NCBI RefSeq assembly: GCF_943787955.1
Contig: NZ_CALSOK010000012.1
Coordinates: 2,619-66,618, forward strand
Source: an uncultured Paraglaciecola sp.
Lineage (GTDB): Bacteria > Pseudomonadota > Gammaproteobacteria > Enterobacterales > Alteromonadaceae
Reading direction: 5' to 3'
Length of the DNA stretch: 64,000 bases
Part shown: positions 1-64,000 of the stretch, piece after piece
How positions within the stretch are numbered: the stretch's first letter is position 1
Layout of the letters: each line of letters opens with the position of its first letter
Position numbers and translations under genes: made by a program
The notes under the pieces: generated by a model
Seen by the model: only the letters and a program-made list of their open reading frames with translations
Told to the model about the DNA's origin: nothing
Database searches by the model: none

Positions 1-990
1 CGATTACGAGCCGAGTTTCGTCTGTGGCATGAAGGTGATGAACTGCATCATGTAATGTTCGACCAAGCGACAAAACAAAAGTACCAAATCCATCACTTCC
101 CACCTGCCAGCCAACTGATTAATAATGTCATGGCAGATCTACTTTTGTTACTCAAACCAAACGACACTGCACGCAGAAAGCTGTTCCAAATTGATTACTT
201 AGCCACAATCAGTGGGGAAATTATTGCATCTTTGCTTTATCACAAAGAATTAGATGAAGCATGGACCGATGAAATGAAGAAGATTAGATTTTTGTTAAGA
301 AAAAAATACCGTATAGACATTATCGGTCGAGCAAAAAAGCAAAAGATCATCTTAGATAAAGATTATGTAACCGAAGAATTGATAATCAATCAACGCAAAT
401 TTACGTTTAAACAAATCGAAAATAGTTTTACCCAACCCAATGCACACGTCAATATTAAGATGATTGAATGGGCACTGGATATTACTCAAAATAGTCAAGG
501 AGACTTACTTGAGCTGTATTGCGGTTCGGGAAATTTTTCCGTTCCCTTAGCCCAAAATTTTGAAAAAGTCTTGGCAACTGAGATATCCAAAACCTCGGTT
601 GCAGCAGCGCAAGATAACATTGAGCAAAATAACATAGACAATCTAAAGATTGTTCGTATGTCGAGTGAAGAATTTGTCCAAGCACAACAGGGTGTGCGGA
701 AATTTCGACGTTTAGAAGGCATTAACCTAACTGAATACCAATGCAAAACAGTATTAGTAGATCCACCCCGTTCTGGCTTAGACGAAAGCACGGTGAATAT
801 GATTAGTCAGTATGAAAACATTGTGTATATTTCATGTAATCCGGATACATTAAAACTTAATTTAGATACATTGTTGAAGACACACACAATTACTCGGTTT
901 GCGTTATTTGACCAGTTTCCCTATACGCACCACACAGAATGTGGGGTTTATTTACAAAAAAGCGACTCACTCCTGGTTGCTGACAGTTAA
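1..990 (+). CDS. trmA: tRNA (uridine-54-C5)-methyltransferase; 5' end lies outside the window
   Basis: The frame is open from base 1 ([20 protein letters not shown]). Motifs [28 protein letters not shown] and [13 protein letters not shown] are typical of TrmA. Confidence 0.95.
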
Positions 991-1598
991 TTCGAAGTTT
1001 GTTCAGCTTTGGCCTGCAATGCGCCATTAACAACAAACCTTAATTGAAGTTTGACTCTTTCTGCAACATTGGCCTTTTGCTCATCGGACGCATCTAGTGC
1101 TTCCGCTCCAGCACTAAAAACCAATTTAACCATAGCTTCAGCTTGTAAGTTAGCAATGTTATATGGCAAGCCCGTATTAGATATAGTGTAGTCAGTGAGC
1201 TCTACATTAAAATGTTTAATTTCGCGCAGCACAGCCGCTCTAAAAGCCATTGACGTACCTGTATGCTCCCGTAATAACAAACGAAAAACATTATTATTGG
1301 CAGTTATAAACTCCATAAAAGTATCCACTGAGGTATTGATCACACCGCCACCAGAAGCAATTCTCACTCTGGCTTGACGCATTAGCTGACGTAAAGCTAA
1401 ACCTGCTTCATCAACTAAAGTTAAACCTAATTCGTCGATATCTTTAAAGTGTCGGTAGAAAGAAGTGGGCGCTATACCCGCTTCTCGTGCCACTTCTCTG
1501 AGGCTAATACTTGATAAACTTCGCTGTTCATCTAAAAGTAAAAATGCTGCCTCAATAATAGAACGCCGAGTGCGTAATTTTTGTTCTTGACGGTTCAA
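987..1598 (-). CDS. fabR: TetR-family repressor of unsaturated fatty acid synthesis, FabR
   Basis: N-terminal HTH ([21 protein letters not shown]) and [19 protein letters not shown] match FabR. Convergent with trmA, as in the usual trmA-fabR arrangement. TTG start. Confidence 0.92.
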
Positions 1599-1729
1599 TA
1601 GCTAAACCTAACGTTGGTGACTAATTCAGTGTGAACAGGATTCTAACGTGAAAAAAGTAAAACACATACTGAAGAAATATCACTCTAGATAAATATAGGG
1701 CTTGCGAAACGTAAAAGGCAACGTAAAAT

Positions 1730-1747
1730 AGCGTACACTTGTAAGCT
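1730..1747. promoter_or_regulatory. FabR operator
   Basis: AGCGTACACTTGTAAGCT is an 18-bp near-palindrome closely matching the E. coli fabA/fabB FabR operator (AGCGTACA-NN-TGT-NN-GCT type). It lies 18 bp upstream of the desaturase ATG. Confidence 0.8.
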
Positions 1748-1764
1748 GAACTTAATATTGCTAA

Positions 1765-2901
1765 ATGAAAAAACCACGTCTACTGCTCACAAATATATTA
1801 ATTTTTACCATAACTGGATTTATAGCTACTGTGTTAGTTCCCTTAGAGGCTTTAACAAATGGCTTTGATGCTTTTGAAATTATTGCATGTGTCGCTTTAA
1901 TTTACTTTTCAGGTATGTCGATTACTGCCGGTTATCATCGTTTATGGTCACATAAAGCATTCGAAGCCAACATGTTAGTCAAAGTGGTGTTGGCGATAGG
2001 CGGAGCAATGTCACTGCAGAATAGCATTTTGCATTGGTGTTCAGATCATCGCATTCACCACAGACATGTTGACGACAACGAACATGATCCCTACTCAGCC
2101 AAAAAAGGCTTTTGGTATTCTCATATTGGTTGGATGTTAAGAGAATATCAAACTCATCGTTATACAGATTATAGCAACTGCCGTGATCTTCAAAAAGATG
2201 CGGTAGTGATGTGGCAACATAAACACTATTTAAAGATTATGCTTGGCGCAAACTTTGGTGTTCCAGTTTTACTAGGTTGGCTAAATGGGGATATTTTGGG
2301 CATGCTCCTATTAGCAGGTGTTTTCCGCCTAGTAGTTGTTCATCATGTCACTTTTTTCATAAATTCTCTGGCTCACATATGGGGCAAGCAGCCTTACACG
2401 GATAAAAATACTGCTCGGGATAACGATATCCTAGCTTTTTTCACTTTTGGGGAGGGTTATCATAATTTTCATCATATATTTGAATATGATTATAGAAATG
2501 GCATCAAGTGGTGGCAGTTTGATCCAACAAAATGGTTAATCAAAGGCTTATCTCTCATTGGCTGGACCAGTAACCTTCGTCGTTGCCCAGAAGAAAGAAT
2601 TGAAAAAGCTAAGGTCGCCATGCAACTAAAGCTAGCTCAAGAAAAAGTATCTAATTTAGCCAATGCAGATGAGATATTAGCCAAAGTACAGATTGAATAC
2701 GAACTCTTAGCACAGCGTATGACTGACTACTATGCTGCCAAGAAACAACTAATGGCGATGAAGAAGCAAAACTTTAAACGCAGCTATGAAAACCTTGAAG
2801 TTCATTACAAGTATAAAGAATTAAAACAAAGTTTGGCCATACAAAAACAAAAATGGTTACACATCAATCAATTTGACTTTTTACCTGCCATGGCCGAATA
2901 A
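1765..2901 (+). CDS. Acyl-CoA (delta-9) fatty acid desaturase with C-terminal coiled-coil extension
   Basis: His boxes AGYHRLWSH, DHRIHHRH and GEGYHNFHH, plus transmembrane segments. Confidence 0.92.
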   Translation: MKKPRLLLTNILIFTITGFIATVLVPLEALTNGFDAFEIIACVALIYFSGMSITAGYHRLWSHKAFEANMLVKVVLAIGGAMSLQNSILHWCSDHRIHHRHVDDNEHDPYSAKKGFWYSHIGWMLREYQTHRYTDYSNCRDLQKDAVVMWQHKHYLKIMLGANFGVPVLLGWLNGDILGMLLLAGVFRLVVVHHVTFFINSLAHIWGKQPYTDKNTARDNDILAFFTFGEGYHNFHHIFEYDYRNGIKWWQFDPTKWLIKGLSLIGWTSNLRRCPEERIEKAKVAMQLKLAQEKVSNLANADEILAKVQIEYELLAQRMTDYYAAKKQLMAMKKQNFKRSYENLEVHYKYKELKQSLAIQKQKWLHINQFDFLPAMAE

Positions 2902-2922
2902 CCGGAAGATAATACAACTTTC

Positions 2923-2945
2923 AGGCCTCATTTTGAGGCCTTTTT
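2923..2945 (+). terminator. Rho-independent terminator
   Basis: AGGCCTCA-TTT-TGAGGCCT hairpin followed by a T run, 22 bp after the desaturase stop. Confidence 0.8.
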
Positions 2946-3191
2946 CTTGCCTATAAACTGATTTTAAGAGTGCGATAATTAGCAAAGTGGACATTACCTC
3001 TAAGACTTGTCCTTTAACTGATTGCGCAGGGACGAAATTGGTTTATTACAAGTTCACCACTACGGGTGCTGGATTATGTAAATTGTTAACCCGAAAACAA
3101 CAAACCATTCATACTAATTCGCTCAGGGAAGTATTAAATAGTATTTTTAATATCCACTAAATAATTTTTAGAATATGAATGCGGAAAATCA

Positions 3192-4061
3192 CTAAATTCC
3201 ATCACCAAATTCATGTAAACCACATTCTCTTTTTAATCCGAAGAAACGAGTATCTTGTTCATTCATACCTTCTTCCAAAGAGCGAGTACTGTGCCAATCA
3301 CCTATGGATACATAACCTTTTTCCCACAAAGGATGGTACGGCAGATTATGTTTTTTTAAATATAAATGCACATCCTTGTTCGACCAATCAATAATAGGAT
3401 AAATCTTATACTGATTTTTCAACTGCTGCACAACAGGTAAGGTTTCTCGCATGTCAGACTGACTGCGGCGCAATCCAGCAAACCAACTTTTTATTTGCAG
3501 GTCGTTTAACGCTTTTTGCATTGGCTCAACTTTATTCAATGCATTGTATCTTTCTATACCTTCTAAGCCATGCTCCCACAATTTCCCCATACGGGCTTCT
3601 TGCCATGCAGAGGAAGTATCCGAGCGATAAACCTTGAGGTTAAGGTTGAGACGTTCTGTTAACTTATCAACAAACTGATAAGTTTCAGAAAACAAATAAC
3701 CTGTATCTGTTAGTACTACTGGTACACCAGGGTATTGCTGAGTAACCATATGTAACATCACAGCGGCTTGCGCACCAAAACTTGATGACAACATAAAGTT
3801 GTGAGGTAGGTGTTCTAAAGCCCAAGCAATACGTTGTGAAGCAGACTGTTTTTCTAAGGCGATATTAGTTTGCACCAATTCGTCGCCTGAAATACTTAGA
3901 TCTGCACTGTCTGCACTTTCTGTACTTTCTGTACTTTCTGCACTTTCTGCACTGTCTGAACTGTCTGTACTTTCTGTACTGTCTGAACTGTCTGTACTGT
4001 CTATACTGTCTATACTGTCTGTAATGACTATATTGTTAGATTGAGTAGCTTGGGTCATCAT
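3192..4061 (-). CDS. cysH: Phosphoadenosine phosphosulfate (PAPS) reductase with a repetitive acidic Ser-rich N-terminal insert
   Basis: Motifs [36 protein letters not shown] and KRECGLH. The likely start is ATG at 4061 or 4058, overlapping the cysI 3' end. Confidence 0.93.
3901..4017. repeat. 9-bp in-frame tandem repeat, 13 units (TCTGYACTK consensus on +)
   Basis: Read directly from the sequence. Encodes (D/E)S(I/T/S/A) x13 at the CysH N-terminus. Confidence 0.95.
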
Positions 4062-5766
4062 AAAAGTCCTTGGCTGAGTCAAGAACAGGTTTAACCACTT
4101 GTGCTCTGATAACAAAATCACCAAAAGCTTCGTCAGCATCACGTTCTTTAGACCAGCGGGCTATTAAGCAGTCTAACTCGCGCATGATTTCTTTTTCATC
4201 GATATTTTCACGGTACATTCTAGGGATCCGTGTACCTTGACGGTCACCACCTAAATGGAAGTTGTATTTTCCAGGGCCTTTGCCCACTAAGCCAACTTCT
4301 GCCAACATAGACCGGCCACAACCATTAGGACAACCGGTCACACGGTAGATGATACTTTCATCCTGCATGCCATGCTTGGCTAATAGCCCTTCAATCTCTG
4401 TCACTGCATCAGGTAAATAACGTTCTGCTTCAGCCATCGCTAATGGGCATGTTGGCAAAGACACGCAGGCCATCGAATCTTTGCGCTGCAAACTCACATC
4501 ATCAGCCATGAGCCCGTGCTCACGTGCTAGCTGTTCAATCTGCGATTTTTGCTCAGCGGGTACACCAGCCACTATCAAATTCTGATTTGCCGTTAGGCGA
4601 AAATCACCCATGTGTATTTTTGCAATTTCAGCACAACCGGTTTTCAGTGTTTTGCCCGGATAGTCTAAAATACGGCCGTTTTCGATAAACAAGGTAAGGT
4701 GGTGTTTGCCATCTAACCCTTCAACCCAACCAATGCGATCACCGCGTGAAGTAAATTCATACGGTCGACTTTTTGCAAAACTAATTTCTGAGCGTTTTTC
4801 TACTTCCGCTTTAAAATTTTCGACACCTACACGTTCTAAGGTATATTTAGTTTTCGCATTTTTGCGATTAACACGGTTCCCCCAGTCACGTTGAGTAGAC
4901 ACCACCGCTGCTGCTACCGCCAAAGTATGTTCTAAACTAATATAACCAAAGTCATCTGCTTTGCGTGGGAAAGTAGAAGTATCACCATGAGTCATGGCTA
5001 AGCCCCCACCAACCAAGACATTAAAACCAACCAACTTGCCATTTTCGGCAATAGCCACAAAATTTAAATCATTAGCGTGGACATCTACATCATTTTGCGG
5101 CGGAATAACCACTGTTGTCTTAAACTTACGAGGTAAGTAGTTATTACCTAGGATAGGCTCTACTTCAGTTGTTTCTGATTTTTCGCCATCAAGCCAGATT
5201 TCTGCATAGGCACGTGTTTTAGGCAGTAAATGTTCACTGATTTTTTTCGCCCACTCGTACGCTTCTTGATGTACTTCAGACTCTACCGGGTTAGATGTAC
5301 ACAACACATTACGGTTTACATCCCCAGCAGTCGCAATAGAATCAACACCAACCTGATTAAGCATTTGATGCATAGATTTCACATTAGGTTTTAATACCCC
5401 ATGGAACTGAAAAGTTTGACGGGTAGTTAAACGAATACTGCCGTAGATACTTTTTTCTTCAGCAAACTTATCAATAGCCAGCCACTGCTGCGTACTAATA
5501 ATGCCTCCAGGTAACCGAGCTCTTAACATTACATTTTGAAGTGGTTCTAACTTTTGCTTAGCACGCTCTGCACGAATATCGCGGTCGTCTTGCTGATACA
5601 TACCATGGAAACGAATAAGCTGGAAGTTATCGCCAACAAAGGCACCGGTTAAATCATCAGTCAAATTTTCTGCGATGGTTCCACGCAACAAGTTACTTTG
5701 GTCTTTCAAACGTTCGTTATCAGCTAGCTTGCCTTCAACGACGAAATTTTTGTGGTCTTTACTCAT
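4036..5766 (-). CDS. cysI: Assimilatory sulfite reductase (NADPH) hemoprotein subunit
   Basis: [14 protein letters not shown], plus siroheme/4Fe-4S motifs [13 protein letters not shown] and TGCPNGCGR. Confidence 0.97.
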
Positions 5767-7574
5767 TAGTAAACGTCCTTTTGATAACGTTTGGCACGAC
5801 GCAAGTCAGAAATATACTGTTCGGCTTGTTCATCACTTTTTGCACCATGGGCAATCACAATTTGAACTAAAGCGTCTTGCACATCTTTGGCCATATGGTT
5901 GGCGTCGCCACATACATAAATGTGTGCACCTTGCTCAAGCCATTGATAAATCTCAGCGCCTTGTTCAAGCATTCTATGCTGCACATAAACTTTTTGCTCT
6001 TGATCTCTAGAAAATGCCAAGCTGACTTTATTTAATACCCCATCTTTAACAAAACGCTGCCATTCAGTTTGATACAAAAAGTCCTGCGTATAATTAGGAT
6101 TACCAAAAAACAACCAGTTCTCACCACTTGCTTCTTCAGCTTCACGTTGTTGCATGAAAGCTCTAAAGGGTGCGATACCTGTGCCGGGCCCAATCATTAT
6201 AACGGGTGTATTGCCATCATCTGGCAAGCGGAAATTGTCGTTTTTCTCAACAAACACATTGACTTCACCACCTTCATCTAAACGAGTAGATAAAAAGCTT
6301 GAGGCACCACCTTGATGGGCATACCCGTGGGCGTCGTACTCAACTAAAGCAACGGTTAAGTGCACTTCATCTTCCACTTCTGCTTGACTAGAAGCAATAG
6401 AGTAGAGTCGTGGTGTTATCATTCTTAAGGTATCAACAAACTCCTGAGCATTGAGCTTAGCTGGATACTGTCGAACAACATCGATTATTTGACGCTGAGA
6501 CAGATATTCACGCAATACAGACTTATCATCCAACAGTGCATTGAGTTCAATATTGTTTGCGTATTTAGCATATTTTGTGACAAAAGTCGGATAGCTTTGA
6601 GTTAATTCTAATTTATTGATTAAAGCGTCGTTAAAATTGTAATCATCACCTGACCAATTTACTGAGGTATCACCTTGTAAACCAAGTAAAGTAGTTATCT
6701 CATCAACTAGGTTTATATCATTTTTAAACCACACACCTAACGCATCACCTGGGCGGTATTGAATACCAGAATTTTCAAGGGATATCTCAATATGACGGAT
6801 ATCCTTAACTGAATCTCGGCCAGTAATTTTTTGGCTTTCAAGCAGGGTTGCAGTATATGGCAATTTTTTAGTGTATTGACTGGCAACTGCAGCACTAGGG
6901 TGCATATTCAAGGATGGAATAACAGACTGGGAACTCTTTGCACTCAACTCATCTTTTACTTGATGTGTGATGGTGTCGAACCAAGCCGCTACATCTGCGT
7001 CGTAATCAACGTCACAATCAACCCGGTCAGTAATTCTGGTCGCGCCCAAGTCTTGTAAACGTTTGTCAAAGTCTTTCGCTGTTTGGCAGAAAAACTCGTA
7101 ACTTGTGTCACCTAAGCCCAACACAGCAAAGTTTAAATCATTAAGTTTAGGCGCTTTTTTTCCAGCTAAAAAGCTGTGTAGTGCCACAGCATCATCTGGC
7201 GCTTCGCCAATACCGTGGGTACTGACAATAATGACTACATGACTTTCTGTTTTTAGTTGCTTCTGCTTATAGTCAGCCATGCTAACTATTGTAGCAGGGA
7301 TATTTAGCGCATCTAATTTGGCTTTAAATTCCTGTGCCACAGATTTGGCGTTACCCGTTTGCGAACCATATAAGATAGTTAAAGACTTAGCATGGCTGCT
7401 ATCGGGTTGAGCTAAAACAGTAGATTGGCCTGTTTGCGCCATCCCAGCTAAGTAGCCACTCAACCAAGTTAGTTGTTGTGGATTGAGTGAGGCCGTTGCC
7501 TGATGAATTTGAGTCCACTGGTTTTCATTTAAACCTGCGGCAAGCCCAGTGGCTTGATTTATTACTGAAGACAT
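5766..7574 (-). CDS. cysJ: Assimilatory sulfite reductase flavoprotein subunit
   Basis: Flavodoxin motif [30 protein letters not shown], and C-terminal RYQKDVY. Confidence 0.97.
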
Positions 7575-7672
7575 ATAATCGCTAATCGTTGTGAATACAA
7601 CTATAGATTAGCGACACATGTTCATAACCGGAAAGAATAAAAAATAATTTTTTATAACCAAATTAAATTAAA

Positions 7673-8422
7673 TTAAAAATGCACCTCTAATCCAGCGTAT
7701 ATCCCCTTAAATTCAAGATCTGAATAAATGTCATCTAAATCATCTAAATCCAATGTTACAGCTCGATAACCAAGATGTAACGTCAAATCTATTGCAAGGT
7801 TGCCCATCAAGCTATAAGTTATCGCAGCTTGATAATCTGATATTGTATGATCGTCAATACTTAAGAAACTACCTTCTACAAATGCACCAAAACCAGTAAA
7901 TGGAACACCAACAGCCAGCCTAGAATAAACCATAGGAACTGGTCCAGAAAACTCTTCTCTACCTGTTTCACCATCAACTGTGGCCAAAAACTCCCCATCA
8001 ATATGTTTTGCATTGAGGCCAACATCGAAACTAACTAAATCATTATCAAACAATTCGTAATATAAAATGAAATCGGTAGTTGTTAATGATACATCTGTAA
8101 AAGCATTACCATTAGCAGCAAAAACTTTGTCACCCAATGTAAACTGAGCGTCCAATATGACATCACCTTGGGTATCCATAGCAGTTCTTTGCACTTTAAC
8201 ATTTGGGATCAGCGGAATAGGATGTTCAAAAGCCACATACAGATTTGTATTTGTTTGCTTTTCGAAATTAAACTCAGTATTACTTCCGTCATTTGAAAAC
8301 CCGCCTGAAGTTTCCATATTCCAAGCTTGCGCACCGGCATATAGCCCAAGTAAAGTGTCAGCTTGGCTGGTAAAACTTACACATAATGCTAATAATCCTA
8401 GAGATAGTGTGTTTTTTTTCAT
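7673..8422 (-). CDS. Outer membrane beta-barrel protein, TIGR04219 family
   Basis: Signal peptide, ADTLLGLYAGAQAW, FEHPIPLIPN, and a C-terminal Phe. The family was recognised from motifs. Confidence 0.75.
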   Translation of the reverse strand: MKKNTLSLGLLALCVSFTSQADTLLGLYAGAQAWNMETSGGFSNDGSNTEFNFEKQTNTNLYVAFEHPIPLIPNVKVQRTAMDTQGDVILDAQFTLGDKVFAANGNAFTDVSLTTTDFILYYELFDNDLVSFDVGLNAKHIDGEFLATVDGETGREEFSGPVPMVYSRLAVGVPFTGFGAFVEGSFLSIDDHTISDYQAAITYSLMGNLAIDLTLHLGYRAVTLDLDDLDDIYSDLEFKGIYAGLEVHF

Positions 8423-8425
8423 TAT

Positions 8426-9418
8426 TTAACCTTGATTCAACAATTCGCTTAATTCAATTAGAGCAGCATTTGCACGAGAAATATAGTTTGCCATCACCAA
8501 CGAATGATTAGCTAACGTACCAAATCCACTGCCATTTAATATAATCGGGCTCCATAAAGATTCTTGCGTTGCCTCCAATTCACGAATTATTTGTTGCAGG
8601 CTAATCGTGGCATTTTTCTTCTCAAGTACATCTGCAAAATCCACTTCCACTGCTTTTAAAAAATGTATCAATGCCCAGCTGGCGCCCCTGGCTTCATAAA
8701 AATTATCGTCTAACTGCCACCAGCTGGTTTTTTCAGTCAGTCTATTTGCCGTTGGCGTAGACTGAATAGCTTGAGCATCACCTGCTAGGCTTGTATCAAG
8801 ACGCTCTTGACCAACACTGGCACTCAATCGTTGTGAAAAACTACCTAAACGTTTCTCCAGCTGTTTCAGCCAATCTCTTAAATTATCGGCCCGAGCATAG
8901 AATTGTCCCTGTTGTTGGCGGCTATCAGACAAGCTACTTCTGTAAGCATATAAATTATCAATGCCTTCTTGATACTTGGACTCAGCTGAAGGCAATAACC
9001 AGCTTAAACTGTCTATATTGAACTGAGGTTGGGCTTTGGTTAAAAAAGGATTTTCTAACGATTGACTCTGTGAACGACTAAAATCTTGACGCATCGCTAG
9101 GGCCAAATCTCGCGTCATTTCTAAAGCACCAAACTCCCAGCTAGGCATATTGTCCATCATGACACTAGGTGGCAACACATCATTTGACAAATATCCACCA
9201 GACTTGTTTAGCAAGGTCTCGCTGACTTTAATTAAACTAGTAGTAATGGTGTAACCAGCGACAACAGACTCATTTCTCTGGCTAGCTTGCTGCTGGGCAA
9301 GTAGCTCAGGTTCAAATAAATCAGGCTCAAAGCTCCAAAATACTGACAAAATCCATAACAAGAAAATAAATAGTACGGCGGTGCTAAATAGCCATTTTGG
9401 TGCAAGGTATTGTTTCAT
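8426..9418 (-). CDS. DUF2333 family protein
   Basis: N-terminal TM segment, MDNMPSWEFGAL, DNFYEARG and SPIILNGSGFG. Confidence 0.8.
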   Translation of the reverse strand: MKQYLAPKWLFSTAVLFIFLLWILSVFWSFEPDLFEPELLAQQQASQRNESVVAGYTITTSLIKVSETLLNKSGGYLSNDVLPPSVMMDNMPSWEFGALEMTRDLALAMRQDFSRSQSQSLENPFLTKAQPQFNIDSLSWLLPSAESKYQEGIDNLYAYRSSLSDSRQQQGQFYARADNLRDWLKQLEKRLGSFSQRLSASVGQERLDTSLAGDAQAIQSTPTANRLTEKTSWWQLDDNFYEARGASWALIHFLKAVEVDFADVLEKKNATISLQQIIRELEATQESLWSPIILNGSGFGTLANHSLVMANYISRANAALIELSELLNQG

Positions 9419-9426
9419 GTTTTTCC

Positions 9427-9858
9427 CTAATGATGTTTGTGCACAGACGGCCCGGCGACCTTGGCCGAGATGATAATGGACTCACCGTCTTTGGTCTGTA
9501 AACTGATGGCTACAGACTCTCCTTCTGATAAGGGTTGTTTCAGCCCAAATAACATAATGTGTAGGCCACCGGGAGCAAACTGCACGGTCTGACCTGATTT
9601 AATAACGACCTCTGACTGTTGCTCCATTCGCATCATGTCATTCACCATTATATGATTATGAATTTCTGCTTTAGTAGCAAAATCCGCCGAAGCACCAATC
9701 AAAATTTGGGTGGTGTCCGAGCTGTTTTGAATAGAAAAATATGCCGCTGTGTTAGGTACACCAGGAGGCAGTAGTCTGACAGTTGCGTCTGTGACTATTA
9801 CTTCAGCGTGAATAACACCCGTTACTAAACTACACAGCAATACAAATAATCGAAACAT
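9427..9858 (-). CDS. Periplasmic copper chaperone, PCu(A)C family
   Basis: Signal peptide, AEIHNH..MMRM, and PGGLHIML copper-binding motif. Confidence 0.9.
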   Translation of the reverse strand: MFRLFVLLCSLVTGVIHAEVIVTDATVRLLPPGVPNTAAYFSIQNSSDTTQILIGASADFATKAEIHNHIMVNDMMRMEQQSEVVIKSGQTVQFAPGGLHIMLFGLKQPLSEGESVAISLQTKDGESIIISAKVAGPSVHKHH

Positions 9859-9956
9859 AAATCACCCACGTATAAAAATTGTCTCTGATTATTCAGTAAT
9901 TTTAATTAAGATACCATCCATTAAGCACAAAAGTTTGACCTAGGTCGTTGATAACA

Positions 9957-10289
9957 TTAATGGGCAGATGTCTGCTTGTCTCTCACTAAAAGAAAAATCA
10001 CTAAGGTAAATAAGATAACCGGCCAAAATACACTTAGACCGGCAACAAACAAACCAATTCCTGCGGTAATAAAGGCGAAAGCAATAGCAGTAAAAAGGCT
10101 AAATGCGATGATAAAACCCACTACAACCAATATAGCTAGCACGCCTGTTAGTGCGATAATGGAAGTGATAGGTTCAACATCATGCTTTGCAAAGGAAATA
10201 TGCAAATCTAACCACTAGGTTACTAAGTGACCCAGGCTGTACGTCAATACCATCGATATCAACACAGCTAGGGTTATGTTTTTAAACAT
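9957..10289 (-). pseudogene. Small membrane protein of the pspA-pspC operon with an in-frame TAG
   Basis: ATG at 10289 follows an AAGGGA RBS. It reads MFKNITLAVLISMVLTYSLGHLVT, then TAG (10217-10215), then continues in frame (WLDLHISFAKHDVEP...) to 9957. Confidence 0.7.
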
Positions 10290-10299
10290 GATGCATCCC

Positions 10300-10500
10300 T
10301 TATTTGTTTGGGATCAGGATTGTGGCAGTAATATAAGCGATAGCAGTGATGGTAGGCAGTGCGATTAAACAGACTACAGCCGCTACGCGAACTAACAACC
10401 TAGGTACGCTCCAATGTTTCGCTAAACCGGCACATACACCTGACACTTTTCGATGTATTGAATCTTTGTATAATCTATTTACTTCAAAATAACGACTCAT
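10300..10500 (-). CDS. pspC: PspC domain-containing protein
   Basis: RLYKDSIHRKVSGVCAGLAKHW...AYITATILIP is the PspC domain. Confidence 0.85.
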   Translation of the reverse strand: MSRYFEVNRLYKDSIHRKVSGVCAGLAKHWSVPRLLVRVAAVVCLIALPTITAIAYITATILIPNK

Positions 10501-10576
10501 GTTTTTCTCCTATGACTTCAAGTTTCTGCAGCTAGCGACAGTGGTGGTGCGCCACTAGCGAATGGGCAAATCAACA

Positions 10577-11236
10577 CTAAGCAACCTTTGAACGCAATGC
10601 TTCTAGCTCTTGCTCAATTTGACTCTCAGATTCAAGTTGATTGAACTGTGCATGTAAGCCTGTTGACTCATCCACTAAATCATAAGCGTCAACTTGTGAC
10701 TCTAGATCATCAATTCGGCGCTCATATTGCTCAAACCGGATAATTGCATCATCAATCTTCACTGAATGAGCTTTATTCTTAATGGTCATGCGCACGGCTA
10801 CCGAACGCTCTCTAATAATCAGAGATTTTTGTTTAGCTCGGGCTTCCACTAGTTTGTCTTGCAATTTGCCCATGTCAGCTTGTAATTTAGATAGCGATTC
10901 TTCAACCACATTTAGCTCATCAGTTAAAGCTGATAATTTTTGCTGACTATGGTGCTTTTCAACCAATGCGGCTCTAGCCAAATCTTCACGATCTTTCTCT
11001 ACCGCCAAGGCCGCCTTTGCCTGCCATGCATTGATCTGTTGTTGCAATTTGTCCACTTGGCGCTGTACCTGCTTTTTTTCAGCTAGGTGAGTGGCCGCCA
11101 CTGAGCGTAACTCCACTAAGGTTTCTTCCATTTCTTGGATCAGTAACTTAATCACTTTTGCAGGCTCTTCTGCCTTATCTAAGATGGCATTGATATTGGC
11201 TTGTATTATGTCTGACACTCTCGAAAACATACCCAT
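10577..11236 (-). CDS. pspA: Phage shock protein A (PspA/IM30 family)
   Basis: MGMFSRVSDIIQANINAILDKAEEP, coiled coil, REDLARAAL and FEQYERRID. Confidence 0.92.
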   Translation of the reverse strand: MGMFSRVSDIIQANINAILDKAEEPAKVIKLLIQEMEETLVELRSVAATHLAEKKQVQRQVDKLQQQINAWQAKAALAVEKDREDLARAALVEKHHSQQKLSALTDELNVVEESLSKLQADMGKLQDKLVEARAKQKSLIIRERSVAVRMTIKNKAHSVKIDDAIIRFEQYERRIDDLESQVDAYDLVDESTGLHAQFNQLESESQIEQELEALRSKVA

Positions 11237-11308
11237 GTTGATTTCTCCAATAAAATTAATAAATTTCCTGCTGGGCTATTCCAGCACTACCAGTACTAAC
11301 AACGCTAT

Positions 11309-11325
11309 TACAAGTGTTGTGCCAA
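11309..11325 (-). promoter_or_regulatory. Sigma-54 promoter of pspA
   Basis: TTGGCACAACACTTGTA on the minus strand matches TGGCAC-N5-TTGC with one mismatch at -12. Confidence 0.7.
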
Positions 11326-11418
11326 TTTAACAAGATAGGGTAAGCAATTGATTAAATTGAGTTTTTAATTAATTATGCAATACTTAACTATTTGAAAATC
11401 TCGAGCTAACTTAACAAT

Positions 11419-11455
11419 TTAGTCAAAAAGACTAAGTAGTTAGCGAAAATCACAA
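11419..11455. promoter_or_regulatory. Two putative PspF upstream activating sites
   Basis: Palindrome TTAGTC-AAAAA-GACTAA (11419-11435) and AGTTAGCGAAAATCACAA (11438-11455), which resembles the E. coli pspA UAS. They lie about 100 bp upstream of the sigma-54 site. Confidence 0.55.
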
Positions 11456-11716
11456 TTGATATTTAATAGACTGTGAGCCCACAACTTACGACAAAGAAAA
11501 AGTGGTTAATAGAAACTAGTCACGATACCCAATATGTTTAGGCTGTTCTGATCATTCTGTGGATTTCTTGGTATAGAGCATCACCGCAATATGTTGAATG
11601 ACGCCTATAAACGATAAACAGTCCTACTATAAACATATGCCAGCAGTCCGCATCACGGCAAAAAGGGCCGTACGCGGTTGAAAATTTTGGGATGATTTTA
11701 TCTCATAAATATAAAA

Positions 11717-11871
11717 TTAGGCGAGGAACGGTCATTCGAGTAGTCGAAACCAGGTGTCTGCTTAGCCCAAGAAAGCGGACGTAGCTATTTATGGTGTTTT
11801 AGTCCCTTTGGAGCGAATAGCGGATCTTCAGCTTTATTGCTTTGATGGACGGATTCACGCGCAAAACGGTC
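11717..11871. repeat. Array A of degenerate 24-25 bp palindromes, about 46-bp period
   Basis: GTCTGCTTAGCCCAAGAAAGCGGAC (11756-11780), GTCCCTTTGGAGCGAATAGCGGATC (11802-11826), GACGGATTCACGCGCAAAACGGTC (11848-11871), and a half element ending at 11733. Confidence 0.7.
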
Positions 11872-12001
11872 ATCGAACTCGCTCATAACTATATCTCAAT
11901 ATGGCACATGGCGCATTACAGAACATCCCTATTTAACTTTAAATTAGTGGCCATATTCACCAAGCCACTAGTGTATATAATATTGACATATGGGTGAATT
12001 T

Positions 12002-13036
12002 TTAGCGTGATTTTTTATGTATTGAAAGTATATCTTCAATAACAGCGTATCCTGTTTCCAAGCGCCCAGCACCTGGACCAATTAAGGTAATATCACCTAG
12101 TAATTCTGTTGAATAAGTAATAGCATTTGTCGCGCCTTTAATTGATGCGAATGGATGTTCACTCGATACCATCTCAGGTTTAACTGATGCTAAGAACCCA
12201 TAGTTATGCTTTTCAATTGTTCCAATTAATTTCCAATGCTTCTTTAAAGAAGTGGCGTTAAAAATATCATTCTTTGTGATATGGCAAATGCCTTGACGCT
12301 CTATATCATCTAATGTAAGCGATAAATCCATTAAAAGATTCCCCAGAATAACTACTTTTGCAGCGGCATCATAACCCTCAACATCCCCTGTAGGATCTGC
12401 TTCAGCATAACCAAGTTCTTGTGCTTGTTTGAGTGCATTTTCATACCCTGCTCCTGAAGACATCTCATCTAATATATAATTTGTCGTGCCATTAAGAATC
12501 CCTTGGATTTTTGTTATTCCGGCAGCTAACACCATCTCATTACCTAAGTTTATTGCAGGAGTTCCGCTCATTACAGTGCCTTCAATGCCAATTTGAACAT
12601 TATTGCTTAATGCTATTTTACGAAGTTCAGGAAAATGTAAAGCCACCGGTCCTTTATTAGTCATAGAAACATGCATACCATTATTTAATGCCTGTTTAAT
12701 ATGACTTACTGCGGGTTCACCTGTTTGTAGATCAGTAAAAGCAAGCTCTACTAAAATATCAGCTCCACTTTTATCAATCGTTTCAGTCGCATTCCAGCCA
12801 GTGATGGGAGCCGAAGTACTTTTTAGATCTCCATGCTTTTCTAGATCAGATAATAATACTTCAGGGTCCAAACCCTTAGGGTTATAAAGACTTCCTTTAT
12901 ACAAGTCACATATCGCTACGATGCTTAAATGAATACCAAACTTTTCTATTAACAGTTGTTTTTTATCACTAATAATTTTAGTTAGGCCTTGACCAACATT
13001 CCCAAAACCGATTATTGCTAATGTGTATGTTTTCAT
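12002..13036 (-). CDS. Homoserine dehydrogenase (short form, no ACT domain)
   Basis: IIGFGNVG Rossmann motif, MTNKGP, GILNGTTNYIL, GYAEADPTGDVEGYD and GPGAGRLETG. Confidence 0.92.
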   Translation of the reverse strand: MKTYTLAIIGFGNVGQGLTKIISDKKQLLIEKFGIHLSIVAICDLYKGSLYNPKGLDPEVLLSDLEKHGDLKSTSAPITGWNATETIDKSGADILVELAFTDLQTGEPAVSHIKQALNNGMHVSMTNKGPVALHFPELRKIALSNNVQIGIEGTVMSGTPAINLGNEMVLAAGITKIQGILNGTTNYILDEMSSGAGYENALKQAQELGYAEADPTGDVEGYDAAAKVVILGNLLMDLSLTLDDIERQGICHITKNDIFNATSLKKHWKLIGTIEKHNYGFLASVKPEMVSSEHPFASIKGATNAITYSTELLGDITLIGPGAGRLETGYAVIEDILSIHKKSR

Positions 13037-13088
13037 TATGTTCTTCCTAAGTTAACTCTTTAAAATGTTGAATGATTGTTCGATGGCG

Positions 13089-14525
13089 TTACTTTCGTAA
13101 ATTAAAACAATAAGTTTTTATGTCGGTCATTTCTTTAACAGCATTCATAACACCTTCTCGGCCAACACCTGATCCTTTGACTCCACCAAATGGCATTGCA
13201 TCAATGCGATAATCACTGCTGTCATTTATCATGACGCCACCACAATCCATTGAATCTGCAAGTTCAAACGCTAACTCAAGATCATTGGTAAATATTCCAG
13301 CTTGTAAGCCAAATTCAACATCATTTGCTTGAGCTATTGCCTCTTTTTTATCAGAAAATCGATACAACACAGTGATAGGTCCAAACACTTCTTCTTTGGC
13401 AATTAAGCAGTCACTGCTTACATTTGCAAAAACAGTAGGTTGAAAAAAATTTCCCTGTCTTTTCCCACCACACAGTAATGTGGAATTTTTCTCTAGGGCA
13501 TCTTTTACCATCGCTTCAACTTTAAGAGCAGCACGATTATTAATCATTGGACCCATCTGCGAAGATTCAGATAGTTTGTCGCCCATAGATATTTTGCTTG
13601 CACGCAAACAAAACTCTGAGGAAAACTGATCATATAGTTCATCTTGAATATAAATTCTTTGAACATGTAAACAGTTTTGGCCTGCTGCCCAGAAAGCACC
13701 ACTGACACATGCTTCCATTGCCATCTCAATATTTGCATCATTCATGACTATTACTGGACAGTTACTGCCAAGCTCCATTGATACTTTCTTTAAACCTACG
13801 TGACTTAGAATTCTTTCTCCGACACATTTTCCTCCAGTAAATGAAACCATATTAATGCGAGGATCTGATACGATCTTATCGCCTATATCTATTCCATATC
13901 CTGTAACCAAATTTAAGATACCTTTAGGTAAATTTGTTTTATTAAATAGCTCTACAAGCAGTTTTGCGACAAGAGGCGTCTCATGGTGAGGCAGGAGGAT
14001 TATTGAATTTCCTGCTGCTATAGCGGGACCAATTTTATGAGCGACTAAATTTAAAGGGTCATTGAAGGGAGTAATAGCTGCAACAACGCCAATAGGTATC
14101 CGACGATAATACCCAAACCTATTTTCAGAGCCGGGAGCTTGATCAAAAGCAATAGTTTCTCCCGTTAAACGCCTCGCTTCTTCCGCGCTTATTCGTATGG
14201 TTTCCACACATCTAGAAACTTCTTTACGCGCTTCATTAATGGTTTTAATACCTTCACGAGCAATCATTTGAGCGAAGAATTCTTTTTGATTTCTTAAATT
14301 ATCAGCAACGTCATTAAGTACAGACATTCGTAAATGTGAAGACAGTTTTTTAGCTTTTTGGGCGCCTATCACTGCGGTCTCAATAATAGCGTCCACTTCA
14401 CTTAAAGAGTTGTTCACAACTGTTCCGACTAAACTGCCGTCTTCAGGGTTGAATACTTGTATCTGTGGTTGTGAGCTTTTTACATCTATAGCAGCGGAAG
14501 CAGACAAATTTTGTATTGCAGACAT
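13089..14525 (-). CDS. NAD(P)-dependent aldehyde dehydrogenase
   Basis: ITPFNDP, SFTGG, catalytic Glu (MELGSN) and Cys (GQNCLHVQR), EEVFGP, and MPFGGVKGSG. Confidence 0.93.
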   Translation of the reverse strand: MSAIQNLSASAAIDVKSSQPQIQVFNPEDGSLVGTVVNNSLSEVDAIIETAVIGAQKAKKLSSHLRMSVLNDVADNLRNQKEFFAQMIAREGIKTINEARKEVSRCVETIRISAEEARRLTGETIAFDQAPGSENRFGYYRRIPIGVVAAITPFNDPLNLVAHKIGPAIAAGNSIILLPHHETPLVAKLLVELFNKTNLPKGILNLVTGYGIDIGDKIVSDPRINMVSFTGGKCVGERILSHVGLKKVSMELGSNCPVIVMNDANIEMAMEACVSGAFWAAGQNCLHVQRIYIQDELYDQFSSEFCLRASKISMGDKLSESSQMGPMINNRAALKVEAMVKDALEKNSTLLCGGKRQGNFFQPTVFANVSSDCLIAKEEVFGPITVLYRFSDKKEAIAQANDVEFGLQAGIFTNDLELAFELADSMDCGGVMINDSSDYRIDAMPFGGVKGSGVGREGVMNAVKEMTDIKTYCFNLRK

Positions 14526-14683
14526 GGTGATATTCCTTTGTTATCTCTTTAGTGAATTATGGATAGTCTACCTAGCAGTAACGGTATACATCAGTCCTTA
14601 TATAAAGATAAGTGATTATTAATTCATTGTTTTTGTAAAATATTGATAGAATCACATCAGTAATTGCGAGGGAGTATTGAGTT

Positions 14684-15157
14684 GTGAAATTAAGTAAGCA
14701 AGATCTAAAAATATTGGAATTATTACAAATAGATGTAAAAACTTCTGTTGAGCGCCTTTCCGAAGAAGTAGGGTTATCGGCTGCAAGTATACAGCGACAC
14801 TTAAAGCGCTTAAGAGATAATAAAGTTATCGCTCAGGAAGTAGCAATAATATCGCCTGACTCTGTAAATCAATCAATGACCTTTATCATATCTGTACAAC
14901 TAAATAGAAGTTATAACGATTGTTTTAATTATTTTAAAAACAAAGTAAAAAATAATAATAATATCCAGCAGTGTTACTACATAACGGGTGAGGCGGATTT
15001 CGTTCTGGTAGTGACAGCAAAAGATATGGAAAATTTTGAAGAGTTTACTCAATTATTTTTTTTTAGTGACATTGCTGTGCTTCACTTCAAAACATCTGTT
15101 GTTATGGGCAGAACAAAAGTTAGTTTAGCATTACCCCTGAATTGTGTAGATATATGA
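14684..15157 (+). CDS. Lrp/AsnC-family transcriptional regulator, divergent from the ALDH-hom operon
   Basis: N-terminal HTH (LSEEVGLSAASIQRHLKRL) and C-terminal QCYYITGEADFVL. Confidence 0.9.
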   Translation: MKLSKQDLKILELLQIDVKTSVERLSEEVGLSAASIQRHLKRLRDNKVIAQEVAIISPDSVNQSMTFIISVQLNRSYNDCFNYFKNKVKNNNNIQQCYYITGEADFVLVVTAKDMENFEEFTQLFFFSDIAVLHFKTSVVMGRTKVSLALPLNCVDI

Positions 15158-15391
15158 AGCATGTTTCTAACATCATGATAATAAAAAGAATATAGTTTCT
15201 TCTGGTGAGATTATGACAGACACAGATCTTGCTGCGAGTTGGTCTGCACTGATGTGACGGTCGCCTTATAAACCCAAGTTTGGAGTTTGTATAACAAAGG
15301 GCGTTAGCGAGTTAGTTTTCTAAGACGTAAAGGAGGTGATAGCACCTTAGGACTAATGCTCTAATTCATCAGGATTTTTAAAAAGGCCAAT

Positions 15392-15558
15392 GACCGCTCT
15401 GGTGGCTAACTTGCCGTAAAAAAATCAGAAAACATGGATTTTGTATGCCCGCTTATGGCACAAACTTCCCCATCAGGGTAAACGCTCGACCGTCTGCTAT
15501 TAGGCTCACAGCGGCCTGATTCAATTCCCAAATGACTGCTTAGCCTAAGTAAACGGAC
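15392..15558. repeat. Array B of degenerate 24-25 bp palindromes (four elements)
   Basis: GACCGCTCTGGTGGCTAACTTGCC (15392), GCCCGCTTATGGCACAAACTTCCC (15447), GTCTGCTATTAGGCTCACAGCGGCC (15492) and GACTGCTTAGCCTAAGTAAACGGAC (15534). The last matches the 11756 element at 21/25 positions. Confidence 0.7.
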
Positions 15559-15603
15559 TGTGGTGAAATACAATTTTTTGGTAATCTATCGCAGTAATAT
15601 GGA

Positions 15604-15675
15604 CATTAACGCTGCGCTCACCGGCAAGCTTTAAGCGCAGCGAGGAGCTTGTCCGAGTGAAGCGCCTTGTTAAAT
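15604..15675 (-). other. Integron attC site (72 bp)
   Basis: The minus strand reads ATTTAAC (R'', RYYYAAC)-AAGGCGCTTCACTCGGACAAGC...GCTTGCCGGTGAGCGCAGC-GTTAATG (R'). This is an imperfect palindrome with bulges. R'' is the exact complement of GTTAAAT at the cassette start. Confidence 0.88.
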
Positions 15676-16298
15676 TTTCCATGACCCTTTATAAACTCAT
15701 ACATGACAATCTCTTCGGCTAAATATTGTCGAAGTTGTTTTTCGAGTTCATGGTCTAAAGAAGTAGAAAACTTAGGTGATATATTTTCATGTGGTATCTC
15801 GATTTCTCGCCCTATTTTTTTAGATAGAAAGTCAGCGACTAAGTCTAGCCTATTCATTGGCATTATATGATCTACGCCAATCTCACCATTAGTCATAGTT
15901 AGGAAGTCGTATTGACTTGCCAAATTTGCAAATGGCTTCCTTTTTCCTTCAGAAATATATTCTTTGATATATTCATTGTAACTCATGCCACCGGTGTAAT
16001 TTCGATGATTTGGATGATTCGGGTTTTTAATTTCATCTCTAGTTTTATAGCGATACCTGCTTTCCATCCTTTCTAAAGGATCTCTTATCAAACTGAAAGA
16101 TTCTATCTCTACATTTGGAAGCAGTTTCTTGTGCGCAGAAAATATTGTTTCAGAGAATAATTGAGCATTAATGTGTTTTAATTTGGGATGTCCCGAAAAA
16201 TTTATATTGCAAAATGGTTGTATAGCCTTTTCAATAGATGTTGATGCACACTTCGGCATGCACAAAAAAGCAATACCATACTTAGTAGACATCTGCAT
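15618..16298 (-). CDS. Integron gene cassette ORF: sulfotransferase family 2-like protein
   Basis: PKCASTS (5'-PAPS-binding-like) and IRDPLERMESRY (3'-PB-like) motifs. The ORF starts 16 bp after the attI crossover and its last codons run through attC. Confidence 0.65.
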   Translation of the reverse strand: MQMSTKYGIAFLCMPKCASTSIEKAIQPFCNINFSGHPKLKHINAQLFSETIFSAHKKLLPNVEIESFSLIRDPLERMESRYRYKTRDEIKNPNHPNHRNYTGGMSYNEYIKEYISEGKRKPFANLASQYDFLTMTNGEIGVDHIMPMNRLDLVADFLSKKIGREIEIPHENISPKFSTSLDHELEKQLRQYLAEEIVMYEFIKGHGKFNKALHSDKLLAALKACR

Positions 16299-16313
16299 AA
16301 CACGTATCCTGTA

Positions 16314-16345
16314 ATTTAACGCTTATTATCGAGCATGTCGTATAT
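16314..16345 (-). other. Integron attI site
   Basis: The minus strand reads ...CATGCTCGATAATAAGC-GTTAAAT, giving a GTTRRRY core at 16320-16314. It lies between the divergent intI and the first cassette. Confidence 0.75.
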
Positions 16346-16626
16346 GTAACTTCTCGATTTGATTTTTATTTTCGTCAATTTCAGTACTTACCTATTAATT
16401 TTTATGTGATATTTTTCACTTTCATGCCAGCAAGACCGCAAAGAATTGAAAAGCAAAAGGAGACCTGACTTTAACGCGACTTTTCTGCTTCCTATTAAAA
16501 ACTATGTGAATAATATTTTCCATAATTAAATGAATAACTTAGCGTATTTTTGAAAAACAAAACGAGACCTAAGGAATTTACATAATAGGAAGCAATCTTG
16601 GCATTATTTTAAAATATGCATTATAT

Positions 16627-16643
16627 CTGTATATAAAAAACAG
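16627..16643. promoter_or_regulatory. LexA (SOS) box of intI, one base too long
   Basis: CTGTATATAAAAAACAG is CTG-N11-CAG, against the CTG-N10-CAG consensus. It lies 23 bp upstream of the intI ATG. Confidence 0.7.
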
Positions 16644-17536
16644 TATGATTTGCAGAGGGTAATATTATGTCAAAGTCACCTTTTATAGAATATGTTCGAA
16701 CTATTTTGCGAACCAAAAGGTATAGCATAAAAACTGAAAAGGCCTACCTTCATTGGATTAGGCGATTTATTTATTTCAACGGCAAGCGTCACCCTAAAGA
16801 TATCGGTGAACTAGAGGTTGAACAGTTTTTATCACATCTTGCCATAGCGCTAAAAGTCTCGCCAACGACTCAAAATCAAGCCTTGTGCGCCATCATTTTT
16901 ATGTATCGTCATGTGCTTAATATGGACTTGACTAATATGTCCTTTAAATTTGCTAAGACGCCTGTCCGTGTACCTGAAGTATTAAGTCATAATGATGCGA
17001 TTGCTGTAATCGATAAATTACGAGGGGTTCATCATACTATTGGGACATTAATGTATGGCGCGGGATTTCGTATATCTGAGGTGCTGAAGCTGCGCGTAAA
17101 GGATTTTGATTTTGAACGAAATACTATTTTTATTTTTCATTCAAAAGGCCAAAAAGACCGTGTAACCATGTTTCCAGAATTGACTAAGACCGAGATTACT
17201 AAACAAATTCAAAAAGTGGAGTGTATTCACCAAAAGGACATTGATGAAGAGTATGGACTGTCATCACTACCACCTGCTCTAATTCGTAAATATGGGAAAG
17301 CCGCTACTAACTTATCTTGGCAATATATATTTCCTTCAACTACACGATGTGTCCCCCTTACGATGGCTATGTATGCCGGCATCACCTTCACCAAACTGGG
17401 TTTCGAAAGGCCTTAAAGAAAGCAGTGCAAGAAGCAGGCATTTTAAAACGGGTTACATCACATACCTTTCGTAAGCGTCCGGTGATCCACGCCTAGCAGT
17501 CATCCATTATTCATTCGAAAATACTTCCTCACTGTA

Positions 17537-17845
17537 ATGGGAGGTATTATGAAGCATAAAACACTAGATGAATGGCAGAAATTGATAAGCCAACAACAAA
17601 CGAGTGGGTTAGCCATTGTTGATTTCTGTAAAGAGCACAGAGTTAGCACATCAAGTTTTTATAAATTTCGTGGGCGATTACAACAGCAAGTTAACCCGCC
17701 TCGTTTTGTAAAAGCTAGCAAGTCTGCTATCGACGCGACTATTCAACCATCAGTATCTGTCAGATTGGGCGAGGTTTCGTTATCTTTTTCGACGTCTTGC
17801 GAGCCTGTTTGGTTGGCAAGTTTCGTTAAGGCACTGCAATCATGA
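17537..17845 (+). CDS. tnpA: IS66 accessory protein TnpA
   Basis: WQKLISQQQTSGLAIVDFC...SSFYKFR HTH; first ORF of the IS. Confidence 0.88.
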   Translation: MGGIMKHKTLDEWQKLISQQQTSGLAIVDFCKEHRVSTSSFYKFRGRLQQQVNPPRFVKASKSAIDATIQPSVSVRLGEVSLSFSTSCEPVWLASFVKALQS

Positions 17846-18192
17846 GAATGTTCGTTGAGCCAGATGACATTTATTTGCACCTTGAGCATGTTGATTTTAG
17901 AAAGTCGATTAATGGCTTGCTGGCGATTATCGAAAGTGAATTAACATTAAACGCATTCTCCGGTGCATTATTTATCTTCTGTAACAAAAAACAAGACAAA
18001 CTCAAACTCTTATACTGGGATAAAACCGGGTTTGCATTATGGTACAAACGGTTGGAGAAACAACGCTTCAAATGGCCTAAGTGTGGCCAACTCAAACACA
18101 CTAATTTGAGTGAGCAGCAGTTAACATGGTTGCTCGGTGGCTATGATGTCGTTGGACATCGCAGCTTGGATTACACGGCCTCTGGGTTATAA
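17842..18192 (+). CDS. tnpB: IS66 accessory protein TnpB
   Basis: VDFRKSINGL, KLLYWDKTGFALWYKRLEK. Confidence 0.93.
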   Translation: MRMFVEPDDIYLHLEHVDFRKSINGLLAIIESELTLNAFSGALFIFCNKKQDKLKLLYWDKTGFALWYKRLEKQRFKWPKCGQLKHTNLSEQQLTWLLGGYDVVGHRSLDYTASGL

Positions 18193-18269
18193 CGTACGAT
18201 CATAAGTAGCATTTAACGATCACGTTTTAATCTAATTGAAAACAGTCACTTAGGGTTATAATAAGTGAC

Positions 18270-19766
18270 ATGAATAAAGCCCAACTACGCCAACAAATAG
18301 CCGAGCTTAGCAAGCAAGTTGAACGATTAGAAAGTCGCAATCAGTTTCTTGAAGAGCAGTTTCGTCTTGCCCAACAAAAACAATTTGGGGCGAGTAGCGA
18401 AGGTCACCCTGGTCAAGGTGAATTGTTTAATGAAGCAGAAGAGCTGGTTGCTGAAACACCTGTCGAAAAAGAAGACATCAGCTACACACGCAATAAACCT
18501 AAGCGTAAACCATTACCAAAAACATTACCTCGTGAAGTGGTTATCCATGATATTGCACAGGAAGATAAAGTCTGTGCTTGCTGTAACAATGAATTGCACA
18601 AGATAGGTGAAGACAAGACTGAAAAGCTTGAATTCATCCCTGCTCAAGTTAAAGTGATAGAGCATGTTCGTCCTAAGTATGCGTGTCGTGTATGTGAAAA
18701 GGACGGCATTAGCAATCACATCAAACAAGCACCGGTGCCACCTTCAGTTATCCCTAAAGGTTATGCGACACCAAGCTTACTTAGTCAGGTAATCACCAGT
18801 AAATATCAATTTGGGTTGCCACTGTATCGTCAAGAAGCGATGTTCAAACAATACGGTATTGAACTGAGCCGCAAAACTATGGCCGATTGGATGTTGAGGT
18901 GCGCTGACTTGCTCACACCGCTATATGACCATTTACACGAATTGATACTTAAGCAAGGCGTCATTGCCGCTGATGAAACCACCTTAAAAGTCGTCAGCGA
19001 AGATAAAGCGAAATGCTATATGTGGGTGTATACCTCAGGCGCCGACTCACCTGAAGGGAAATTACCCAATACTGACATCCCAAATATCGTGCTGTACGAC
19101 TATCAATCGAGTCGCGCGGGTCAATGTGCCGTGGATTATTTACAGGGTTACAACGGGTATCTACAAGTGGATGGCTATGCGGGTTACCACAAAACCCAAG
19201 CGACACTCGCAGGCTGTTGGGCCCATGCGAGACGTAAATTCGTTGAAGCCAAAACCGCACAGGGCAAAAAATCTAGCGGCAGAGCCGATTGGGCACTTAA
19301 CCATATTCAAAAGCTGTATCGTATTGAAACGCAAATAAAAGCGAGTGCACCTGATAACAGGCGGAAAGTAAGGCAGGAAAAGAGCACTATATTGCTCAAA
19401 CAGTTCGAAGCGTGGCTGATAAAATCAGAGTCGCAGGTATTGGCAAAAAGCAAATTAGGCGAAGCCATCACCTACTGCTTAAATCAGTGGAGTAAACTCA
19501 ACACTTACACCCAATATGGTCACCTGAACATCGATAATAACCGCGCTGAGCGCGCGATAAAACCCTTCGTCATAGGCAGAAAGAACTGGTTGTTTAGTCA
19601 AACGGCCAAAGGCGCTAAGGCCAGTGCCATACTGTACAGCATTATAGAAACTGCAAAGGCAAACGGACTAACGCCGTTCGACTATATGATGCATTTACTT
19701 GAACAAGTCTCGGTTCAAAACACCGATATCGAGCCACTGCTACCATGGCGATTTGCTAAAGACTAG
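18270..19766 (+). CDS. tnpC: IS66 DDE transposase TnpC
   Basis: Zn finger CACC...[47 protein letters not shown]. Confidence 0.96.
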
Positions 19767-19990
19767 GTGGGATTGCCGGACGCTTACTACCTTTCGGCAT
19801 AGTTTCGCAACAAGATTGCTTGAAACAGGACATGACATCAGAGTCGTGCAAGAATTACTGGGGCATGATGATGTAAAAACCACGCAAATTTACACCCACG
19901 TTTTAGGTAAGCATAAATCTGGAGCAATAAGTCCGACGGATGTGAGATGAAAGACTTAAAATATTAGCACACCTATTAGCCAGACTCTTA

Positions 19991-20021
19991 GACCGCCTGA
20001 TTTTAGGCTCACAGCGGCCTG
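19991..20021 (+). repeat. 31-bp direct repeat of 15488-15518 containing one palindrome
   Basis: GACCGCCTGATTTTAGGCTCACAGCGGCCTG versus GACCGTCTGCTATTAGGCTCACAGCGGCCTG, 28/31 identical. Confidence 0.85.
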
Positions 20022-20107
20022 TCAGAGAACTTCTTTCTCAACGAATGCAGCACATTCGAGCCAGTCAGTTCTTGCTCATTAACTCAATAACAACTCTCTT
20101 TTTTCAC

Positions 20108-21052
20108 CTACTTTATCTCTGTGCTATTCGTGTCCTCGCCATTTGTAACTGTCATCGTTTTTGTGTCCCTGACATAGACCGTTTCGCGCAGCAATGCTGT
20201 GCGACCGATACAAGTCCCATGGCCGGGTGCAACGGGATTGTCCTGCATATATTTGATGAATACTTTGTCTGCGTGGCGACTTGCAACGACGTGATACTTG
20301 CCGTCTGACGTATCCAACAACGCCATAAAAGCATATTGCGGTTTGCAAATACGCGCAGCGACATTCAGGACTTCGTCCAGAACCGGGTTGAGTTCATGCG
20401 GGGATCGCGAAATAACGGCAAGGACATCAGATGTAGCAGTCTGATATGCTAGTGCTTCTTGTGTTTCGTGCAAAAACCGTGAATTTGCGATGGCAATGCT
20501 GGCTTGCTCGGCAAAAGTCTGGATCAACGCGATATGAGAGTGCAGCGGAGTATCAGCTTCCGGCCAGGCCCTAATGATCGAACCCCAGACTTTGCCATCG
20601 CTAAGTATCGGAACACCTACCATTTGGCTAAATCCAAATCTCCGAGCCGTCGCGTGATCAAGGTAAACTTCGGATTGTGCATCCAGAACACGAACCACTT
20701 TGCCAGTTTTGATCAGAACGGCCGAAATCGACTTTTCCAGTGTCGGCTGAGCCGGTCGCGACGTATGAAATTGATTGTATTCTTCGGTGAACCCGTAGCT
20801 GGAACAATAGTGATCCAAATCACTTTCATAGCGCCAGACCACACTAAATTGCTAACTACAAAGCTCAGTTGCGCTTTTTGCAATTGTGTCAAACACCTGC
20901 TGGATGTCGTTGGTTGACCTTTCGATGACGTGCAAAATTTCGACCATAGCCGCGGCTTGCGCGCGTTGGCTTGGCAGCTCAAGTTTCAGGTTTTTCACTT
21001 CCTGAATGAGTTTGATGATTGCCTTAGACTGTTTAATGGGGTCTGATTGCAT
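20108..21052 (-). pseudogene. Truncated multi-GAF-domain sensor protein
   Basis: Repeated GAF blocks (IQQVFDTIAKSATELC, QTFAEQASIAIANSRFLHETQEALAYQTATSDVLAVISRSP). There is an in-frame TAG at 20852-20854, a frameshift near 20160, and no output domain. Confidence 0.75.
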
Positions 21053-21283
21053 CGCCTAAAATCATTCAAAAAATGAACCAGCGCGCGCCAAAACTGCTCC
21101 GTTTTACATTCATGAGAACTGTAGCGATGAAACCTGTTATAGCAATCAGTTTTTCCTGAGGCTTCCATAATGAAAGCACTGGAACTCTTGTTTCCAAGTG
21201 CTGACTGATCATTTTTGTGCGATAGAGAAATCCACTGGTTTACTGCCATTTCCTACGGAAGGTAACGTAGACCATCATGTGGG

Positions 21284-22066
21284 TCAGAACGATTTTTGGG
21301 CGCGGATGTGATGCGGGCAATGTTCACCGGTCTCCAAAGGCAGGATCATGGCGGCCCAAAGCTCTTCCATTTCTTGCATGTAACTGGCCCCATGGGCACG
21401 ATCAAATGCGTCCCGTTCTTTTCCCGTCATCAACAGAAATTCGTTCTTGGCCACCTCAAAATACCACGGATTGCGATTGCGCAGACCAAATTGGGTAAAG
21501 CCTGCGTACGAAAATGCACTTTCATAGCGAGTCGGGGAAGCCATCGCAAAGTCCAAATCTTCAAGTTTGATGTAAGCCTGCATTTCGGGAGACGGGGTGT
21601 TGTCATGCGAAATCAGCCAATCAGATGCCACAAACCAACCCCCCGGCACCAAAACACGAAAAACTTCCACGGCCAGAAATTCCTTGTCCGGAATGTGAAT
21701 GATTGCGTCCTTTGAAAACACGATATCAAAGGTAGCGTCAGTGAAATCAAGCGGTCCGGGTTCAACCTGCCGGATGGTGATGTTCTTGCCAAAACCGGAT
21801 TGATCGGCACGGGCACGCGCTGCGGTACAGACGGGTTCTTCGACATCAATGCCTGTTACATGCGCCGCACTATGGTCGCGCAAAAGGGTGACAGCTATTG
21901 CCCCTGTGCCGCAGCCAATGTCCAGAACCCGTTTGCCTTTCAGATCCAAACCTTCAACAACGCGCGCAACTTTTTCAGGGCCGCCGGGCGACAAATAACC
22001 TTCGCCCCAGATCGCTTCGAGAAAAGAAGTAAGTTCGCTATCATAATGCAATTCGATATCAGCCAT
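21284..22066 (-). CDS. Class I SAM-dependent methyltransferase, phosphoethanolamine N-methyltransferase-like
   Basis: VLDIGCGTG motif [40 protein letters not shown]. Confidence 0.75.
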
Positions 22067-22146
22067 TTCAGATGTCCTCTATTTGTAGGGAATTGATATA
22101 GGCTTCGACAAAACGTTGCGCATAAACTTCCATCGACACAAAGGAA

Positions 22147-23215
22147 TATAGGTAAAATAAAACGTCATTTTTCCTAAAATTAAATTACATGATGCCTTAT
22201 ATTTTCCATATTGACATCTATTTCATATTCTTAAGGGAGTGAAATTCGGCTATTTTTCGTTTATTAATCAACTGTTTCTACGTAATTCAGAATTCAAGAC
22301 AAGCGCTTCCCGCTGTTGTGCAAACCAGCTCTGAATACTGCTTATGATGATGAACGGCTTTTATTCAAACAGACTTATCTGAGGCGGTGCTCGACTTTGT
22401 GGGGGCAATAATTCAACGACTTCGTCATTTTTTGTATTCAGGTGACTGAGTATCTTTTGGATCACCAATGGATGTGCAAATCGGCTTTACTGCCGATTTG
22501 TCAATGCTCGCTATAACCTTAACTGCACCAGCGCGATGCTCACAGGTTTCAATGTCGATGTTAAAAACCCGTTTAAGTCTTTGCGCCTAGGTCATCGATT
22601 AGTGTTTTGTGCCCGTGTTTTTTCCTGCCCTGTCGGCAAGGCTTGTTTAGTCTTATTTCGTAAAGACGGCGTTATTGTCACGCGGTGCCGACTGTTTGGT
22701 GGAGGGCCACCCCGTGGAGGGCCACCCCGTGGAGGGCCACCCCGCACAAATACGCCATGTACTAATTCATCAGGAATGAATTAAGCCAACCAGAGGTTGC
22801 CCGTAGGGTGAGAAACAGGAACGTTTCACATCTAAGCGCCTCAGATTAACGCGGGGTCTGGGTACCAAGGCCGCTAAACGGGCAATAAATTCCAGCGGCT
22901 CAAAGTGCACATGACTGTGCCGGTCACCGGTGGTGCCGTCACGGTAGGGTGTTTTTAGTTTGGAACGCACCTTAGGGTAAGTCGTTATTGCCAACCTTTT
23001 TTATGATACCCCAGAGCGGGACTCTCTTCACAATAAGCAACGGCACAGCCTTTCGAGTTTACCCCTATCCTGTGAGTTGCTCATGACACCTGCATGGAGA
23101 CTGAAGCCTGCCACATTTGCGGCACAGCCTGACGCAAGCCCCTGCTCTGCCATAGGTGCAATGTTTTTTTCGTCCTTGCTGTTTGCCTGTAGCGATGCGA
23201 TAAGTAATGGATTAC
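22147..23215 (-). mobile_element. Degenerate IS91/ISCR-family (Y2 HUH rolling-circle) transposase 3' half plus oriIS-like end, copy 1
   Basis: Minus-strand fragments in order: SITYRIATGKQQGRK, AGFSLHAGV..KLERLCR, SRSGVS*KRLAIT, LKTPYRDGTT..FEPLEFIARLAALVPRPRVNL, HGVF..PNSRHR, MT*AQRLKRVFNIDIETC. The element ends GACGTTTTATTTTACCTATA. Confidence 0.85.
22699..22743. repeat. 15-bp tandem repeat GTGGAGGGCCACCCC x3
   Basis: Read directly. It is an in-frame insertion within the transposase HGVF-APNS motif. Confidence 0.95.
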
Positions 23216-23217
23216 CG

Positions 23218-24645
23218 CTATAGCGTTTTTTTTATTTTCTTGTCGACAGCAATAAATGAAAAATTTATACACATCTCATCATTACTACCAAAACCTCCGT
23301 AAATTGGGTATTCCCAGGGATTGGTATATTCGCATTCAATGCTGATCTTGTAATCTTTTAAATCTTTTTCAGGTAAGACTTTGGGTTTGTGAAAGGTGAA
23401 ATTCCTTTGCCAGTTTAAATCCCAATTATTGATTGTTAGTAATCTTTCACGGTTACCCAATGGATCATCAAGAAATACTTTTCCGGCCTTTCCGTAGCTG
23501 TGCATATGTATATTTGCAGAGTGTAGTTCCAGGTTTTTTATTTCTTTGGATTTTATTTTAAGTATTGACAGAACCCGCCGTTGAATTTTCCTAAAATTTT
23601 CTGTTATTGAATAACTTGCTTCTTGTTTAGAGGGAATTACCATGGTTTTATTTCCCTTGCTATTTAACCATTTTCTATTTGTAATTGTTACAAAGAACCC
23701 GGGTTTTTTAACCTCTTTCTTCGTTATGAAGTGCATTGCGCTGTTTTTATCTGATTCGCCTGGAGCAAACGCTGAGTAATAATGCATTTGTGCGATGATT
23801 AATGCACCAGGTTCAATTGGAATGCCTGTGTCTTTAGGAAATTGAATGCCATTCATTCCTGGAGCCCAGTGTGAAAGAAAATTGATTCCACTATTTATTT
23901 TTCTGCTTAATCCATCTTCAAGTTTGTCTAATGCTGCACGCACACTGGGGTTGCCTAAGCGATCAGGTGCTCCCCCCCCGAAACATTCATAACCTGATCC
24001 TTCTTCCTCTGATTCCATTTTTCTTAAATGAGGAGCAATCTCGGGGGTAGCAGTAAATAATATTAAGTGGTGTATGACTTTTGCGTTTCCCGGTATGGCT
24101 CTTAACCCCGTAATATAAGTCTTCTCTTTCTCTGGCCATTCCATCAAGAAGCAGTGATAGTCGTCTTTTTTATTCTGATTAGGTAAATAACTGTTGCCAT
24201 TGTTAACAATAACTTCTTTATCTGATTTAAATGTTGAATTCTGGGCGGTATAACTGAGTATATTTTTAACTTTTATTAAAGCATTGTTTCGTGCGTAATT
24301 GTTTTCTCCCCATTGTGTGAAAGTACGTATCTCTTCTTTATTGAGAGAGTAGTCATCCTCATATTGTATATGACTTGGCTCTGCCAGCCAGGGCGGCATT
24401 CGGCGCTCTTCTACAGCCGATACCATGGCCGGTCCAAATTTGTAAGCTGTCTCAGGATTTTCAAATGAAAATGATATGCCTGATTCGGAATGACACAGTA
24501 GACAATGATTTTGAAGTATTGGGGTAATATGTTCTTCAAAGGTAATGTCGGCAGTGGCTTTTAGGCATATCAGCGCCGCTGTTGTAATGACTAAGAGTGA
24601 TTTGGTGATTCTCAACCTATCTGGCTTCCACTTGTTGCATAGCAT
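23218..24645 (-). CDS. Secreted copper type II (PHM/DBH-like) monooxygenase with N-terminal c-type heme domain
   Basis: Signal-like N-terminus, CLLCH heme motif and RMPPW. Copper ligands: IHHLILF, AQMHYY, IHMHSYG and DEMCINF. Confidence 0.8.
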   Translation of the reverse strand: MLCNKWKPDRLRITKSLLVITTAALICLKATADITFEEHITPILQNHCLLCHSESGISFSFENPETAYKFGPAMVSAVEERRMPPWLAEPSHIQYEDDYSLNKEEIRTFTQWGENNYARNNALIKVKNILSYTAQNSTFKSDKEVIVNNGNSYLPNQNKKDDYHCFLMEWPEKEKTYITGLRAIPGNAKVIHHLILFTATPEIAPHLRKMESEEEGSGYECFGGGAPDRLGNPSVRAALDKLEDGLSRKINSGINFLSHWAPGMNGIQFPKDTGIPIEPGALIIAQMHYYSAFAPGESDKNSAMHFITKKEVKKPGFFVTITNRKWLNSKGNKTMVIPSKQEASYSITENFRKIQRRVLSILKIKSKEIKNLELHSANIHMHSYGKAGKVFLDDPLGNRERLLTINNWDLNWQRNFTFHKPKVLPEKDLKDYKISIECEYTNPWEYPIYGGFGSNDEMCINFSFIAVDKKIKKTL

Positions 24646-25234
24646 TTATTAACTGACTTTTTGATTCAGAGTTGAGGTGAGATGCGTAACGAAAAACGAC
24701 TTTACCTTCTTTGTTGACCAATAAAATCAATGGTACAGCAGATACATTTAGTTCTGTTAGCAGGTTAGAGCTTGCTTCTGTATAAAAGGCATGTTGATAT
24801 TTTGAGTAGAGCGTGTGTTTTTGAATATAAGTTCTGGCATTTTCATCATTGTTATCATTGTTATCATTGTTATCATTGTTATCAATGTTAATTGATGCAA
24901 AGTTTATCAGTGGAAATTGATCTAAAATCGGATCTAAATCCCATATGATACCCGCGCAGCTATGGCACCAGGGTGCCCAAAATTGAATTAGTGTAGGGCT
25001 TTGAGGCAATTGACTTTGTTTACCCTCCACGATAGTTTTGAGACTGTGATTTTTGGGTATTCGTTGTTCAGAGATTTGGTTTTTAGAAGAGTGTTCTTGA
25101 TGCAACGGGTTTGATGGTTCTTTGGCCGCAAAGGTATTTTGAATCACAAGGGTGCTGGCAGTAATTGCCATAAACATGACTAAAGTAACTGGTACAGGCT
25201 TAAGTTTTTTCTTGGGAGTTCGTTGAGTTGTCAT
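24617..25234 (-). CDS. TlpA/thioredoxin-like periplasmic redoxin
   Basis: N-terminal TM/signal segment, LIQFWAPWCHSC, VSAVPLILLVNKEGKV. Contains (CATTGTTAT)x4 at 24847-24882, encoding NDN repeats. Confidence 0.85.
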   Translation of the reverse strand: MTTQRTPKKKLKPVPVTLVMFMAITASTLVIQNTFAAKEPSNPLHQEHSSKNQISEQRIPKNHSLKTIVEGKQSQLPQSPTLIQFWAPWCHSCAGIIWDLDPILDQFPLINFASINIDNNDNNDNNDNNDENARTYIQKHTLYSKYQHAFYTEASSNLLTELNVSAVPLILLVNKEGKVVFRYASHLNSESKSQLINAMQQVEAR

Positions 25235-25643
25235 ATCGTGTACGATTTATATGCTTGGGTTGAGTAATTGTTAGGATAATTATTATACAGAAGATGTAGC
25301 ATTAGTCTTTACCTACGTAAATTGTTTGTGGGGTCTATATTCATTATTGTTGAAATAGACTTATTTATAAGACTATCTAATGCTGCTAATCAATGGAAAA
25401 AGTATAGCTTGAAAAGGTGGGAGACGTATCCTTACACTACGGTAGAAGCTACGGTAAAGGGCAGCTATTCCATACTTGCAGATTGTCGTATTAAAGGAAA
25501 TTGGGCTAGCCTAGGTAAAACAAAGGGAAATTAATGGGTCCGTTGTAAGCGCTGGGGAGTTTTATCTTATTATGTAAAATACATTTACCAACTGCTCATA
25601 GCATTTTTTTGCTGAAAAGATTATTGAAAATTAGACTTGAGTC

Positions 25644-28600
25644 TTAGTTCCGGACCACCTTGAAATTTTCTGGACCCACTCTAGTTAGCCTATAAGTCGG
25701 TCCTACAGGAAAATCGCCTTTGATGACTTGAGTTTCACCGGTAGATCATTTCACTTCAATAGTGGATACGTTGCCAAACTCAGCCAGGCCAAAGTGAAGA
25801 GTTGGTGCATCAAATGATAGGTAGCCACCGCTGGTTTTGAGTTCTCGAATTTGCTTAAGTGAATCTTCAGGTCCGTAATGAATAATCACTTTGGTACCAA
25901 TACCAAAGTGATTCCCTATATAGTCTCACAGTTCAATATCAATGCTGTTGCCAGAGTCCATTTGATTGAGATGAAAAATTGGCAAGACGTCAAAGGGGAC
26001 TGTGATAATGTCCTGATCACCATCGCTATCTATATCGAGGAACGAGAATGCTCCTGCGGTTAGATGGCTGGTTAAACCAGCTTTTTCGGTTTGGTCAACA
26101 AAATGTTGGCCCTCTATATTGCGTAAGAATTTATTGGATGCCCATTCTTTTTTAATATTCACGCCATTAACTACATAGACATCCTGGCATTGATCGTTGT
26201 CGAGATCAGCAAAGCGTGAGCTCCAGGACCAACCGGTAACGTCCAAACCCCAATCGACAGAGTTTTCTGTAAAGCGCCCATCGGTTTCACAAGTAAACAG
26301 TAGATTTAGTCTTTTTACTACTTCGACATACGGAGTTTTTGGTTTTTCACTTTCCTTTACACGCTTCTCAAGGGTTGGCAAAGTTGGGCAAGTTCTTCCC
26401 ATCGTGTTGAAAACAACGTGCAATATTTATTTTCCTCAGCCCCTTTCAATTAAGGTCGAGCCTTGAGACGGAATAGATTAGTGGTAATGCAATCTTTTTG
26501 GTCCAGGGGGTTGCAAGGTTCAGGCTGGCAAATGGCGTGGGTGCTTATACAGCTTAATGCAAGTTGGCTCTGAGCTCACAATGTTGTCGCCATTTGTTGC
26601 TGCTAATCTCCTTGCAGGCCTTTTCATTGGGTTTGAGGTTTAAGCGTGCTCGCTGACTGGGTTTGTTGCCTGTGGTCTGGGTGAGGAAAAGCTCCAGAGA
26701 CAAGTCATTATTGATGTCAGCTGAGTCGTAACTCATGCTGGTGGAGCCGGATTTAAGTGATAGATTGTGTTCGCGCATAACCAGATTCAGTTCGCCAGAA
26801 CCGTTACCAAAAAACAGACTATCCGGCACGCCAAAATCATTTGCAAAAATGATGTCCATATCACCATCCATATTCAGATCCGAAAATAATATCAAGAGTT
26901 TTGCTCCAGGCGGATCCGGTAAGAGTTCAGCTTGGTAACCAAGAAAACTTGGACGTAATAGTACGTTTCTGGATCGGTCGGTCGTGCGTCTATGTTCTTG
27001 CGTAACATAATTGCCGAGAGCGATTTCCAGCAGTCCATCCTTGTCGAGATCTCCAAAACCGACAGATAGTGCGAAGTCAGCCTCAACTTTGGGTAAAACG
27101 TGTAACTGGGTTGGTGGGAAATGACCTTGCTGGTTATACAATACAAAATTGCCTTTTTTAAATGCAGAAAAGAACACATCCAGCCATCATTGTTAAGGTC
27201 AACCCGCGCAGTAGTGAATATGGTTGTGTCCTCGAACCCATCAAACCCGAGACTGTGTTCGACGTAGTATTGCACCACATCCATTGCATATAAGCGAAGC
27301 TCGTTGTTGACTTTGATTAATAAATCGGTGCGCCCATCGTTATATACATCTCCGGTGGCGATGCCAGCTATTTATATAAACGGTAACAAACCGTGATGCA
27401 TCGATGGACGCGGTAGGTAACCATCTATCCCCATTTGCACGCTGTCTGTGCGTCCGAAAGTTAATTCGTTGCCGCCCTGGCGATCATTATAGGGGCGGTG
27501 TTGTACCTGCAATTGTGGAGTGCTTAGAGATGGTAAATCTTGAAAGGCTAAGGCTGTAGTCTTTAGATCATTAATTAATTTGTCATCACTTGAGCGGTAG
27601 GGAGTGTTTCGCTCGATCATTGTAATCTCGGTGCCGTTGTCTTCGGAAAAGGCTTCATAAAATAATTTCAGATTACGTGCTTGCACATATTTACCAACAT
27701 AGCTCGCTGTGAATCCATCAGCAGCACCCATACCGACTAACACAACAGCAATCGTGGCAGAAACTCTCCAGGAGATTGCATTGCCAATAATTGAAAACGA
27801 ATACACACTGAAAATTCCCAGGGTAAATAACAGCACCATCACATAGCTGGCAGGTAAGCCCGCAGCATATAAAGCCGCACTTATGGCTACGCCAGAGGCG
27901 ATAGGTACCGGCAAAAATAAACCGAACATGGCCGTCAGCCTAATGAATAGCAATTTCTTCCAACGTTTCACGTATTCGATATTTGCAGTAATGGTTTCCC
28001 AGGGCAACACACTGACCAGCAATGCTCCCAGCAGGCCTGCCAGCATCATCAGGGGAATGATTACTCTTATGATAAACCACAGATTATTGGCATAGGCTTT
28101 TGGATACCACAGTGAAGTATGCAGCCAGCTATCTTCTTGTTCGATGTTGATGCCAGCGGGATTGATATCGATTTCACACTGGTCTTCATGGTTTTCCTGG
28201 GCAATGGGCCAGCGTGAAAACAAATATTGGCTCAACAGTGGGATAAGAAGTAAGATGAAGCCAGTGCAAAAATTAGTTTCTGAACCACAAAGCGCAGTGG
28301 TAATAAAGTGAACATCATGATTAACATAATCACATTTAATGTGGGCGAGCTAATCATTGTCGCCAATGTTGTCTCGATGCGTGTCCCCGCATCATGCATA
28401 CCACGAGCAATAGGCGCAAACACCCAGAGGTGCCCCAATAGCGCCCCAAAAAAAGTTATTGGCAAAATGCCCTTTAAAGTAACGTACGCGAAATAGAGGA
28501 ATTAATGTTAAAAAAGCGGCTCCCAATAACACCCCAAAAATCATTCCTTGCTGATTGGTATGAGCCCAGTTAATGTTGGTGCAGGTTACCTTTTTCCATA

Positions 28601-28790
28601 ACGGGAAGTGCGGCTTAACAGGAAATACAGCTTCGAAGCTCAATGGATCCTCAAAGCGTAGGTCAGCTATCATAGCAGTCTTTTCATTTAAAGCTGGATA
28701 GCGAGAGCCGCTCCAGAATAGGCCCATCAAAATCATGATGACCAGTAATGACAGGGTTAATTGCTTGTTATTGTTTATGACGCTCAACAT
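25644..28790 (-). pseudogene. Decayed fusion gene: permease domain, FG-GAP/CRTAC1-like repeats and ASPIC/UnbV C-terminal domain
   Basis: Fragments in register: YPALNEK..EDPLSFEA; GAPLGVC; MISSPTLNV; LFLPVPIA; FGDLDKDGLLEI; FSDLNMDGDMDIIFANDFG; WSWSSRFADLDNDQCQDVYVVNG; then GNHFGIGTKV..GGYLSFDAPTLHFGLAE, with two TGA stops, ending at 25644. Confidence 0.78.
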
Positions 28791-29058
28791 GCTCTCAGGT
28801 ATCGATTAGTATTATGCAAGGACATGAGTAACGGCTAAATGGTATTTTGTTTATGTGTATCTTATAAAGTAGCTGATTAGGTCCAGCTACTTTCATACCA
28901 AACATACAAAAGCTTAAACTTATATTGAACTATACCAATAACATCATTTGTTAATAATGCCGACATGAATTTAGTAGGAATCCTAGAAAATTCAACAATT
29001 CTGTCCCGTTTGCTATTATTTGCCCTGATTTAGCATTTAATTTATTAGTGAAAGGAAT

Positions 29059-30064
29059 ATGACAGCCAATAACAACAACGGCAGTAATCTTCAGTGGATT
29101 TTACCCTTTGTATTACTTACCGCCTTGTTGCTAGTAGAGTTACTGGTTGTGGGCCTGCGGGTGGATGCGCAAACTCTCGCAAGTAAGGACGGTGTGCTGG
29201 CATTGGTGCTGTCGAATATGGGCCACCTTCACGATTTATACTTGTCTTTGTGGTGGCCTTTCTTAATTTATTGACACCTCGTTTTAAGGTTCACATCCAG
29301 CTATTTTGGCGAGCCAGGGCCAGCGTAAAAAGTGGTATTGGTTGCTGTTGCAATGCATTGCTTTTATTTTCTCACCATTGAAATATTTGCAGGCAGTGCT
29401 GTAACGAGCGATTCGGCTTTGCTGATTGCTCTGGGATGGTTTTCGCGGCTGCTGTTATCGCCGTGTGCTCCCTTTTATATTGGGGCCGCTCAGTTTTTGG
29501 AATATTTTTTTAGCAAAAGAAAAATCAGCTTTGCTTGTAGCGGCCGCTATTGGTGTATTGACTTTTTTTGTCGCCAATTCTAACAGTTTTGGTATCCTTT
29601 GGACAAGATGACCTCCACAGTTTCTCAATGGTTTTTGGAGCTGATGTTTGATCGGGTTCATGTTGATAAAGTTAATTTAGCCCTTAGCGCGGAAGATTTT
29701 ATCGTCATCATTGCGCCAAGTTGTCCCGGGTATGAGGGCATAGGATTAATCTCCATATTTACAGGCCTTTATCCTTGGGTATTTAAGCGGGAATTCCATT
29801 TCCCCCAAGCCTTCTTACTGTTTCCCATTGGCATTATTTCGGTCTGGGTATTAAACGCGCTGAGAATTCATCACTGATTGCGATGGGCGCTACCTTTTCG
29901 CCTAAAATTGCCTTGGAGTGTTTTCATGCACCGGCAGGGTGGATCTTCTTTACTGCGAAGGCTGTTGGCTTATTCTTGCTATCTCAATGTATCAAATATT
30001 TCTCTAATGAACACGTCGTTAAGGACATGCATTCTGATGATGTTGAACTGTCAACGAATTTGAG
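29059..30064 (+). pseudogene. Fragmented exosortase (resembles exosortase E of the VPEID-CTERM type), 3'-truncated
   Basis: Multi-TM fragments with IAPSCPGYEGIGL (catalytic Cys), VLNALRI and FHAPAGW. Several stops and frameshifts, cut at the oriIS-like end. The subfamily call is tentative. Confidence 0.65.
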
Positions 30065-30724
30065 TATAGGTAAAATAAAACGTCATTTTTCCTAAAATTA
30101 AATTCCATGATGCCTTATATTTTCCATATTGACATCTATTTCATATTCTTAAGGGAGTGAAATTCGGCTATTTTTCGTTTATTAATCAACTGTTTCTACT
30201 TAATTCAGAATTCAAGACAAGCGCTTCCCGCTGTTGTGCAAACCAGCTCTGAATACTGCTTATGATGATGAACGGCTTTTATTCAAACAGACTTATCTGA
30301 GGCGGTGCTCGACTTTGTGAGGGTAATAATTAAACGACTTCGTCATTTTTTGTATTCAGGTGACTGAGTATCTTTTGGATCACCAATGGATGTGCAAATC
30401 GGCTTTACTGCCGATTTGTCAATGCTCGCTATAACCTTAACTGCACCAGCGCGATGCTCACAGGTTTCAATGTCGATGTTAAAAACCCGTTTAAGTCTTT
30501 GCGCCTAGGTCATCGATTAGTGCTTTTGTGCCCGTGTTTTTTCCTGCCCTGTCGGCAAGGCTTGTTTAGTCTTATTTCGTAAAGACGGCGTTATTGTCAC
30601 GCGGTGCCGACTGTTTGGTGGAGGGCCACCCCGTGGAGGGCCACCCCGTGGAGGGCCACCCCGTGGAGGGCCACCCCGCACAAATACACCATGACTAATT
30701 CATCGGGAATGAATTAAGCCAACC
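30065..30724 (-). mobile_element. IS91/ISCR-family remnant, copy 2 (near-identical direct repeat of 22147-22791)
   Basis: Aligns with copy 1 from TATAGGTAAAATAAAACG to GAATTAAGCCAACC, with scattered substitutions. Carries the 15-bp repeat x4 (30618-30677). Cut on the right by IS3. Confidence 0.88.
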
Positions 30725-30787
30725 TGTTGTGGTTGAATTAACCGGACACTTCAATAAAGGATTATAATCCTGTTAATTGAGGTGAAT

Positions 30788-31075
30788 ATGACTAAACGAA
30801 CAAATAAACATTATCCCGCAGAATTTAAACAAGAAGCGGTCGCTCTGGTAATAGAGCAAGACTATCCAATCGTACAAGCTGCTGCATCTTTAGGTGTGAC
30901 AGACAAACTACTTTACAACTGGGTAGCTAAGCATAAGAAACAGGCACTAGGTGATGCATTATCTGGTGATGAACGGGCAGAGTTAATTCAGCTCAGGAAA
31001 GATAGTAAACGTCTACAAATGGAGCGTGAAATCCTAAAAAAGGCCAGTGCCTTCTTCGCGAAAGAAATGAAGTAA
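30788..31075 (+). CDS. IS3 transposase OrfA
   Basis: HYPAEFKQEAV HTH; ends LKKASAFFAKEMK. Confidence 0.9.
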   Translation: MTKRTNKHYPAEFKQEAVALVIEQDYPIVQAAASLGVTDKLLYNWVAKHKKQALGDALSGDERAELIQLRKDSKRLQMEREILKKASAFFAKEMK

Positions 31076-31113
31076 GATATTCTTTTATAAGTGAGCTTGA
31101 TGCGAAGTATCCG

Positions 31114-31944
31114 GTGTCAGTTGCTTGTAAAGTGATGGAAGTGAGTTCGTCAGCATACTACGCATGGCTAAAAAAACCTGGTGAACTCATTAGCGCTCAA
31201 ATGCTAAGACTGTATCGACGAGCCAAAGCATTATTCAAGGCAAGTCGAAACAGTTTAGGCAGCAGAGAGCTTGCTAAAGCACTACGCAAAGAAGGCTTTG
31301 AAATAACGCGGTATCGCGCCATTAAGTTAATGGAACGGCTTAAATTAGTTGTGACTCAGCGAATAGCTTATAAAGTGACAACCAAGCGCAAACACAGTGA
31401 TGCTGTGGCTGACAACTTGCTAAATATGAATTTCAATCCTGTTGGACCCAATCAAATTTGGGCGGGTGATGTGTCCTATTTAAAGACTGGTGAGGGCTGG
31501 TTGTACTTAGCCATTGTCATGGATTTGTATTCACGCCGGATTGTAGGTTGGCATATATCAAAACGCATGACGCGTGATTTGGTCGAGCAAGCACTGACAA
31601 AGGCTCATAATTTACGCAAACCACCAAAAGGTTTGGTGTTTCACAGTGACAGAGGCTCTCAGTACACGAGTAAAGGCTTTAGAAATCTACTGTCGCGATT
31701 AGAGTGTCGAGCTAGTATGGGAGATGTTGGAGCTTGCTGGGATAATGCTGTTGTGGAGCGCTTCTTTGGAAGTTTAAAGCATGATTGGTTGTTTAAAGTA
31801 CCGCAGCCCACTCGAACACATATGCGAGAAGATGTTGCTAGGTACATGAAATATTATAATGTTGAGCGACTACATTCAGCTAATTTGGATCAATCGCCAA
31901 TTGAATTTGAAAACTCCTTTAGAAAAGTGTCCGGTTGGACTTGA
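31114..31944 (+). CDS. IS3 transposase OrfB (DDE), probably expressed by -1 frameshift from OrfA
   Basis: WAGDVSYL, VFHSDRGSQY, CWDNAVVERFFGSLK. The -1 frame is open back across the orfA stop. Confidence 0.92.
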   Translation: MSVACKVMEVSSSAYYAWLKKPGELISAQMLRLYRRAKALFKASRNSLGSRELAKALRKEGFEITRYRAIKLMERLKLVVTQRIAYKVTTKRKHSDAVADNLLNMNFNPVGPNQIWAGDVSYLKTGEGWLYLAIVMDLYSRRIVGWHISKRMTRDLVEQALTKAHNLRKPPKGLVFHSDRGSQYTSKGFRNLLSRLECRASMGDVGACWDNAVVERFFGSLKHDWLFKVPQPTRTHMREDVARYMKYYNVERLHSANLDQSPIEFENSFRKVSGWT

Positions 31945-32027
31945 CCAGAACAAACTTATTCAAAATGTTACTGCAAAATAAAAAATCAGAAGCTTTTTAC
32001 AACCGAACAGTTTCTTTACCAATGTCA

Positions 32028-32519
32028 CTAATTTAGCCACTGGCGTATGTATTCGATGGAATTTATACACCATTCACTGATACCATTTGGTGTTTTTACA
32101 GCAACAATGTCGTTGACTTCCTTTTTCAATAAGGGCCCTAGCCATGGGGGAGTCGATAGAAATATACCCAATAGCATCACCATAAATTTCCCTCTGGGCC
32201 GACAATTCGAAATTTTTTTACTTCGCCCATATCATTTTTAATCTCAACCCAAGCCCCAAAAAACACTTTTCCTTCCTGTTCCTTTGAATAACTGATGATT
32301 TTTAGCTCAGGTAGCAGTTTTCTAAGAAATTGAATACGCCGATCAATTTCCCTTAATTTTCTTTTTATTATATTGATAATCTGCGTTTTCACTCCTGTCT
32401 CCAAGGCTTGCAGCCCAAGTTACAATTTTGGTGATTTCTGGTCTTTGTTTAAGCCATATTTCTTCATGCTCGTCATGAAGCTTTTTATACCCTTCAGGTG
32501 TTATCAGTTTTGTTTTCAA
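32028..32519 (-). pseudogene. greB: Transcription elongation factor GreB with three +1 frameshifts
   Basis: TTG start, KTKLITPEGY..VTWAASLGDRSENADYQYNK/KLREIDRRIQFL..GKVFFGAWV..FRIVGPE/EIYG..ISIDSPMARA/LLKKEV. Extra bases at about 32357, 32190 and 32131. Confidence 0.85.
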
Positions 32520-33194
32520 GCCTGAACCTTTCTTAAAATATTTGGGTTAAATTGTAGATGTAACATTGTTCTAACTGGAATGACAAGCAATTCAGTGGGT
32601 AAGATTCTTTGCTTAATTTTAGATGAATGCTTTCTCACTCACAATTTTTCTTATTATTTAATAACATTATGAGACAACAAATCAGTAGCGATTTATCCTT
32701 ATCTTTAGTAACTATTAGCGAAGTGATAACGATGAAGTAAAAGCTTTAACACCGAGTGAAAATATAGTTATCGACTATGCTTAATATTAATCAAAGTGAA
32801 GTAGGGTTATTATCAATGGGCACTCCAAAGCCTCATGCGAAAACACTTTGAGGAGCCTAGCGTAAAAAAGTGTTGCCCATTTTTACGCCTTTATTGAATC
32901 AACTGAAATTAAGAGAGTTAGTCATACTACCTTTAACACGGCAACATATTATTTGAGGTAAATATCGACATCCAAATATACAAAGTTGAAACAGCATTTA
33001 GTCAAAAAGACAATATATTACAATCTAAATTACCTGGTTAAGTCAGGATAAAAAGCTCTTTGAAGGGCTGCAGAGTAAGGGGATAAGGTTCAGCACAGAA
33101 AATAGCTGATTATTAAAATGATAAAGTTAAGCCGGCCGCGATAACGTGTTCGTCTTTATATTAGATGTTTGTAAATAGAGTATTCACTATTGAA

Positions 33195-33959
33195 TTAAAG
33201 CTTAGGCTCTCTAGTTCCAGGTTTACCTGGATGAATGATTTGAAGTAATTCCACTTCAAATATTAAGGTTGAATGGCTTGTTATTTTACCAGTCGAGCGG
33301 GCTCCATATGCTAAATCTGAAGGCACATAAAACTTGTATTTTGCTCCCACATTCATTAATTGAACCCCTTCAGTCCAGCCTTTAATTACACGATTGAGCG
33401 GAAAGCTTGCAGGCTTATTACGTGAATAAGACGAATCAAATTCTGTGCCGTCTAACAGTGTGCCAAGGTAGTTTACTTTTACTGTATCTGTAGCTTTAGG
33501 TTTGCTGCCTTCACTATTTTTTAGTACCTCGTACTGTAAACCTGAATCAGTAACAATGATGCCAGCACGCTTTGCATTATTGGTTAAAAATTCTAAACCT
33601 AATACTTTATTTTCATTACCTATTAGAGCCTTAAGCTCAACTTTTTTTTCTCGTACAAAGCCTTCAACCGCGCGATTGATTGATTGAATTTCGTCTTTGT
33701 CTAATTGTGATTGGCCTTGTAAAGCTGCTATAAATCCTTTTACTAACAAGTATCGATTGTATTCAACACCAGCTTCTTTTTGGTTAGCTATTTTACTTTC
33801 TATAATTTGACCAATGCTAGCGCCCATAGCATAAGATTGTTTCTGTTGTTCTGTATCAAGGACTACGGTTTCTACTTTCATAAATTCAACCGTTTGTGGC
33901 TGACAAGCACTTAAGGTTAAAGCAGAGGCAATCAAAATAGTGACTAGGGCCTTTTTCAT
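33195..33959 (-). CDS. fkpA: FKBP-type peptidyl-prolyl isomerase (FkpA/Mip-like), probable lipoprotein
   Basis: Start MKKALVTILIASALTLSAC (lipobox), SYAMG, VITDSGLQYEVL-like, FDSSYSR, VIKGWTEG. Confidence 0.85.
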   Translation of the reverse strand: MKKALVTILIASALTLSACQPQTVEFMKVETVVLDTEQQKQSYAMGASIGQIIESKIANQKEAGVEYNRYLLVKGFIAALQGQSQLDKDEIQSINRAVEGFVREKKVELKALIGNENKVLGLEFLTNNAKRAGIIVTDSGLQYEVLKNSEGSKPKATDTVKVNYLGTLLDGTEFDSSYSRNKPASFPLNRVIKGWTEGVQLMNVGAKYKFYVPSDLAYGARSTGKITSHSTLIFEVELLQIIHPGKPGTREPKL

Positions 33960-34036
33960 TATAATTCTCCAACTAGCAGTATGTGATTGGTAAGCAAAAG
34001 CATATACTAAACTCCATAAGGTAAAAGAGAAACCCA

Positions 34037-35026
34037 TTGAATAAACCTATTAAAGTTATCTATTTTGTAATGTCATTAAGTGCATTGACACTCATGGGCT
34101 GTGATGATTTAAGTGATGCTCATATAAGTTCATTTCGTCATGCTGCGGGGGGGGCACATGCCTCCCACATTTCTGCAGACAATACGATTGCTGTTGTTTC
34201 TTCTATTGAAAGTGGCATTACTGTTTGGGATTTGACTACTAACGCACAGCGTTACGTGTGGCGTCATCAAGAAGATGGTAGTAATTTAGTGTCTAATATA
34301 CATATTGCCTTTGATAATTCATATGTTGTGACATCTGACAGAGAGGCATTTGCGCTTTGGAATATAGAGGTTGGTGAGCCAGAGGGATTTTGGCGAATTG
34401 ACGAGGCAAGTATTCGAGATATAGCTGTTTCAAATCAAGGTCGAGGTATTTTGGTGGGGCGCGGTAATGGTAAAGTGATGTTCTTTGAGCCTAAGACAGG
34501 AAGGCGATTAGAGTTTTTAGGCCACTAAGAAAAAGTTAATAGTGTGGATCTTTCACCTAATGGTTTTTTTGCATTAACAGGTGGCAACGATTACTTAGCC
34601 TATCTGTGGGATACACGCACTGGGCAAGTGATCCATAAGTTTGACCATTCCAGTAGGGTTACTAAAGTGTCACTAGATGATCAAGGACGTTACGCATTTA
34701 CCGCTGACAGTAAGCGTGATGCAAGAGTCTGGGACTTGGTTACGGGTAAAGATGTTAGTAACTTACAATATTCGGCAAGGCAACGAATATTCACTACAGC
34801 CGTATTTTCGGATGATGGTAAGTACCTGCTAACAGGTTCGCCATCAAGAAGAATAAATCGCTGGGACGTCAAAACAGGAGCAGAACTAAACGAATGGTTT
34901 GTTTTAGCTCGTAAAGGAAGCAAACCTGCTTCGGCTGTTGTGTATGACGTAGGTTTTATTGGTGATAGCGAAATAGTTTCGGAAAGTAGCAATGGTTTAC
35001 TAGAAAAGTGGAAGATAAAAAATTAA
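34037..35026 (+). pseudogene. WD40-repeat lipoprotein split by an in-frame TAA at 34526-34528
   Basis: The two track ORFs are in the same frame, joined by LEFLGH*EKVNSVDLSPNG in the middle of a WD repeat. Confidence 0.8.
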
Positions 35027-35238
35027 TGAGCACAGCACAGACAGATATCGAACAATTACAAATGAAAATGGCCTTTCAAGAAGACACCATAGAAAGCCTC
35101 AATCAAGCACTCATTTTACAGCAAAAACAGATGGACGACTTACAATTTCAACTCAAACAACTGGTTTCAAAAATGAGTGCCATCGAGCCGAGTAATATGG
35201 CCTCCGAAAAAGAGGAAATGCCACCCCCTCATTATTGA
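35026..35238 (+). CDS. slyX: SlyX family protein
   Basis: LQMKMAFQEDTIESLN and C-terminal EEMPPPHY. Confidence 0.92.
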   Translation: MSTAQTDIEQLQMKMAFQEDTIESLNQALILQQKQMDDLQFQLKQLVSKMSAIEPSNMASEKEEMPPPHY

Positions 35239-35415
35239 TTCAGTTAGTGAGTTCAAACATACGAAGTGATTTATTAATAATGAGCTGAGGGATCCTTGAA
35301 TTCACTTTTTAATTGGGTTATTTGTAAAACAGTGGATGGTATTAGTTTATGGCTAATATTGATTATGCAATTAGCAAAAAATAAGCAGATTGACACCATG
35401 CACTATTAAAAAAAA

Positions 35416-35622
35416 CTACTCTGGTTTAAACACGCCAATCACACTTCCACCAGAGCGCGACGCTTTGGCCACTTTTTTATCCGTCTGGGACTCTGAATAA
35501 TGACACTTCACACACTGCAATTTTTCAACGTTATTTTCAAAATAAAGCATAATGGTGTCTAGTGCTCGGCACTTTGGGCAGTTTGCTCCTGCGACAAATC
35601 GTTTTTTTATTTTATTAACCAT
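35416..35622 (-). CDS. yheV: YheV family putative zinc-ribbon protein
   Basis: KKRFVAGANCPKC..QCVKC. Confidence 0.85.
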   Translation of the reverse strand: MVNKIKKRFVAGANCPKCRALDTIMLYFENNVEKLQCVKCHYSESQTDKKVAKASRSGGSVIGVFKPE

Positions 35623-35759
35623 GGTTTAAGAAATTTATTCGGTTCATCATCTTGGTATGATACTACCATTCAAATTTGAGTGTTATCCCGTTTTAGTTTA
35701 AGTGCAACTAACAACACACTAAACGCTTGGGATAGCTAAAAAGTTCATAACAGGTTTTC

Positions 35760-37682
35760 ATGATCCAATTTTCAAATGTTTCGTTAATGCGTGGCAGTAA
35801 AGTATTGCTACGAGATGCTAATGCTGTTGTCTACCCCGGTCATAAAGCAGGACTGATTGGTGCCAATGGGTGTGGTAAGTCTACTTTGTTTGCTTTGATA
35901 AGGGGGGAGTTACATACCGAGCAAGGGGATTTTCATATTCCTAAAAATTGGCAAATCGTCTCGGTCGCACAAGAAACGCCTGCCGTTGAGCGCTCAGCTT
36001 TGGATTATGTGATTGACGGTGATAAACAATACAGAAAGCTACAATCACAACTAGCTGTGGCGGAACAAGCCCACAACGGCGAACAAATTGCTCATTTACA
36101 TGGTTCATTGGAACAAGTGGGTGCTTATGATATTGATGCCCGCGCGGCGATTATCTTAGCTGGCCTAGGTTTTGCGAACGGCGTAATGAAAAACTCAGTC
36201 TCTTCCTTTTCTGGTGGTTGGCGAATGCGTTTAAATCTAGCTCAGGCGCTACTTTGCCACTCCGATTTGTTGTTATTAGATGAACCCACTAACCACCTCG
36301 ATCTAGATGCAGTTATTTGGTTAGAAAAATGGCTGCAGCGCTATACTGGTACTTTGATGCTGATCTCTCACGACAAGTCTTTTTTGGACAGTACAGTGAA
36401 TGAAATTATCAGCGTTGAATCGCAGCAACTTATTAGTTATACCGGTAATTACGATGCTTATGAAAAACAACGTGCAGAACGTTTACGGTTACAAAGTTTG
36501 CAGTATTCAAAGCAACAAGATCAAATTGCACACCTCGAATCTTTCATTAATCGATTTGGGGCAAAAGCAAGTAAGGCTAAACAAGCACAAAGCCGTGTAA
36601 AACAATTGGCAAAAATGGAAACCTTGCTGCCGGTTATGGCGGCCTCTGAATTTAGCTTTGAATTTTTTACTCCGCCTAAATTACCTAATCCTCTAATAAA
36701 AATGGAGCAGGTAAAAGTAGGGTATGGCGATACTATTGTTTTAGAGAAGCTTCATTTAAACCTAGTGCCAGGAAGTCGCATAGGTTTATTAGGTAAAAAC
36801 GGCGCGGGTAAGTCTACCTTAATCAAATTGTTAGCAGGCGAAAAGTCACCCATGGAAGGCTTGTACGAAACATCATCCGGGTTACGTATAGGTTATTTTG
36901 CGCAACATCAATTAGAATTTTTGCGTGGCGATGATTCGCCAATAGCCCATATACAAAGGCTAGATAAAAAAGCCACCGAGCAAAGCCTCAGAGATTACTT
37001 GGGTGGTTTTGGTTTTCGTGGTGATAATGCGTTAAGCAAAGTCGCACCTATGTCTGGAGGTGAAAAAGCCCGTTTAGTTTTGGCCTTAACTGTTTATCAA
37101 AAGCCAAACTTGCTATTACTAGATGAGCCCACTAACCATCTAGACTTAGACATGCGACATGCACTGAATATTGCGTTGCAAGGATTTGAAGGCGCCATGG
37201 TCTTGGTTTCGCACGACAGGTTTTTGCTCACATCGGTTTGTGATGACTTTTATTTAGTAGACTCCAAGCAGGTGCAAGCCTTTGATGGTGACCTAGATGA
37301 CTACAAAGATTGGATCCTTAAAGGCGATAATAGCGGTGATAAAGGCACTAACACAGAAGGCGACAAATCCAATGTTAAGCCAGATCGTAAAAACATTAAA
37401 CGCTTAGAAGCAAAATTTAGGCAAGCCACCAAGCCACTGAGAAAAGCCATTGAGCAATACGAAAAAAGCATGGCAGATGCCCATAAAAAATTACAAATCG
37501 TAGAGGGGCAGCTCAGCGATACTGAAATTTACAGTGCTGAAAACAAACCTCAACTTAAACAAATATTAGCAGAACAAGCTAAGTTGAAATCCTGCCTAGA
37601 AGAGTCAGAAATGCAATGGTTAGAGGTGCAAGAGCAGATGGAAATAAAACAGCAAGAATTTGAGCAAGAAATTATCGATTAA
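35760..37682 (+). CDS. yheS: ABC-F family ATP-binding protein
   Basis: Two ABC domains (GANGCGKS, FSGGWRMR, LLDEPTNHLD; GKNGAGKS, MSGGEKAR), no TM segments, and a C-terminal coiled coil. Located between yheV and yheT. Confidence 0.88.
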   Translation: MIQFSNVSLMRGSKVLLRDANAVVYPGHKAGLIGANGCGKSTLFALIRGELHTEQGDFHIPKNWQIVSVAQETPAVERSALDYVIDGDKQYRKLQSQLAVAEQAHNGEQIAHLHGSLEQVGAYDIDARAAIILAGLGFANGVMKNSVSSFSGGWRMRLNLAQALLCHSDLLLLDEPTNHLDLDAVIWLEKWLQRYTGTLMLISHDKSFLDSTVNEIISVESQQLISYTGNYDAYEKQRAERLRLQSLQYSKQQDQIAHLESFINRFGAKASKAKQAQSRVKQLAKMETLLPVMAASEFSFEFFTPPKLPNPLIKMEQVKVGYGDTIVLEKLHLNLVPGSRIGLLGKNGAGKSTLIKLLAGEKSPMEGLYETSSGLRIGYFAQHQLEFLRGDDSPIAHIQRLDKKATEQSLRDYLGGFGFRGDNALSKVAPMSGGEKARLVLALTVYQKPNLLLLDEPTNHLDLDMRHALNIALQGFEGAMVLVSHDRFLLTSVCDDFYLVDSKQVQAFDGDLDDYKDWILKGDNSGDKGTNTEGDKSNVKPDRKNIKRLEAKFRQATKPLRKAIEQYEKSMADAHKKLQIVEGQLSDTEIYSAENKPQLKQILAEQAKLKSCLEESEMQWLEVQEQMEIKQQEFEQEIID

Positions 37683-37708
37683 CAAACTAGGTGCAGGTAC
37701 CTTTAAAT

Positions 37709-37909
37709 ATGAATAGCCCCATTACTGGTTATCACAAGGACGAAGAAAACGACTGGGTGGCTGAACTTGCATGTGGTCACTTTCAACATGTAAGACATAA
37801 CCCACCTTAGGTCAGTCGTCCTTGGGTCATCACATCAGATGGCCGAAAGTTAATGTTAGGTCATAAACTATCATCCAAAAAATGTGATTTGCTAGCCACA
37901 AATTCTTAA
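37709..37909 (+). pseudogene. DUF3565 family protein with in-frame TAG (37808-37810)
   Basis: MNSPITGYHKDEENDWVAELACGHFQHVRHNPP*VSRPWV...KKCD. The stop falls at the usual Trp of the HNPPW motif. Not listed in the ORF track. Confidence 0.75.
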
Positions 37910-38029
37910 TGTTTTTATGTTTTAGTCTTAATTCTGGCTTTAAAGATTAAAATCGCGGGTTAGATATAGATTAACAACACGCTCAATTGATGTATTCTAT
38001 GCCTATGATAATTCATATCTCTATTCTTA

Positions 38030-39085
38030 ATGTTCTCCGAGCCCCAAACCAATCAAAATGTCCGTTATGGTGAAATAGTTGAAAGTGTTTTTAGCCCACC
38101 CTGGTGGGCTAAAAACAGACACATACAAACTATTTTCCCGCGTTTTATTCAAAAACGCGCCAAGCTTGATTACCGAAAAGAAAAGTTGCCCTTACCTGAT
38201 GGTGATTTCGTTAATTTAATTTGGGCGGGTGATGTACAAAAATCATCTGGTTTAATTGCTATGTTCCATGGTTTAGAGGGCTCAATTCGCTCTCATTATA
38301 CTAACGACATGGCAGCAAACTTTGTTAAGCAGGGGTATGCAGTGGTGTTGATGCATTTTCGTGGCTGTGGCGGTGAACAAAACACAACACCTAGAGCGTA
38401 TCATTCAGGTGAAACTGAGGATGCATGGTACTTCTTGAATTGGCTTGAGCAGAAATTTCCTGACACACGCAAAGTGGCGATGGGTTTCTCTCTTGGCGCT
38501 AACATGTTGCTAAAACTCTTGAGTGAACAACCAAAACAGAGGATTATTAAGGCGGCCATGGCCGTGTCTACTCCCTTTAATTTAGCTCTTTGTGCCAATA
38601 GTATTAGTCAAGGATTTTCAAAGGTTTACCAAGCCTACTTATTAAAAAGCATGGTAAATAATTTGTTGATTAAGATGCGTAATATGGATTATGGTCAATT
38701 GTTAAAAGTAACAGAGTCCCAGATAAAGCAGTTTAAAAGCTTTAGAGAATTTGATGAACATATCACTGCACCATTACACGGTTTTGAGGGAGCAGACGAT
38801 TATTACCAAAAGTGCAGCGCACAAAATTTCCTTAAGGCCATCGCCACGCCTACTTTAGTGGTTCACGCCAAGGATGATCCTTTTATGCACAGCAGTATCG
38901 TGCCTGATGTCAAAACGTTATCACCAAAAGTGTGTCTTGAATTGAGTGAAAAGGGTGGGCATGTAGGTTTTATGCAAGGTACACCATGGCGTCCTGAAAT
39001 TTGGATTCAGCAAAGAGCCAATGATTTTTTTCAGCCCTTTATTGATGACAATGGTAATCTCTTATCTACAGGTATCCTGCAATGA
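38030..39085 (+). CDS. yheT: YheT family alpha/beta hydrolase
   Basis: NRHIQT, FHGLEGS, HFRGCGG, GFSLGANML, DDPFM, GGHVGF. Confidence 0.9.
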   Translation: MFSEPQTNQNVRYGEIVESVFSPPWWAKNRHIQTIFPRFIQKRAKLDYRKEKLPLPDGDFVNLIWAGDVQKSSGLIAMFHGLEGSIRSHYTNDMAANFVKQGYAVVLMHFRGCGGEQNTTPRAYHSGETEDAWYFLNWLEQKFPDTRKVAMGFSLGANMLLKLLSEQPKQRIIKAAMAVSTPFNLALCANSISQGFSKVYQAYLLKSMVNNLLIKMRNMDYGQLLKVTESQIKQFKSFREFDEHITAPLHGFEGADDYYQKCSAQNFLKAIATPTLVVHAKDDPFMHSSIVPDVKTLSPKVCLELSEKGGHVGFMQGTPWRPEIWIQQRANDFFQPFIDDNGNLLSTGILQ

Positions 39086-39324
39086 TTATCTCTATTGAAG
39101 ACTTAACCGAAGAGACCTTATTGAATATTATTGAAGGCTTTGTATTACGTGAAGGTACCGAGTATGGCGAAGCTGACGTTTCACTCGAAGAAAAAGTGCT
39201 GCAAGTGCTGGCGCAGCTAAAGTTAGGTGACGTGCTTTTAGTCTATTCTGAATTACATGAAACAGTGAATATCATCCCCAAGCAACAGCTCGGGGAATGT
39301 GAATTACCAGAGAGTCAACAGTAA
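39082..39324 (+). CDS. yheU: YheU family protein (UPF0270)
   Basis: LNIIEGFVLREGTEYGE; overlaps the yheT stop. Confidence 0.9.
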   Translation: MIISIEDLTEETLLNIIEGFVLREGTEYGEADVSLEEKVLQVLAQLKLGDVLLVYSELHETVNIIPKQQLGECELPESQQ

Positions 39325-39340
39325 TAGAGTGACAGCGGGT

Positions 39341-39934
39341 TTAGTGAGCCACAAAAACTAAGTTAAAGTTGACTGGTACTGTTAGTCCAATGCCACTTAA
39401 TCCCGCCAATTTTTGCAATATTTCAATCCCGGAAGTTAAACCAAAATCTGTAGCCGATATTAAGATTGGTCGGGTGCTGGTAGCTACAATGCCATTATCA
39501 GCTTTGCGTGTGACCTGTATTGTTGTGCTAATGGTTTTGCTGATACCCATAATGTTTAACTCGGCTGGTAGCGTCAATAATATCGAATTGCCCTTTGCAA
39601 GACGCAAGACACTCTCAGGTAATTGCGCAGTTAAATTAGCCGAAGGAAACTTGTCCACTAAAAACAGTTTTTCTCGCATACGGGTATCGCGGATTTTGAT
39701 GCCTGAGTCTATACTAGCGAGGTCAATTTCAATCTGTAATTCCCCTTCAGGATTAAATTCACCTTTTAGTGATGTGAACTGTTGAATTTCACTAATATGT
39801 TCATTTTTAGTTGATACAAAACTTAAGCTAGATTCGTCCTTAACTAACATCCAGTGGGCGCGAGCTGATGAACTGAGTAAAAAAATACAGATAAAAATAA
39901 TGCTTGATAATAAAACTTTCAAAGAGAACTCCAT
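39341..39934 (-). CDS. YceI family periplasmic lipid/polyisoprenoid-binding protein
   Basis: Signal peptide, SSLSFVSTK, IDLASIDSGIKIRDTRMRE. Confidence 0.85.
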   Translation of the reverse strand: MEFSLKVLLSSIIFICIFLLSSSARAHWMLVKDESSLSFVSTKNEHISEIQQFTSLKGEFNPEGELQIEIDLASIDSGIKIRDTRMREKLFLVDKFPSANLTAQLPESVLRLAKGNSILLTLPAELNIMGISKTISTTIQVTRKADNGIVATSTRPILISATDFGLTSGIEILQKLAGLSGIGLTVPVNFNLVFVAH

Positions 39935-39952
39935 TAGTTAGAAATAATGCTG

Positions 39953-40798
39953 CTATATGGATTGATTGTCGTTGCCAAATTCACATTTAACTATGTTTTG
40001 CCAATCAACATTTTGATCACCCATAATAAAAAAATCAGGATTGATAACGCTTGTCCGCAAGTTGTAGCTCAGGGGAGCGAAATCATGTGCTAATATTTTG
40101 CCTCCGGCTTCGACCACTATGCATTGAGATGCACCCGTATCCCATTCCCCCGTTACGCCAAATCGTAAGAATACATCCGCTTTACCTTCAGCAATAAAAC
40201 AGGCTTTGAGAGAACAACTTCCTGCAGGCAAGGTTTGATAAACACGGTCTTCATTTAGGCTGGATATCACTTTTTCGCGAGGTTGCCTGCGGCTGATTGC
40301 AATAATCAGTGGGTCCTCGTTTGGTGCTTCTAAATTACGCACGAAAATTTGTTTGTTCTCTACTGGGCATTCTTTAAATGCGCCATGACCTTTCAAAGCA
40401 GAATACAACGTTTCACCTGTGGGCCAGTAAATGACACCCATAATAGGTACATTATTTTCTATCAAAGCAATGTTAACAGCAAAATCACCACTTCGGGCGA
40501 TGAACTCTTGAGTGCCATCAATAGGGTCGATAAGCCAATACCGTTCCCAAGTTTTACGAAGTGTTAGTGAGCCAATTTCAGTCTCTTCAGACATAATTGG
40601 AATGTCTGGTGTTTCCTTTTTTAACATATCCATAATGACTTCGTTGGCTTTGTAGTCTGCTGTAGTGACAGGAGAATCATCTTCTTTTTGAAAACTGGTA
40701 AAATCACCACTGTCGTATATTTCTAATACTACTTTACCTGCTTTGACTGCCGTCCTTTTGGCTATATCAAAAAGCTGTTGTGCATTTTCTGTTGGCAT
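39953..40798 (-). CDS. cysQ: 3'(2'),5'-bisphosphate nucleotidase
   Basis: SPVTTADY, MSEE, WLIDPIDGTQEF, WDTGASQC. The likely start ATG at 40798 overlaps the nudE stop (TAATG). Confidence 0.92.
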   Translation of the reverse strand: MPTENAQQLFDIAKRTAVKAGKVVLEIYDSGDFTSFQKEDDSPVTTADYKANEVIMDMLKKETPDIPIMSEETEIGSLTLRKTWERYWLIDPIDGTQEFIARSGDFAVNIALIENNVPIMGVIYWPTGETLYSALKGHGAFKECPVENKQIFVRNLEAPNEDPLIIAISRRQPREKVISSLNEDRVYQTLPAGSCSLKACFIAEGKADVFLRFGVTGEWDTGASQCIVVEAGGKILAHDFAPLSYNLRTSVINPDFFIMGDQNVDWQNIVKCEFGNDNQSI

Positions 40799-41361
40799 TA
40801 ACGGGACCTCTTCCATTTTTCAGCAAGTAACAATGCCGCGATACATCTAGCCTCTACAAAATCATCTCTGGCTAATAATGCATCTATGTTATGAATCGAC
40901 CATTTAACTACTTCTAGCGGTTCAGGCTCATCACCGGGTAGTACTTCAGGATATAAATTTTCTGCAATAAAAATGGTCATTTTGGCATCAAAAAATGCTG
41001 GGGCCATATTCACGCTATGCAATGGATGTAATATGTTTGTCCCAAAACCTATTTCTTCTTTTAATTCTCTGTTGGCGGCTACTTCTGCTGACTCACCGGG
41101 GTCTATTAACCCTTTGGGGAAGCCTAATTCGTAAGTATGAGTGCCTGCAGCATATTCTCTTACTAACAAAAATTCATCATCATTGATAAAAGGCACCACC
41201 ATTACAGCGCCTCTGCCACTGCCAGCCATGCGTTCAAAAATGCGAGTTTCGCCGTTTGAAAATTCTAAATCGACCTGCTCGATCTTAAACAGCCCGCTTT
41301 TGGCAACTATCTTACGAGAGTGAATTTGTGGAAGTGATTTTTTATTGTTTGTGTTGCTCAT
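40798..41361 (-). CDS. nudE: ADP compounds hydrolase (Nudix)
   Basis: REYAAGT, FPKGLIDPGE..AANRELKEEIG Nudix box, EGDEPEP-like motif. Confidence 0.93.
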   Translation of the reverse strand: MSNTNNKKSLPQIHSRKIVAKSGLFKIEQVDLEFSNGETRIFERMAGSGRGAVMVVPFINDDEFLLVREYAAGTHTYELGFPKGLIDPGESAEVAANRELKEEIGFGTNILHPLHSVNMAPAFFDAKMTIFIAENLYPEVLPGDEPEPLEVVKWSIHNIDALLARDDFVEARCIAALLLAEKWKRSR

Positions 41362-42081
41362 GAATTTTTCACGTTAATATAGTCGCTGATTTCGTCTGTT
41401 ACAAAAGTAAATTGAATTTTAAATCGATGAATTATTTAGTATTTTAAATATACCTGTTAAATAGAGGACATGCCACTTGTCAAAGCTTGCTTGGAAAGAT
41501 ATTCACACTGTGTTGCTTGATATGGACGGCACCTTACTCGACTTGCACTTCGATAATCATTTTTGGCTAGAACATATGCCCAAAAAATTAATGGAGAAAC
41601 ATGGCATGTCGTTATTAGCGGCCAAAGAGATGATGGCCATTGAGACTGAACAGGTCATGGGAACTTTGAGTTGGTATTGCTTAGATTTTTGGGCAGACAA
41701 ACTTGATGTCGATATTATGGGGGCTAAACGCGAGATGGAACACCTTATTAGTATACGTGAAGACAGCTTACCTTTTATTAATGCCTTAAAAACTTCAGGG
41801 CGAGACGTAATATTGGTCACTAATGCCCATCCTGACAGCTTATCATTAAAGGTAGAGCATACTCGACTAGACAACCATATCGACCAATTAATATCGACTC
41901 ACGAGTTCGCCGTCACCAAAGAATCGCAAGTTTTATGGCAAAAGCTTCAGGTAAAACTTGGTTTTAATCCGCAACACACACTATTTGTTGATGACAGTTT
42001 GGGCATACTAAAAGCGTAAGCGTCCGGTGATCCACGCCTAGCAGTCATCCATTATTCATTCGAAAATACTTCCTCACTGTA

Positions 42082-42390
42082 ATGGGAGGTATTATGAAGC
42101 ATAAAACACTAGATGAATGGCAGAAATTGATAAGCCAACAACAAACGAGTGGGTTAGCCATTGTTGATTTCTGTAAAGAGCACAGAGTTAGCACATCAAG
42201 TTTTTATAAATTTCGTGGGCGATTACAACAGCAAGTTAACCCGCCTCGTTTTGTAAAAGCTAGCAAGTCTGCTATCGACGCGACTATTCAACCATCAGTA
42301 TCTGTCAGATTGGGCGAGGTTTCGTTATCTTTTTCGACGTCTTGCGAGCCTGTTTGGTTGGCAAGTTTCGTTAAGGCACTGCAATCATGA
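42082..42390 (+). CDS. tnpA: IS66 TnpA
   Basis: Translation identical to 17537-17845. Confidence 0.88.
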   Translation: MGGIMKHKTLDEWQKLISQQQTSGLAIVDFCKEHRVSTSSFYKFRGRLQQQVNPPRFVKASKSAIDATIQPSVSVRLGEVSLSFSTSCEPVWLASFVKALQS

Positions 42391-42737
42391 GAATGTTCGT
42401 TGAGCCAGATGACATTTATTTGCACCTTGAGCATGTTGATTTTAGAAAGTCGATTAATGGCTTGCTGGCGATTATCGAAAGTGAATTAACATTAAACGCA
42501 TTCTCCGGTGCATTATTTATCTTCTGTAACAAAAAACAAGACAAACTCAAACTCTTATACTGGGATAAAACCGGGTTTGCATTATGGTACAAACGGTTGG
42601 AGAAACAACGCTTCAAATGGCCTAAGTGTGGCCAACTCAAACACACTAATTTGAGTGAGCAGCAGTTAACATGGTTGCTCGGTGGCTATGATGTCGTTGG
42701 ACATCGCAGCTTGGATTACACGGCCTCTGGGTTATAA
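42387..42737 (+). CDS. tnpB: IS66 TnpB
   Basis: Translation identical to 17842-18192. Confidence 0.93.
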   Translation: MRMFVEPDDIYLHLEHVDFRKSINGLLAIIESELTLNAFSGALFIFCNKKQDKLKLLYWDKTGFALWYKRLEKQRFKWPKCGQLKHTNLSEQQLTWLLGGYDVVGHRSLDYTASGL

Positions 42738-42814
42738 CGTACGATCATAAGTAGCATTTAACGATCACGTTTTAATCTAATTGAAAACAGTCACTTAGGG
42801 TTATAATAAGTGAC

Positions 42815-44311
42815 ATGAATAAAGCCCAACTACGCCAACAAATAGCCGAGCTTAGCAAGCAAGTTGAACGATTAGAAAGTCGCAATCAGTTTCTTGAAGA
42901 GCAGTTTCGTCTTGCCCAACAAAAACAATTTGGGGCGAGTAGCGAAGGTCACCCTGGTCAAGGTGAATTGTTTAATGAAGCAGAAGAGCTGGTTGCTGAA
43001 ACACCTGTCGAAAAAGAAGACATCAGCTACACACGCAATAAACCTAAGCGTAAACCATTACCAAAAACATTACCTCGTGAAGTGGTTATCCATGATATTG
43101 CACAGGAAGATAAAGTCTGTGCTTGCTGTAACAATGAATTGCACAAGATAGGTGAAGACAAGACTGAAAAGCTTGAATTCATCCCTGCTCAAGTTAAAGT
43201 GATAGAGCATGTTCGTCCTAAGTATGCGTGTCGTGTATGTGAAAAGGACGGCATTAGCAATCACATCAAACAAGCACCGGTGCCACCTTCAGTTATCCCT
43301 AAAGGTTATGCGACACCAAGCTTACTTAGTCAGGTAATCACCAGTAAATATCAATTTGGGTTGCCACTGTATCGTCAAGAAGCGATGTTCAAACAATACG
43401 GTATTGAACTGAGCCGCAAAACTATGGCCGATTGGATGTTGAGGTGCGCTGACTTGCTCACACCGCTATATGACCATTTACACGAATTGATACTTAAGCA
43501 AGGCGTCATTGCCGCTGATGAAACCACCTTAAAAGTCGTCAGCGAAGATAAAGCGAAATGCTATATGTGGGTGTATACCTCAGGCGCCGACTCACCTGAA
43601 GGGAAATTACCCAATACTGACATCCCAAATATCGTGCTGTACGACTATCAATCGAGTCGCGCGGGTCAATGTGCCGTGGATTATTTACAGGGTTACAACG
43701 GGTATCTACAAGTGGATGGCTATGCGGGTTACCACAAAACCCAAGCGACACTCGCAGGCTGTTGGGCCCATGCGAGACGTAAATTCGTTGAAGCCAAAAC
43801 CGCACAGGGCAAAAAATCTAGCGGCAGAGCCGATTGGGCACTTAACCATATTCAAAAGCTGTATCGTATTGAAACGCAAATAAAAGCGAGTGCACCTGAT
43901 AACAGGCGGAAAGTAAGGCAGGAAAAGAGCACTATATTGCTCAAACAGTTCGAAGCGTGGCTGATAAAATCAGAGTCGCAGGTATTGGCAAAAAGCAAAT
44001 TAGGCGAAGCCATCACCTACTGCTTAAATCAGTGGAGTAAACTCAACACTTACACCCAATATGGTCACCTGAACATCGATAATAACCGCGCTGAGCGCGC
44101 GATAAAACCCTTCGTCATAGGCAGAAAGAACTGGTTGTTTAGTCAAACGGCCAAAGGCGCTAAGGCCAGTGCCATACTGTACAGCATTATAGAAACTGCA
44201 AAGGCAAACGGACTAACGCCGTTCGACTATATGATGCATTTACTTGAACAAGTCTCGGTTCAAAACACCGATATCGAGCCACTGCTACCATGGCGATTTG
44301 CTAAAGACTAG
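42815..44311 (+). CDS. tnpC: IS66 transposase TnpC
   Basis: Translation identical to 18270-19766. Confidence 0.96.
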   Translation: MNKAQLRQQIAELSKQVERLESRNQFLEEQFRLAQQKQFGASSEGHPGQGELFNEAEELVAETPVEKEDISYTRNKPKRKPLPKTLPREVVIHDIAQEDKVCACCNNELHKIGEDKTEKLEFIPAQVKVIEHVRPKYACRVCEKDGISNHIKQAPVPPSVIPKGYATPSLLSQVITSKYQFGLPLYRQEAMFKQYGIELSRKTMADWMLRCADLLTPLYDHLHELILKQGVIAADETTLKVVSEDKAKCYMWVYTSGADSPEGKLPNTDIPNIVLYDYQSSRAGQCAVDYLQGYNGYLQVDGYAGYHKTQATLAGCWAHARRKFVEAKTAQGKKSSGRADWALNHIQKLYRIETQIKASAPDNRRKVRQEKSTILLKQFEAWLIKSESQVLAKSKLGEAITYCLNQWSKLNTYTQYGHLNIDNNRAERAIKPFVIGRKNWLFSQTAKGAKASAILYSIIETAKANGLTPFDYMMHLLEQVSVQNTDIEPLLPWRFAKD

Positions 44312-44559
44312 GTGGGATTGCCGGACGCTTACCTAAAAGCGGCTCAGGACTTCGGTATTAAACACCTTCTGGCTGTTAGCAACCCTGATAGTCAGCAACC
44401 TGTTAGAGAGATCAGCGAGTTTCCATCAATACAGGACTATCGTTATTTGCTGGACGATATAGAAGCGAACCCGTTTATTAATTGAATTGGGATTAGGACA
44501 AATTAATTAAACGCTCAATAACCATAAATCATAGTGATTGTAAAACTGTCTTAACTGTT

Positions 44560-45303
44560 TTAAAACTGAATCGGATAATATCCATCAGCATCAGCTTTAC
44601 CAAAAAACTGTGCGGCCTGATGTACTTCTTTTGGTAAGCTGGCTTCGGGTTTAAAGCGTCCTATAATTTTAAAGTTCATGTTGGCTGGAATAATTGTTTT
44701 AGCCGTCAAACCAAAACGGTTAGGTGGTTTAACATCGACCACTACACTGCCATTTTCACAGCTTAAGTTAGCATTAAAGTTACCTAAGTCAATCACGCCA
44801 GTGATGCCAGTAAAGTTAGCGTTTAACCATTGGCCTTTACCTGTAAATTTTTGACATCCAGCCTCATAGTCGACTTCATCTAGCTGCACCTTGAAACGTC
44901 CGTCAGCTTGCACGGGAATAGGTAATGGTAACAAACTGATCACTAAGTCGGTGGGTATGTAAGCCAGTAAGTTTTCTACTTCTAGATGCTGGCCTTTAAA
45001 ACTAATATATCCGTTTGCTGATATTTGTTCGACATCACGTATATTGCCGACTTTTAGCTGTGCGCTTATCTCGCCTAATAACAATGGGAAAAAAGAAAGT
45101 GTCCAGTTGACATCAGACACCGGCAAGCTATTTATTTGTGCTCTTTGCGCATGACCATTCCAAATGGTGCCCGATATGCCACCCACACTAATTCCTTTGG
45201 CCAGCTGAATTTTCGATAAAATATGGACTGCAGGTAAGTTAACAATTAAAAATACAAAATAAACCACAAGGCATAAGCTGCCCCATTTCAAAACTGACTT
45301 CAT
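44560..45303 (-). CDS. gspN: Type II secretion system protein N
   Basis: N-terminal TM, GTIWNG; last gene of the gsp operon. Confidence 0.85.
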   Translation of the reverse strand: MKSVLKWGSLCLVVYFVFLIVNLPAVHILSKIQLAKGISVGGISGTIWNGHAQRAQINSLPVSDVNWTLSFFPLLLGEISAQLKVGNIRDVEQISANGYISFKGQHLEVENLLAYIPTDLVISLLPLPIPVQADGRFKVQLDEVDYEAGCQKFTGKGQWLNANFTGITGVIDLGNFNANLSCENGSVVVDVKPPNRFGLTAKTIIPANMNFKIIGRFKPEASLPKEVHQAAQFFGKADADGYYPIQF

Positions 45304-45779
45304 GATTTCCCTAGTTTTAAACGACGAATTTTAACTTGCCCAGGCAAATCAGATGCTGTGATATCAATGTCTAATATGCTGACTCCCGTTTTTTCCATGG
45401 ACTGTAACCAACTCAGTATGTCATTAAAGGGGGCTTGATCAATCCAAACTTGTAATTCGTCACCTTGAGGTTGCATCCGAGAAATAGCAATTTTCATGCG
45501 GCTAGCTGATTGATTTACTGCTTGAGGCAAGGAACCAGAAAAGCGCGTGTTGTTGTCACCACTACTGCGCAGTTGAGCAGCTCGATTAGCATTTTTCTGT
45601 ACCCATGCAAGTAATTCTGTTTGATTGTTAACGGCGGATTGACCTCGCTCTAGTGAAGTATTTAATGGCGACCAAATACCCCAGTAAAATATCGCTACTA
45701 TTACTAACACCGCTGAAATAATCACTAAGCGTTGTTCACGCTCACTTAGTTGTAAAAATGTACTTTTTAGCTTGTCCAT
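45300..45779 (-). CDS. gspM: Type II secretion system protein M
   Basis: LSEREQRLV..YWGIWSP; position in the operon. Confidence 0.9.
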   Translation of the reverse strand: MDKLKSTFLQLSEREQRLVIISAVLVIVAIFYWGIWSPLNTSLERGQSAVNNQTELLAWVQKNANRAAQLRSSGDNNTRFSGSLPQAVNQSASRMKIAISRMQPQGDELQVWIDQAPFNDILSWLQSMEKTGVSILDIDITASDLPGQVKIRRLKLGKS

Positions 45780-45780
45780 A

Positions 45781-46989
45781 TTAACTCCTAATCGACAACG
45801 AGCCGATTACCTGATTGTCTTTTTGATTAATAGAGCCTTGCTCAACGGTAAACCCTTGGGCTTCTGCTTGACGCTTAAACTTGTCTAAGGCATCAAAATT
45901 ATTGGCAACAACTTGAATACGCAATTCTGCCCGACTACTGTCAAAGCGTATAGTTTGAGGTTTAACCTGAGATGCTGAAAATGCGGGCTCGAGTTGACTC
46001 AACATAATTAACATCGATGCACCACCACCACTTTGCTCTAAGGTTTTCATTTGGCGCGTCATGGTGGTTCTGAGATCGCGATATGCCCCTGCCTTAGGAA
46101 ATGCACGTTTGTATTCGCTACTAACCTGTGCCTTTAAAGTGGCTAGTTGCTCATTCAGTCGATTTTGCTCTAGGCTTTTATCAATCAAAGTGGTGAACAA
46201 TGCAACCACTGCCAAAACCGCGGCTAAACGCCATTTTTTCCATTGACCGCCAACTTTGTTGCTTATTTTGTATTCGCCTTGCAACAAGTTGAATGTCGCT
46301 GATTTCACCCCTTGTGCTAGCACCTTCATGGGTAATTCAAGAGGCATAACCGACACATCAAGATTCTTTATATTAGTCAAATTTGTAGCAGAATAGTCAT
46401 TAACTAAAAGTGCTTGTTCGGTGTGTTTAGCGTGTTGTCGAGCCAGATGGTTAATGGCTTGGATTAGCCAGTCTCTCTCACCCTGTAAGCCTGCCCAATC
46501 ATCTTTGCGGACCAACAGCTGCTCACCCAACGCTAAGATAGACCACGCATTTTTATCTGCTAATGGCAAAGCTAAAACGTCGGGTATGAGTTGATCGCAG
46601 GCTAATCCAGCCTGTTCAATTATACTCAGCCAACTTATTAGTTTTTCTTTGTTTACTACGGCGACTGCCTGCTTATTTCCATCTTTTGGGCCAAAGGCAA
46701 AAAATTGCTGAGAAATATCGCCACTTATTTCTTCTTCTAAGATAAACGGAATAGCGGCTAAGGCTTTACGTCCAGCTTTAGGGGGTAACTCCACCCATTT
46801 AAGTAAAATGTCGCTGGTGGGCACTAAGGCACAAATCGGTCTTCTACCCGCCCTGTCTGCTAAAGTGGCCAATTGAGCCGCATCTGGCAATTCACCAGAG
46901 GCAATAATGTCGTTTTGTTGGCTAGACCACACAATCCAATGAATCGGTTCATCTGGATTGGCACCTAGGCGCACTACTAACTGTTCCAT
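45781..46989 (-). CDS. gspL: Type II secretion system protein L
   Basis: AIPFILEEEI, IPDVLALP, FNLLQGEY. Confidence 0.92.
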   Translation of the reverse strand: MEQLVVRLGANPDEPIHWIVWSSQQNDIIASGELPDAAQLATLADRAGRRPICALVPTSDILLKWVELPPKAGRKALAAIPFILEEEISGDISQQFFAFGPKDGNKQAVAVVNKEKLISWLSIIEQAGLACDQLIPDVLALPLADKNAWSILALGEQLLVRKDDWAGLQGERDWLIQAINHLARQHAKHTEQALLVNDYSATNLTNIKNLDVSVMPLELPMKVLAQGVKSATFNLLQGEYKISNKVGGQWKKWRLAAVLAVVALFTTLIDKSLEQNRLNEQLATLKAQVSSEYKRAFPKAGAYRDLRTTMTRQMKTLEQSGGGASMLIMLSQLEPAFSASQVKPQTIRFDSSRAELRIQVVANNFDALDKFKRQAEAQGFTVEQGSINQKDNQVIGSLSIRS

Positions 46990-47067
46990 AAGGTCTATAT
47001 ACCTTGTTGCTTATAATGGATTAAAAAAGCTATTTTGTTAAAAGCCAGCTCGTTAAAAACTAGTCTG

Positions 47068-48054
47068 TTAAAAGCCACTAAAGTCACGCCTGATGATACT
47101 GACATTATTACTTGGGTCGACCTTAAACAAGGTTTGCATAGCAAAAGTAGCATCATTGTACTGGGCCTTAGTGTGTAAAATAAAATGGAATGTTTTTACT
47201 TTTAAGCGTTTTTGTTTATCACTGCTCAGTTTCAAGGCTTGGATACTGGGTAAAGCCAAAAAGCTTGCGACATCTTTAAACCCCTCAGGATCTCGACTGG
47301 CCAGTACGGAATTAGTGTCAGATAAACTGAGTCCAGTCGCGGCAGCAAGAACGGCAGCGTTTTCTTCGCTTACCGTGTTGACGTTAATTTCAAATAAATT
47401 ATTATTGGGTAGCACACACGCTAATTCTAATAATTCTCTCAGCCAAGTCATTTCTACTCCGTTAATCAAACGCAATTCTGACTTATCAACCATATAGTTA
47501 TTAGCTGCAATATAGGGGAATTGACGACTTTCGTATTCGCTGTCTTCGGCTCCAACATCCTGCGGGTTGTTGTCTGTGTCTAACCAATCAACAAGTGAGT
47601 CTCGCACTAAATCACGGTTATAACTAGGGATCTCTGGTTCAATATTATCTAATAAGTCCATAAAAGCCTCTTTCCGAGCAGCCAGCAAAGATGTACCGCC
47701 TTCCCCAGAAGTAGCAACCTTTAACGCATTCAGATTAAAACAGCTTTGCATATCAATTAGCTGTGCTTGAATGCCTCCACCTTCAATAGGGTAGATAAAC
47801 TCTTGATTCCATGGCTGTTCAAGGTGAATAACCTCACCATCTTCTTCCATCAGTTTTTGAATGGATTTTCGCGCATATTGCTCAGCGCCCATGGCATACC
47901 AATAGGCCTGATTGTTGTCTTTTATGTTGGAGGAACGTTTAATTTGTAACTGTAAACGGCCACCCATTTCTGTCGCCAGTACACTTACAATAGCCACAAT
48001 TAATAACACTATGATTAAGGCAACCCCTTGCTGCTTGGGTTTAATATATATCAT
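47068..48054 (-). CDS. gspK: Type II secretion minor pseudopilin K
   Basis: QQGVALIIVLL, DMQSCFNLNAL, INVNT. Confidence 0.93.
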   Translation of the reverse strand: MIYIKPKQQGVALIIVLLIVAIVSVLATEMGGRLQLQIKRSSNIKDNNQAYWYAMGAEQYARKSIQKLMEEDGEVIHLEQPWNQEFIYPIEGGGIQAQLIDMQSCFNLNALKVATSGEGGTSLLAARKEAFMDLLDNIEPEIPSYNRDLVRDSLVDWLDTDNNPQDVGAEDSEYESRQFPYIAANNYMVDKSELRLINGVEMTWLRELLELACVLPNNNLFEINVNTVSEENAAVLAAATGLSLSDTNSVLASRDPEGFKDVASFLALPSIQALKLSSDKQKRLKVKTFHFILHTKAQYNDATFAMQTLFKVDPSNNVSIIRRDFSGF

Positions 48055-48683
48055 ATGCCATTGGCCAAGATAAATTCACGACGAATTTCACCAAAGGTTT
48101 TGCTGACTAAGGTAATAGAAATCGCAATAGGTATGTTTGCATTAGAGTAGCTTTCTTCCCATTCTTCAGGCTTTTCTAATTGCTCAACCTCAGTTAAAAA
48201 ACTGACTCGAAAATCTTCAATATCTGACAACAGGATTTTTATTTTAGGCTCGTAGCCAATCACGTTGTCTACATAATTGCCGTACAAACGTTGCAGTTGT
48301 TCTTCCTGTAAACGATAACCAATAGCTTGCAGTGTGCTGCGAGGTAACAACATTTGTGGGTTATGCCAGCCTGCTCGCACAAATCCAAGGCCGTCAGCAT
48401 CACTGTTTAGTACATCTTCGCCACCGGATATTACTGCACTTACTGGCTCGCCATTAACACGTAAAGCACGAGGCACAATCTGCAATATATCTCGTTCAAT
48501 AGTCAGCATGGCTCTTTGTAATTCTTCCAATTTAGCGAAGCGCTCAGAAGACAGTTGGTCGCTGTTAATTACCGAGTTAAGCACACCGGTACTCGCCAAG
48601 CCGATAAGTGTAAAAATCGCCATAGCCACCATTATTTCTATTAGGGTAAACCCGCGTCTATGACTATTTGGCATACTAATCAT
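48051..48683 (-). CDS. gspJ: Type II secretion minor pseudopilin J
   Basis: RGFTLIEIMVA prepilin motif, GWHNPQMLLPRS. Confidence 0.93.
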   Translation of the reverse strand: MISMPNSHRRGFTLIEIMVAMAIFTLIGLASTGVLNSVINSDQLSSERFAKLEELQRAMLTIERDILQIVPRALRVNGEPVSAVISGGEDVLNSDADGLGFVRAGWHNPQMLLPRSTLQAIGYRLQEEQLQRLYGNYVDNVIGYEPKIKILLSDIEDFRVSFLTEVEQLEKPEEWEESYSNANIPIAISITLVSKTFGEIRREFILANGI

Positions 48684-49084
48684 TTTGTTGTTTGCTTAGC
48701 GATAAAGGTACTTGCCGAGGTCACAGTGCCTTGGTATTGCTCGTCCAAGCCAACAGACACAAGCACTTGCACCATGTCATTATCGTTGGTTTTAGTGACT
48801 CGCTGTTGCCAGTACCATTTTTGGCCACCCATTTCTTGCTCGCCTTTCTGATTGTTTTTGACCGGCCAAGTCGTATCTATGTGAAGTTGTGTAAGGCGAT
48901 TGTTGGCAACCCAAGTGGCAAAGGTAATATCTTCAATTTGTGCAACCCCTGTCAGATGATCGCTTGCTGCCTTCATGATAGCAGTGCCTGTTAGCGCAAA
49001 AATGAACATCGCTATCAAGACTTCAAGCAAGGTCATCCCAGATAGGTATTTGACTTTTTTTGTATGTAGACTGTTAGGGCGCAT
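48680..49084 (-). CDS. gspI: Type II secretion minor pseudopilin I
   Basis: GMTLLEVLIA, ATWVANN. Confidence 0.92.
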   Translation of the reverse strand: MRPNSLHTKKVKYLSGMTLLEVLIAMFIFALTGTAIMKAASDHLTGVAQIEDITFATWVANNRLTQLHIDTTWPVKNNQKGEQEMGGQKWYWQQRVTKTNDNDMVQVLVSVGLDEQYQGTVTSASTFIAKQTTK

Positions 49085-49706
49085 CCAATGGCCCTTCGCT
49101 TGTCACAGGGGTGCTATCTTGGCCATCAATACGATAATAGGCAGCTAGCTCATTACCAAATTCAGGCTCGTAGGCTAGAGTGATTGAAAACGGTGTGATT
49201 TCGCCACTAGAAAAAATAAATATTTGTGGCGGATCGAGTTTTTTTTCTTCTTCTTCTTCACTACCTATTTCTACCCCGTCATTAGATACAGAAAGCTCCT
49301 CATCAAATACGTCGCTACTGAATAAACTGTCTTCGGTTTCCCAAGGTAGGTCTGTTAAAGACAACTCCAAGCTGAATAAGTCGGGTAATCTGTGCTCAGC
49401 AAAAGTGTCATCCTGTTCCAGCTTTTGCCATTCCTGCTCTTCATCTAGATACATAAAATAATAGCTGTTGTCATCATCTTCGACCCGCAAACCCAATTGC
49501 CTTTGGTTTAGCACCGCGAAGTCTGACGCCATGTTAAATACTACTTGTAAGCGTTGAGTTTGTTTTTTGAGCAATTCCTGTCCATTTTCGCCAGAATAAC
49601 CTAGTACCACTGCGCCTGTTGCCAACCCCATGATAAGCAACACCAACATCACCTCTAGTAGTGTAAAACCAGCATGTTTTGCAAAAGGTGTAGGGCGAAA
49701 TTTCAT
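49074..49706 (-). CDS. gspH: Type II secretion minor pseudopilin H
   Basis: GFTLLEVMLV, IFSSGEITPF. Confidence 0.92.
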   Translation of the reverse strand: MKFRPTPFAKHAGFTLLEVMLVLLIMGLATGAVVLGYSGENGQELLKKQTQRLQVVFNMASDFAVLNQRQLGLRVEDDDNSYYFMYLDEEQEWQKLEQDDTFAEHRLPDLFSLELSLTDLPWETEDSLFSSDVFDEELSVSNDGVEIGSEEEEEKKLDPPQIFIFSSGEITPFSITLAYEPEFGNELAAYYRIDGQDSTPVTSEGPLDAP

Positions 49707-49727
49707 GTTAGCTGGTAGTCAATTTAA

Positions 49728-50186
49728 TTAATTCAAGTAGTCGTTTAGATTCCAGTTACCAATATCATCTTCGGTGCCGGGCTCGCCGTCTGGGCCGTTA
49801 GAAAATATGTCAATCTGGCCTAGTTCACCTGGGCTAAGCAATTGGTACGGGTTGTTCCAAGGATCATTAGGTAGGCGCGTGATATAGCCATTTGCTCGGT
49901 AGTTACGAGGGATTGGGTCGACAGTTGGTTCGCTGACTAAGGCTTCTAAACCCTGCTCTGATGTGGGGAACACATTGTTGCTTAATTTATATTGGGTTAA
50001 CGCATTTTCTAAACTTTGGATATCAATGGCAGCGGTTTTAATTTGCGCTTCTTCTTGGTTGCCCAATATTTGCGGTGCAATCATGCCCGCCATAATACCG
50101 ATAATCAGCAATACCACCATGACTTCAATTAGGGTGAAGCCTTTGTTCTTTCGTTTGTTCTTGTTTAAAGAGTCAAGTTGTTTCAT
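49728..50186 (-). CDS. gspG: Type II secretion major pseudopilin G
   Basis: GFTLIEVMVV, FPTSEQGLEALV, LPNDPWNNPY, DDIGNW. Confidence 0.96.
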   Translation of the reverse strand: MKQLDSLNKNKRKNKGFTLIEVMVVLLIIGIMAGMIAPQILGNQEEAQIKTAAIDIQSLENALTQYKLSNNVFPTSEQGLEALVSEPTVDPIPRNYRANGYITRLPNDPWNNPYQLLSPGELGQIDIFSNGPDGEPGTEDDIGNWNLNDYLN

Positions 50187-51406
50187 TAGATATTCACCAT
50201 AGAGTTTAATGCCATAATAGGTTGTAGGATCGCCAGTACAATAAACAGGACTACTGTTGCCATAGTCACAATTAAAATAGGCTCGAATACTTTGAGTGAT
50301 ACACCTACCAAAGATTCAAATTGTCTGTCTTGATTATCTGCTGCACGTCCCAGCATTTGTTGTAATTCACCACTTCGTTCACCTGATGCGATCATATGCA
50401 TCATCATAGGTGGAAACATTTTGGTTTGTTCTAGCGATGCTCGCAAGCTCGAGCCTTCTTTTACAAAACCTGCAGCCGTGTTGACCGCAGCCCTTATCTG
50501 TAAGTTCTCAAGTACCTCACTAGCAATGCGCATACTTTCTAATAGTGGCACCGCACTTGAAGTCAAAATACTTAATGTACGAGCAAACCTTGCGGTATTT
50601 AAGCCTTTTGATAATTTGCCAATAAAGGGTAAACCCAGAATAAATTTGTGATAGCGCTTTTTCATGACGGGTTGCTGTAACACTCTATTGACGATCACTA
50701 TTAAAATCACCAACACTATGCCCAGTGCTAAGCCATAAGCTTGTAAAAATTCACTTACATCAATCAGTATTTGCGTAATGGAAGGCAAGTCTTGACCCAT
50801 ATTTTGAAACTGTCCAACAATTTTCGGAACCACTACCGTTAACAGCAATAAAACGATAGCAAAGGCAAAAAACATCATGATGCTTGGATACACCATAGCC
50901 TGCGTAATTTGGCTTTTTGTTTGTTGACGTTTTTCGGTGTAATCGGCCAAACGATTAAGTACGGTATCGAGATGTCCTGATTTTTCACCTGCGGCAACCA
51001 TCGCTCGAAATAAATCATCAAATACGTGGGGAAATTCTGCCATAGCATCAGCTAACGTATGGCCTTCAACGACTTTACTGCGCACAGCCATCATCATATT
51101 TTTTTGACGGGGTTTTTCACATTGCTCGGCAACGGCTAACAAGGCCTCTTCAATAGGTAAAGACGCCTCCACTAAGGTGGATAGTTGGCGGGTAAGTAGA
51201 GATAAATCAGCTGCAGATATAGTGTTTTTAAATAAGCTGAACCCTGCTTGTGACTTGCGTTCTTTTTCAGCCACTTGATCAACTTGCATGGGTATTAACC
51301 CTTTTTCACGCAATTGTTGACGTATTTGTCTTGGGTTATCCCCTTCTAAAACCCCATTTTTGGTTTTGCCACTTTTATCCATGGCTTGATATGCATAAGC
51401 AGCCAT
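50186..51406 (-). CDS. gspF: Type II secretion inner membrane protein F
   Basis: MVAAGEKSGHL, MIASGERSGEL, FEPILI. Confidence 0.96.
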   Translation of the reverse strand: MAAYAYQAMDKSGKTKNGVLEGDNPRQIRQQLREKGLIPMQVDQVAEKERKSQAGFSLFKNTISAADLSLLTRQLSTLVEASLPIEEALLAVAEQCEKPRQKNMMMAVRSKVVEGHTLADAMAEFPHVFDDLFRAMVAAGEKSGHLDTVLNRLADYTEKRQQTKSQITQAMVYPSIMMFFAFAIVLLLLTVVVPKIVGQFQNMGQDLPSITQILIDVSEFLQAYGLALGIVLVILIVIVNRVLQQPVMKKRYHKFILGLPFIGKLSKGLNTARFARTLSILTSSAVPLLESMRIASEVLENLQIRAAVNTAAGFVKEGSSLRASLEQTKMFPPMMMHMIASGERSGELQQMLGRAADNQDRQFESLVGVSLKVFEPILIVTMATVVLFIVLAILQPIMALNSMVNI

Positions 51407-52969
51407 TTAATCTTCCCTTGTGACTCGCAGCACTTCTTCAAGTGAGGTAAAACCTAACAATACTTTGCCACAACCATCATCACGAATACTGGGTGTGTTT
51501 TGGCGAATATATTTTTCAATCGCTTGTTCACCATGGCCATTATGGATCAGTTCTCGTATCCCTTCGTCTACTACTAACAACTCATGAATGCCTGTTCTGC
51601 CACGATAGCCTGTTTGATTACACGCTGCGCAGCCTTTAGGTGAATGAATGGCATGATTAGAGGCATCTGTAAGTTTTATGCCTAAAATATCACACTCTTG
51701 TTCGCTAGGACTATGTGGGGTTTTACAATCGGGGCATAGAGTACGCACCAAGCGTTGGGATAAAACGGCCAGCAAACTAGAGGATAATAAGAAGGGCTCA
51801 ATACCCATATCTTCTAAACGCGTGATCGCCCCAGCAGCGGTGTTGGTATGTAAAGTCGACATCACTAAGTGACCGGTCAAACTGGCCTGTACACTGATTT
51901 GTGCGGTTTCCAAGTCGCGAATTTCTCCGACCATTACAACATCGGGATCTTGACGCAATATGGCTCTTAATCCGCGAGCAAAAGTCATATCCACTTTTGC
52001 ATTTACTTGGGTTTGGCCAATGCCTTGTAAATCAAACTCTATGGGATCTTCAACCGTTAGGATATTACGGTCTTTAGAATTAATTTCACTTAACCCTGCA
52101 TACAAAGTGGTGGATTTACCTGACCCAGTAGGACCTGTGACCAAAATAATGCCGTGGGGTTTACGTACTAAGTTAGAAAAGAAATCACGGTTGGTTTGAG
52201 TCATACCTAAATCTTGCAGGTTTAGGCGCACGTTGTTTTTATCGAGTAAACGTAATACTACACGTTCGCCATGACTAGATGGCATAGTCGATACACGCAC
52301 ATCAACGGCTCTACCTGCAATACGCAAGGTGATACGACCATCCTGTGGAACACGTTTTTCGGCAATGTCCATTTTCGACATCACTTTGATACGGGATACC
52401 AACATCGAGGCCATTTTACGATTTGGACGTAAAATTTCTCGTAATACCCCATCTACTCTAAACCGCACTAAAAGCTGGGTTTCGAAGGTTTCAATATGAA
52501 TATCTGACGCACCTTCCTTGATCGCTTCACCTAGCATGGCGTTGATGAGTTTGATAATGGGGGCGTCATCTTCGCTTTCTAATAAATCTTCGGTGTTGGG
52601 TAAATCTTCAGCGAGACTAAACAAATCACTTTCATTGCCAATGTCTTCCATTAATTGTTTGGCCGCGGATGAATCACGTTGGAAAGCATTGGTTAAGAGA
52701 GACTCAAACTTATCAAGTTCAATTTCTTTAAGACGAAATTCAGCACCTAAAAAGCGTCTAACTTCGGCAAATACCTGAAATTCAGTATCTTGGGTATGAT
52801 ACAAAATTGCAGGCTTTTCACCTGTATCAAGCAATACTTGATGACGCTTGGCAAAACTAAACGCCAATTGTTTGTGCTCAGGCTCGTCAACAGGCATATC
52901 GAGATCAGTGCCTGACTCTAGCAATGCCTGCTCCTCGGCATCAGTAGCGCTTAAGTGGCCGGCCGGCAT
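51407..52969 (-). CDS. gspE: Type II secretion ATPase E
   Basis: [36 protein letters not shown]. Confidence 0.97.
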
Positions 52970-52971
52970 AA

Positions 52972-55047
52972 CTAGTTGTTACCCTTTTCTTTGTCTTTGT
53001 TCATAATATAATCTTCAAATGACGGCGGTAAACTGAGTTTGTCATTCCACTCTGGTAAGGTCGGGCCTTCAGTATTTGGCATCAATGGAATACCTTGTGA
53101 TTGGCGTTTCAATTGCTCAGCACGAATATACTGGTATTTTTTATGACTAATTTCATTCATGGTGACGCCATCACGTATAATGGTTGGGCGAATAAATACC
53201 ATCAAATTACGTTTGCTTACACTAGTAGACGTCGATTTAAACAAGTTGCCAAGGATGGGGATATCTCCTAATAATGGGACTTTAGAGACACTTTCTTGTA
53301 CCGCATCATCGATTAATCCCCCCAGTACTATTGTACCGCCATCATCTACTATGACAGAGGTTTTAATCTCACGCTTATTAATAATAACGTCAACTGACGT
53401 TGCACCGCTGACGCTAGACACTTCTTGCTCAATTAACAGTTGTACCGCGTCACCTTCGTTAATTTGTGGGGTCACTTTTAACTTGATACCCACTTCTTGA
53501 CGGTCGACAGACTGAAATGGGTTGGCGTTATTTGAGCCTGTTGTCGAACCTGTAATAATAGGCACTTCTTGACCGACTATAAAAAATGCTTCTTCGTTAT
53601 CCATAGTGGTAAGGTGGGGAGTAGCCAGAAGGTTCGAATTAGTATCAGTACTCACTGCTTGAAGAACCGCGCCCCATCCATCTTTTACGCCTCCGAGTAA
53701 CAAGCCATTTACGCCGCCAAGTAAAGAGGCTAAACCGGATAAGTCTCCGAGTTGAGATTTTTCTGTAGGTACAACTACCGTATCACCGTTAGAGGTTGTG
53801 GTAATGGAATCTACAAGTATTTTGTCTTGTGCTTGATTAACGCCAACAGCGAGAGAACCTATGCCCACCACTCCATTATTAAATTGTGTGCCACCACCTT
53901 TTTCATTAGCCCATTGCACGCCTAACGTAGTGCCGTCACCTTCAAATACTTCGACAATAATAGCCTCCACTAGTACTTGCGCGCGGCGCACATCTAGTTG
54001 ACGTATTACGTCTTCCAGTGAACGCATCATATCTGGCTCAGCCGTTATCACTAGTGCGTTTGAGTCTTTATGAGAATCAATACTAACATCGCGATTAGTG
54101 CTTTGGCGGCCCTTAGTTGAGCTTTTCTCTTCAGCTTGGATACTGGCACTGACACCCTGTAACACTTTGACTAAATCTTCCGATTTAGCGTAATTCAAAA
54201 AGATGACACGGGTATTACCACTGGTTTCTAATTCAGAGTCCATTCGCTCAACTAAATTAATTAAACGTTTACGGGCTTTGACGTCACCACTGACAATAAT
54301 ACTATTAGTTCTATCATCGGCTACGACTCTTGGATCAGATTTACCGCCTGAGTTCGACTTGCCTTGAGATTTATTAACACTATCGATAATACGCACCAAA
54401 TCGGTGGCAGACGCATATTTTAATTTGATGATTTCGACTTCTTCGTCGCCTGCTTTGTCGACACGTTCAATTATTTCCACTAAGCGATTAACCACGGCAG
54501 CACGGCCAGTGAGCATCATCACGTTGGATGCATCGTGACTGACCACATTACCGCCGCCAGCTGTATCGTTCAGTTGGCGCAATAGTGGTGCAAGTTCTCG
54601 AACAGGTACGTTATATACAGGCATAACTCGGGTGATCATTTCATCACCATCAAAAGGACTGCCTTCCACTACCGGTATATTCGAGGATTTTGCATCTTTG
54701 GAGCGTATAACTTTGATCACACCACTGGACATTGTGACCGCTGAATAACCGTAAACTTGCAGCACGTTTAAGAAAAACTGGTAATATTGATTTTCATTAA
54801 GCAAGTCATAACTGCGCACGGTTATTTTCCCCCGCACATTAGGATCAACAATAATGGTTTTCTTGAGGTTTTTACCCACAATATTAATAAATTCACTGAT
54901 TTCAGTGTTTTTAAAATTTGGAGAATAGTCCGCTGCGGCCACTAGGCTCGAAACAGCAAATAACGCACTGCCAACAATTAGGAGTAATCCTTTAAATAGT
55001 CTAGGGCGACTGCTAACAAGCAAGCGATTGCGTAAGGTACACATCAT
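52972..55047 (-). CDS. gspD: Type II secretion secretin D
   Basis: [37 protein letters not shown]. Confidence 0.97.
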
Positions 55048-55991
55048 ATTTCTGGTTCCTCTTCCCCTTGGGGCAGATCAAGGTAAATAGTAATAAGTTC
55101 ATCTTCGCGTTGTACAGAAATTTGCAAAGATTGTAGTTCTTTGAGCATATTCATTGCTTCTAAGGCTTGTTGCATATCAGTTAAATCTAAGCCATTTATG
55201 TCAGTAATGACATCACCTGATTTTAACCCGGCAGCTTTAAATAAAGCAGGCTTTTTACCGGGGCTAACGCGGTATCCCAAAAGTTCACCATTAGGTCGAT
55301 GTGGCGATACAGCAATGTAGTCAATAAAGCTGGCTGGTTGGTCCTGTAATTCTTTACTAGCTTGAATGGCATCGTCAGACAATGTTCGGCGCCCTAGGTC
55401 TCGAGTATTGGGTTGCGAAATTGTCACTGGCGCTTGAATAGGTTGATTAATCGATTGGTTGGAAATTTTATTATAATCCACACCATCTAACATCAGAGTT
55501 TCACTGCTAGAGCCATTTTTTATAATGACTCTGTCGGCATACACTTCCTTTAATGAAGCATTAGTGCCTTCAATTTTTTCACCAATACCATAGGTTTGTT
55601 GTTGGTTACGATTTTTTATTATTGCAGCGCCTTGATCTTTAACAGAGCTGGAAACTACACCGGTTAAAGTTAAATTAAGTCGAGTCACTGGTGCATCTGT
55701 CACTTCCTTTTCTTCGATTGGTTCGGCATTATAATCACCAAACAGGTTAAGCCGCTTGATATCAGCCAAGTTTAATCTGTTATTAGAATTTTTTAGGATA
55801 ACGGGTTGACCACTCGATATGGTTTTTAACCTGCCATTATCAGCAGGTTGAGGCCACACACGCCAAGTTAATTCTGCTGCATAAGAAAGTAGAAAAATTG
55901 CCAATAGTGCAACGGCCAAAAAATTAATTTTTTGTTGGTTTTTGACTAGTTGGAGCCATAATTGATTAGCGGTATAATTAACGACAGTCAT
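55044..55991 (-). CDS. gspC: Type II secretion protein C (with PDZ domain)
   Basis: APVTRLNLTLTGV, GYRVSPGK..GLKSGDVI. Confidence 0.94.
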   Translation of the reverse strand: MTVVNYTANQLWLQLVKNQQKINFLAVALLAIFLLSYAAELTWRVWPQPADNGRLKTISSGQPVILKNSNNRLNLADIKRLNLFGDYNAEPIEEKEVTDAPVTRLNLTLTGVVSSSVKDQGAAIIKNRNQQQTYGIGEKIEGTNASLKEVYADRVIIKNGSSSETLMLDGVDYNKISNQSINQPIQAPVTISQPNTRDLGRRTLSDDAIQASKELQDQPASFIDYIAVSPHRPNGELLGYRVSPGKKPALFKAAGLKSGDVITDINGLDLTDMQQALEAMNMLKELQSLQISVQREDELITIYLDLPQGEEEPEI

Positions 55992-56106
55992 TGCCTCTTG
56001 GTGGGATAAATAATATTAACGTGTTGATGATAACCACTAGGAACAAAAGGAACAACTTTAATCCACCTTCGTTACAAAAAAACTACAAAGCAAAACTAAA
56101 AGGGCC

Positions 56107-56511
56107 TTGCCGGTGCAAAATAATCTTAAAGAAGGTCAAAGTGTGCGTTTAGACAAGTGGCTTTGGGCTGCGCGTTTTTATAAAACTCGCTCTATAGCCA
56201 GAGATGCGGTGCAATCTGGTAAGGTGCAGTACAACGGACAACGCAGTAAACCTGGAAAAATAGTAGAATTGGGGGCTAGTATAAAGATACCCCAAGGATC
56301 CGACCTAAAAGATGTTGTGGTACTGCAGATGAAAGAACAGCGCCTAGGCGCACCACTTGCGCAATTAATGTATAAAGAAACCCCAACCAGCGAAACGTTA
56401 CGCGCAAGTAATGCAGAAGCAAGAAGATTGAGCGCCTTTCACAGCCCAAAACCTGACAACCGGCCAGACAAAAAACAACGCCGCCAAATTATTCAATTTA
56501 AACAACAGTAA
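56107..56511 (+). CDS. hslR: Ribosome-associated heat shock protein Hsp15
   Basis: VRLDKWLWAARFYKTRS, RPDKKQRRQ. Confidence 0.95.
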   Translation: MPVQNNLKEGQSVRLDKWLWAARFYKTRSIARDAVQSGKVQYNGQRSKPGKIVELGASIKIPQGSDLKDVVVLQMKEQRLGAPLAQLMYKETPTSETLRASNAEARRLSAFHSPKPDNRPDKKQRRQIIQFKQQ

Positions 56512-56536
56512 TACTTAAGGTAATAAGGTAAACAAC

Positions 56537-57427
56537 ATGGCTTTTGACCAACTTCATCGATATTTATTCAATCAAGGCAATGTAAGAGGAGAAATGGTGC
56601 GTTTAGAAAAAAGTTTTCAGGCCATTTTAGACTCTTACCCCTATCCACCTGTTATCCAACAACTTCTGGGTGAACTGATGGCTGCTGCTAGTTTGTTGAC
56701 CGCCACATTGAAGTTTGAAGGTGATATTGCCATCCAAATCCAAGGCGAAGGGCCACTCAGTTATGCCGTTATTAATGGCACTCACAATCAGCAGTTAAGA
56801 GGTGTCGCTAGGTGGGATGAAGCGTTGCAAACTTTGCCAACTGAATTTGGTCAGTTGGTACAAAAAGGTGTGTTGGTGATCACAATTACTCCTGAACAAG
56901 GTGAGCGTTATCAAGGCATGGTGGCGCTGGATAAACCTACTTTAGCAGAATGTATTGAAGGTTATTTTGAGCAATCAGAGCAATTGGCAACTAAAGTCAT
57001 ATTGCGCACTCAGCTTAGTGAACAACCCGCAAAAGCTTGTGGCATGTTTTTACAAGTTTTGCCCCTTAGCAGTGAATCTACCCAGAAAGCGGATACAGAC
57101 TTTGAACACCTTAGTGCTATTACCGATACTATAAAAGACCAAGAGCTGTTTAACTTGCCGGCTGAAGATATTTTGCACCGTTTATACCATGGTGAAGATA
57201 TTGAACTATACCCCGCCACTAAAGTGGTGTTTAAGTGCAGTTGCAGCAAAGAGCGAAGTGCCGCAGCTTTGGCTGCAGTAGGTAAAGAAGAGTTACTTGA
57301 TATAGTAGCCAAAGACGGTGATATAAAAATGAACTGCCAATACTGCCACACAGAATATAGCTTCGATGCTATTGATGTGGAAAGTATTCATGCAGGCACT
57401 TTTAATCTTCCCGTTGGACAGGGCTAG
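56537..57427 (+). CDS. hslO: Hsp33 redox-regulated chaperone
   Basis: RYQGMV, CSCSKER, CQYC zinc motif. Confidence 0.95.
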   Translation: MAFDQLHRYLFNQGNVRGEMVRLEKSFQAILDSYPYPPVIQQLLGELMAAASLLTATLKFEGDIAIQIQGEGPLSYAVINGTHNQQLRGVARWDEALQTLPTEFGQLVQKGVLVITITPEQGERYQGMVALDKPTLAECIEGYFEQSEQLATKVILRTQLSEQPAKACGMFLQVLPLSSESTQKADTDFEHLSAITDTIKDQELFNLPAEDILHRLYHGEDIELYPATKVVFKCSCSKERSAAALAAVGKEELLDIVAKDGDIKMNCQYCHTEYSFDAIDVESIHAGTFNLPVGQG

Positions 57428-57497
57428 TTGCATATTAACATTTGATGATAACGTTTAGTTTGGGCTTGGATTGGCTCTGAGATGTAAAGAAAAGCGA

Positions 57498-57527
57498 CTG
57501 ATACTTTAAAGGATAGTAAAGTATCAG
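57498..57527. terminator. Hairpin between convergent hslO and the MBL gene (possible bidirectional terminator)
   Basis: CTGATACTTTA-N8-TAAAGTATCAG is a perfect 11-bp stem, but lacks a clear U tract. Confidence 0.45.
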
Positions 57528-57574
57528 AGTGAAATCCGATGCCTAGTTTCTTGGCTAAACCTCATTTTATTTGA

Positions 57575-58543
57575 TTAATCTAGACAAACACGTTCACCGC
57601 GCTTCGCGATTTTGAAACCTTTTTGTTGAACCGAACTGTATTGTTCGCTTGAAGAATATCTAATTTTATTACTATGATTGATATGAAAAAATCGAACCTT
57701 TTTTTGTTCAGTCAAAGGCAAGTTTTTGAATCGAGTCATTGAATCTGCTACGCGAGGATGAGGGATCTTTGACATATCTCGCCCTGGCAATTCATTGTTA
57801 TCGAAGAACGTAGCATCAAGGTATGCCACGTCAACTTGAGATATCATATCCTCAATACGGGTATTAAATTCGGTTTCCCAGCGATTCCAATCGTCAATGT
57901 CGGGCAAAAACAGTACACTTTTTGACGGGCCTTTAACAACATAGCCAGCTGTTTCAGAATATTCGTCGCGATGAGGCACCAAGTAAGCAGTTACCGATAA
58001 ATCATCATTAAACACGACAGGTTTTTTGGGCATCATTGAGATCAGGTCAATGTTTTTATAGTTTACTAGTTGATCCCACGGGCCATTGTTTTCCAAATAA
58101 TTTTGCATACGTGGTAATGGAAAAACGTTAAGTCCTTGGGTACCAATAGATTCATGTCCTGCGAACATCAAACCAGCATAATGACCAATATGTGCGTGTG
58201 TTAAAAATACAGCAGATAATCCGAGCGGCGCATTGCCGCCGTCACTCATACTATCAAGCAGATTCATTTGTTCTCGTAAGTCAGGAGTGGCCTCAAAAAG
58301 ATAACGGTTAGAATAACGATGATCGACTAATGCCCCTGATGCCGCCCATAATTTTAGAGAAGGGTTTACCCAAGCTGGATCATCTGGGTTCCCAATTTGG
58401 GGAGCTCCTCCGTCCTGCCCTATGCCTAGAATAACAAATTCGACGTCACAGGATAAAGAAGCCTGTTGATCCACAGAGGAAAGATCTGCGCAGCCTGCTG
58501 TCATTAAAGTCGAGGTGAATAAAAGAAGTCTGTAAAATTTCAT
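57575..58543 (-). CDS. Metallo-beta-lactamase-fold lipoprotein, PqqB-like
   Basis: Start MKFYRLLLFTSTLMTAGC (lipobox), LGIGQDGGAPQIG, FLTHAHIGHY, VPHRDEYSE, DATFF, IPHP, HINHSN. Confidence 0.75.
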   Translation of the reverse strand: MKFYRLLLFTSTLMTAGCADLSSVDQQASLSCDVEFVILGIGQDGGAPQIGNPDDPAWVNPSLKLWAASGALVDHRYSNRYLFEATPDLREQMNLLDSMSDGGNAPLGLSAVFLTHAHIGHYAGLMFAGHESIGTQGLNVFPLPRMQNYLENNGPWDQLVNYKNIDLISMMPKKPVVFNDDLSVTAYLVPHRDEYSETAGYVVKGPSKSVLFLPDIDDWNRWETEFNTRIEDMISQVDVAYLDATFFDNNELPGRDMSKIPHPRVADSMTRFKNLPLTEQKKVRFFHINHSNKIRYSSSEQYSSVQQKGFKIAKRGERVCLD

Positions 58544-58926
58544 GAAATATCCTCTGATGTCTATGAGTAAACATTGCAATATCTTTTCTCTTTCGCCATT
58601 CCACATAAGCTTGCTATCCACTTCGCAGCTATATATTTCTTGACGATTATTGCGCCATTGAATCATGTGTTCGGGTATGACATAGCTAAAAACTCGTTGC
58701 TGTCTTTATTACACTTTTTTATTTCGAATGCTGTTTGATTTTTTACTTAATGGATAAATTATGTTCAATATTAAATTGAAAACATAACACATATTAACTA
58801 TTACAATGGGTATCTGTGAAATTTTTCAACAACTCGGCAAGTCTATATGGCCTTATTAACTCTGTTCTGTGAAGAAAACACACAAACAGGTTAAGATATT
58901 TAAATACTGTCACACTATTGAGCAAC

Positions 58927-59565
58927 ATGAAGAAAATTGATATTAATACTTGGTATAGAAAGGAACACTTCGAATTTTATTCTAGGTTCGAACAGCCTTT
59001 CTTCAATGTGTGTGCAACAGTTGATGTCTCTAAAACACTTAATTATTGTAAAGAAAATCAGCTTTCTTTTTTCATCTGTGCTTTGTTTCTTCTTGGTTAC
59101 ACGGCCAATCAAATAGAACCATTTAGGTTTCGCATAAACAAAAATGAAGTCGATGTGTATGATGAATTAGAAATAAGCTGCACTGTGTTAAACAGTGACG
59201 AAAGCTTCAGTTTTTGTGAGTTTGGGGCCTGTAGTCACTTTGATTTATTTTATCAACAGGCTGATCAACAGCTCACTAAACTAAAAAATGGTCATATATC
59301 CTTAGAGTCATCCAATACAAAATCCAATAATATATTCTGTTCTGTTTTGCCTTGGTTACATTTCACAAGTTTTTCTCATGCCCTGAAACAAAGTAAACAT
59401 GACTCGGTGCCCAGAATAGTGATGGGTAAATACAAAAAAAGTTATAACGAAATAGCGATGCCTGTATCGGTTGAAGTCCATCATGCACTGATTGATGGCT
59501 TACATGTAGGCCAATATTTCGAAAAGCTGCAACTGAATTTCAATCATTTCTTTGAACTCGAATAA
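58927..59565 (+). CDS. CatA-like O-acetyltransferase (chloramphenicol acetyltransferase family)
   Basis: IDINTWYRKEHF, SVLPWLHFTS, VHHALIDGLH (catalytic HHxxxDG). Confidence 0.85.
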   Translation: MKKIDINTWYRKEHFEFYSRFEQPFFNVCATVDVSKTLNYCKENQLSFFICALFLLGYTANQIEPFRFRINKNEVDVYDELEISCTVLNSDESFSFCEFGACSHFDLFYQQADQQLTKLKNGHISLESSNTKSNNIFCSVLPWLHFTSFSHALKQSKHDSVPRIVMGKYKKSYNEIAMPVSVEVHHALIDGLHVGQYFEKLQLNFNHFFELE

Positions 59566-59663
59566 AATGCTTATTCAAAGTGTTTTGAGGTGTATTAGAA
59601 CCAAAAGTTTTTCGTTATTATTTCTGCTCAGTAAACATGACAACCGATAAATCTCGATTAGCA

Positions 59664-59980
59664 GATGTTCAGTAAAACTATTTTCTTTTTCTGTTGTATG
59701 GCCTTAAATAAACCTTCTAATTACACATACTCGCCATCAGCTACAGTAAAATCAGGTTCAACAAGTTCATTATTTTCAGGGTTAAGTACATATTGGTCAA
59801 TTGAAGGTAGGCGGTTAACACCATTTTTTCAGTTTCAGTTTCAGTTTCAAAGTCACTGGCTCGGCAGTCAGATGAATGCGGTGATATTGTCAATATCTGC
59901 TGTGGTGAATTTTTCACCAAAAGCGATCAAGCTTATATCTTGGCGGCCATGCTCAACAGCATAGCCAATAAACTGATGTC
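59664..59980 (-). pseudogene. Degraded internal fragment resembling a cytochrome c/rhodanese-domain protein
   Basis: One minus frame reads YAVEHGRQDISLIAFGEKFTTADIDNITAFI*...LPSIDQYVLNP..PDFTVADGEYV*..AIQQKKKIVLLN, with several stops and a (TTTCAG)x3 microsatellite at 59827-59844. The family was recognised from memory only. Confidence 0.4.
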
Positions 59981-59991
59981 CTTAAGTCTGG

Positions 59992-61293
59992 CTAATTCAT
60001 CACCTGGTAACCAATAAACACGGTAGCAATTAATCCCCCTTGGGCATGATTTTGCAATGTTACTTTTCCAGAGTGCATTTCAACTATGCGCTTGATGATA
60101 GCTAAACCTAGCCCCGAACCTAAGCTTCCACGTGCTTTGTCGCCTTGAGTGAAAGGTTCAAATAGGCTTTGGATTTGCTCTTCTGGGATACCTGGGCCAA
60201 AGTCGCGTATGGCAAAGCATAGCTGCTTTTCTTTTTTATTATGCCGAGAAGTAATTTTGATATTGTTACTGCCATAACGAAAGGCGTTTTCGATTAAGTT
60301 ATCTAACACTCTTTTTAATGCCACTCGCCTAATTAATGTTGTGGGTAGTGGCTCAAGATCTAACGTAATTCTATGGTTTTCTTCTATATTCCTGACTTGT
60401 GTGGCGTCCTTTATCAGGTCATTTAAATTACTTGCTTGCATACACTCTTGTTGGTCTTGGCGTACATAATCGATAAATTGATCAATGATTTCGTTCATAT
60501 CTTCAATATCGTGGACGATGCCTTCTTTCACCCAGTCTTGTGATTCAGGTAACATTTCTGATGCTAATCTGATACGAGTAAGAGGTGTGCGTAGATCGTG
60601 AGATATGCCAGCGGTCAATAATGCTCTGTCATCTTCGAGTTGTTTAATGCCTTTGGACATTTGATTAAAGGCATGGGTGACGGCTATTAATTCACTTGAG
60701 CCTTCTTCTTTTAGTGGTTTAGGCACTTGTCCTCGCCCTACTAACAAGGCTGCATCTTGAAGGGCTTTTAAAGGACGGTTTAATCGCCGTACAAAAATTA
60801 AACTACCACCCACACTTAAGATGCCAATCATCAATAAGTAAACTAAATGAGGTGAACCGTCTCCTTGTCCCAACCCCACCATGGGAATAGTGATCCAAAT
60901 GTCGGGATTTTGTGGTGGATTGATCCAATATAAATAAGGTTCACCATGGGTGATCCTAACTTGCGCTTCGCCACCTAAACTATCTGATATTTGCCTTGAC
61001 CAAAATTGATAGGGGGTGGCTTGCTCTAAACCATTTTTAATGGCTTGTGACTGGGTGTATACCTGCATACCAGCCGCTTTTAAAAAACGCGGGTCGAGTT
61101 CTGGGTTTTGGCTGCTGATGTCTTCAACAAAGGCTAGTTTGATTTGTGTCGCAAGCAAATTATTGATTTGTTGCACATTAGGGCTAACAAAATAAAAGGT
61201 CACAGAGACCAGAGATACTATTTGGTTGATAAACAGTAAGATGCTAATCAACAAAACGGTTTGGCCAAAGGCACTTTTGGGTAGGAACTTCAC
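59992..61293 (-). CDS. envZ: Osmolarity sensor histidine kinase
   Basis: [12 protein letters not shown] domain, [30 protein letters not shown]; downstream of ompR. Confidence 0.92.
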
Positions 61294-61325
61294 TTAGTAT
61301 TAAGCACGGACGTTAAGCACGGATG

Positions 61326-62051
61326 TTAAGCCGCGCTGTCACCATCTGGAACAAACACATAACCAAGGCCCCAAACAGTTTGAATGTAACGTGGATTTGC
61401 AGGATCTTCTTCAAGCATGCGACGCAAGCGGGAAACCTGTACATCAATACTGCGCTCCAGCGCACTATAGTCTCGACCTCGTGCTAGGTTCATCAGTTTG
61501 TCACGGGACAGGGGCTCTCTAGGATGAGTAACTAAAGATTTGAGCACTGCAAATTCACCACTGGTGAGGGTCATTGCTTGGTCTTCGGCAGTCATTTCTC
61601 TAGTGCCAAGATTAAGTGAGTACTTACCAAATTCAATAATCTGTTCTTCAAGAGAAGGTGCGCCTGGTGCTTCGGTGGTTTTACGGCGCAGAACTGCTTT
61701 GATTCTGGCAAGTAATTCTCTGGGGTTAAAGGGTTTGGGTAGATAATCGTCTGCGCCCATTTCTAGGCCAATAATACGATCCACTTCATCACCTTTAGCC
61801 GTCAGCATTATTATGGGGATCCCGTTTTCTTTTTGACGTAAGCGACGACAAATAGATAAGCCATCCTCACCGGGTAACATCAAATCAAGCACCATAAGAT
61901 GAAAATTTTCGCGCTCTAACAATCTATCCATTTGTTCAGAATTAGCAGCGGTTCTGACTTGAAAACCTTGTTCAATTAAGTAGCGTTCCAATAAACTGCG
62001 TAAGCGCATATCGTCATCGACTACTAAAATCTTTGTTGTTTCCTGTCCCAT
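61326..62051 (-). CDS. ompR: Response regulator OmpR
   Basis: VDDDMRLRSLLERYL, LDLMLPGEDG, ERSIDVQVSRLRR, QTVWGLGYVFVPDG. Confidence 0.96.
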   Translation of the reverse strand: MGQETTKILVVDDDMRLRSLLERYLIEQGFQVRTAANSEQMDRLLERENFHLMVLDLMLPGEDGLSICRRLRQKENGIPIIMLTAKGDEVDRIIGLEMGADDYLPKPFNPRELLARIKAVLRRKTTEAPGAPSLEEQIIEFGKYSLNLGTREMTAEDQAMTLTSGEFAVLKSLVTHPREPLSRDKLMNLARGRDYSALERSIDVQVSRLRRMLEEDPANPRYIQTVWGLGYVFVPDGDSAA

Positions 62052-62195
62052 AACCTAATCCCAATCCCTATATGTTGCTTAATTGAATACATTACATGTG
62101 AAAGCCCGTTAATTCAAAAGGTTGCCATGGCTGTCAAAGCATTTGGATTGTTACAAAGTTTGTCACAGGCGATAACATTGATAGTGAAAATGAAC

Positions 62196-62396
62196 TTAAA
62201 AGAATTTTTTACCTGTTAAAGCGACATACATAGCGAAAACACCTACCAATGAATAAATCACTTCAAAAAAACTGATCTCGCCCGCTGTTTGGTTGATGAG
62301 CATTGAAATAATCATAGCGGCCAAAAGTAATGATGGAACAGCAATAATACCAATCAAAACCCGAATTTTAAAAGAAAGCTTTGGTTCATGATTCAT
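62196..62396 (-). CDS. Small two-TM hypothetical membrane protein
   Basis: 66-aa ORF with two hydrophobic segments, co-oriented between prk and ompR. Confidence 0.6.
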   Translation of the reverse strand: MNHEPKLSFKIRVLIGIIAVPSLLLAAMIISMLINQTAGEISFFEVIYSLVGVFAMYVALTGKKFF

Positions 62397-62411
62397 TGGC
62401 TATTGTCCGGT

Positions 62412-63314
62412 TTACTTTTCACTGACCCAGTCCATTTGAAAATCTGCACGGCGTTTCTTATCCATCAACTCTTCTAAAAGTGGCATTAAGATAAGCTCCA
62501 TGGCCAAACCCATCTTTCCACCGGGTACGACTATGGTATTGATACGCGACATAAACGCACCATCAATCATTTTGAGTAAATAGGGGTAATCAACACTTTT
62601 CATTTCGTGGCGAAAACGCACCACTACAAAACTTTCGTCTTGGCTGGGTATTTCCCGAGCACTAAAGGGGTTAGATGTATCGACTGTGGGTACACGCTGA
62701 AAGTTGACATGGGTGCGTGAAAATTGTGGTGTGATGTATTTAAAATAATCGTCAAGGCTACGCACTATGCTGCTCATGACAGCTTCGCGAGAATGACCTC
62801 TGTCTGTGGTGTCCCGGACAATTTTTTGGATCCACTCCAAGTTGACTATGGGCACCATGCCGACTAGCAAGTCAACGTGTTTGGCCACGTCTACTTCGTC
62901 GTTGGCTACCCCGCCATGCAAACCTTCATAGAACAGTACGTCGGTGTTTTCAGGTAAGTCTTGCCATGGGGTGAAGGTCCCGGGCATTTGATTAAAGGGT
63001 ACGGCTTCATCAAAAGTATGCAGGTATTGACGATGTTTGCCCATGCCAGTTTGTGCATATTCAGTAAACAAAGATTCGAGCATTTCAAAATCGTTGGCTT
63101 TGGGGCCAAAATAACTGATGTGTCGACCTTGTTCTTGCGCCTTGCGGATCGCAACTTCCATTTCAGGACGTGTGAACCTATGAAAGCTGTCTCCAGCTAC
63201 TACCGCTGCATTGACTGACAAGTTACGAAAAATATGCCGTATAGCATTGGTTGTCATAGTTGTGCCTGCACCAGACGAACCAGTGATGGCGATTATGGGA
63301 TGTTTAACTGACAT
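62412..63314 (-). CDS. prkB: Phosphoribulokinase family protein (PrkB-like)
   Basis: IAITGSSGAGT, FYEGLHG, NLEWIQK, INFQRVPTVDTSNPF-like motif, VVPGGKM. Confidence 0.92.
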   Translation of the reverse strand: MSVKHPIIAITGSSGAGTTMTTNAIRHIFRNLSVNAAVVAGDSFHRFTRPEMEVAIRKAQEQGRHISYFGPKANDFEMLESLFTEYAQTGMGKHRQYLHTFDEAVPFNQMPGTFTPWQDLPENTDVLFYEGLHGGVANDEVDVAKHVDLLVGMVPIVNLEWIQKIVRDTTDRGHSREAVMSSIVRSLDDYFKYITPQFSRTHVNFQRVPTVDTSNPFSAREIPSQDESFVVVRFRHEMKSVDYPYLLKMIDGAFMSRINTIVVPGGKMGLAMELILMPLLEELMDKKRRADFQMDWVSEK

Positions 63315-64000
63315 TCAACGCACTTTGCTGCTTAATGGATGTCATTTATAAGCAAGCTTGCTACTCGGGTCAAGAACTAGTTGACTGAAAGAGTTACTGC
63401 TTTACTGTTTTTAAATCGGATCATTGCAATGTGGGCCTGCTATAACAGCCTTTTTAGTGTGACGATTATCCATAATGCTAAACATCATCCGGGTTTCATT
63501 TTGGTTAATATATAACCTATGCGCCGCCTTTCCAGTTCGCCCTATTCTTACAGAATCATTTTACCATCGTTATAAGTTTGTTTCACTTTCAGTTTAAATG
63601 TTTGTCACTTTGGATGAGCATGTCCAGAAAAATGTAATGTCAGGCTCAGTTATGATCAACAAAATACTCAGTGCAGCCAATAAAATTCTGTACTCTTACT
63701 TAAGGCATGCACTTACATCTTCATGGGATGGTCTGTGCAGCTAATATTGCCGGTGCAGTTCTATGTAGTGGCGAATTGGCTAGTCACATAGGGTTAGATT
63801 GACATGTGCATATTCACAATGCTCTTTATGACGTTCGTAGAATCGCGCAGGCACATAATCAGTGGATGTGACAAGGGCAGTCAAAGCTGTCTCTGTTTCA
63901 CACAAAAAGCACTATTTATTAGCTATTACTGCCACTATCACGAAATAAAATTCGCTATGCTGGGGTCATATCCTGTTCTATTAAGAGATAAAATATATAA

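Follow-up and report, generated by a model that had tools for sequence, protein, structure and literature searches.

Introduction

Two near-identical direct repeats in an uncultured Paraglaciecola sp. raise the question of whether an ISCR-like element has moved the genes that lie between them. The repeats, here called c1 and c2, were recognised in the window (the whole stretch of 64,000 nucleotides that was analysed), and the original prediction was that rolling-circle capture had carried a block running from a monooxygenase to an exosortase. ISCR elements have been blamed for building multi-resistance regions, although no direct demonstration of their movement is known. ISCR1 occurs in complex class 1 integrons in the order 3'CS-ISCR1-captured gene-3'CS2, sometimes with two ISCR1 copies around the captured DNA, and ISCR2 forms units and arrays of the type ISCR2-cargo-deltaISCR2 in SXT/R391 ICEs, GIsul2 and tet(X) plasmids. 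We know of no established origin for either ISCR1 or ISCR2.

In the IS91 family, transposition starts at oriIS, terIS is missed in 1-14% of events, adjacent DNA is co-mobilised and circular intermediates are formed (PMC13181058). ISCR elements are presumed to behave as the IS91 family does; capture mediated by them has never been demonstrated experimentally, ISCR1 included, and ISCR elements with non-resistance genes are already known, such as ISCR8 in environmental plasmids (PMC13393415).

Two Decayed Copies of One Element

c1 (22142..23216, minus strand) is a dead, 5'-truncated ISCR-type fragment, identified by BLAST against an intact element of a congener (L034:1355-3159), by a Pfam Y2_Tnp match and by 57-67% amino acid identity to ISCR1. 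In BLAST it aligns with positions 895-1805 of the intact element, which is 1805 bp long, and it comprises decayed transposase codons from about aa 260 to 493, with stops and frameshifts, followed by a non-coding 3' end of about 210 bp. c2 (30060..30724, minus strand) is the 3' part of a second dead fragment, found by BLAST against the intact element, with the oriIS end ...TTTTACCTATACTC. Its 5' part, made up of element positions 745-1255 and part of a secondary insert, is on contig C6:114887-115467. c2 therefore reaches back to element position 745, compared with only 895 for c1, and terIS is missing from both, which makes them incomplete members.

The near-identity noted for these direct repeats was recovered by three methods and amounts to about 98.6% of aligned positions. 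A repeat search paired 22144-22443 with 30062-30361 at 98%, with further blocks reaching 22791 and 30724; BLAST gave 96% over 664 columns, with a 15-bp repeat-unit indel counted in, and MAFFT aligned about 650 bp with 9 substitutions and 3 indels. Wherever their sequences overlap, c1 and the reconstructed c2 are closer to each other than to any other copy, with an identity of about 93% on the 5' side and 99% on the 3' side. The minus-strand reading of both as the decayed C-terminus of an IS91/ISCR (Y2/HUH) transposase also holds, as the peptide ...SMT*AQRLKRVFNIDIETC... matches SMTWAQRLKRVFNIDIETCEQCGG in an intact relative and Pfam Y2_Tnp matches the window copies with E=2.7e-9 over profile positions 87-171, with stops inside.

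c1 carries a secondary insert (22699..22833, minus strand) which, in alignment, is lacking from both the intact element and the c1 allele L052; in c2, the corresponding stretch begins at 30617 and reaches the IS3 joint at 30724. The insert consists of about 80 bp with a hairpin (TAATTCAT..ATGAATTA) and a 15-bp tandem repeat, with three copies in c1 and four in c2, and is located between the HGVF and APNS codons. It is practically certain that c1 and c2 derive from the 3' part of one ISCR-type element, as decayed relics that retain their oriIS ends. In both, a genuine oriIS remains, terIS and the catalytic half of the transposase are gone, and neither copy can move by itself today.

The oriIS Terminus and Intact Relatives

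The oriIS terminus of c1, GGAAAAATGACGTTTTATTTTACCTATATTC (22142..22172, minus strand), is the same end as that of intact elements at loci L032, L033 and L034. c1 and c2 share the terminus ...GACGTTTTATTTTACCTATA(T/C)TC, and their last base is exactly the 3' end of the intact elements in three congeners (G015, G048 and G035). This terminus aligns with the ends of ISCR1 (GCAAAAAGGTGGTTTATACTTCCTATACCC; GGTTTATACTTCCTATACCC) and ISCR2 (GTGAAAAGGGCGTTTATTCTTCCTATACGT; GCGTTTATTCTTCCTATACGT), ...CCTATAC, as taken from plasmid records, and the conserved ISCR terminal sequence (...TTCCTATAC-like) is present at the ends of both copies, so that the proposed oriIS identity is borne out. The terminal 21-mer occurs twice in the window against 0.01 occurrences expected by chance, and no third oriIS end was found within the window. 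The distance from the transposase stop codon to the oriIS end is about 210-230 bp in the intact relative, ISCR1 and ISCR2 alike. No stable oriIS hairpin was predicted beyond chance (z about 0), and the same was true of ISCR1. In the c1 oriIS end, no consensus match to an outward promoter was obtained on the strand that leads toward the neighbouring methyltransferase gene. Next to oriIS, GTTC/CTTG is absent at 20 ends in the genome; CCTATA is followed at most by a weak CT(C/T)N, in 12 of the 20, and by no other conserved target motif.

The intact 1.8-kb copies of the three congeners encode a transposase of 493 aa (homologues 493-508 aa), which is 68-69% identical to that of ISCR1 and 68% to that of ISCR2/ISVsa3. 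Their terIS is a defined 5' end, GCTAATTAG..., common to at least eight copies, with a strong hairpin and a LexA-box palindrome; the LexA box (CTGT-N8-ACAG) precedes the transposase gene. The flanks of the copies in L032 and L034 hold no direct repeat, hence no target duplication, and the two ends are dissimilar, with no terminal inverted repeats. The Y2_Tnp match, with 57-69% amino acid identity to ISCR1 and 68% to ISCR2, upholds the assignment to the ISCR/IS91 HUH-Y2 family. The best score against NCBIfam NF033538 (transpos_IS91) was 29.9 bits, compared with a cut-off of 125, which leaves the element outside IS91 proper (IS91/IS801/IS1294). c1 and c2 are fossils of a previously unnamed ISCR-type (IS91-family, HUH/Y2) rolling-circle insertion sequence of Paraglaciecola, about equidistant from ISCR1 and ISCR2.

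The Cargo Between the Copies

About 6.8 kb of cargo lies between the repeats, on the terIS side of c1 as had been expected, and only two of its genes are intact. The first encodes a copper monooxygenase of the PHM/DBH type with 475 aa (23218..24645, minus strand; Pfam Cu2_monooxygen and Cu2_monoox_C) and a GC content of 37.8%. A distance of 2 bp separates its native stop codon (23218-23220) from the truncated 5' end of c1, in agreement with the predicted abutment near 23215, and its C-terminus aligns to the ends of homologues. The best homologues outside this species in a search of 5.8 billion proteins are at most 52% identical and belong to Oligoflexia and gammaproteobacteria; the gene is absent from 30 relatives. 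The second is a thioredoxin-like gene of the TlpA/DsbE type (24617..25234, minus strand; Pfam and NCBIfam matches). The two form a conserved module, and the pair also occurs in L048, L070 and L071 with other neighbours differing. The copper monooxygenase is heme-fused, and the pair, the one part of the cargo with functional interest, is a matter separate from ISCR.

The remaining cargo is broken. An FG-GAP / ASPIC-UnbV pseudogene is in at least three pieces (25235..27284, minus strand; Pfam FG-GAP_3 on ORFs 25926-26423 and 26554-27177), with its UnbV_ASPIC piece called in the metagenome contig L057. It is followed by a membrane (permease-like) gene, split in the ORF list into 132-aa and 287-aa ORFs (27372..28790, minus strand), which gave no family match in profile searches. 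The GC content of the cargo overall, 41%, equals that of the genome.

The cargo was sought in other genomic contexts and was not found there. Relatives in GTDB species genomes are only 44% and 36% identical, exact-protein look-ups returned the same locus only, and neither the GTDB species genomes nor the 5.8-billion-protein search contained a donor. No second context of the cargo, of the c1-monooxygenase joint or of the oriIS-xrtE joint was detected, and more than 60 metagenome assembly blocks represent the same locus. There is no cargo-less variant among methyltransferase-bearing contigs. The cargo is absent from all relatives searched.

The Junctions at c1 and c2

On its oriIS side, c1 adjoins another foreign segment (20108..22066, minus strand), recognised by homologue search and GC, with a broken GAF gene and an intact phosphoethanolamine-N-methyltransferase-like gene (21284-22066). 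The best homologues of the methyltransferase are in Rhodobacterales, at 60-70%. GC content is 49-51% on the methyltransferase side of c1 versus 35-38% on the monooxygenase side. Neither gene was found in the congeners searched, and the thioredoxin-monooxygenase pair of other genomes is never followed by this methyltransferase. c1 is the seam between two unrelated foreign segments, with the methyltransferase segment a separate acquisition. Because the DNA beyond c1 is also foreign and both genes are absent from congeners, there is no empty site or before-after pair.

At c2, the cargo ends in a frameshifted and cut exosortase E (xrtE) pseudogene (29059..30061, plus strand; TIGR04162 matches 29599-29877 and 29883-30095). 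The oriIS end of c2 marks the exact point of the cut, which corresponds to about position 309-311 of the 516 in the profile. The remainder is nowhere in the genome: a whole-genome search returned two pieces only, and it lies neither beyond IS3 nor beyond the relocated 5' half of c2. c2 had been taken to end at 30724 by itself; instead, it is split there by a 1228-bp IS3-family element with orfA and orfB (30725..31952, plus strand; about 45 genome copies, 97-100% identity), whose target duplication ACC matches across two contigs. A truncated unrelated gene flanks the relocated 5' half, and every model consequently has to invoke additional deletions or rearrangements.

Next comes a greB pseudogene (32028..32519, minus strand; ORFs), the start of a conserved backbone (greB-fkpA-...). 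The greB-fkpA synteny is kept in G002, G006, G008 and G011, where nothing left of greB matches the window, and in G011 greB adjoins genes found on contig C6 in this genome. The reciprocal IS3 junction was compared with G011, and the intergenic DNA is too diverged for confirmation. The adjacency of greB to IS3 and c2 is secondary, and the IS-riddled accessory region here was built piecemeal.

These junctions bear on the view that c1 and c2 inserted independently into one pre-existing foreign block, c1 in a 78-bp spacer between monooxygenase and methyltransferase and c2 inside xrtE, followed by deletions and gene conversion, the cargo being the DNA that happened to lie between. The family most often takes the form of truncated oriIS-anchored copies, the removal of c1 leaves two intact co-directional genes 78 bp apart, and the 5' side of c2 is clearly deleted or rearranged. 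Such a history is nevertheless decidedly unlikely, given the sharp GC step of 51% vs 37% and the differing phylogenetic affinities across c1, the fact that the thioredoxin-monooxygenase module elsewhere never neighbours this methyltransferase, and the missing rest of xrtE.

Fragments Across the Genome and the Proposed History

The genome contains about 50 dead fragments of the element and no intact transposase, so that the search for an intact copy failed in this genome and succeeded in the congeners. The fragments are about tenfold enriched for the oriIS end, with 2-3 copies per 100-bp element bin in the first 800 bp compared with 17-27 in the last 300 bp, a spectrum that fits copying started at oriIS. 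The flanks of the 20 oriIS ends in the genome are all unrelated to one another. A recurrent 'mini' form of 325-335 bp, which starts near one internal site (element position 1474-1485), is found in many genomes.

The claim that the block was moved by an ISCR-like element stands as far as family, oriIS and the terIS-side layout are concerned; for movement itself, no other context, donor or empty site was obtained. The locus is a fossil with the layout that ISCR elements are presumed to leave when they pick up neighbouring DNA, from which we infer that capture is plausible. In the proposed history, an ISCR copy just downstream of the thioredoxin-monooxygenase pair would have lost its terIS. Replication from its oriIS would then have passed through the element into the upstream DNA, as in one-ended transposition, and stopped inside xrtE. 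The product, 7.9 kb of cargo and truncated ISCR, may have been fixed beside a resident truncated ISCR upstream of the methyltransferase, or by homologous recombination with it, leaving two direct repeats. Gene conversion would afterwards have made the 3' 650 bp of both copies near-identical. Last, an IS3-family element would have split c2, and IS3-IS3 recombination would have removed its 5' half and brought greB alongside.

The junctions were probably created by ISCR copies, through transposition or as portable homology. The full history, ISCR-linked accretion with read-through, has nearly an even chance of being correct, and transport of the cargo with c1 by rolling-circle read-through is a tentative reading at slightly under even chances. 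Capture is favoured by the seam at c1, the cut of xrtE at oriIS, the oriIS-biased fragments and the closest relationship of c1 with c2, and is weakened by the want of a second context, donor or empty site, by active conversion and by cargo GC equal to that of the genome.

Alleles, Gene Conversion and Metagenome Contigs

The locus has variants. The c1 allele L052 has flanks about 99.9% identical and an interior 4-7% divergent, without the 80-bp insert, and L053 is another form of c2. In L050 and L054, c1 equals c2 over the last 330 bp, and L051 is an inversion variant bounded by IS66. Within the population, ISCR copies actively undergo gene conversion or homologous recombination, and gene conversion accounts for part of the near-identity of c1 and c2. 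The exchange seen in L052 and L053 means that flanks can be swapped without a rolling-circle step, so that the identity of the repeats is no clock.

These variants lend weight to homology-driven shuffling only, in which c1 and c2 are two of the dispersed dead fragments and recombination, also between IS3 and IS66 copies, joined the methyltransferase block, the cargo and the xrtE stump with no rolling circle. The L052 and L053 alleles share flanks and differ in the ISCR interior, L050 and L054 have identical ends in c1 and c2, exchange between IS3 copies has been documented at c2, L051 has its IS66-bounded inversion, and substrates abound in the form of 45 copies of IS3 and about 50 fragments of ISCR. 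Shuffling is still unlikely as the whole account: it leaves unexplained both the end of xrtE at the exact oriIS boundary, its remainder absent from the genome, and the strong enrichment of oriIS-anchored fragments, and it requires two parental loci, neither of which was found.

In a further alternative, c1 and the cargo would still form a mobilisable unit of 7918 bp from nick to nick between two direct oriIS, which transposase supplied in trans could excise as a circle. The geometry fits, since replication from the c1 oriIS meets the c2 oriIS first, and the 7986-bp metagenome contig L057 has precisely this unit in circularly permuted form, its ends overlapping by 68 bp. As a circular or tandem form, L057 is suggestive but explained by repeat-induced assembly. 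The genome lacks an intact transposase, 7.9 kb flanked by 600-bp near-identical repeats cycles in any assembly graph, contigs of the L056 type show the usual repeat-bounded pattern, and old JGI pipelines merged contigs by overlap; a still-mobilisable unit is highly improbable. More broadly, and very doubtfully, oriIS ends could be portable start sites, with truncated pieces, the 'mini' form included, copied in trans by intact ISCR transposases and the c1-cargo unit of 7.9 kb leaving as a circle. If true, non-autonomous Helitrons would have a bacterial counterpart here, and nature would have recorded rolling-circle gene capture while it is in progress.

Comparison With Known Systems

The locus adds an environmental, chromosomal example of ISCR, a 68% relative of ISCR1 and ISCR2; sister species carry intact copies with the LexA box, and the oriIS-anchored fossils number in the dozens. 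Its value is comparative, for the oriIS/terIS consensus, the polarity of truncation and the homogenisation of copies by gene conversion; no new mechanism is indicated. It resembles ISCR1 in the identity of the transposase and in the form and position of the oriIS end, and also in the unrelated DNA that begins at the exact oriIS boundary, the loss of terIS with the 5' side fused to foreign DNA, and the direct repeats. Unlike ISCR1, it lies in a marine Paraglaciecola chromosome without an integron 3'-CS, and half of its dead transposase has been deleted. In place of resistance genes, its cargo consists of two redox genes and pseudogenes, and the oriIS end has no outward promoter-like site.

With ISCR2/ISVsa3, the element shares 68% amino acid identity, an oriIS also ending in CCTATAC, 5'-truncated direct copies flanking cargo and, in the intact relatives, the LexA box before the transposase gene (PMC13393415). 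It differs as a separate element (<70% identity) with all copies in this genome decayed and no link to an ICE or plasmid. Functionally distinct ends, the absence of target duplication and oriIS-anchored fragments that fit oriIS-start polarity are shared with IS91/IS1294, and co-mobilisation of DNA past a missed or missing terIS via a circular intermediate, as in one-ended transposition, is an IS91 feature (PMC13181058). Unlike IS91/IS1294, to which it is distant kin with a transpos_IS91 score below cut-off, the element has no evident GTTC/CTTG target and no orf121. By description, it can also be likened to ISCR8/ISPps1, which is ISCR-type, multicopy and associated with environmental non-resistance genes (PMC13393415), although the ISCR8 copies are intact and plasmid-borne.

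Identity of the repeats

The window comes from a genome (G000) of 4.23 Mb in 26 contigs. The prediction that it holds direct repeats with decayed C-termini of an HUH/Y2 transposase was confirmed by BLAST, MAFFT and Pfam (Y2_Tnp). A repeat search of the window paired the two copies, c1 (22142-23216) and c2 (30060-30724), as blocks 22144-22443/30062-30361 (98%), 22605-22775/30524-30694 and 22761-22791/30694-30724, which a single BLAST match unites over 664 columns at 96%. Their differences in the MAFFT alignment amount to 9 substitutions, two indels of 1 bp each and a single 15-bp repeat unit. Both encode the decayed IS91/ISCR C-terminus on the minus strand (...SMT*AQRLKRVFNIDIETCEHRAGAVKVIAS...) and share the terminus GACGTTTTATTTTACCTATA(T/C)TC, whose terminal 21-mer has 2 sites in the window vs 0.01 expected by chance. 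The stretch of c1 up to 23216, reading ...GFSLHAGV...LERLCR...LKTPYRDGTT...ARLAALVPRPRVNL..., matches Y2_Tnp (E=2.7e-9) and is 57-60% identical to ISCR1 transposases. As anticipated, c1 reaches the monooxygenase stop codon, located at 23218-23220, 2 bp from the end of its ISCR homology.

About 50 fragments of the family, 70-96% identical to c1, are scattered over G000. No intact transposase was detected in this genome, where Y2_Tnp matches span only profile positions 79-179 and a search with the ISCR1 protein recovered only pieces with stops. Intact elements were found in congeners (G015:C7, G048:C20, G035:C23), with transposase frames of 494-508 aa; identity to ISCR1 over residues 16-505 is 68-69%, and to ISVsa3/ISCR2 it is 68%. 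The genus was identified as Paraglaciecola from an ABC-F protein of the window, which shows 91% identity to proteins of P. arctica and of Paraglaciecola MAGs. Comparison of three independent insertions set the element limits at 1805 bp (L034:1355-3159, a congener locus with its transposase at 1468-2949). The 5' end, GCTAATTAG..., is common to at least 8 copies across Paraglaciecola, and the 3' end is that of c1 and c2, to the base. This 3' end (GGAAAAATGACGTTTTATTTTACCTATACTC) aligns with the oriIS ends of ISCR1 (GCAAAAAGGTGGTTTATACTTCCTATACCC) and ISCR2 (GTGAAAAGGGCGTTTATTCTTCCTATACGT), taken directly from plasmid records, and in all three elements oriIS ends ~210-230 bp past the stop codon. 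Around intact copies there is no target duplication, and the two ends differ from each other; the 20 oriIS ends in G000 have unrelated flanks. Since ends, homology, spacing and flanks agree, the ISCR family assignment and the identity of oriIS are secure; the intact congener ends and the ISCR1/ISCR2 alignment thus bear out the predicted IS91/ISCR membership and oriIS-like termini. Judged by sequence, the Paraglaciecola element represents a new ISCR that lies at roughly the same distance from ISCR1 as from ISCR2.

The copy c1 covers element positions 895-1805, without terIS and the first ~260 codons, and bears stops and small indels as well as a secondary insert between the HGVF and APNS codons. 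This insert of ~80 bp comprises a hairpin and 3 copies of a 15-bp tandem repeat; c2 carries the same insert with 4 repeat units. The repeat, GGAGGGCCACCCCGT, occurs in 1 to 4 copies, and insert and repeat were found solely within ISCR fragments (window 22699-22833 and 30617-30724; elsewhere in G000 at C1:16916-16987, C1:17536-17610, C10:95508-95652 and C2:502640-502770). Copies of an IS3-family element sit in the insert (c2) or adjoin it (C1). Because c1 and c2 lack terIS, a defining trait of a complete ISCR, and also a working transposase, they are relics of an ISCR member, not functional members.

In intact congener elements (L034:1355-1470 in G015:C7; L032), a perfect palindrome with a 16-bp stem, ACACCTATACTGTATAAAAATACAGTATAGGTGT, lies just 5' of the transposase start codon. 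It holds a LexA box (CTGT-N8-ACAG) and two inverted CCTATAC motifs resembling the oriIS end; the terIS region has a folding z-score of -6.5, and the ISCR2 counterpart of the site is at L069:1140-1165. SOS control has been reported for ISCR1, ISCR2 and ISCR8 (PMC13393415), which the palindrome fits.

Cargo and flanking DNA

The cargo of ~6.8 kb between c1 and c2 consists of an intact thioredoxin-like gene, an intact PHM/DBH-type copper monooxygenase gene, a fragmented FG-GAP/ASPIC gene, a membrane protein gene that is split and a frameshifted exosortase E gene (xrtE), which breaks off near profile position 309-311 of 516, precisely at the oriIS end of c2. A search of the whole G000 genome returned no further xrtE pieces. 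The monooxygenase is complete, its C-terminus aligning with those of its homologues; the nearest homologue outside its own species is 52% identical, and the gene is absent in 30 relatives. The thioredoxin-monooxygenase pair is the only part conserved in other bacteria, with different neighbours each time. This two-gene module (window 23218-25234) was also seen in distant bacteria (loci L048, L070 and L071, from Kangiellaceae, Oligoflexia and others).

Beyond the oriIS end of c1, the DNA carries an intact methyltransferase gene and a broken GAF gene, both absent in 39 congeners. GC content falls from 49-51% next to the methyltransferase to 35-38% next to the monooxygenase, the genome average being 40.6%. 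The best homologues of the methyltransferase are from Rhodobacterales (60-70%), those of the monooxygenase from Oligoflexia and gammaproteobacteria. The GC step and the unlike homologue taxa indicate that the two flanks of c1 differ in origin, which argues against c1 as a simple insertion into one contiguous block. This seam disfavors two independent insertions, of c1 and of c2, into one block, an explanation that we regard as improbable.

An integron-type integrase gene (Phage_int_SAM_4 and Phage_integrase) at 16667-17416, cut by IS66 and adjoined by a sulfotransferase gene, marks a small dead integron 5 kb from the ISCR relics. No sign of an ISCR1-type link to an integron 3'-CS was found there. 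Locus L066 has no IS66 copy in the integrase gene.

Copy-number polarity and proposed history

Copies per 100-bp bin of the element in G000 number 2, 3, 3, 2, 3, 3, 2, 2, 6, 10, 8, 9, 6, 7, 8, 17, 26, 27 and 15, and oriIS-anchored fragments with varied 5' ends predominate. IS91 transposition begins at oriIS and misses terIS in 1-14% of events, with co-mobilization of adjacent DNA and formation of circular intermediates (PMC13181058); for ISCR elements the same mechanism is presumed, not demonstrated (PMC13393415). The polarity of the fragments agrees with the IS91 model, as expected if copying begins at oriIS and often halts early. An oriIS-terminal piece of 325-335 bp recurs, with its 5' boundary within ~10 bp of a single internal point (element 1474-1485, IEDP codons), for example at C2:29038-29366, C6:108688-109021, C10:313228-313570 and C13:93807-94129, and in many congeners. 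The DNA 5' of each such piece is unrelated case by case, and several longer copies have short inserts (26-77 bp) with a hairpin at this spot. Stopping or recombination may be favored here, or the recurrent piece may be a non-autonomous "mini" element.

The architecture is as ISCR-linked accretion predicts: a seam at c1, where a copy without terIS is fused to an intact gene end; xrtE truncated precisely at an oriIS end and without a remainder; and two direct copies, the upstream one reaching further 5'. The layout c1-cargo-c2 matches those of ISCR1 in complex class 1 integrons and of ISCR2-cargo-deltaISCR2 units, and association of an ISCR with non-resistance genes is already known for ISCR8 (PMC13393415). 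Under the favored proposal, an ISCR copy downstream of the monooxygenase gene would have lost terIS; read-through from its oriIS would have ended within xrtE; and the 7.9-kb product would have become fixed upstream of the methyltransferase gene, either at a truncated copy already resident there or by recombination with it, with gene conversion, IS3 insertion and IS3-IS3 exchange following. ISCR copies probably made the c1/c2 junctions, whether through transposition or by serving as portable homology. Rolling-circle transport of the cargo together with c1 is a more tentative reading, falling slightly short of the balance of probability. The predicted rolling-circle capture of the monooxygenase-to-exosortase block is neither refuted nor proven: the architecture fits, but searches of relatives, protein homologues and metagenomes found no second context, donor or empty site for the cargo. 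The locus is ordinary, well-documented biology, with the observed repeats confirmed and their first interpretation, taken as a whole, partly supported.

Population variants in metagenomes

The monooxygenase and methyltransferase genes occur with the exact window sequences in over 60 metagenome assembly blocks, and all informative contigs have the order methyltransferase-c1-monooxygenase. In contigs L050 and L054 the last 330 bp of c1 and c2 are identical; in the window the two copies differ there at ~8 positions. The c1 allele of L052 has flanks ~99.9% identical to the window and an interior that diverges by 4-7% once the first 250-300 nt are passed and has no 80-bp insert; L053 has c2 in another form. 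These variants indicate that ISCR copies continue to undergo non-allelic gene conversion or recombination, so the close match between c1 and c2 does not testify to a single recent event. Outside the converted part, c1 and reconstructed c2 are ~93% identical and still mutual closest relatives. Pure homology-driven shuffling among the many dead ISCR copies, as the sole source of the arrangement, is considered unlikely.

Contig L057 (7986 bp) corresponds to one exact unit of c1 and cargo (7918 bp), circularly permuted, and its ends overlap by 68 bp. Such a contig would be expected from a circle or tandem copy, but also from an assembler handling a unit flanked by 600-bp repeats, and it was given little weight. 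It is very improbable that the locus is a still-mobilizable nick-to-nick unit.

Two IS66 copies, at 17468-19787 and 42015-44332, are identical. Contig L051 shows an alternative junction, with IS66 beside the GAF gene and then type II secretion genes (44333-48648), from which the ~22-kb segment between the IS66 copies, holding c1 and c2, appears inverted in part of the population.

IS3 insertion and the right-hand neighborhood

The predicted end of c2 at 30724 is not its true end, since an IS3-family element of 1228 bp (30725-31952) interrupts c2 there and the 5' part lies on contig C6. This IS3 has been recently active, as its ~45 copies in G000 are 97-100% identical. The missing part (element positions 745-1255 plus the remaining insert sequence) was located at C6:114887-115467, where it directly adjoins another copy of the same IS3, and the 3-bp target duplication ACC matches between the C12 (window contig) and C6 joints. 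In the closest relative (G011), greB adjoins genes that in G000 sit on C6 beside that IS3 copy. The duplication, the location on C6 and the G011 order indicate that an IS3-IS3 exchange parted the halves of c2 and brought greB-fkpA to it. The right-hand neighborhood of the cargo block as it now stands is secondary.

C6:111184-114747 holds the original 5' neighbor of c2, a sulfotransferase-like gene that has lost its 5' end and is frameshifted, and after it SGNH/AlgX-like and MBOAT (AlgI-like) genes; the latter two, for polysaccharide modification, would suit an exosortase locus. Many genes in G000 are frameshifted (greB, xrtE, FG-GAP, permease), which suggests IS expansion with ongoing gene decay.

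Follow-up and report, generated by a model that had tools for sequence, protein, structure and literature searches.

Among copper monooxygenases, the textbook examples with two copper sites that are not coupled are PHM, DBH and tyramine beta-monooxygenase, and the route by which electrons reach the electron-accepting copper (CuH) and cross to the O2- and substrate-binding copper (CuM) is still debated. To our knowledge, work on enzymes of this type has been done almost only on animals, where soluble ascorbate reloads the enzyme. The 64,000-nt stretch of DNA from a marine gammaproteobacterium analysed here (the window) raises the question of what such an enzyme would do in a bacterium and what would supply its electrons, as a preliminary description of one of its genes had listed a signal-like N-terminus, the motifs of a heme c domain and the ligands of both copper sites in a single frame. 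According to our analyses, the product of this gene is probably a PHM/DBH-type copper monooxygenase that is exported to the periplasm, depends on O2, carries its own heme c electron-input module and is tied to a thioredoxin-fold partner protein.

Conservation was assessed in three alignments, comprising 26 (A1), 27 (A2) and 13 (A3) relatives. The gene and the features of its N-terminal part are the following:

23218..24645, minus strand: gene of the heme c/two-copper PHM-DBH-like monooxygenase, 475 aa (ORF list, Pfam, homologues, fold)
24556..24645, minus strand: signal-like N-terminus, residues 1-30 (read from the translation)
24271..24555, minus strand: monoheme c-type cytochrome domain, residues 31-125 (weak Pfam matches in relatives, PccH profile match)
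24490..24504, minus strand: heme c attachment motif CLLCH, residues 48-52, with C48, C51 and H52 (invariant in A1, A2 and A3)
24388..24399, minus strand: M83-P-P-W86, with M83 as candidate sixth (axial) heme ligand (M83, P84 and P85 invariant in A1-A3)

The 475-aa frame runs without an internal stop codon, so the gene is intact, as had been stated, and 233 homologues match its product over the full length. All the motifs named in the preliminary description (the signal-like N-terminus, CLLCH, RMPPW, HH, QMHY, HMH and EMC) were recovered in the translation with their coordinates checked, and the set is far beyond what chance would produce. The strand of the gene and the presence of a thioredoxin-like gene upstream of it had both gone unmentioned in that description. 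A TTG at 24613-24615, directly after the stop codon of the upstream gene, offers an alternative start, which would make the N-terminus 10 residues shorter and leave all motifs untouched. In the translation, the N-terminus proceeds from a basic stretch through the hydrophobic core SLLVITTAALICL to LKA/TAD, and relatives carry equivalent N-termini of the signal or lipoprotein type. No NCBIfam family was obtained for the monooxygenase, Rfam returned no match anywhere in the window, and a promoter and terminator scan yielded no more sites than shuffled sequence did.

The assignment of the N-terminal domain draws largely on relatives. Among the curated cytochrome c families, Haem_bd alone matched the window protein, at a sub-threshold E=0.78 (Pfam). 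In the 26 relatives, weak Pfam matches to PccH (14/26; E-value of 7e-4) and Cytochrome_CBB3 (11/26; 1.5e-3) were obtained; Haem_bd and Cytochrome_CBB3 exceed their cut-offs in relatives, the former reaching 49.4 bits (cut-off 27) on the homologous domain of the relative P0203, with the MPP region covered. Furthermore, the A2 family profile matches the PDB entry of PccH (4rlr) with E=5.5e-5, and an N-terminal helix followed by CxxCH (Y..DI.PI....C..CH) is common to the family, PccH and the heme site of hydrazine synthase. The same helix and CxxCH motif are thus found in PccH, a monoheme cytochrome c of Geobacter (4RLR), and in Haem_bd (PF14376), although the alignment with PccH spans only ~24 residues and the window protein's own matches lie below the cut-offs. 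A model of the isolated domain (pLDDT 70.9) gave no Foldseek match in the PDB better than E=3, with cytochrome c6 among the insignificant matches at E>4 only. By profile and motif, the N-terminal domain appears to be related to the c-type cytochrome domains PccH and Haem_bd, and the invariance of CxxCH and of the methionine in MPPW is in keeping with the heme c domain that had been read at this position; M83 would be the axial ligand.

The two copper domains and their key residues follow downstream of the cytochrome domain:

23779..24177, minus strand: CuH (electron-accepting) domain, Pfam Cu2_monooxygen (PF01082), residues 157-289 (41.1 bits, cut-off 30)
24067..24072, minus strand: H192-H193, CuH ligands, aligned with the HH pair of DBH and H107/H108 of PHM
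23782..23784, minus strand: H288 in QMHY, third CuH ligand, aligned with H172 in LQVHY of PHM (invariant)
23260..23547, minus strand: CuM (O2- and substrate-binding) domain, Cu2_monoox_C (PF03712), residues 367-462 (Pfam, Foldseek)
23500..23508, minus strand: H380-M-H382, CuM ligands, aligned with H242-x-H244 of PHM and the HTH motif of DBH
23407..23409, minus strand: Q413 in WQR, core glutamine, aligned with Q272 of PHM by profile (invariant in A1, A2 and A3)
23272..23274, minus strand: M458 in EMC, CuM methionine ligand, aligned with M314 of PHM and EEMC of DBH (invariant)

While Cu2_monoox_C scores 22.5 bits in the window protein against a cut-off of 23, all 26 scanned relatives match this family. 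The six ligands align onto H107/H108/H172 and H242/H244/M314 of PHM, and also onto those of DBH, which bears out the complete CuH and CuM sets that had been proposed. Their conservation is high: H193 shows no variation, H192 is likewise fixed in A1 and A3 and occurs in at least 90% of the A2 sequences, and HMH is invariant in A2 and A3, with H380 found in 25/26 of A1. Taking heme and copper residues together, C48, C51, H52, M83, H193, H288, H380, H382 and M458 are kept unchanged in the relatives of A2 and A3, down to 23% identity.

The predicted structure leads to the same family. When the structure prediction proposed earlier was carried out, the AlphaFold2 model of the monooxygenase (pLDDT 83.4, pTM 0.81) retrieved, as its best 31 Foldseek matches in the PDB, DBH or PHM without exception (E 5e-16 to 1.4e-12 over ~340 columns), followed by unrelated jelly-rolls with E of 1e-6 or worse; target TM was 0.59-0.69 for PHM and 0.39-0.40 for the longer DBH chains. 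In enzymes of this class, the ligands of each site cluster in space and the two coppers sit ~11 A from each other on either side of a cleft; for the window protein, the comparison covered superposition scores at the level of the fold. Consistently, the A2 profile searched against the PDB found DBH (E=1.6e-16) and PHM (E=2.7e-12), aligning ligand on ligand. The PHM core of rat PAM (1PHM, 1OPM, 1SDW) shares with the window protein the two-domain beta-sandwich (Foldseek E about 1e-14 to 1e-15), the His3 set of CuH, the His2Met set of CuM and the equivalent of Q272, and the profile alignment also places cysteines of the window protein at the positions of C81 and C315, one in each PHM domain. However, identity to PHM is only 14-16%, and the window protein differs in being bacterial and presumably periplasmic, in lacking a PAL lyase partner, and in having a heme c domain at its N-terminus, while PHM relies on soluble ascorbate. 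Human DBH (4ZEL; PMC4846438), grouped with tyramine beta-monooxygenase and MOXD1/2, is both the best PDB sequence match and the top Foldseek match; it has the EMCxN motif in common with the window protein and, likewise, places an additional domain N-terminal to the CuH-CuM core. In DBH, this additional domain is of the DOMON type and binds no heme covalently, whereas in the window protein, which has no Pfam match to DOMON, it is of the CxxCH cytochrome c type; the dimerisation domain of DBH is missing from the window protein.

The gene directly upstream of the monooxygenase adds a further component, for which two features are given:

24617..25234, minus strand: thioredoxin-fold partner, 205 aa, membrane-anchored or exported (Pfam, conserved position upstream)
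24956..24967, minus strand: redox motif C90-H-S-C93 of the partner, within WCHSC (residues 89-93; translation)

The partner gene overlaps the ATG-started monooxygenase ORF by 29 nt; with the TTG start, the two would lie directly end to end. Its product has a hydrophobic N-terminus in the translation and matches Thioredoxin_8 (32.7 bits, cut-off 27) and Thioredoxin (31.7, cut-off 23.5) in Pfam, while its NCBIfam matches to DsbE, ResA, TlpA, StoA and the thioredoxin domain of PilB-type MsrAB all stay below threshold (29.9 versus a cut-off of 123 for DsbE, 17.9 versus 170 for ResA and 14.5 versus 230 for TlpA). On these profile scores, the partner is best described as TlpA/ResA-like, albeit a separate lineage of the thioredoxin fold. 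A thioredoxin-like gene is kept directly upstream, with a gap of 0-2 nt, in 14-15 related loci from Pseudomonadota and Oligoflexia, and the partner proteins of related loci carry WC[HRGN]SC. In a survey of 72 genome loci by ORF clustering with Pfam spot checks, the thioredoxin-like gene was the sole recurring neighbour; the others (PGI, an SDR, a PLP enzyme, an HDOD protein, an MCP and a methyltransferase) occurred once each, and no conserved substrate-pathway neighbour was found among these 72 loci. In contrast, ~40 Gemmatimonadota loci have no thioredoxin-like neighbour, and an HMM of the gammaproteobacterial partners found no match among the genes upstream of the Gemmatimonadota loci. Most likely, the partner is functionally tied to the monooxygenase, and the two genes form a translationally coupled unit.

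The association also occurs within single polypeptides. In Planctomycetota, Redoxin, cytochrome c and PHM-like domains are joined in one chain (1,344 matches); these proteins of ~690-790 aa, named 'redoxin domain-containing protein' or 'peroxiredoxin', share the invariant heme and copper ligands of the window protein at 23-25% identity, and can be regarded as the two-gene unit in fused form. They differ from it in several respects: the equivalents of the four structural cysteines C165, C221, C438 and C459 are absent, additional C-terminal regions are present, and the thioredoxin-fold domain bears a single-cysteine CPLA in place of the WCHSC of the window partner, which argues against a universal role of the partner as a dithiol electron donor. 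In the fused relative P0219, the cytochrome c-PHM module is joined to the thioredoxin-fold partner twice over. The thioredoxin-fold protein thus forms a two-gene unit with the monooxygenase here and part of the same chain in other phyla, and a mechanism that leaves this partner out would be incomplete. Cultured carriers of the gene pair include Colwellia sp. 75C3 and Pseudobacteriovorax antillogorgiicola. The family as a whole comprises 11,315 representatives of 50%-identity clusters at E<=1e-3, 6,011 at E<=1e-10 and 1,501 at E<=1e-30. Full-text searching found no paper on a bacterial fusion of cytochrome c with PHM/DBH, and a 2025 review of PHM does not mention bacterial homologues; this very large bacterial family appears never to have been studied.

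As to cofactor occupancy, direction of electron flow, chemistry and substrate, we infer the following course. After Sec export, heme would be attached covalently at C48/C51 and ligated axially by H52 and probably by M83, and two coppers would be bound at magnetically uncoupled sites, CuH at H192/H193/H288 and CuM at H380/H382/M458. The heme c domain would then pass two electrons per turnover, one at a time, to CuH, thereby taking the place of the ascorbate of the animal enzymes. O2 would be bound at CuM and used there to hydroxylate a substrate C-H bond; a peptide with a C-terminal glycine is improbable as this substrate. The partner may maintain the cysteines of CxxCH in the reduced state required for heme attachment, or it may itself reload the heme as a reductant in the periplasm. 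The earlier proposal that the cytochrome domain supplies the electrons is reasonable, and the fused heme c together with the bacterial periplasmic setting suggests a protein-borne donor rather than ascorbate. A precedent and working analogy is offered by RpNiR of Ralstonia pickettii, in which a tethered cytochrome c feeds a copper nitrite reductase (PMC13324648, PMC6038957): both proteins combine a c-type cytochrome and a two-copper enzyme in one chain, which gives RpNiR, and would give the window protein, a built-in donor to the electron-accepting copper. Nevertheless, the copper folds are unrelated (RpNiR is a cupredoxin trimer), the cytochrome of RpNiR is located at the C-terminus, and the reaction is the reduction of nitrite, not an O2-dependent hydroxylation.

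Alternatively, the thioredoxin-fold protein could be the real source of electrons, receiving them from the cytoplasm by way of a DsbD/CcdA-type membrane relay and passing them from its dithiol to heme c, CuH and CuM independently of the respiratory chain, which would make the enzyme a periplasmic monooxygenase fuelled by thiols. This would fit the tight coupling of the genes and the Planctomycetota fusions, which go beyond what would be expected of a mere maturation factor; moreover, each turnover would require two electrons, precisely the number that one dithiol can deliver. Yet the same fusions have CPLA instead of CxxC, the Gemmatimonadota members do without a thioredoxin neighbour, no DsbD or CcdA gene is present among the scanned ORFs of the window, and the NCBIfam scores of the partner fall far short of the cut-offs for all named thiol-disulfide reductases; we regard this version as rather doubtful. 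The complete chain from cytoplasmic NADPH through a DsbD-type relay, the partner dithiol, heme c and CuH to CuM, acting as one electron wire, is likewise a speculative proposal that we consider unlikely. In another alternative, the heme c/two-copper protein and its thioredoxin- or peroxiredoxin-fold partner hydroxylate nothing and instead serve periplasmic redox defence or act as an oxidase system, for instance by turning over peroxides or thiols with O2 or H2O2. The fused relatives are indeed labelled peroxiredoxin or redoxin, AhpC-TSA reaches 132 bits in P0219, and the surveyed neighbourhoods show no conserved substrate-pathway genes; however, these labels stem from automatic annotation, and the invariance of the full CuH and CuM ligands, including the CuM methionine, and of the equivalent of Q272 over very deep divergence is what marks the hydroxylation machinery of PHM and DBH, which makes a non-hydroxylating role quite improbable.

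Returning to hydroxylation by the two-copper core, glycine-extended peptides had been put forward as substrates, and the fold and copper sites are indeed those of PHM. In PHM, the carboxylate and backbone of the substrate are anchored by R240, Y318 and N316 (PDB 1OPM). The profile alignment with A2 places N378, a variable position in the family, at R240 and F462, which is not conserved, at Y318, and glycine-extended peptides are therefore disfavoured as substrates. Moreover, the EMCxN motif is closer to DBH than to PHM, and neither a PAL lyase gene nor a precursor-peptide gene lies nearby. With the substrate-binding residues unconserved and no lyase or precursor gene in the vicinity, a PAM-like amidating role was rejected as the leading idea, and we regard a bacterial peptide-amidating enzyme as very unlikely. 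The same low probability applies to a non-functional or decaying gene in a variable region rich in insertion sequences. The gene pair is flanked by an IS91-like fragment, IS66 and IS3 elements, and fragmented FG-GAP and GAF genes, and the window copy differs from environmental copies by three amino-acid-changing substitutions and no silent ones, with the residues of the window copy departing from the family consensus. Three substitutions are, however, too few for inferring relaxed selection, and the pair is intact in many marine metagenomes, including environmental contigs in which it is 97% identical despite flanks rearranged by insertion sequences. The pseudogene reading was rejected because the frame shows no interruption and no ligand has been lost. 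Metatranscriptome contigs also cover the gene, at a depth equal to that of neighbouring pseudogenes and intergenic DNA; because this depth is flat across genes and intergenic DNA, the coverage is no proof of expression.

If the gene product is the heme c-equipped PHM/DBH-type monooxygenase that we favour, its covalent heme would be a built-in, spectroscopically visible donor, which would permit the transfer from heme to CuH and on to CuM to be measured directly. A bacterial scaffold of the PHM type that does not need ascorbate may also be easier to express and would be of interest for biocatalysis. Moreover, with family members labelled only as hypothetical, redoxin or peroxiredoxin proteins, a large and environmentally widespread body of oxygenase chemistry would lie outside current annotation. 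Should the electron wire outlined above prove true, these proteins would represent a new class of periplasmic C-H hydroxylases that are self-sufficient, fuelled by thiols and independent of ascorbate. Such a class would have a wide distribution in Planctomycetota, Gemmatimonadota, Gammaproteobacteria and Oligoflexia, and its substrates would be of a kind not yet linked to copper monooxygenases.

The monooxygenase is best read as an exported copper enzyme of the PHM/DBH type in which heme c takes the place of ascorbate as the electron donor to CuH. Translation bore out the preliminary description of an intact gene with a signal-like N-terminus (a basic stretch followed by a hydrophobic one), and confirmed the coordinates of each motif it had listed.

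Monooxygenase, its motifs and the partner gene
23218-24645, minus strand: intact monooxygenase ORF, 475 aa
residues 48-52, minus strand: CLLCH
residues 82-86, minus strand: RMPPW
residues 191-194, minus strand: IHHL
residues 286-289, minus strand: QMHY
residues 379-382, minus strand: IHMH
residues 457-459, minus strand: EMC
24617-25234, minus strand: thioredoxin-fold partner, 205 aa, directly upstream of the monooxygenase, passing the Pfam thioredoxin cut-offs

The first ATG of the monooxygenase (24645) produces a 29-nt overlap with the partner gene; an alternative start, TTG at 24613-24615, lies immediately past the partner's stop codon and gives an N-terminus closer to those of homologues. 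All motifs are unaffected by the choice.

The assignment to the PHM/DBH type, proposed earlier from the motifs, is upheld by both domain and structural comparisons. Pfam Cu2_monooxygen matches residues 157-289 with 41.1 bits (cut-off 30) and Cu2_monoox_C residues 367-462 with 22.5 bits against a cut-off of 23, and both domains are present in all 26 relatives scanned. A plain-sequence search of the PDB returned human DBH as the sole relative (E=0.023); a profile of diverse family members matched DBH at E=1.6e-16 and rat PHM at E=2.7e-12. The AlphaFold2 model built from 26 homologues (pLDDT 83.4, pTM 0.81) was then compared with PHM, a check that the preliminary description had called for, and its fold matches: the best 31 Foldseek matches in the PDB are exclusively DBH or PHM (E 5e-16 to 1.4e-12), with about 340 columns aligned and a target TM of 0.59-0.69 for PHM and 0.39-0.40 for the longer DBH chains, followed by a gap and then unrelated jelly-roll proteins at E 1e-6 or worse. 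In HMMER alignments, the HH, H, HxH and M of the family fall exactly on PHM H107/H108, H172, H242/H244 and M314, and coincide with the DBH equivalents as well; the invariant Q413 occupies the position of PHM Q272. PHM contains the disulfides C81-C126 and C293-C315. In the profile alignment, PHM C81 is matched by C165 and PHM C315 by C459; by analogy, the pairs C165/C221 and C459/C438 would provide one disulfide per domain.

In the proposed heme c domain, CxxCH and M83-P-P are invariant in all alignments made, and relatives match Pfam PccH (14 of 26, best 7e-4) and Cytochrome_CBB3 (11 of 26); a distant relative, P0203, reaches 49.4 bits with Haem_bd (cut-off 27) over its homologous domain, the match spanning the MPP region. 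The window protein itself stays below threshold for the Pfam heme domains (Haem_bd E=0.78). The family profile matches the Geobacter monoheme cytochrome PccH (4rlr, E=5.5e-5) and also the heme site of hydrazine synthase, both through a common helix-plus-CxxCH motif. A PDB fold search with the isolated domain model (pLDDT 70.9) gave no significant match, so support for a cytochrome fold in the N-terminal domain comes from sequence only. In the full-length model, confidence is low exactly at residues 50-60 and 87-91, which probably reflects a heme pocket predicted with no heme in place.

The family is very large. A word-indexed search recovered 233 homologues that are full-length (450-485 aa); every one is labelled hypothetical protein except a single UniRef entry named for the Pfam copper-monooxygenase domain. 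When 1.84 billion cluster representatives were searched exhaustively with HMMER, 11,315 matched at E<=1e-3, of which 6,011 reached E<=1e-10 and 1,501 reached E<=1e-30. Many of the matching proteins are 420-480 aa long and align from the cytochrome domain onward. In one-genome-per-species contigs, the majority of the close clade belongs to Gemmatimonadota, with further members in Gammaproteobacteria (Colwellia, Wenzhouxiangella, Woeseiaceae, Kangiellaceae, Lysobacterales, Alteromonadaceae) and Oligoflexia (Pseudobacteriovorax, Oligoflexus). Residues invariant in 27 members, down to 24% identity, include C48, C51, H52, M83, P84, P85, H193, H288, H380, H382 and M458; H192 is kept in at least 90% of them. 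Five relatives of 830-880 aa (P0203, P0207, P0213, P0224, P0234) have an additional cytochrome c domain before the heme-PHM module and continue at the C-terminus with a long stretch of uncharacterised sequence; in another (P0237), a weak match to a beta-propeller (DUF5122) follows the copper domains. At two loci, L066 (Paraglaciecola sp. MB-3u-78) and L044, the match is limited to the C-terminal part (residues 181-468 and 107-467, respectively), and these copies may be truncated or degraded.

The partner begins with a hydrophobic stretch and contains WCHSC. It resembles DsbE/CcmG, ResA, TlpA, StoA and the thioredoxin domain of PilB-type MsrAB, but scores far under their NCBIfam curated cut-offs. 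Its homologues (WC[HRGN]SC) precede the monooxygenase gene with a spacing of 0-2 nt in 14-15 related loci, all from Pseudomonadota or Pseudobacteriovorax; about 40 Gemmatimonadota loci lack one upstream, and no other gene recurs in the neighbourhoods of related loci. The 1,251-aa relative P0219 is arranged as Redoxin, cytochrome c-PHM-like, Thioredoxin_8 and again cytochrome c-PHM-like. A search with it returned 1,344 proteins at E<=1e-10, mostly from Planctomycetota, 690-790 aa long and labelled redoxin domain-containing protein, peroxiredoxin or thiol-disulfide isomerase. In these, an N-terminal thioredoxin-fold domain is fused to a cytochrome c and PHM-like module like that of the monooxygenase; every heme and copper ligand is retained, and the thioredoxin motif is a single-cysteine CPLA. 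That the two are neighbours in one lineage and fused in another is classic evidence of a functional link between partner and monooxygenase. Within the partner gene, 5.1 copies of a 9-bp tandem repeat (24845-24890) add an (Asn-Asn-Asp)n insertion to the protein, and one metatranscriptome contig carries an extra unit at 24876; the repeat number therefore varies in the population.

In the proposed mechanism, the covalently bound heme c would be the immediate electron donor to CuH, replacing ascorbate, and CuM would be the site of O2 activation and C-H hydroxylation. Such an architecture has parallels in DBH, where a DOMON domain precedes the core (PMC4846438), and in cytochrome c-tethered copper nitrite reductases, whose fused cytochrome is a built-in redox partner (PMC13324648, PMC6038957). 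The partner could be either a dedicated reductase that holds the apocytochrome cysteines reduced, in the manner of ResA and CcmG, or the protein that supplies the heme with electrons. The fused proteins speak for more than a maturation role. Against a universal dithiol donor stand the CPLA motif of the Planctomycetota fusions and the Gemmatimonadota loci that lack the partner. The thiol-fuelled version is rather improbable.

The source is a marine gammaproteobacterium of about 40% G+C, and the pair sits in a stretch rich in insertion sequences (an IS91-like fragment, two IS66, an IS3) and fragmented FG-GAP and GAF genes.

Genomic setting of the pair
4036-7574: CysIJ
18000-19788 and 42545-44332: IS66-family element, two copies, 100% identical, 498-aa transposase each
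22699-22744: 15-bp tandem repeat, 3 copies, just downstream of the monooxygenase and adjoining the IS91/Y2-type fragment
22770-22994: IS91/Y2-type transposase fragment, 74 aa, just downstream of the monooxygenase
25926-27284, minus strand: FG-GAP/VCBS-repeat gene split into several ORF fragments, probably a pseudogene, upstream of the pair
44560-55991, minus strand: type II secretion (Gsp) cluster (members scanned: GspD, E, F, L)
59992-61293: EnvZ

CysIJ, Gsp and EnvZ are ordinary gammaproteobacterial chromosome content and help to place the organism; the identity of the IS66 copies suggests recent transposition. At the Woeseiaceae locus L029, the homologous pair is followed closely, on its downstream side, by an intact FG-GAP_2 protein, and the presence of FG-GAP near both pairs may be coincidence. 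A 99%-identical monooxygenase with an equivalent partner gene occurs on ocean metagenome contigs, TARA included. One of them, L073, aligns collinearly (97% identity) with window positions 26243 to 22944, beyond which both sides diverge at insertion sequences; collinearity stops at 22944 within the IS91/Y2-type fragment, and a 1,672-aa PAS-domain gene comes next in L073. Three residues of the window's monooxygenase differ from the four environmental copies (L073-L076), as V145L, D240E and N255H, and there is no silent difference; at these positions the environmental copies agree with the family consensus, from which the window residues depart. Three positions are too few to interpret. Metatranscriptome assemblies include the monooxygenase, one contig crossing its junction with the partner gene, but expression is unproven because coverage is equally flat across pseudogenes and spacers.

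As for the substrate, PHM R240 and Y318 grip the C-terminal carboxylate of the peptide (PDB 1OPM). Alignments place N378 and F462 of the monooxygenase at these positions, which vary across the family, and no PAL lyase or precursor-peptide gene lies nearby; the peptide substrate considered in the preliminary description is therefore unlikely in its PAM-like form.

Database records label these sequences only as hypothetical protein or redoxin, and no study of them turned up in full-text literature searches, which covered few subscription-journal papers, or in a 2025 PHM review; given that coverage, a published report may exist. In fold, metal sites and general chemistry the monooxygenase belongs to a well-known enzyme family, outside which lie its c-type cytochrome fusion, its coupling to a thioredoxin-fold protein and its bacterial periplasmic setting.

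Follow-up and report, generated by a model that had tools for sequence, protein, structure and literature searches.

The permease fusion, thioredoxin and copper monooxygenase genes that lie on the minus strand of the window (the whole stretch of 64,000 nucleotides analyzed here) are very probably two unrelated units side by side in accessory DNA rich in insertion sequences (IS): a dead fusion gene and an intact thioredoxin-monooxygenase operon. Table 1 shows the features of this region, where the three co-oriented genes in a row that the earlier note described were recovered as two open reading frames (ORFs) and a pseudogene. The fusion carries at least eight disruptions in 3.15 kb, while the adjoining 2.0-kb pair carries none, and it is likely from these sequences that selection differs between the two.

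Table 1. Features of the fusion, thioredoxin and monooxygenase region and its flanks (positions in the window)
Feature	Position	Strand	Method
Dispersed repeat (~650 nt), left copy, with 15-nt tandem repeat	22144-22791		Repeat search, TRF
IS91-type transposase fragment (Y2_Tnp, E 8.6e-4), abutting left repeat copy	22770-22994	-	
PHM/DBH-type copper monooxygenase gene, intact, 475 aa	23218-24645	-	ORF, Pfam
TlpA-like thioredoxin gene, intact, 205 aa	24617-25234	-	ORF, Pfam
9-nt tandem repeat, 5.1 copies, inside thioredoxin gene, encoding (NDN)n	24845-24890	-	TRF
ArsP_1 permease + FG-GAP propeller + UnbV/ASPIC fusion, pseudogene, 3147 nt	25644-28790	-	Three-frame reading, segment mapping, Pfam
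Fusion pseudogene, frame changes	near 28417-28407, 28259, 27180	-	Three-frame reading, segment mapping
Fusion pseudogene, at least one further frame change in heavily decayed part	26554-26424	-	Three-frame reading, segment mapping
Fusion pseudogene, in-frame TAA	27374-27372 and 26556-26554	-	
Fusion pseudogene, in-frame TGA	25928-25926 and 25748-25746	-	
Exosortase-family pseudogene, divergent from fusion, with frameshifts and in-frame stops	29059-30095	+	Three-frame reading
Dispersed repeat, right copy	30062-30724		Repeat search
IS3 element, after right repeat copy	30782-31944		

The thioredoxin gene lies directly upstream of the monooxygenase gene, in the same orientation, in at least 17 loci from Proteobacteria and Pseudobacteriovorax (16 in one neighbor cluster and one further locus), which bears out the earlier proposal that a TlpA protein is tied to the monooxygenase. 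It is also the sole recurrent neighbor of the monooxygenase among the 72 loci listed. Within the cluster of 16, the thioredoxin gene is always co-oriented and a median of 33 nt upstream, often with a spacing of 0-4 nt or an overlap. On the tree, this linkage is found in all proteobacterial and Pseudobacteriovorax rows having upstream sequence, save one, and was lost once, in the Gemmatimonadota, whose monooxygenases keep the CxxCH motif with no linked thioredoxin. The pattern suggests that the two genes are functionally linked and form an intact two-gene operon in many Proteobacteria and in Pseudobacteriovorax. In the window, 29 nt are common to the thioredoxin ORF and the longest monooxygenase ORF, an overlap already noted from the sequence; however, an in-frame TTG at 24615, 1 nt past the thioredoxin TAG stop, is also a plausible start that leaves the monooxygenase with a normal signal peptide, and the real overlap may therefore be nil.

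The monooxygenase is predicted to be an exported protein in which a class-I-like haem-c domain is fused to a dicopper core of the PHM/DBH type. The two-domain beta-sandwich catalytic core was recognized in the AF2 model (pLDDT 87), where the first 31 Foldseek matches were all PHM or DBH (PHM 8dsl, E 3.5e-17; DBH 4zel, E 4.4e-17; target-normalized TM-score to PHM 0.64-0.71), and by Pfam, with Cu2_monooxygen above its cut-off (E 2.4e-10; 41.1 bits versus 30) and Cu2_monoox_C slightly below (E 8e-5; 22.5 bits versus 23). As in PHM and DBH (PF01082 + PF03712), the ligand sets are HH...H for CuH and HxH...M for CuM, and the HH and EMC motifs align to human DBH in a profile match. The CuH ligands H192, H193 and H288 are invariant in alignments of 15 and 48 sequences; the CuM ligands H382 and M458 likewise do not vary, and H380 occurs in at least 90% of the 48 sequences. 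Two cysteine pairs, around HH and beside the Met ligand, presumably sit as they do in PHM; these are predicted to form the conserved structural disulfides C165-C221 and C438-C459 and, together with the CxxCH pair, are the only invariant cysteines in both alignments. Compared to PHM and DBH, this enzyme is bacterial and periplasmic, with approximately 15% sequence identity, and its gene is paired with a thioredoxin gene. In addition, a signal peptide-like segment at the N-terminus is accompanied by a putative CxxCH...MPP cytochrome-c domain that is absent from the animal enzymes. In this stretch (C48xxC51H52...M83PP), C48, C51, H52 and M83-P84-P85 are invariant in both alignments, and cytochrome-c family matches (Cytochrome_CBB3, PccH, Haem_bd, PSCyt1) were obtained in 10 of 10 homologues, all under gathering cut-offs; these motifs and sub-threshold matches suggest that the domain may bind haem. 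Animal PHM and DBH receive their electrons from ascorbate, and the fused haem-c motif suggests that the electron donor here may be another.

The thioredoxin has a WCHSC active site and a hydrophobic N-terminal anchor or signal, both read from sequence, and matched Thioredoxin_8 (32.7 bits versus a cut-off of 27) and Thioredoxin in Pfam; its orthologues upstream of other monooxygenases carry WC[HRGN]SC. It resembles the TlpA/ResA/CcmG (DsbE)/StoA proteins in being an exported or anchored thioredoxin fold with WCxxC, in matching the solved StoA structure 3erw, and in having dsbE, StoA and ResA as its closest families by score. However, it reached none of the NCBIfam equivalog cut-offs for these families (dsbE, 29.9 bits versus 123; StoA, 24.3 versus 210; ResA, 17.9 versus 170), and we take its WCxSC site, WCHSC in this copy, to depart from the active-site motifs of CcmG, ResA and TlpA. 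It also lies outside any ccm, res or cox context and is coupled to a single enzyme gene. Since a canonical DsbE/CcmG is encoded at another place in the same genome (128.6 bits), the thioredoxin of the pair is an extra, specialized copy.

A mechanism for the pair can be proposed in which both proteins would be exported and the thioredoxin would hold the CxxCH cysteines reduced so that haem could be attached, with the C165-C221 and C438-C459 disulfides forming concurrently. Electrons from the respiratory chain would then pass through the haem-c domain to CuH and on to CuM, replacing the ascorbate of the animal enzymes, and O2 activated at CuM would hydroxylate a periplasmic substrate. There are other potential roles for the thioredoxin within a genuine pair, including disulfide isomerizing or proof-reading, action on a cysteine-containing substrate, or protection from peroxide leaked by the copper enzyme; we consider a role of this kind possible but rather unlikely. 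The Gemmatimonadota enzymes indicate that the partner is not strictly required for haem attachment and could act otherwise, partner homologues also match the AhpC-TSA and Redoxin models, and the divergent WCxSC site and the equivalog scores lean in the same direction. However, the invariant cysteines of the enzyme leave only CxxCH and the two PHM-type disulfide pairs as partners, the DsbE, StoA and ResA families are reductases of exported proteins, and the two-cysteine motif is of the thioredoxin and not the peroxiredoxin kind. CxxCH preparation is the preferred role. The conserved operon of a thioredoxin and a haem-c-fused PHM/DBH-like enzyme offers a simple two-gene target for biochemistry, one that would reveal how copper chemistry typical of eukaryotes is powered in an ascorbate-free periplasm.

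The fusion copy in this strain is dead and has no function. At least four frameshifts and four in-frame stops were located by three-frame reading and segment mapping, and the TGA at 25748-25746 stands where the fusion family has an invariant Trp; the broken ORF that the earlier note had traced across about 3.15 kb measures 3147 nt with at least eight disruptions. Reconstructing the ORF, a check the note had called for, gave a read-through of 1054 aa. In Pfam, this protein matched ArsP_1 (PF03773; residues 85-355, 40.7 bits versus a cut-off of 32.3, spanning 22-281 of the 294 profile positions), FG-GAP_3 in three repeats (E 5e-28) and, lastly, UnbV_ASPIC (E 5e-11). Residues 1-1044 of P0001 were placed on the pseudogene by tblastn in four pieces and three frames. 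The motifs GAPLGVC, SPTLN and LPVP, picked out earlier, all occur in it, at positions that do not vary in the alignment of the family. No intact paralogue of the fusion was found in the same genome.

The surrounding segment is accessory, IS-rich and bracketed by dispersed repeats. The left and right repeat copies share 98% and 91% identity, with more than 10 partial copies across the genome; the IS3 element has at least 40 copies, and 24 congeneric genomes lack the monooxygenase. The exosortase pseudogene carries the NCBIfam exo_archaeo signature (E 5e-11) and Pfam Exosortase_EpsH (E 5e-8), and matched exo_VPEID under its cut-off (E 5e-24). In near-identical strains (97-98.6% nucleotide identity), IS3 has removed the fusion except for approximately 600 nt, while the thioredoxin and monooxygenase genes are intact. 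It could be argued that neither the pair nor its surroundings have any function in this strain and that the pair is simply the least decayed piece of dying foreign DNA. Pseudogenes or IS debris do flank the pair on both sides, the terminal branch of the window monooxygenase is long (1.06 versus a median of 0.31), the enzyme differs from the near-identical strains by three non-synonymous and no synonymous changes, and the (NDN)n repeat of the thioredoxin exceeds that of those strains by 27 nt, an in-frame difference (protein comparison with L162). The long branch and the three non-synonymous changes are compatible with relaxed selection on the monooxygenase in this strain. However, at the disruption density of the fusion (approximately 2.5-3.5 per kb), some 5-7 disruptions would be expected in a 2.0-kb pair of equal decay time and none was observed; all family-invariant residues are retained, and the pair is intact in 7 of 7 related contigs despite IS-mediated loss alongside. 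We therefore regard wholesale decay as improbable.

Co-occurrence of homologues, whose absence the earlier note had named beforehand as refuting its proposal, was not found. Among the 72 monooxygenase loci and 83 fusion loci listed (many on short contigs), the fusion lies within 10 kb of the monooxygenase in 0 of 72, the monooxygenase or thioredoxin lies near the fusion in 0 of 83, and an exosortase, whose co-occurrence had also been put up for checking, lies near neither. At the level of genomes, a full-length fusion is present in only 1 of 16 monooxygenase-bearing genomes (G055), where it matches on contig C56 and none lies within 10 kb on either side of the monooxygenase (locus L071); in a same-class sample of 400 genomes, 8 contain the fusion and 1 the monooxygenase, and only the present genome contains both. 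Because neither the sampled neighborhoods nor the sampled genomes show co-occurrence, and because 410 nt separate the fusion stop (25644) from the thioredoxin start (25234), the two units are very probably not linked; of the envelope module proposed earlier, only the thioredoxin-monooxygenase pair is retained. That all three genes form one partly decayed envelope system for metal or metalloid delivery, thiol reduction and catalysis is thus very improbable: adjacency and common orientation in the window, a 3' fusion remnant ahead of the pair in near-identical strains (making the adjacency older than those strains) and the full-length fusion elsewhere in G055 are outweighed by the counts above, by a dead fusion next to an intact pair, and by His and Met copper ligands that leave no apparent thiol-based copper hand-over. 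The three-gene redox system is rejected in favor of chance adjacency in mobile, decaying DNA.

Beyond the window, 619 fusion homologues were identified, more than 100 of them intact, full-length (approximately 1050 aa) and of the same architecture, so that permease, propeller and ASPIC do form a true single-gene fusion, as had been claimed; PF03773 is present in all intact homologues by precomputed annotation. The CRTAC1-like propeller was likewise corroborated, as the outer part folds like CRTAC1 (best Foldseek match murine CRTAC1 9etn, E 6e-19, TMt 0.66). The fusion is probably a widespread, uncharacterized membrane protein, modeled as an ArsP_1-type permease with a CRTAC1-like calcium-type propeller and ASPIC on its outer face. 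Elsewhere its genes occur inside lasso-peptide clusters or beside Sel1/T2SS-like genes; no ars-like families were seen among the recurrent neighbor clusters of the 83 fusion loci listed, and a simple motif test found no ABC exporter in a set of marine lasso-peptide clusters. This recurrence makes the large family a second lead, suggesting a role in export or sensing, and both leads are independent of the broken copy in the window. Jointly, we propose, with a little under even confidence, that the pair represents a bacterial class, not yet described, of PHM/DBH-type dicopper monooxygenases that work in the periplasm, are fed by a built-in c-type cytochrome instead of ascorbate and are matured by a dedicated thioredoxin and that, separately, the permease-CRTAC1 fusion may supply the transporter or receptor that this set of marine lasso-peptide clusters is missing.

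The fusion combines features of two known groups. Its N-terminal approximately 400 residues match the ArsP/UPF0718 (YraQ) permeases (PF03773) above cut-off and share a conserved cysteine pair, found in PLGVCxNCAAP within a conserved GVCxxC loop; however, approximately 650 extracytoplasmic residues are added. As in CRTAC1 and bacterial ASPIC-UnbV FG-GAP proteins, an FG-GAP propeller with DxDxDG-type loops is followed by a C-terminal UnbV/ASPIC sandwich. While CRTAC1-type proteins are soluble and secreted, the fusion propeller is anchored to a polytopic permease, and the family further differs from CRTAC1 in showing no EGF-like domain among the Pfam matches and in having an inserted helical region (P0001 residues ~730-825) in which six cysteines are invariant.

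The earlier note had proposed that the ArsP_1 permease/FG-GAP propeller/UnbV-ASPIC fusion, a TlpA-like thioredoxin and a copper monooxygenase together form one redox system of the cell envelope. In the loci and genomes surveyed, homologues of the three do not recur together, the very outcome that the note had named as refuting its proposal; the three-gene module is not conserved. A scan of species-representative genomes listed 72 monooxygenase loci, with as much as 10 kb of flanking DNA to either side, and a tblastn search with P0001, the closest intact fusion homologue, found the fusion within the 10-kb flanks of none of them (0 of 72); at one locus (L066), an unrelated protein with propeller and ASPIC domains only lies 4 kb from the monooxygenase. 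Among the 83 listed fusion loci (80 from metagenomes and three found earlier), none contained a monooxygenase or thioredoxin and none an exosortase, and a link to the exosortase, which the same note had raised for checking, also failed, with no exosortase found near homologues of either the fusion or the monooxygenase family. A full-length fusion was present in one of 16 monooxygenase-bearing genomes, where the 10-kb flanks of the monooxygenase lack it, while 400 genomes sampled across the class yielded the fusion in 8 and the monooxygenase in 1, with both found only in the window's genome. Pairwise BLASTP detected no monooxygenase similarity in the unannotated genes adjoining fusion homologues at two loci (L002 and L003); the two neighbours in L003 are Sel1-repeat proteins, and the neighbour in L002 has no Pfam match. 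At three loci with distant monooxygenase homologues, a thioredoxin-like gene lies directly upstream (4-nt gap or 4-nt overlap) and the fusion is absent.

Features of the region around the thioredoxin-monooxygenase pair (window coordinates)
Feature	Position	Strand	Remarks
Composite repeat, left copy	22144-22791		Abuts IS91-type transposase fragment (22770-22994)
Monooxygenase ORF	23218-24645	-	475 aa; Cu2_monooxygen E 2.4e-10, Cu2_monoox_C E 8e-5
Thioredoxin-fold ORF	24617-25234	-	205 aa; WCHSC motif, hydrophobic N-terminus
9-nt tandem repeat	24845-24890		Inside thioredoxin gene; 5.1 copies; nine residues (NDN x3) more than in sister strains, frame kept
Fusion pseudogene	25644-28790	-	One long gene, wrecked; upstream of both ORFs
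Exosortase-family pseudogene	29059-30095		Divergent from fusion gene; nearest VPEID-CTERM type exosortase E, below cut-off
Composite repeat, right copy	30062-30724		Followed by IS3

Judged by gene order and sequence, the thioredoxin gene and the haem-c/PHM-like monooxygenase gene form a conserved but uncharacterised predicted operon. When all ORFs lying up to 6 kb from the monooxygenase were clustered across loci, the thioredoxin was the sole recurrent neighbour, found at 16 loci, always on the same strand as the monooxygenase and a median of 33 nt upstream; beyond these, one partial copy came from an HMM search and one at a contig edge from tblastn. In a midpoint-rooted maximum-likelihood tree of 66 monooxygenases, the thioredoxin lies upstream in all proteobacterial and Pseudobacteriovorax rows having upstream sequence except one (L013), and it is missing from one Gemmatimonadota clade (41 rows) and from the Oligoflexus rows across the midpoint root. 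The window's monooxygenase groups as sister to Pseudobacteriovorax with support 100/99, and its branch is long (1.06). The two ORFs in the window overlap by 29 nt; an in-frame TTG lies one base past the thioredoxin TAG, and since a start there would likewise give the protein a normal signal peptide, the two genes may in fact be separated by a 1-nt spacer. A promoter and terminator scan of 22900-25800 gave no more sites than shuffled sequence and is therefore uninformative. The thioredoxin scores weakly against DsbE, StoA and ResA, below the cut-off of each, and the window's genome encodes a canonical DsbE/CcmG separately; the linked thioredoxin is therefore an additional, specialised copy. Literature searches turned up no paper on either the monooxygenase or the fusion family. 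Within the genus, Paraglaciecola sp. MB-3u-78 carries a 5'-truncated monooxygenase homologue of 297 aa (L072:9980-10873) that lacks the haem-c domain and an upstream thioredoxin, is too short for the tree and, in an alignment judged by eye, appears nearer to P0214 than to the window protein. Two other genomes of the genus (G002 and G017) contain ORFs of 655-666 aa that match only monooxygenase residues 30-204 at 24% identity, and these possibly encode a different protein with a common cytochrome-like N-terminal region.

Alignments of 15 and 48 monooxygenases share invariant C48, C51, H52, M83-P84-P85, H192, H193, H288, H382 and M458, as well as four invariant cysteines (C165, C221, C438 and C459), and H380 is conserved in at least 90% of the aligned sequences. 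The HH and E-M-C motifs of human DBH line up with those of the window's protein, the cysteine pairs occupy what we take to be the places of two PHM disulfides, and the AF2 model (pLDDT 87) matches PHM and DBH structures (E about 1e-17). The N-terminal 100 residues gave weak matches to haem-c families in all ten homologues searched, each below threshold. These invariant motifs, fold matches and weak haem-c matches make the predicted fusion of a c-type cytochrome domain to a complete dicopper core well supported at the motif level. In the working proposed for the pair, both proteins would be exported, and the thioredoxin would keep the two cysteines of CxxCH reduced, ready for haem ligation, as the structural disulfides form; the haem would then hand respiratory electrons to CuH and on to CuM, and O2 activation would be followed by hydroxylation of a substrate. 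We put forward haem maturation of the monooxygenase as the thioredoxin's role tentatively, rating it a little short of an even chance. The Gemmatimonadota clade has the monooxygenase without a linked thioredoxin, and therefore the partner could instead serve in disulfide proof-reading, act on substrate thiols or take part in peroxide defence.

The earlier note described the fusion accurately. A read-through of the broken gene gives 1054 aa in which ArsP_1 (residues 85-355) and FG-GAP repeats precede a C-terminal UnbV/ASPIC domain. The frame changes near 28417-28407, 28259 and 27180 and inside 26554-26424, and stops occur at 27374-27372 and 26556-26554 (TAA) and at 25928-25926 and 25748-25746 (TGA). 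A different genetic code in which TGA is read as Trp was rejected, since table 11 gives a normal reading of the intact neighbouring genes, and TAA stops and frameshifts are present in the fusion gene as well. With the read-through as query, 619 relatives were found, more than 100 of them intact proteins, roughly 1050 aa long, in which the three Pfam families recur (32-40% identity), which bears out the single-gene architecture; they are named only generically, as YraQ/UPF0718, FG-GAP-like or VCBS repeat-containing proteins. A 15-member alignment has an invariant PLGVCVNCAAP loop, SPT-N and LPVP motifs, loops of the DxDxDG type and an insert that contains six invariant cysteines. The model of P0001 (pLDDT 76) combines a helical membrane domain built of two repeats with a propeller, an insert that is helical and rich in cysteine, and a beta-sandwich at the terminus, and its best structural match is murine CRTAC1 (9etn; E 6e-19, TMt 0.66). 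No intact paralogue was found in the window's genome; the window's own fusion copy is dead, and the family to which it belongs is catalogued but uncharacterised.

Two other contexts recur among the 83 listed fusion loci. In the first (16 loci, including L003, L130, L138, L139, L143, L144, L147, L153-L155, L158 and L161), one or two genes for Sel1-repeat proteins lie within about 30 nt downstream of the fusion gene and a gene for a small secreted protein lies upstream of it; a prepilin peptidase and a GspG-type pseudopilin are often encoded nearby. In the second (8 loci, plus that of P0003, another of the closest homologues), the fusion lies within a lasso-peptide-type cluster with genes for PqqD, a Transglut_core3 protease, an Asn-synthase-like cyclase, an HPr-kinase-like protein, sulfotransferases, an Asp/Asn beta-hydroxylase and a nucleotidyltransferase (NTP_transf_5); intact fusions occur in such clusters at L083, L118, L124, L140, L145, L150, L151, L159 and L173-L176. 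The gene for P0001 comes after a PqqD and radical-SAM cluster. Lasso-peptide clusters include HPr-kinase, sulfotransferase and nucleotidyltransferase genes, and a 'D' transporter is a normal part of them (PMC8498205). The eight metagenome loci (L083-L159) showed no ABC-transporter signature in a simple motif test, nor does L173 have any transporter besides the fusion in its Pfam list. The fusion may replace the exporter in these clusters, and, as a lead, these contexts hint that the family may export or sense modified peptides.

The 7.3 kb from 22791 to 30062 are flanked by the two copies of a repeat of about 650 nt (98% and 91% identity), which is scattered through the genome with partial copies on at least 8 contigs; the IS3 after the right copy has at least 40 genome copies. 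Both copies of the 650-nt repeat contain a 15-nt tandem repeat, present 3 and 4 times. The monooxygenase is missing in 24 congeneric genomes. In near-identical sister strains (L162-L166; 97-98.6% nucleotide identity), IS3 joins directly at window position 26243, and 26244-30872, which spans the bulk of the fusion together with the exosortase and the right repeat, is missing up to the IS3 at 30873, yet the thioredoxin and monooxygenase genes are intact. The 3.15-kb fusion has 8 or more disruptions and the 2.0-kb pair none, which argues that selection still guards the pair and no longer the fusion. Some caveats apply here. The window's monooxygenase differs from that of the sister strains by 3 nt, all non-synonymous, the strains being too close for dN/dS; in the thioredoxin, the repeat is expanded by 27 nt with the frame kept, an indel that upset the dN/dS comparison. 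Placement of the DNA downstream in L162 on the window's genome was ambiguous because the junction falls in the dispersed repeat and at contig ends. Elsewhere in the window (16667-19766), an integron-integrase gene, whose match to its profile covers just the first 224 of 315 positions, precedes an IS66 transposase gene (18270-19766).
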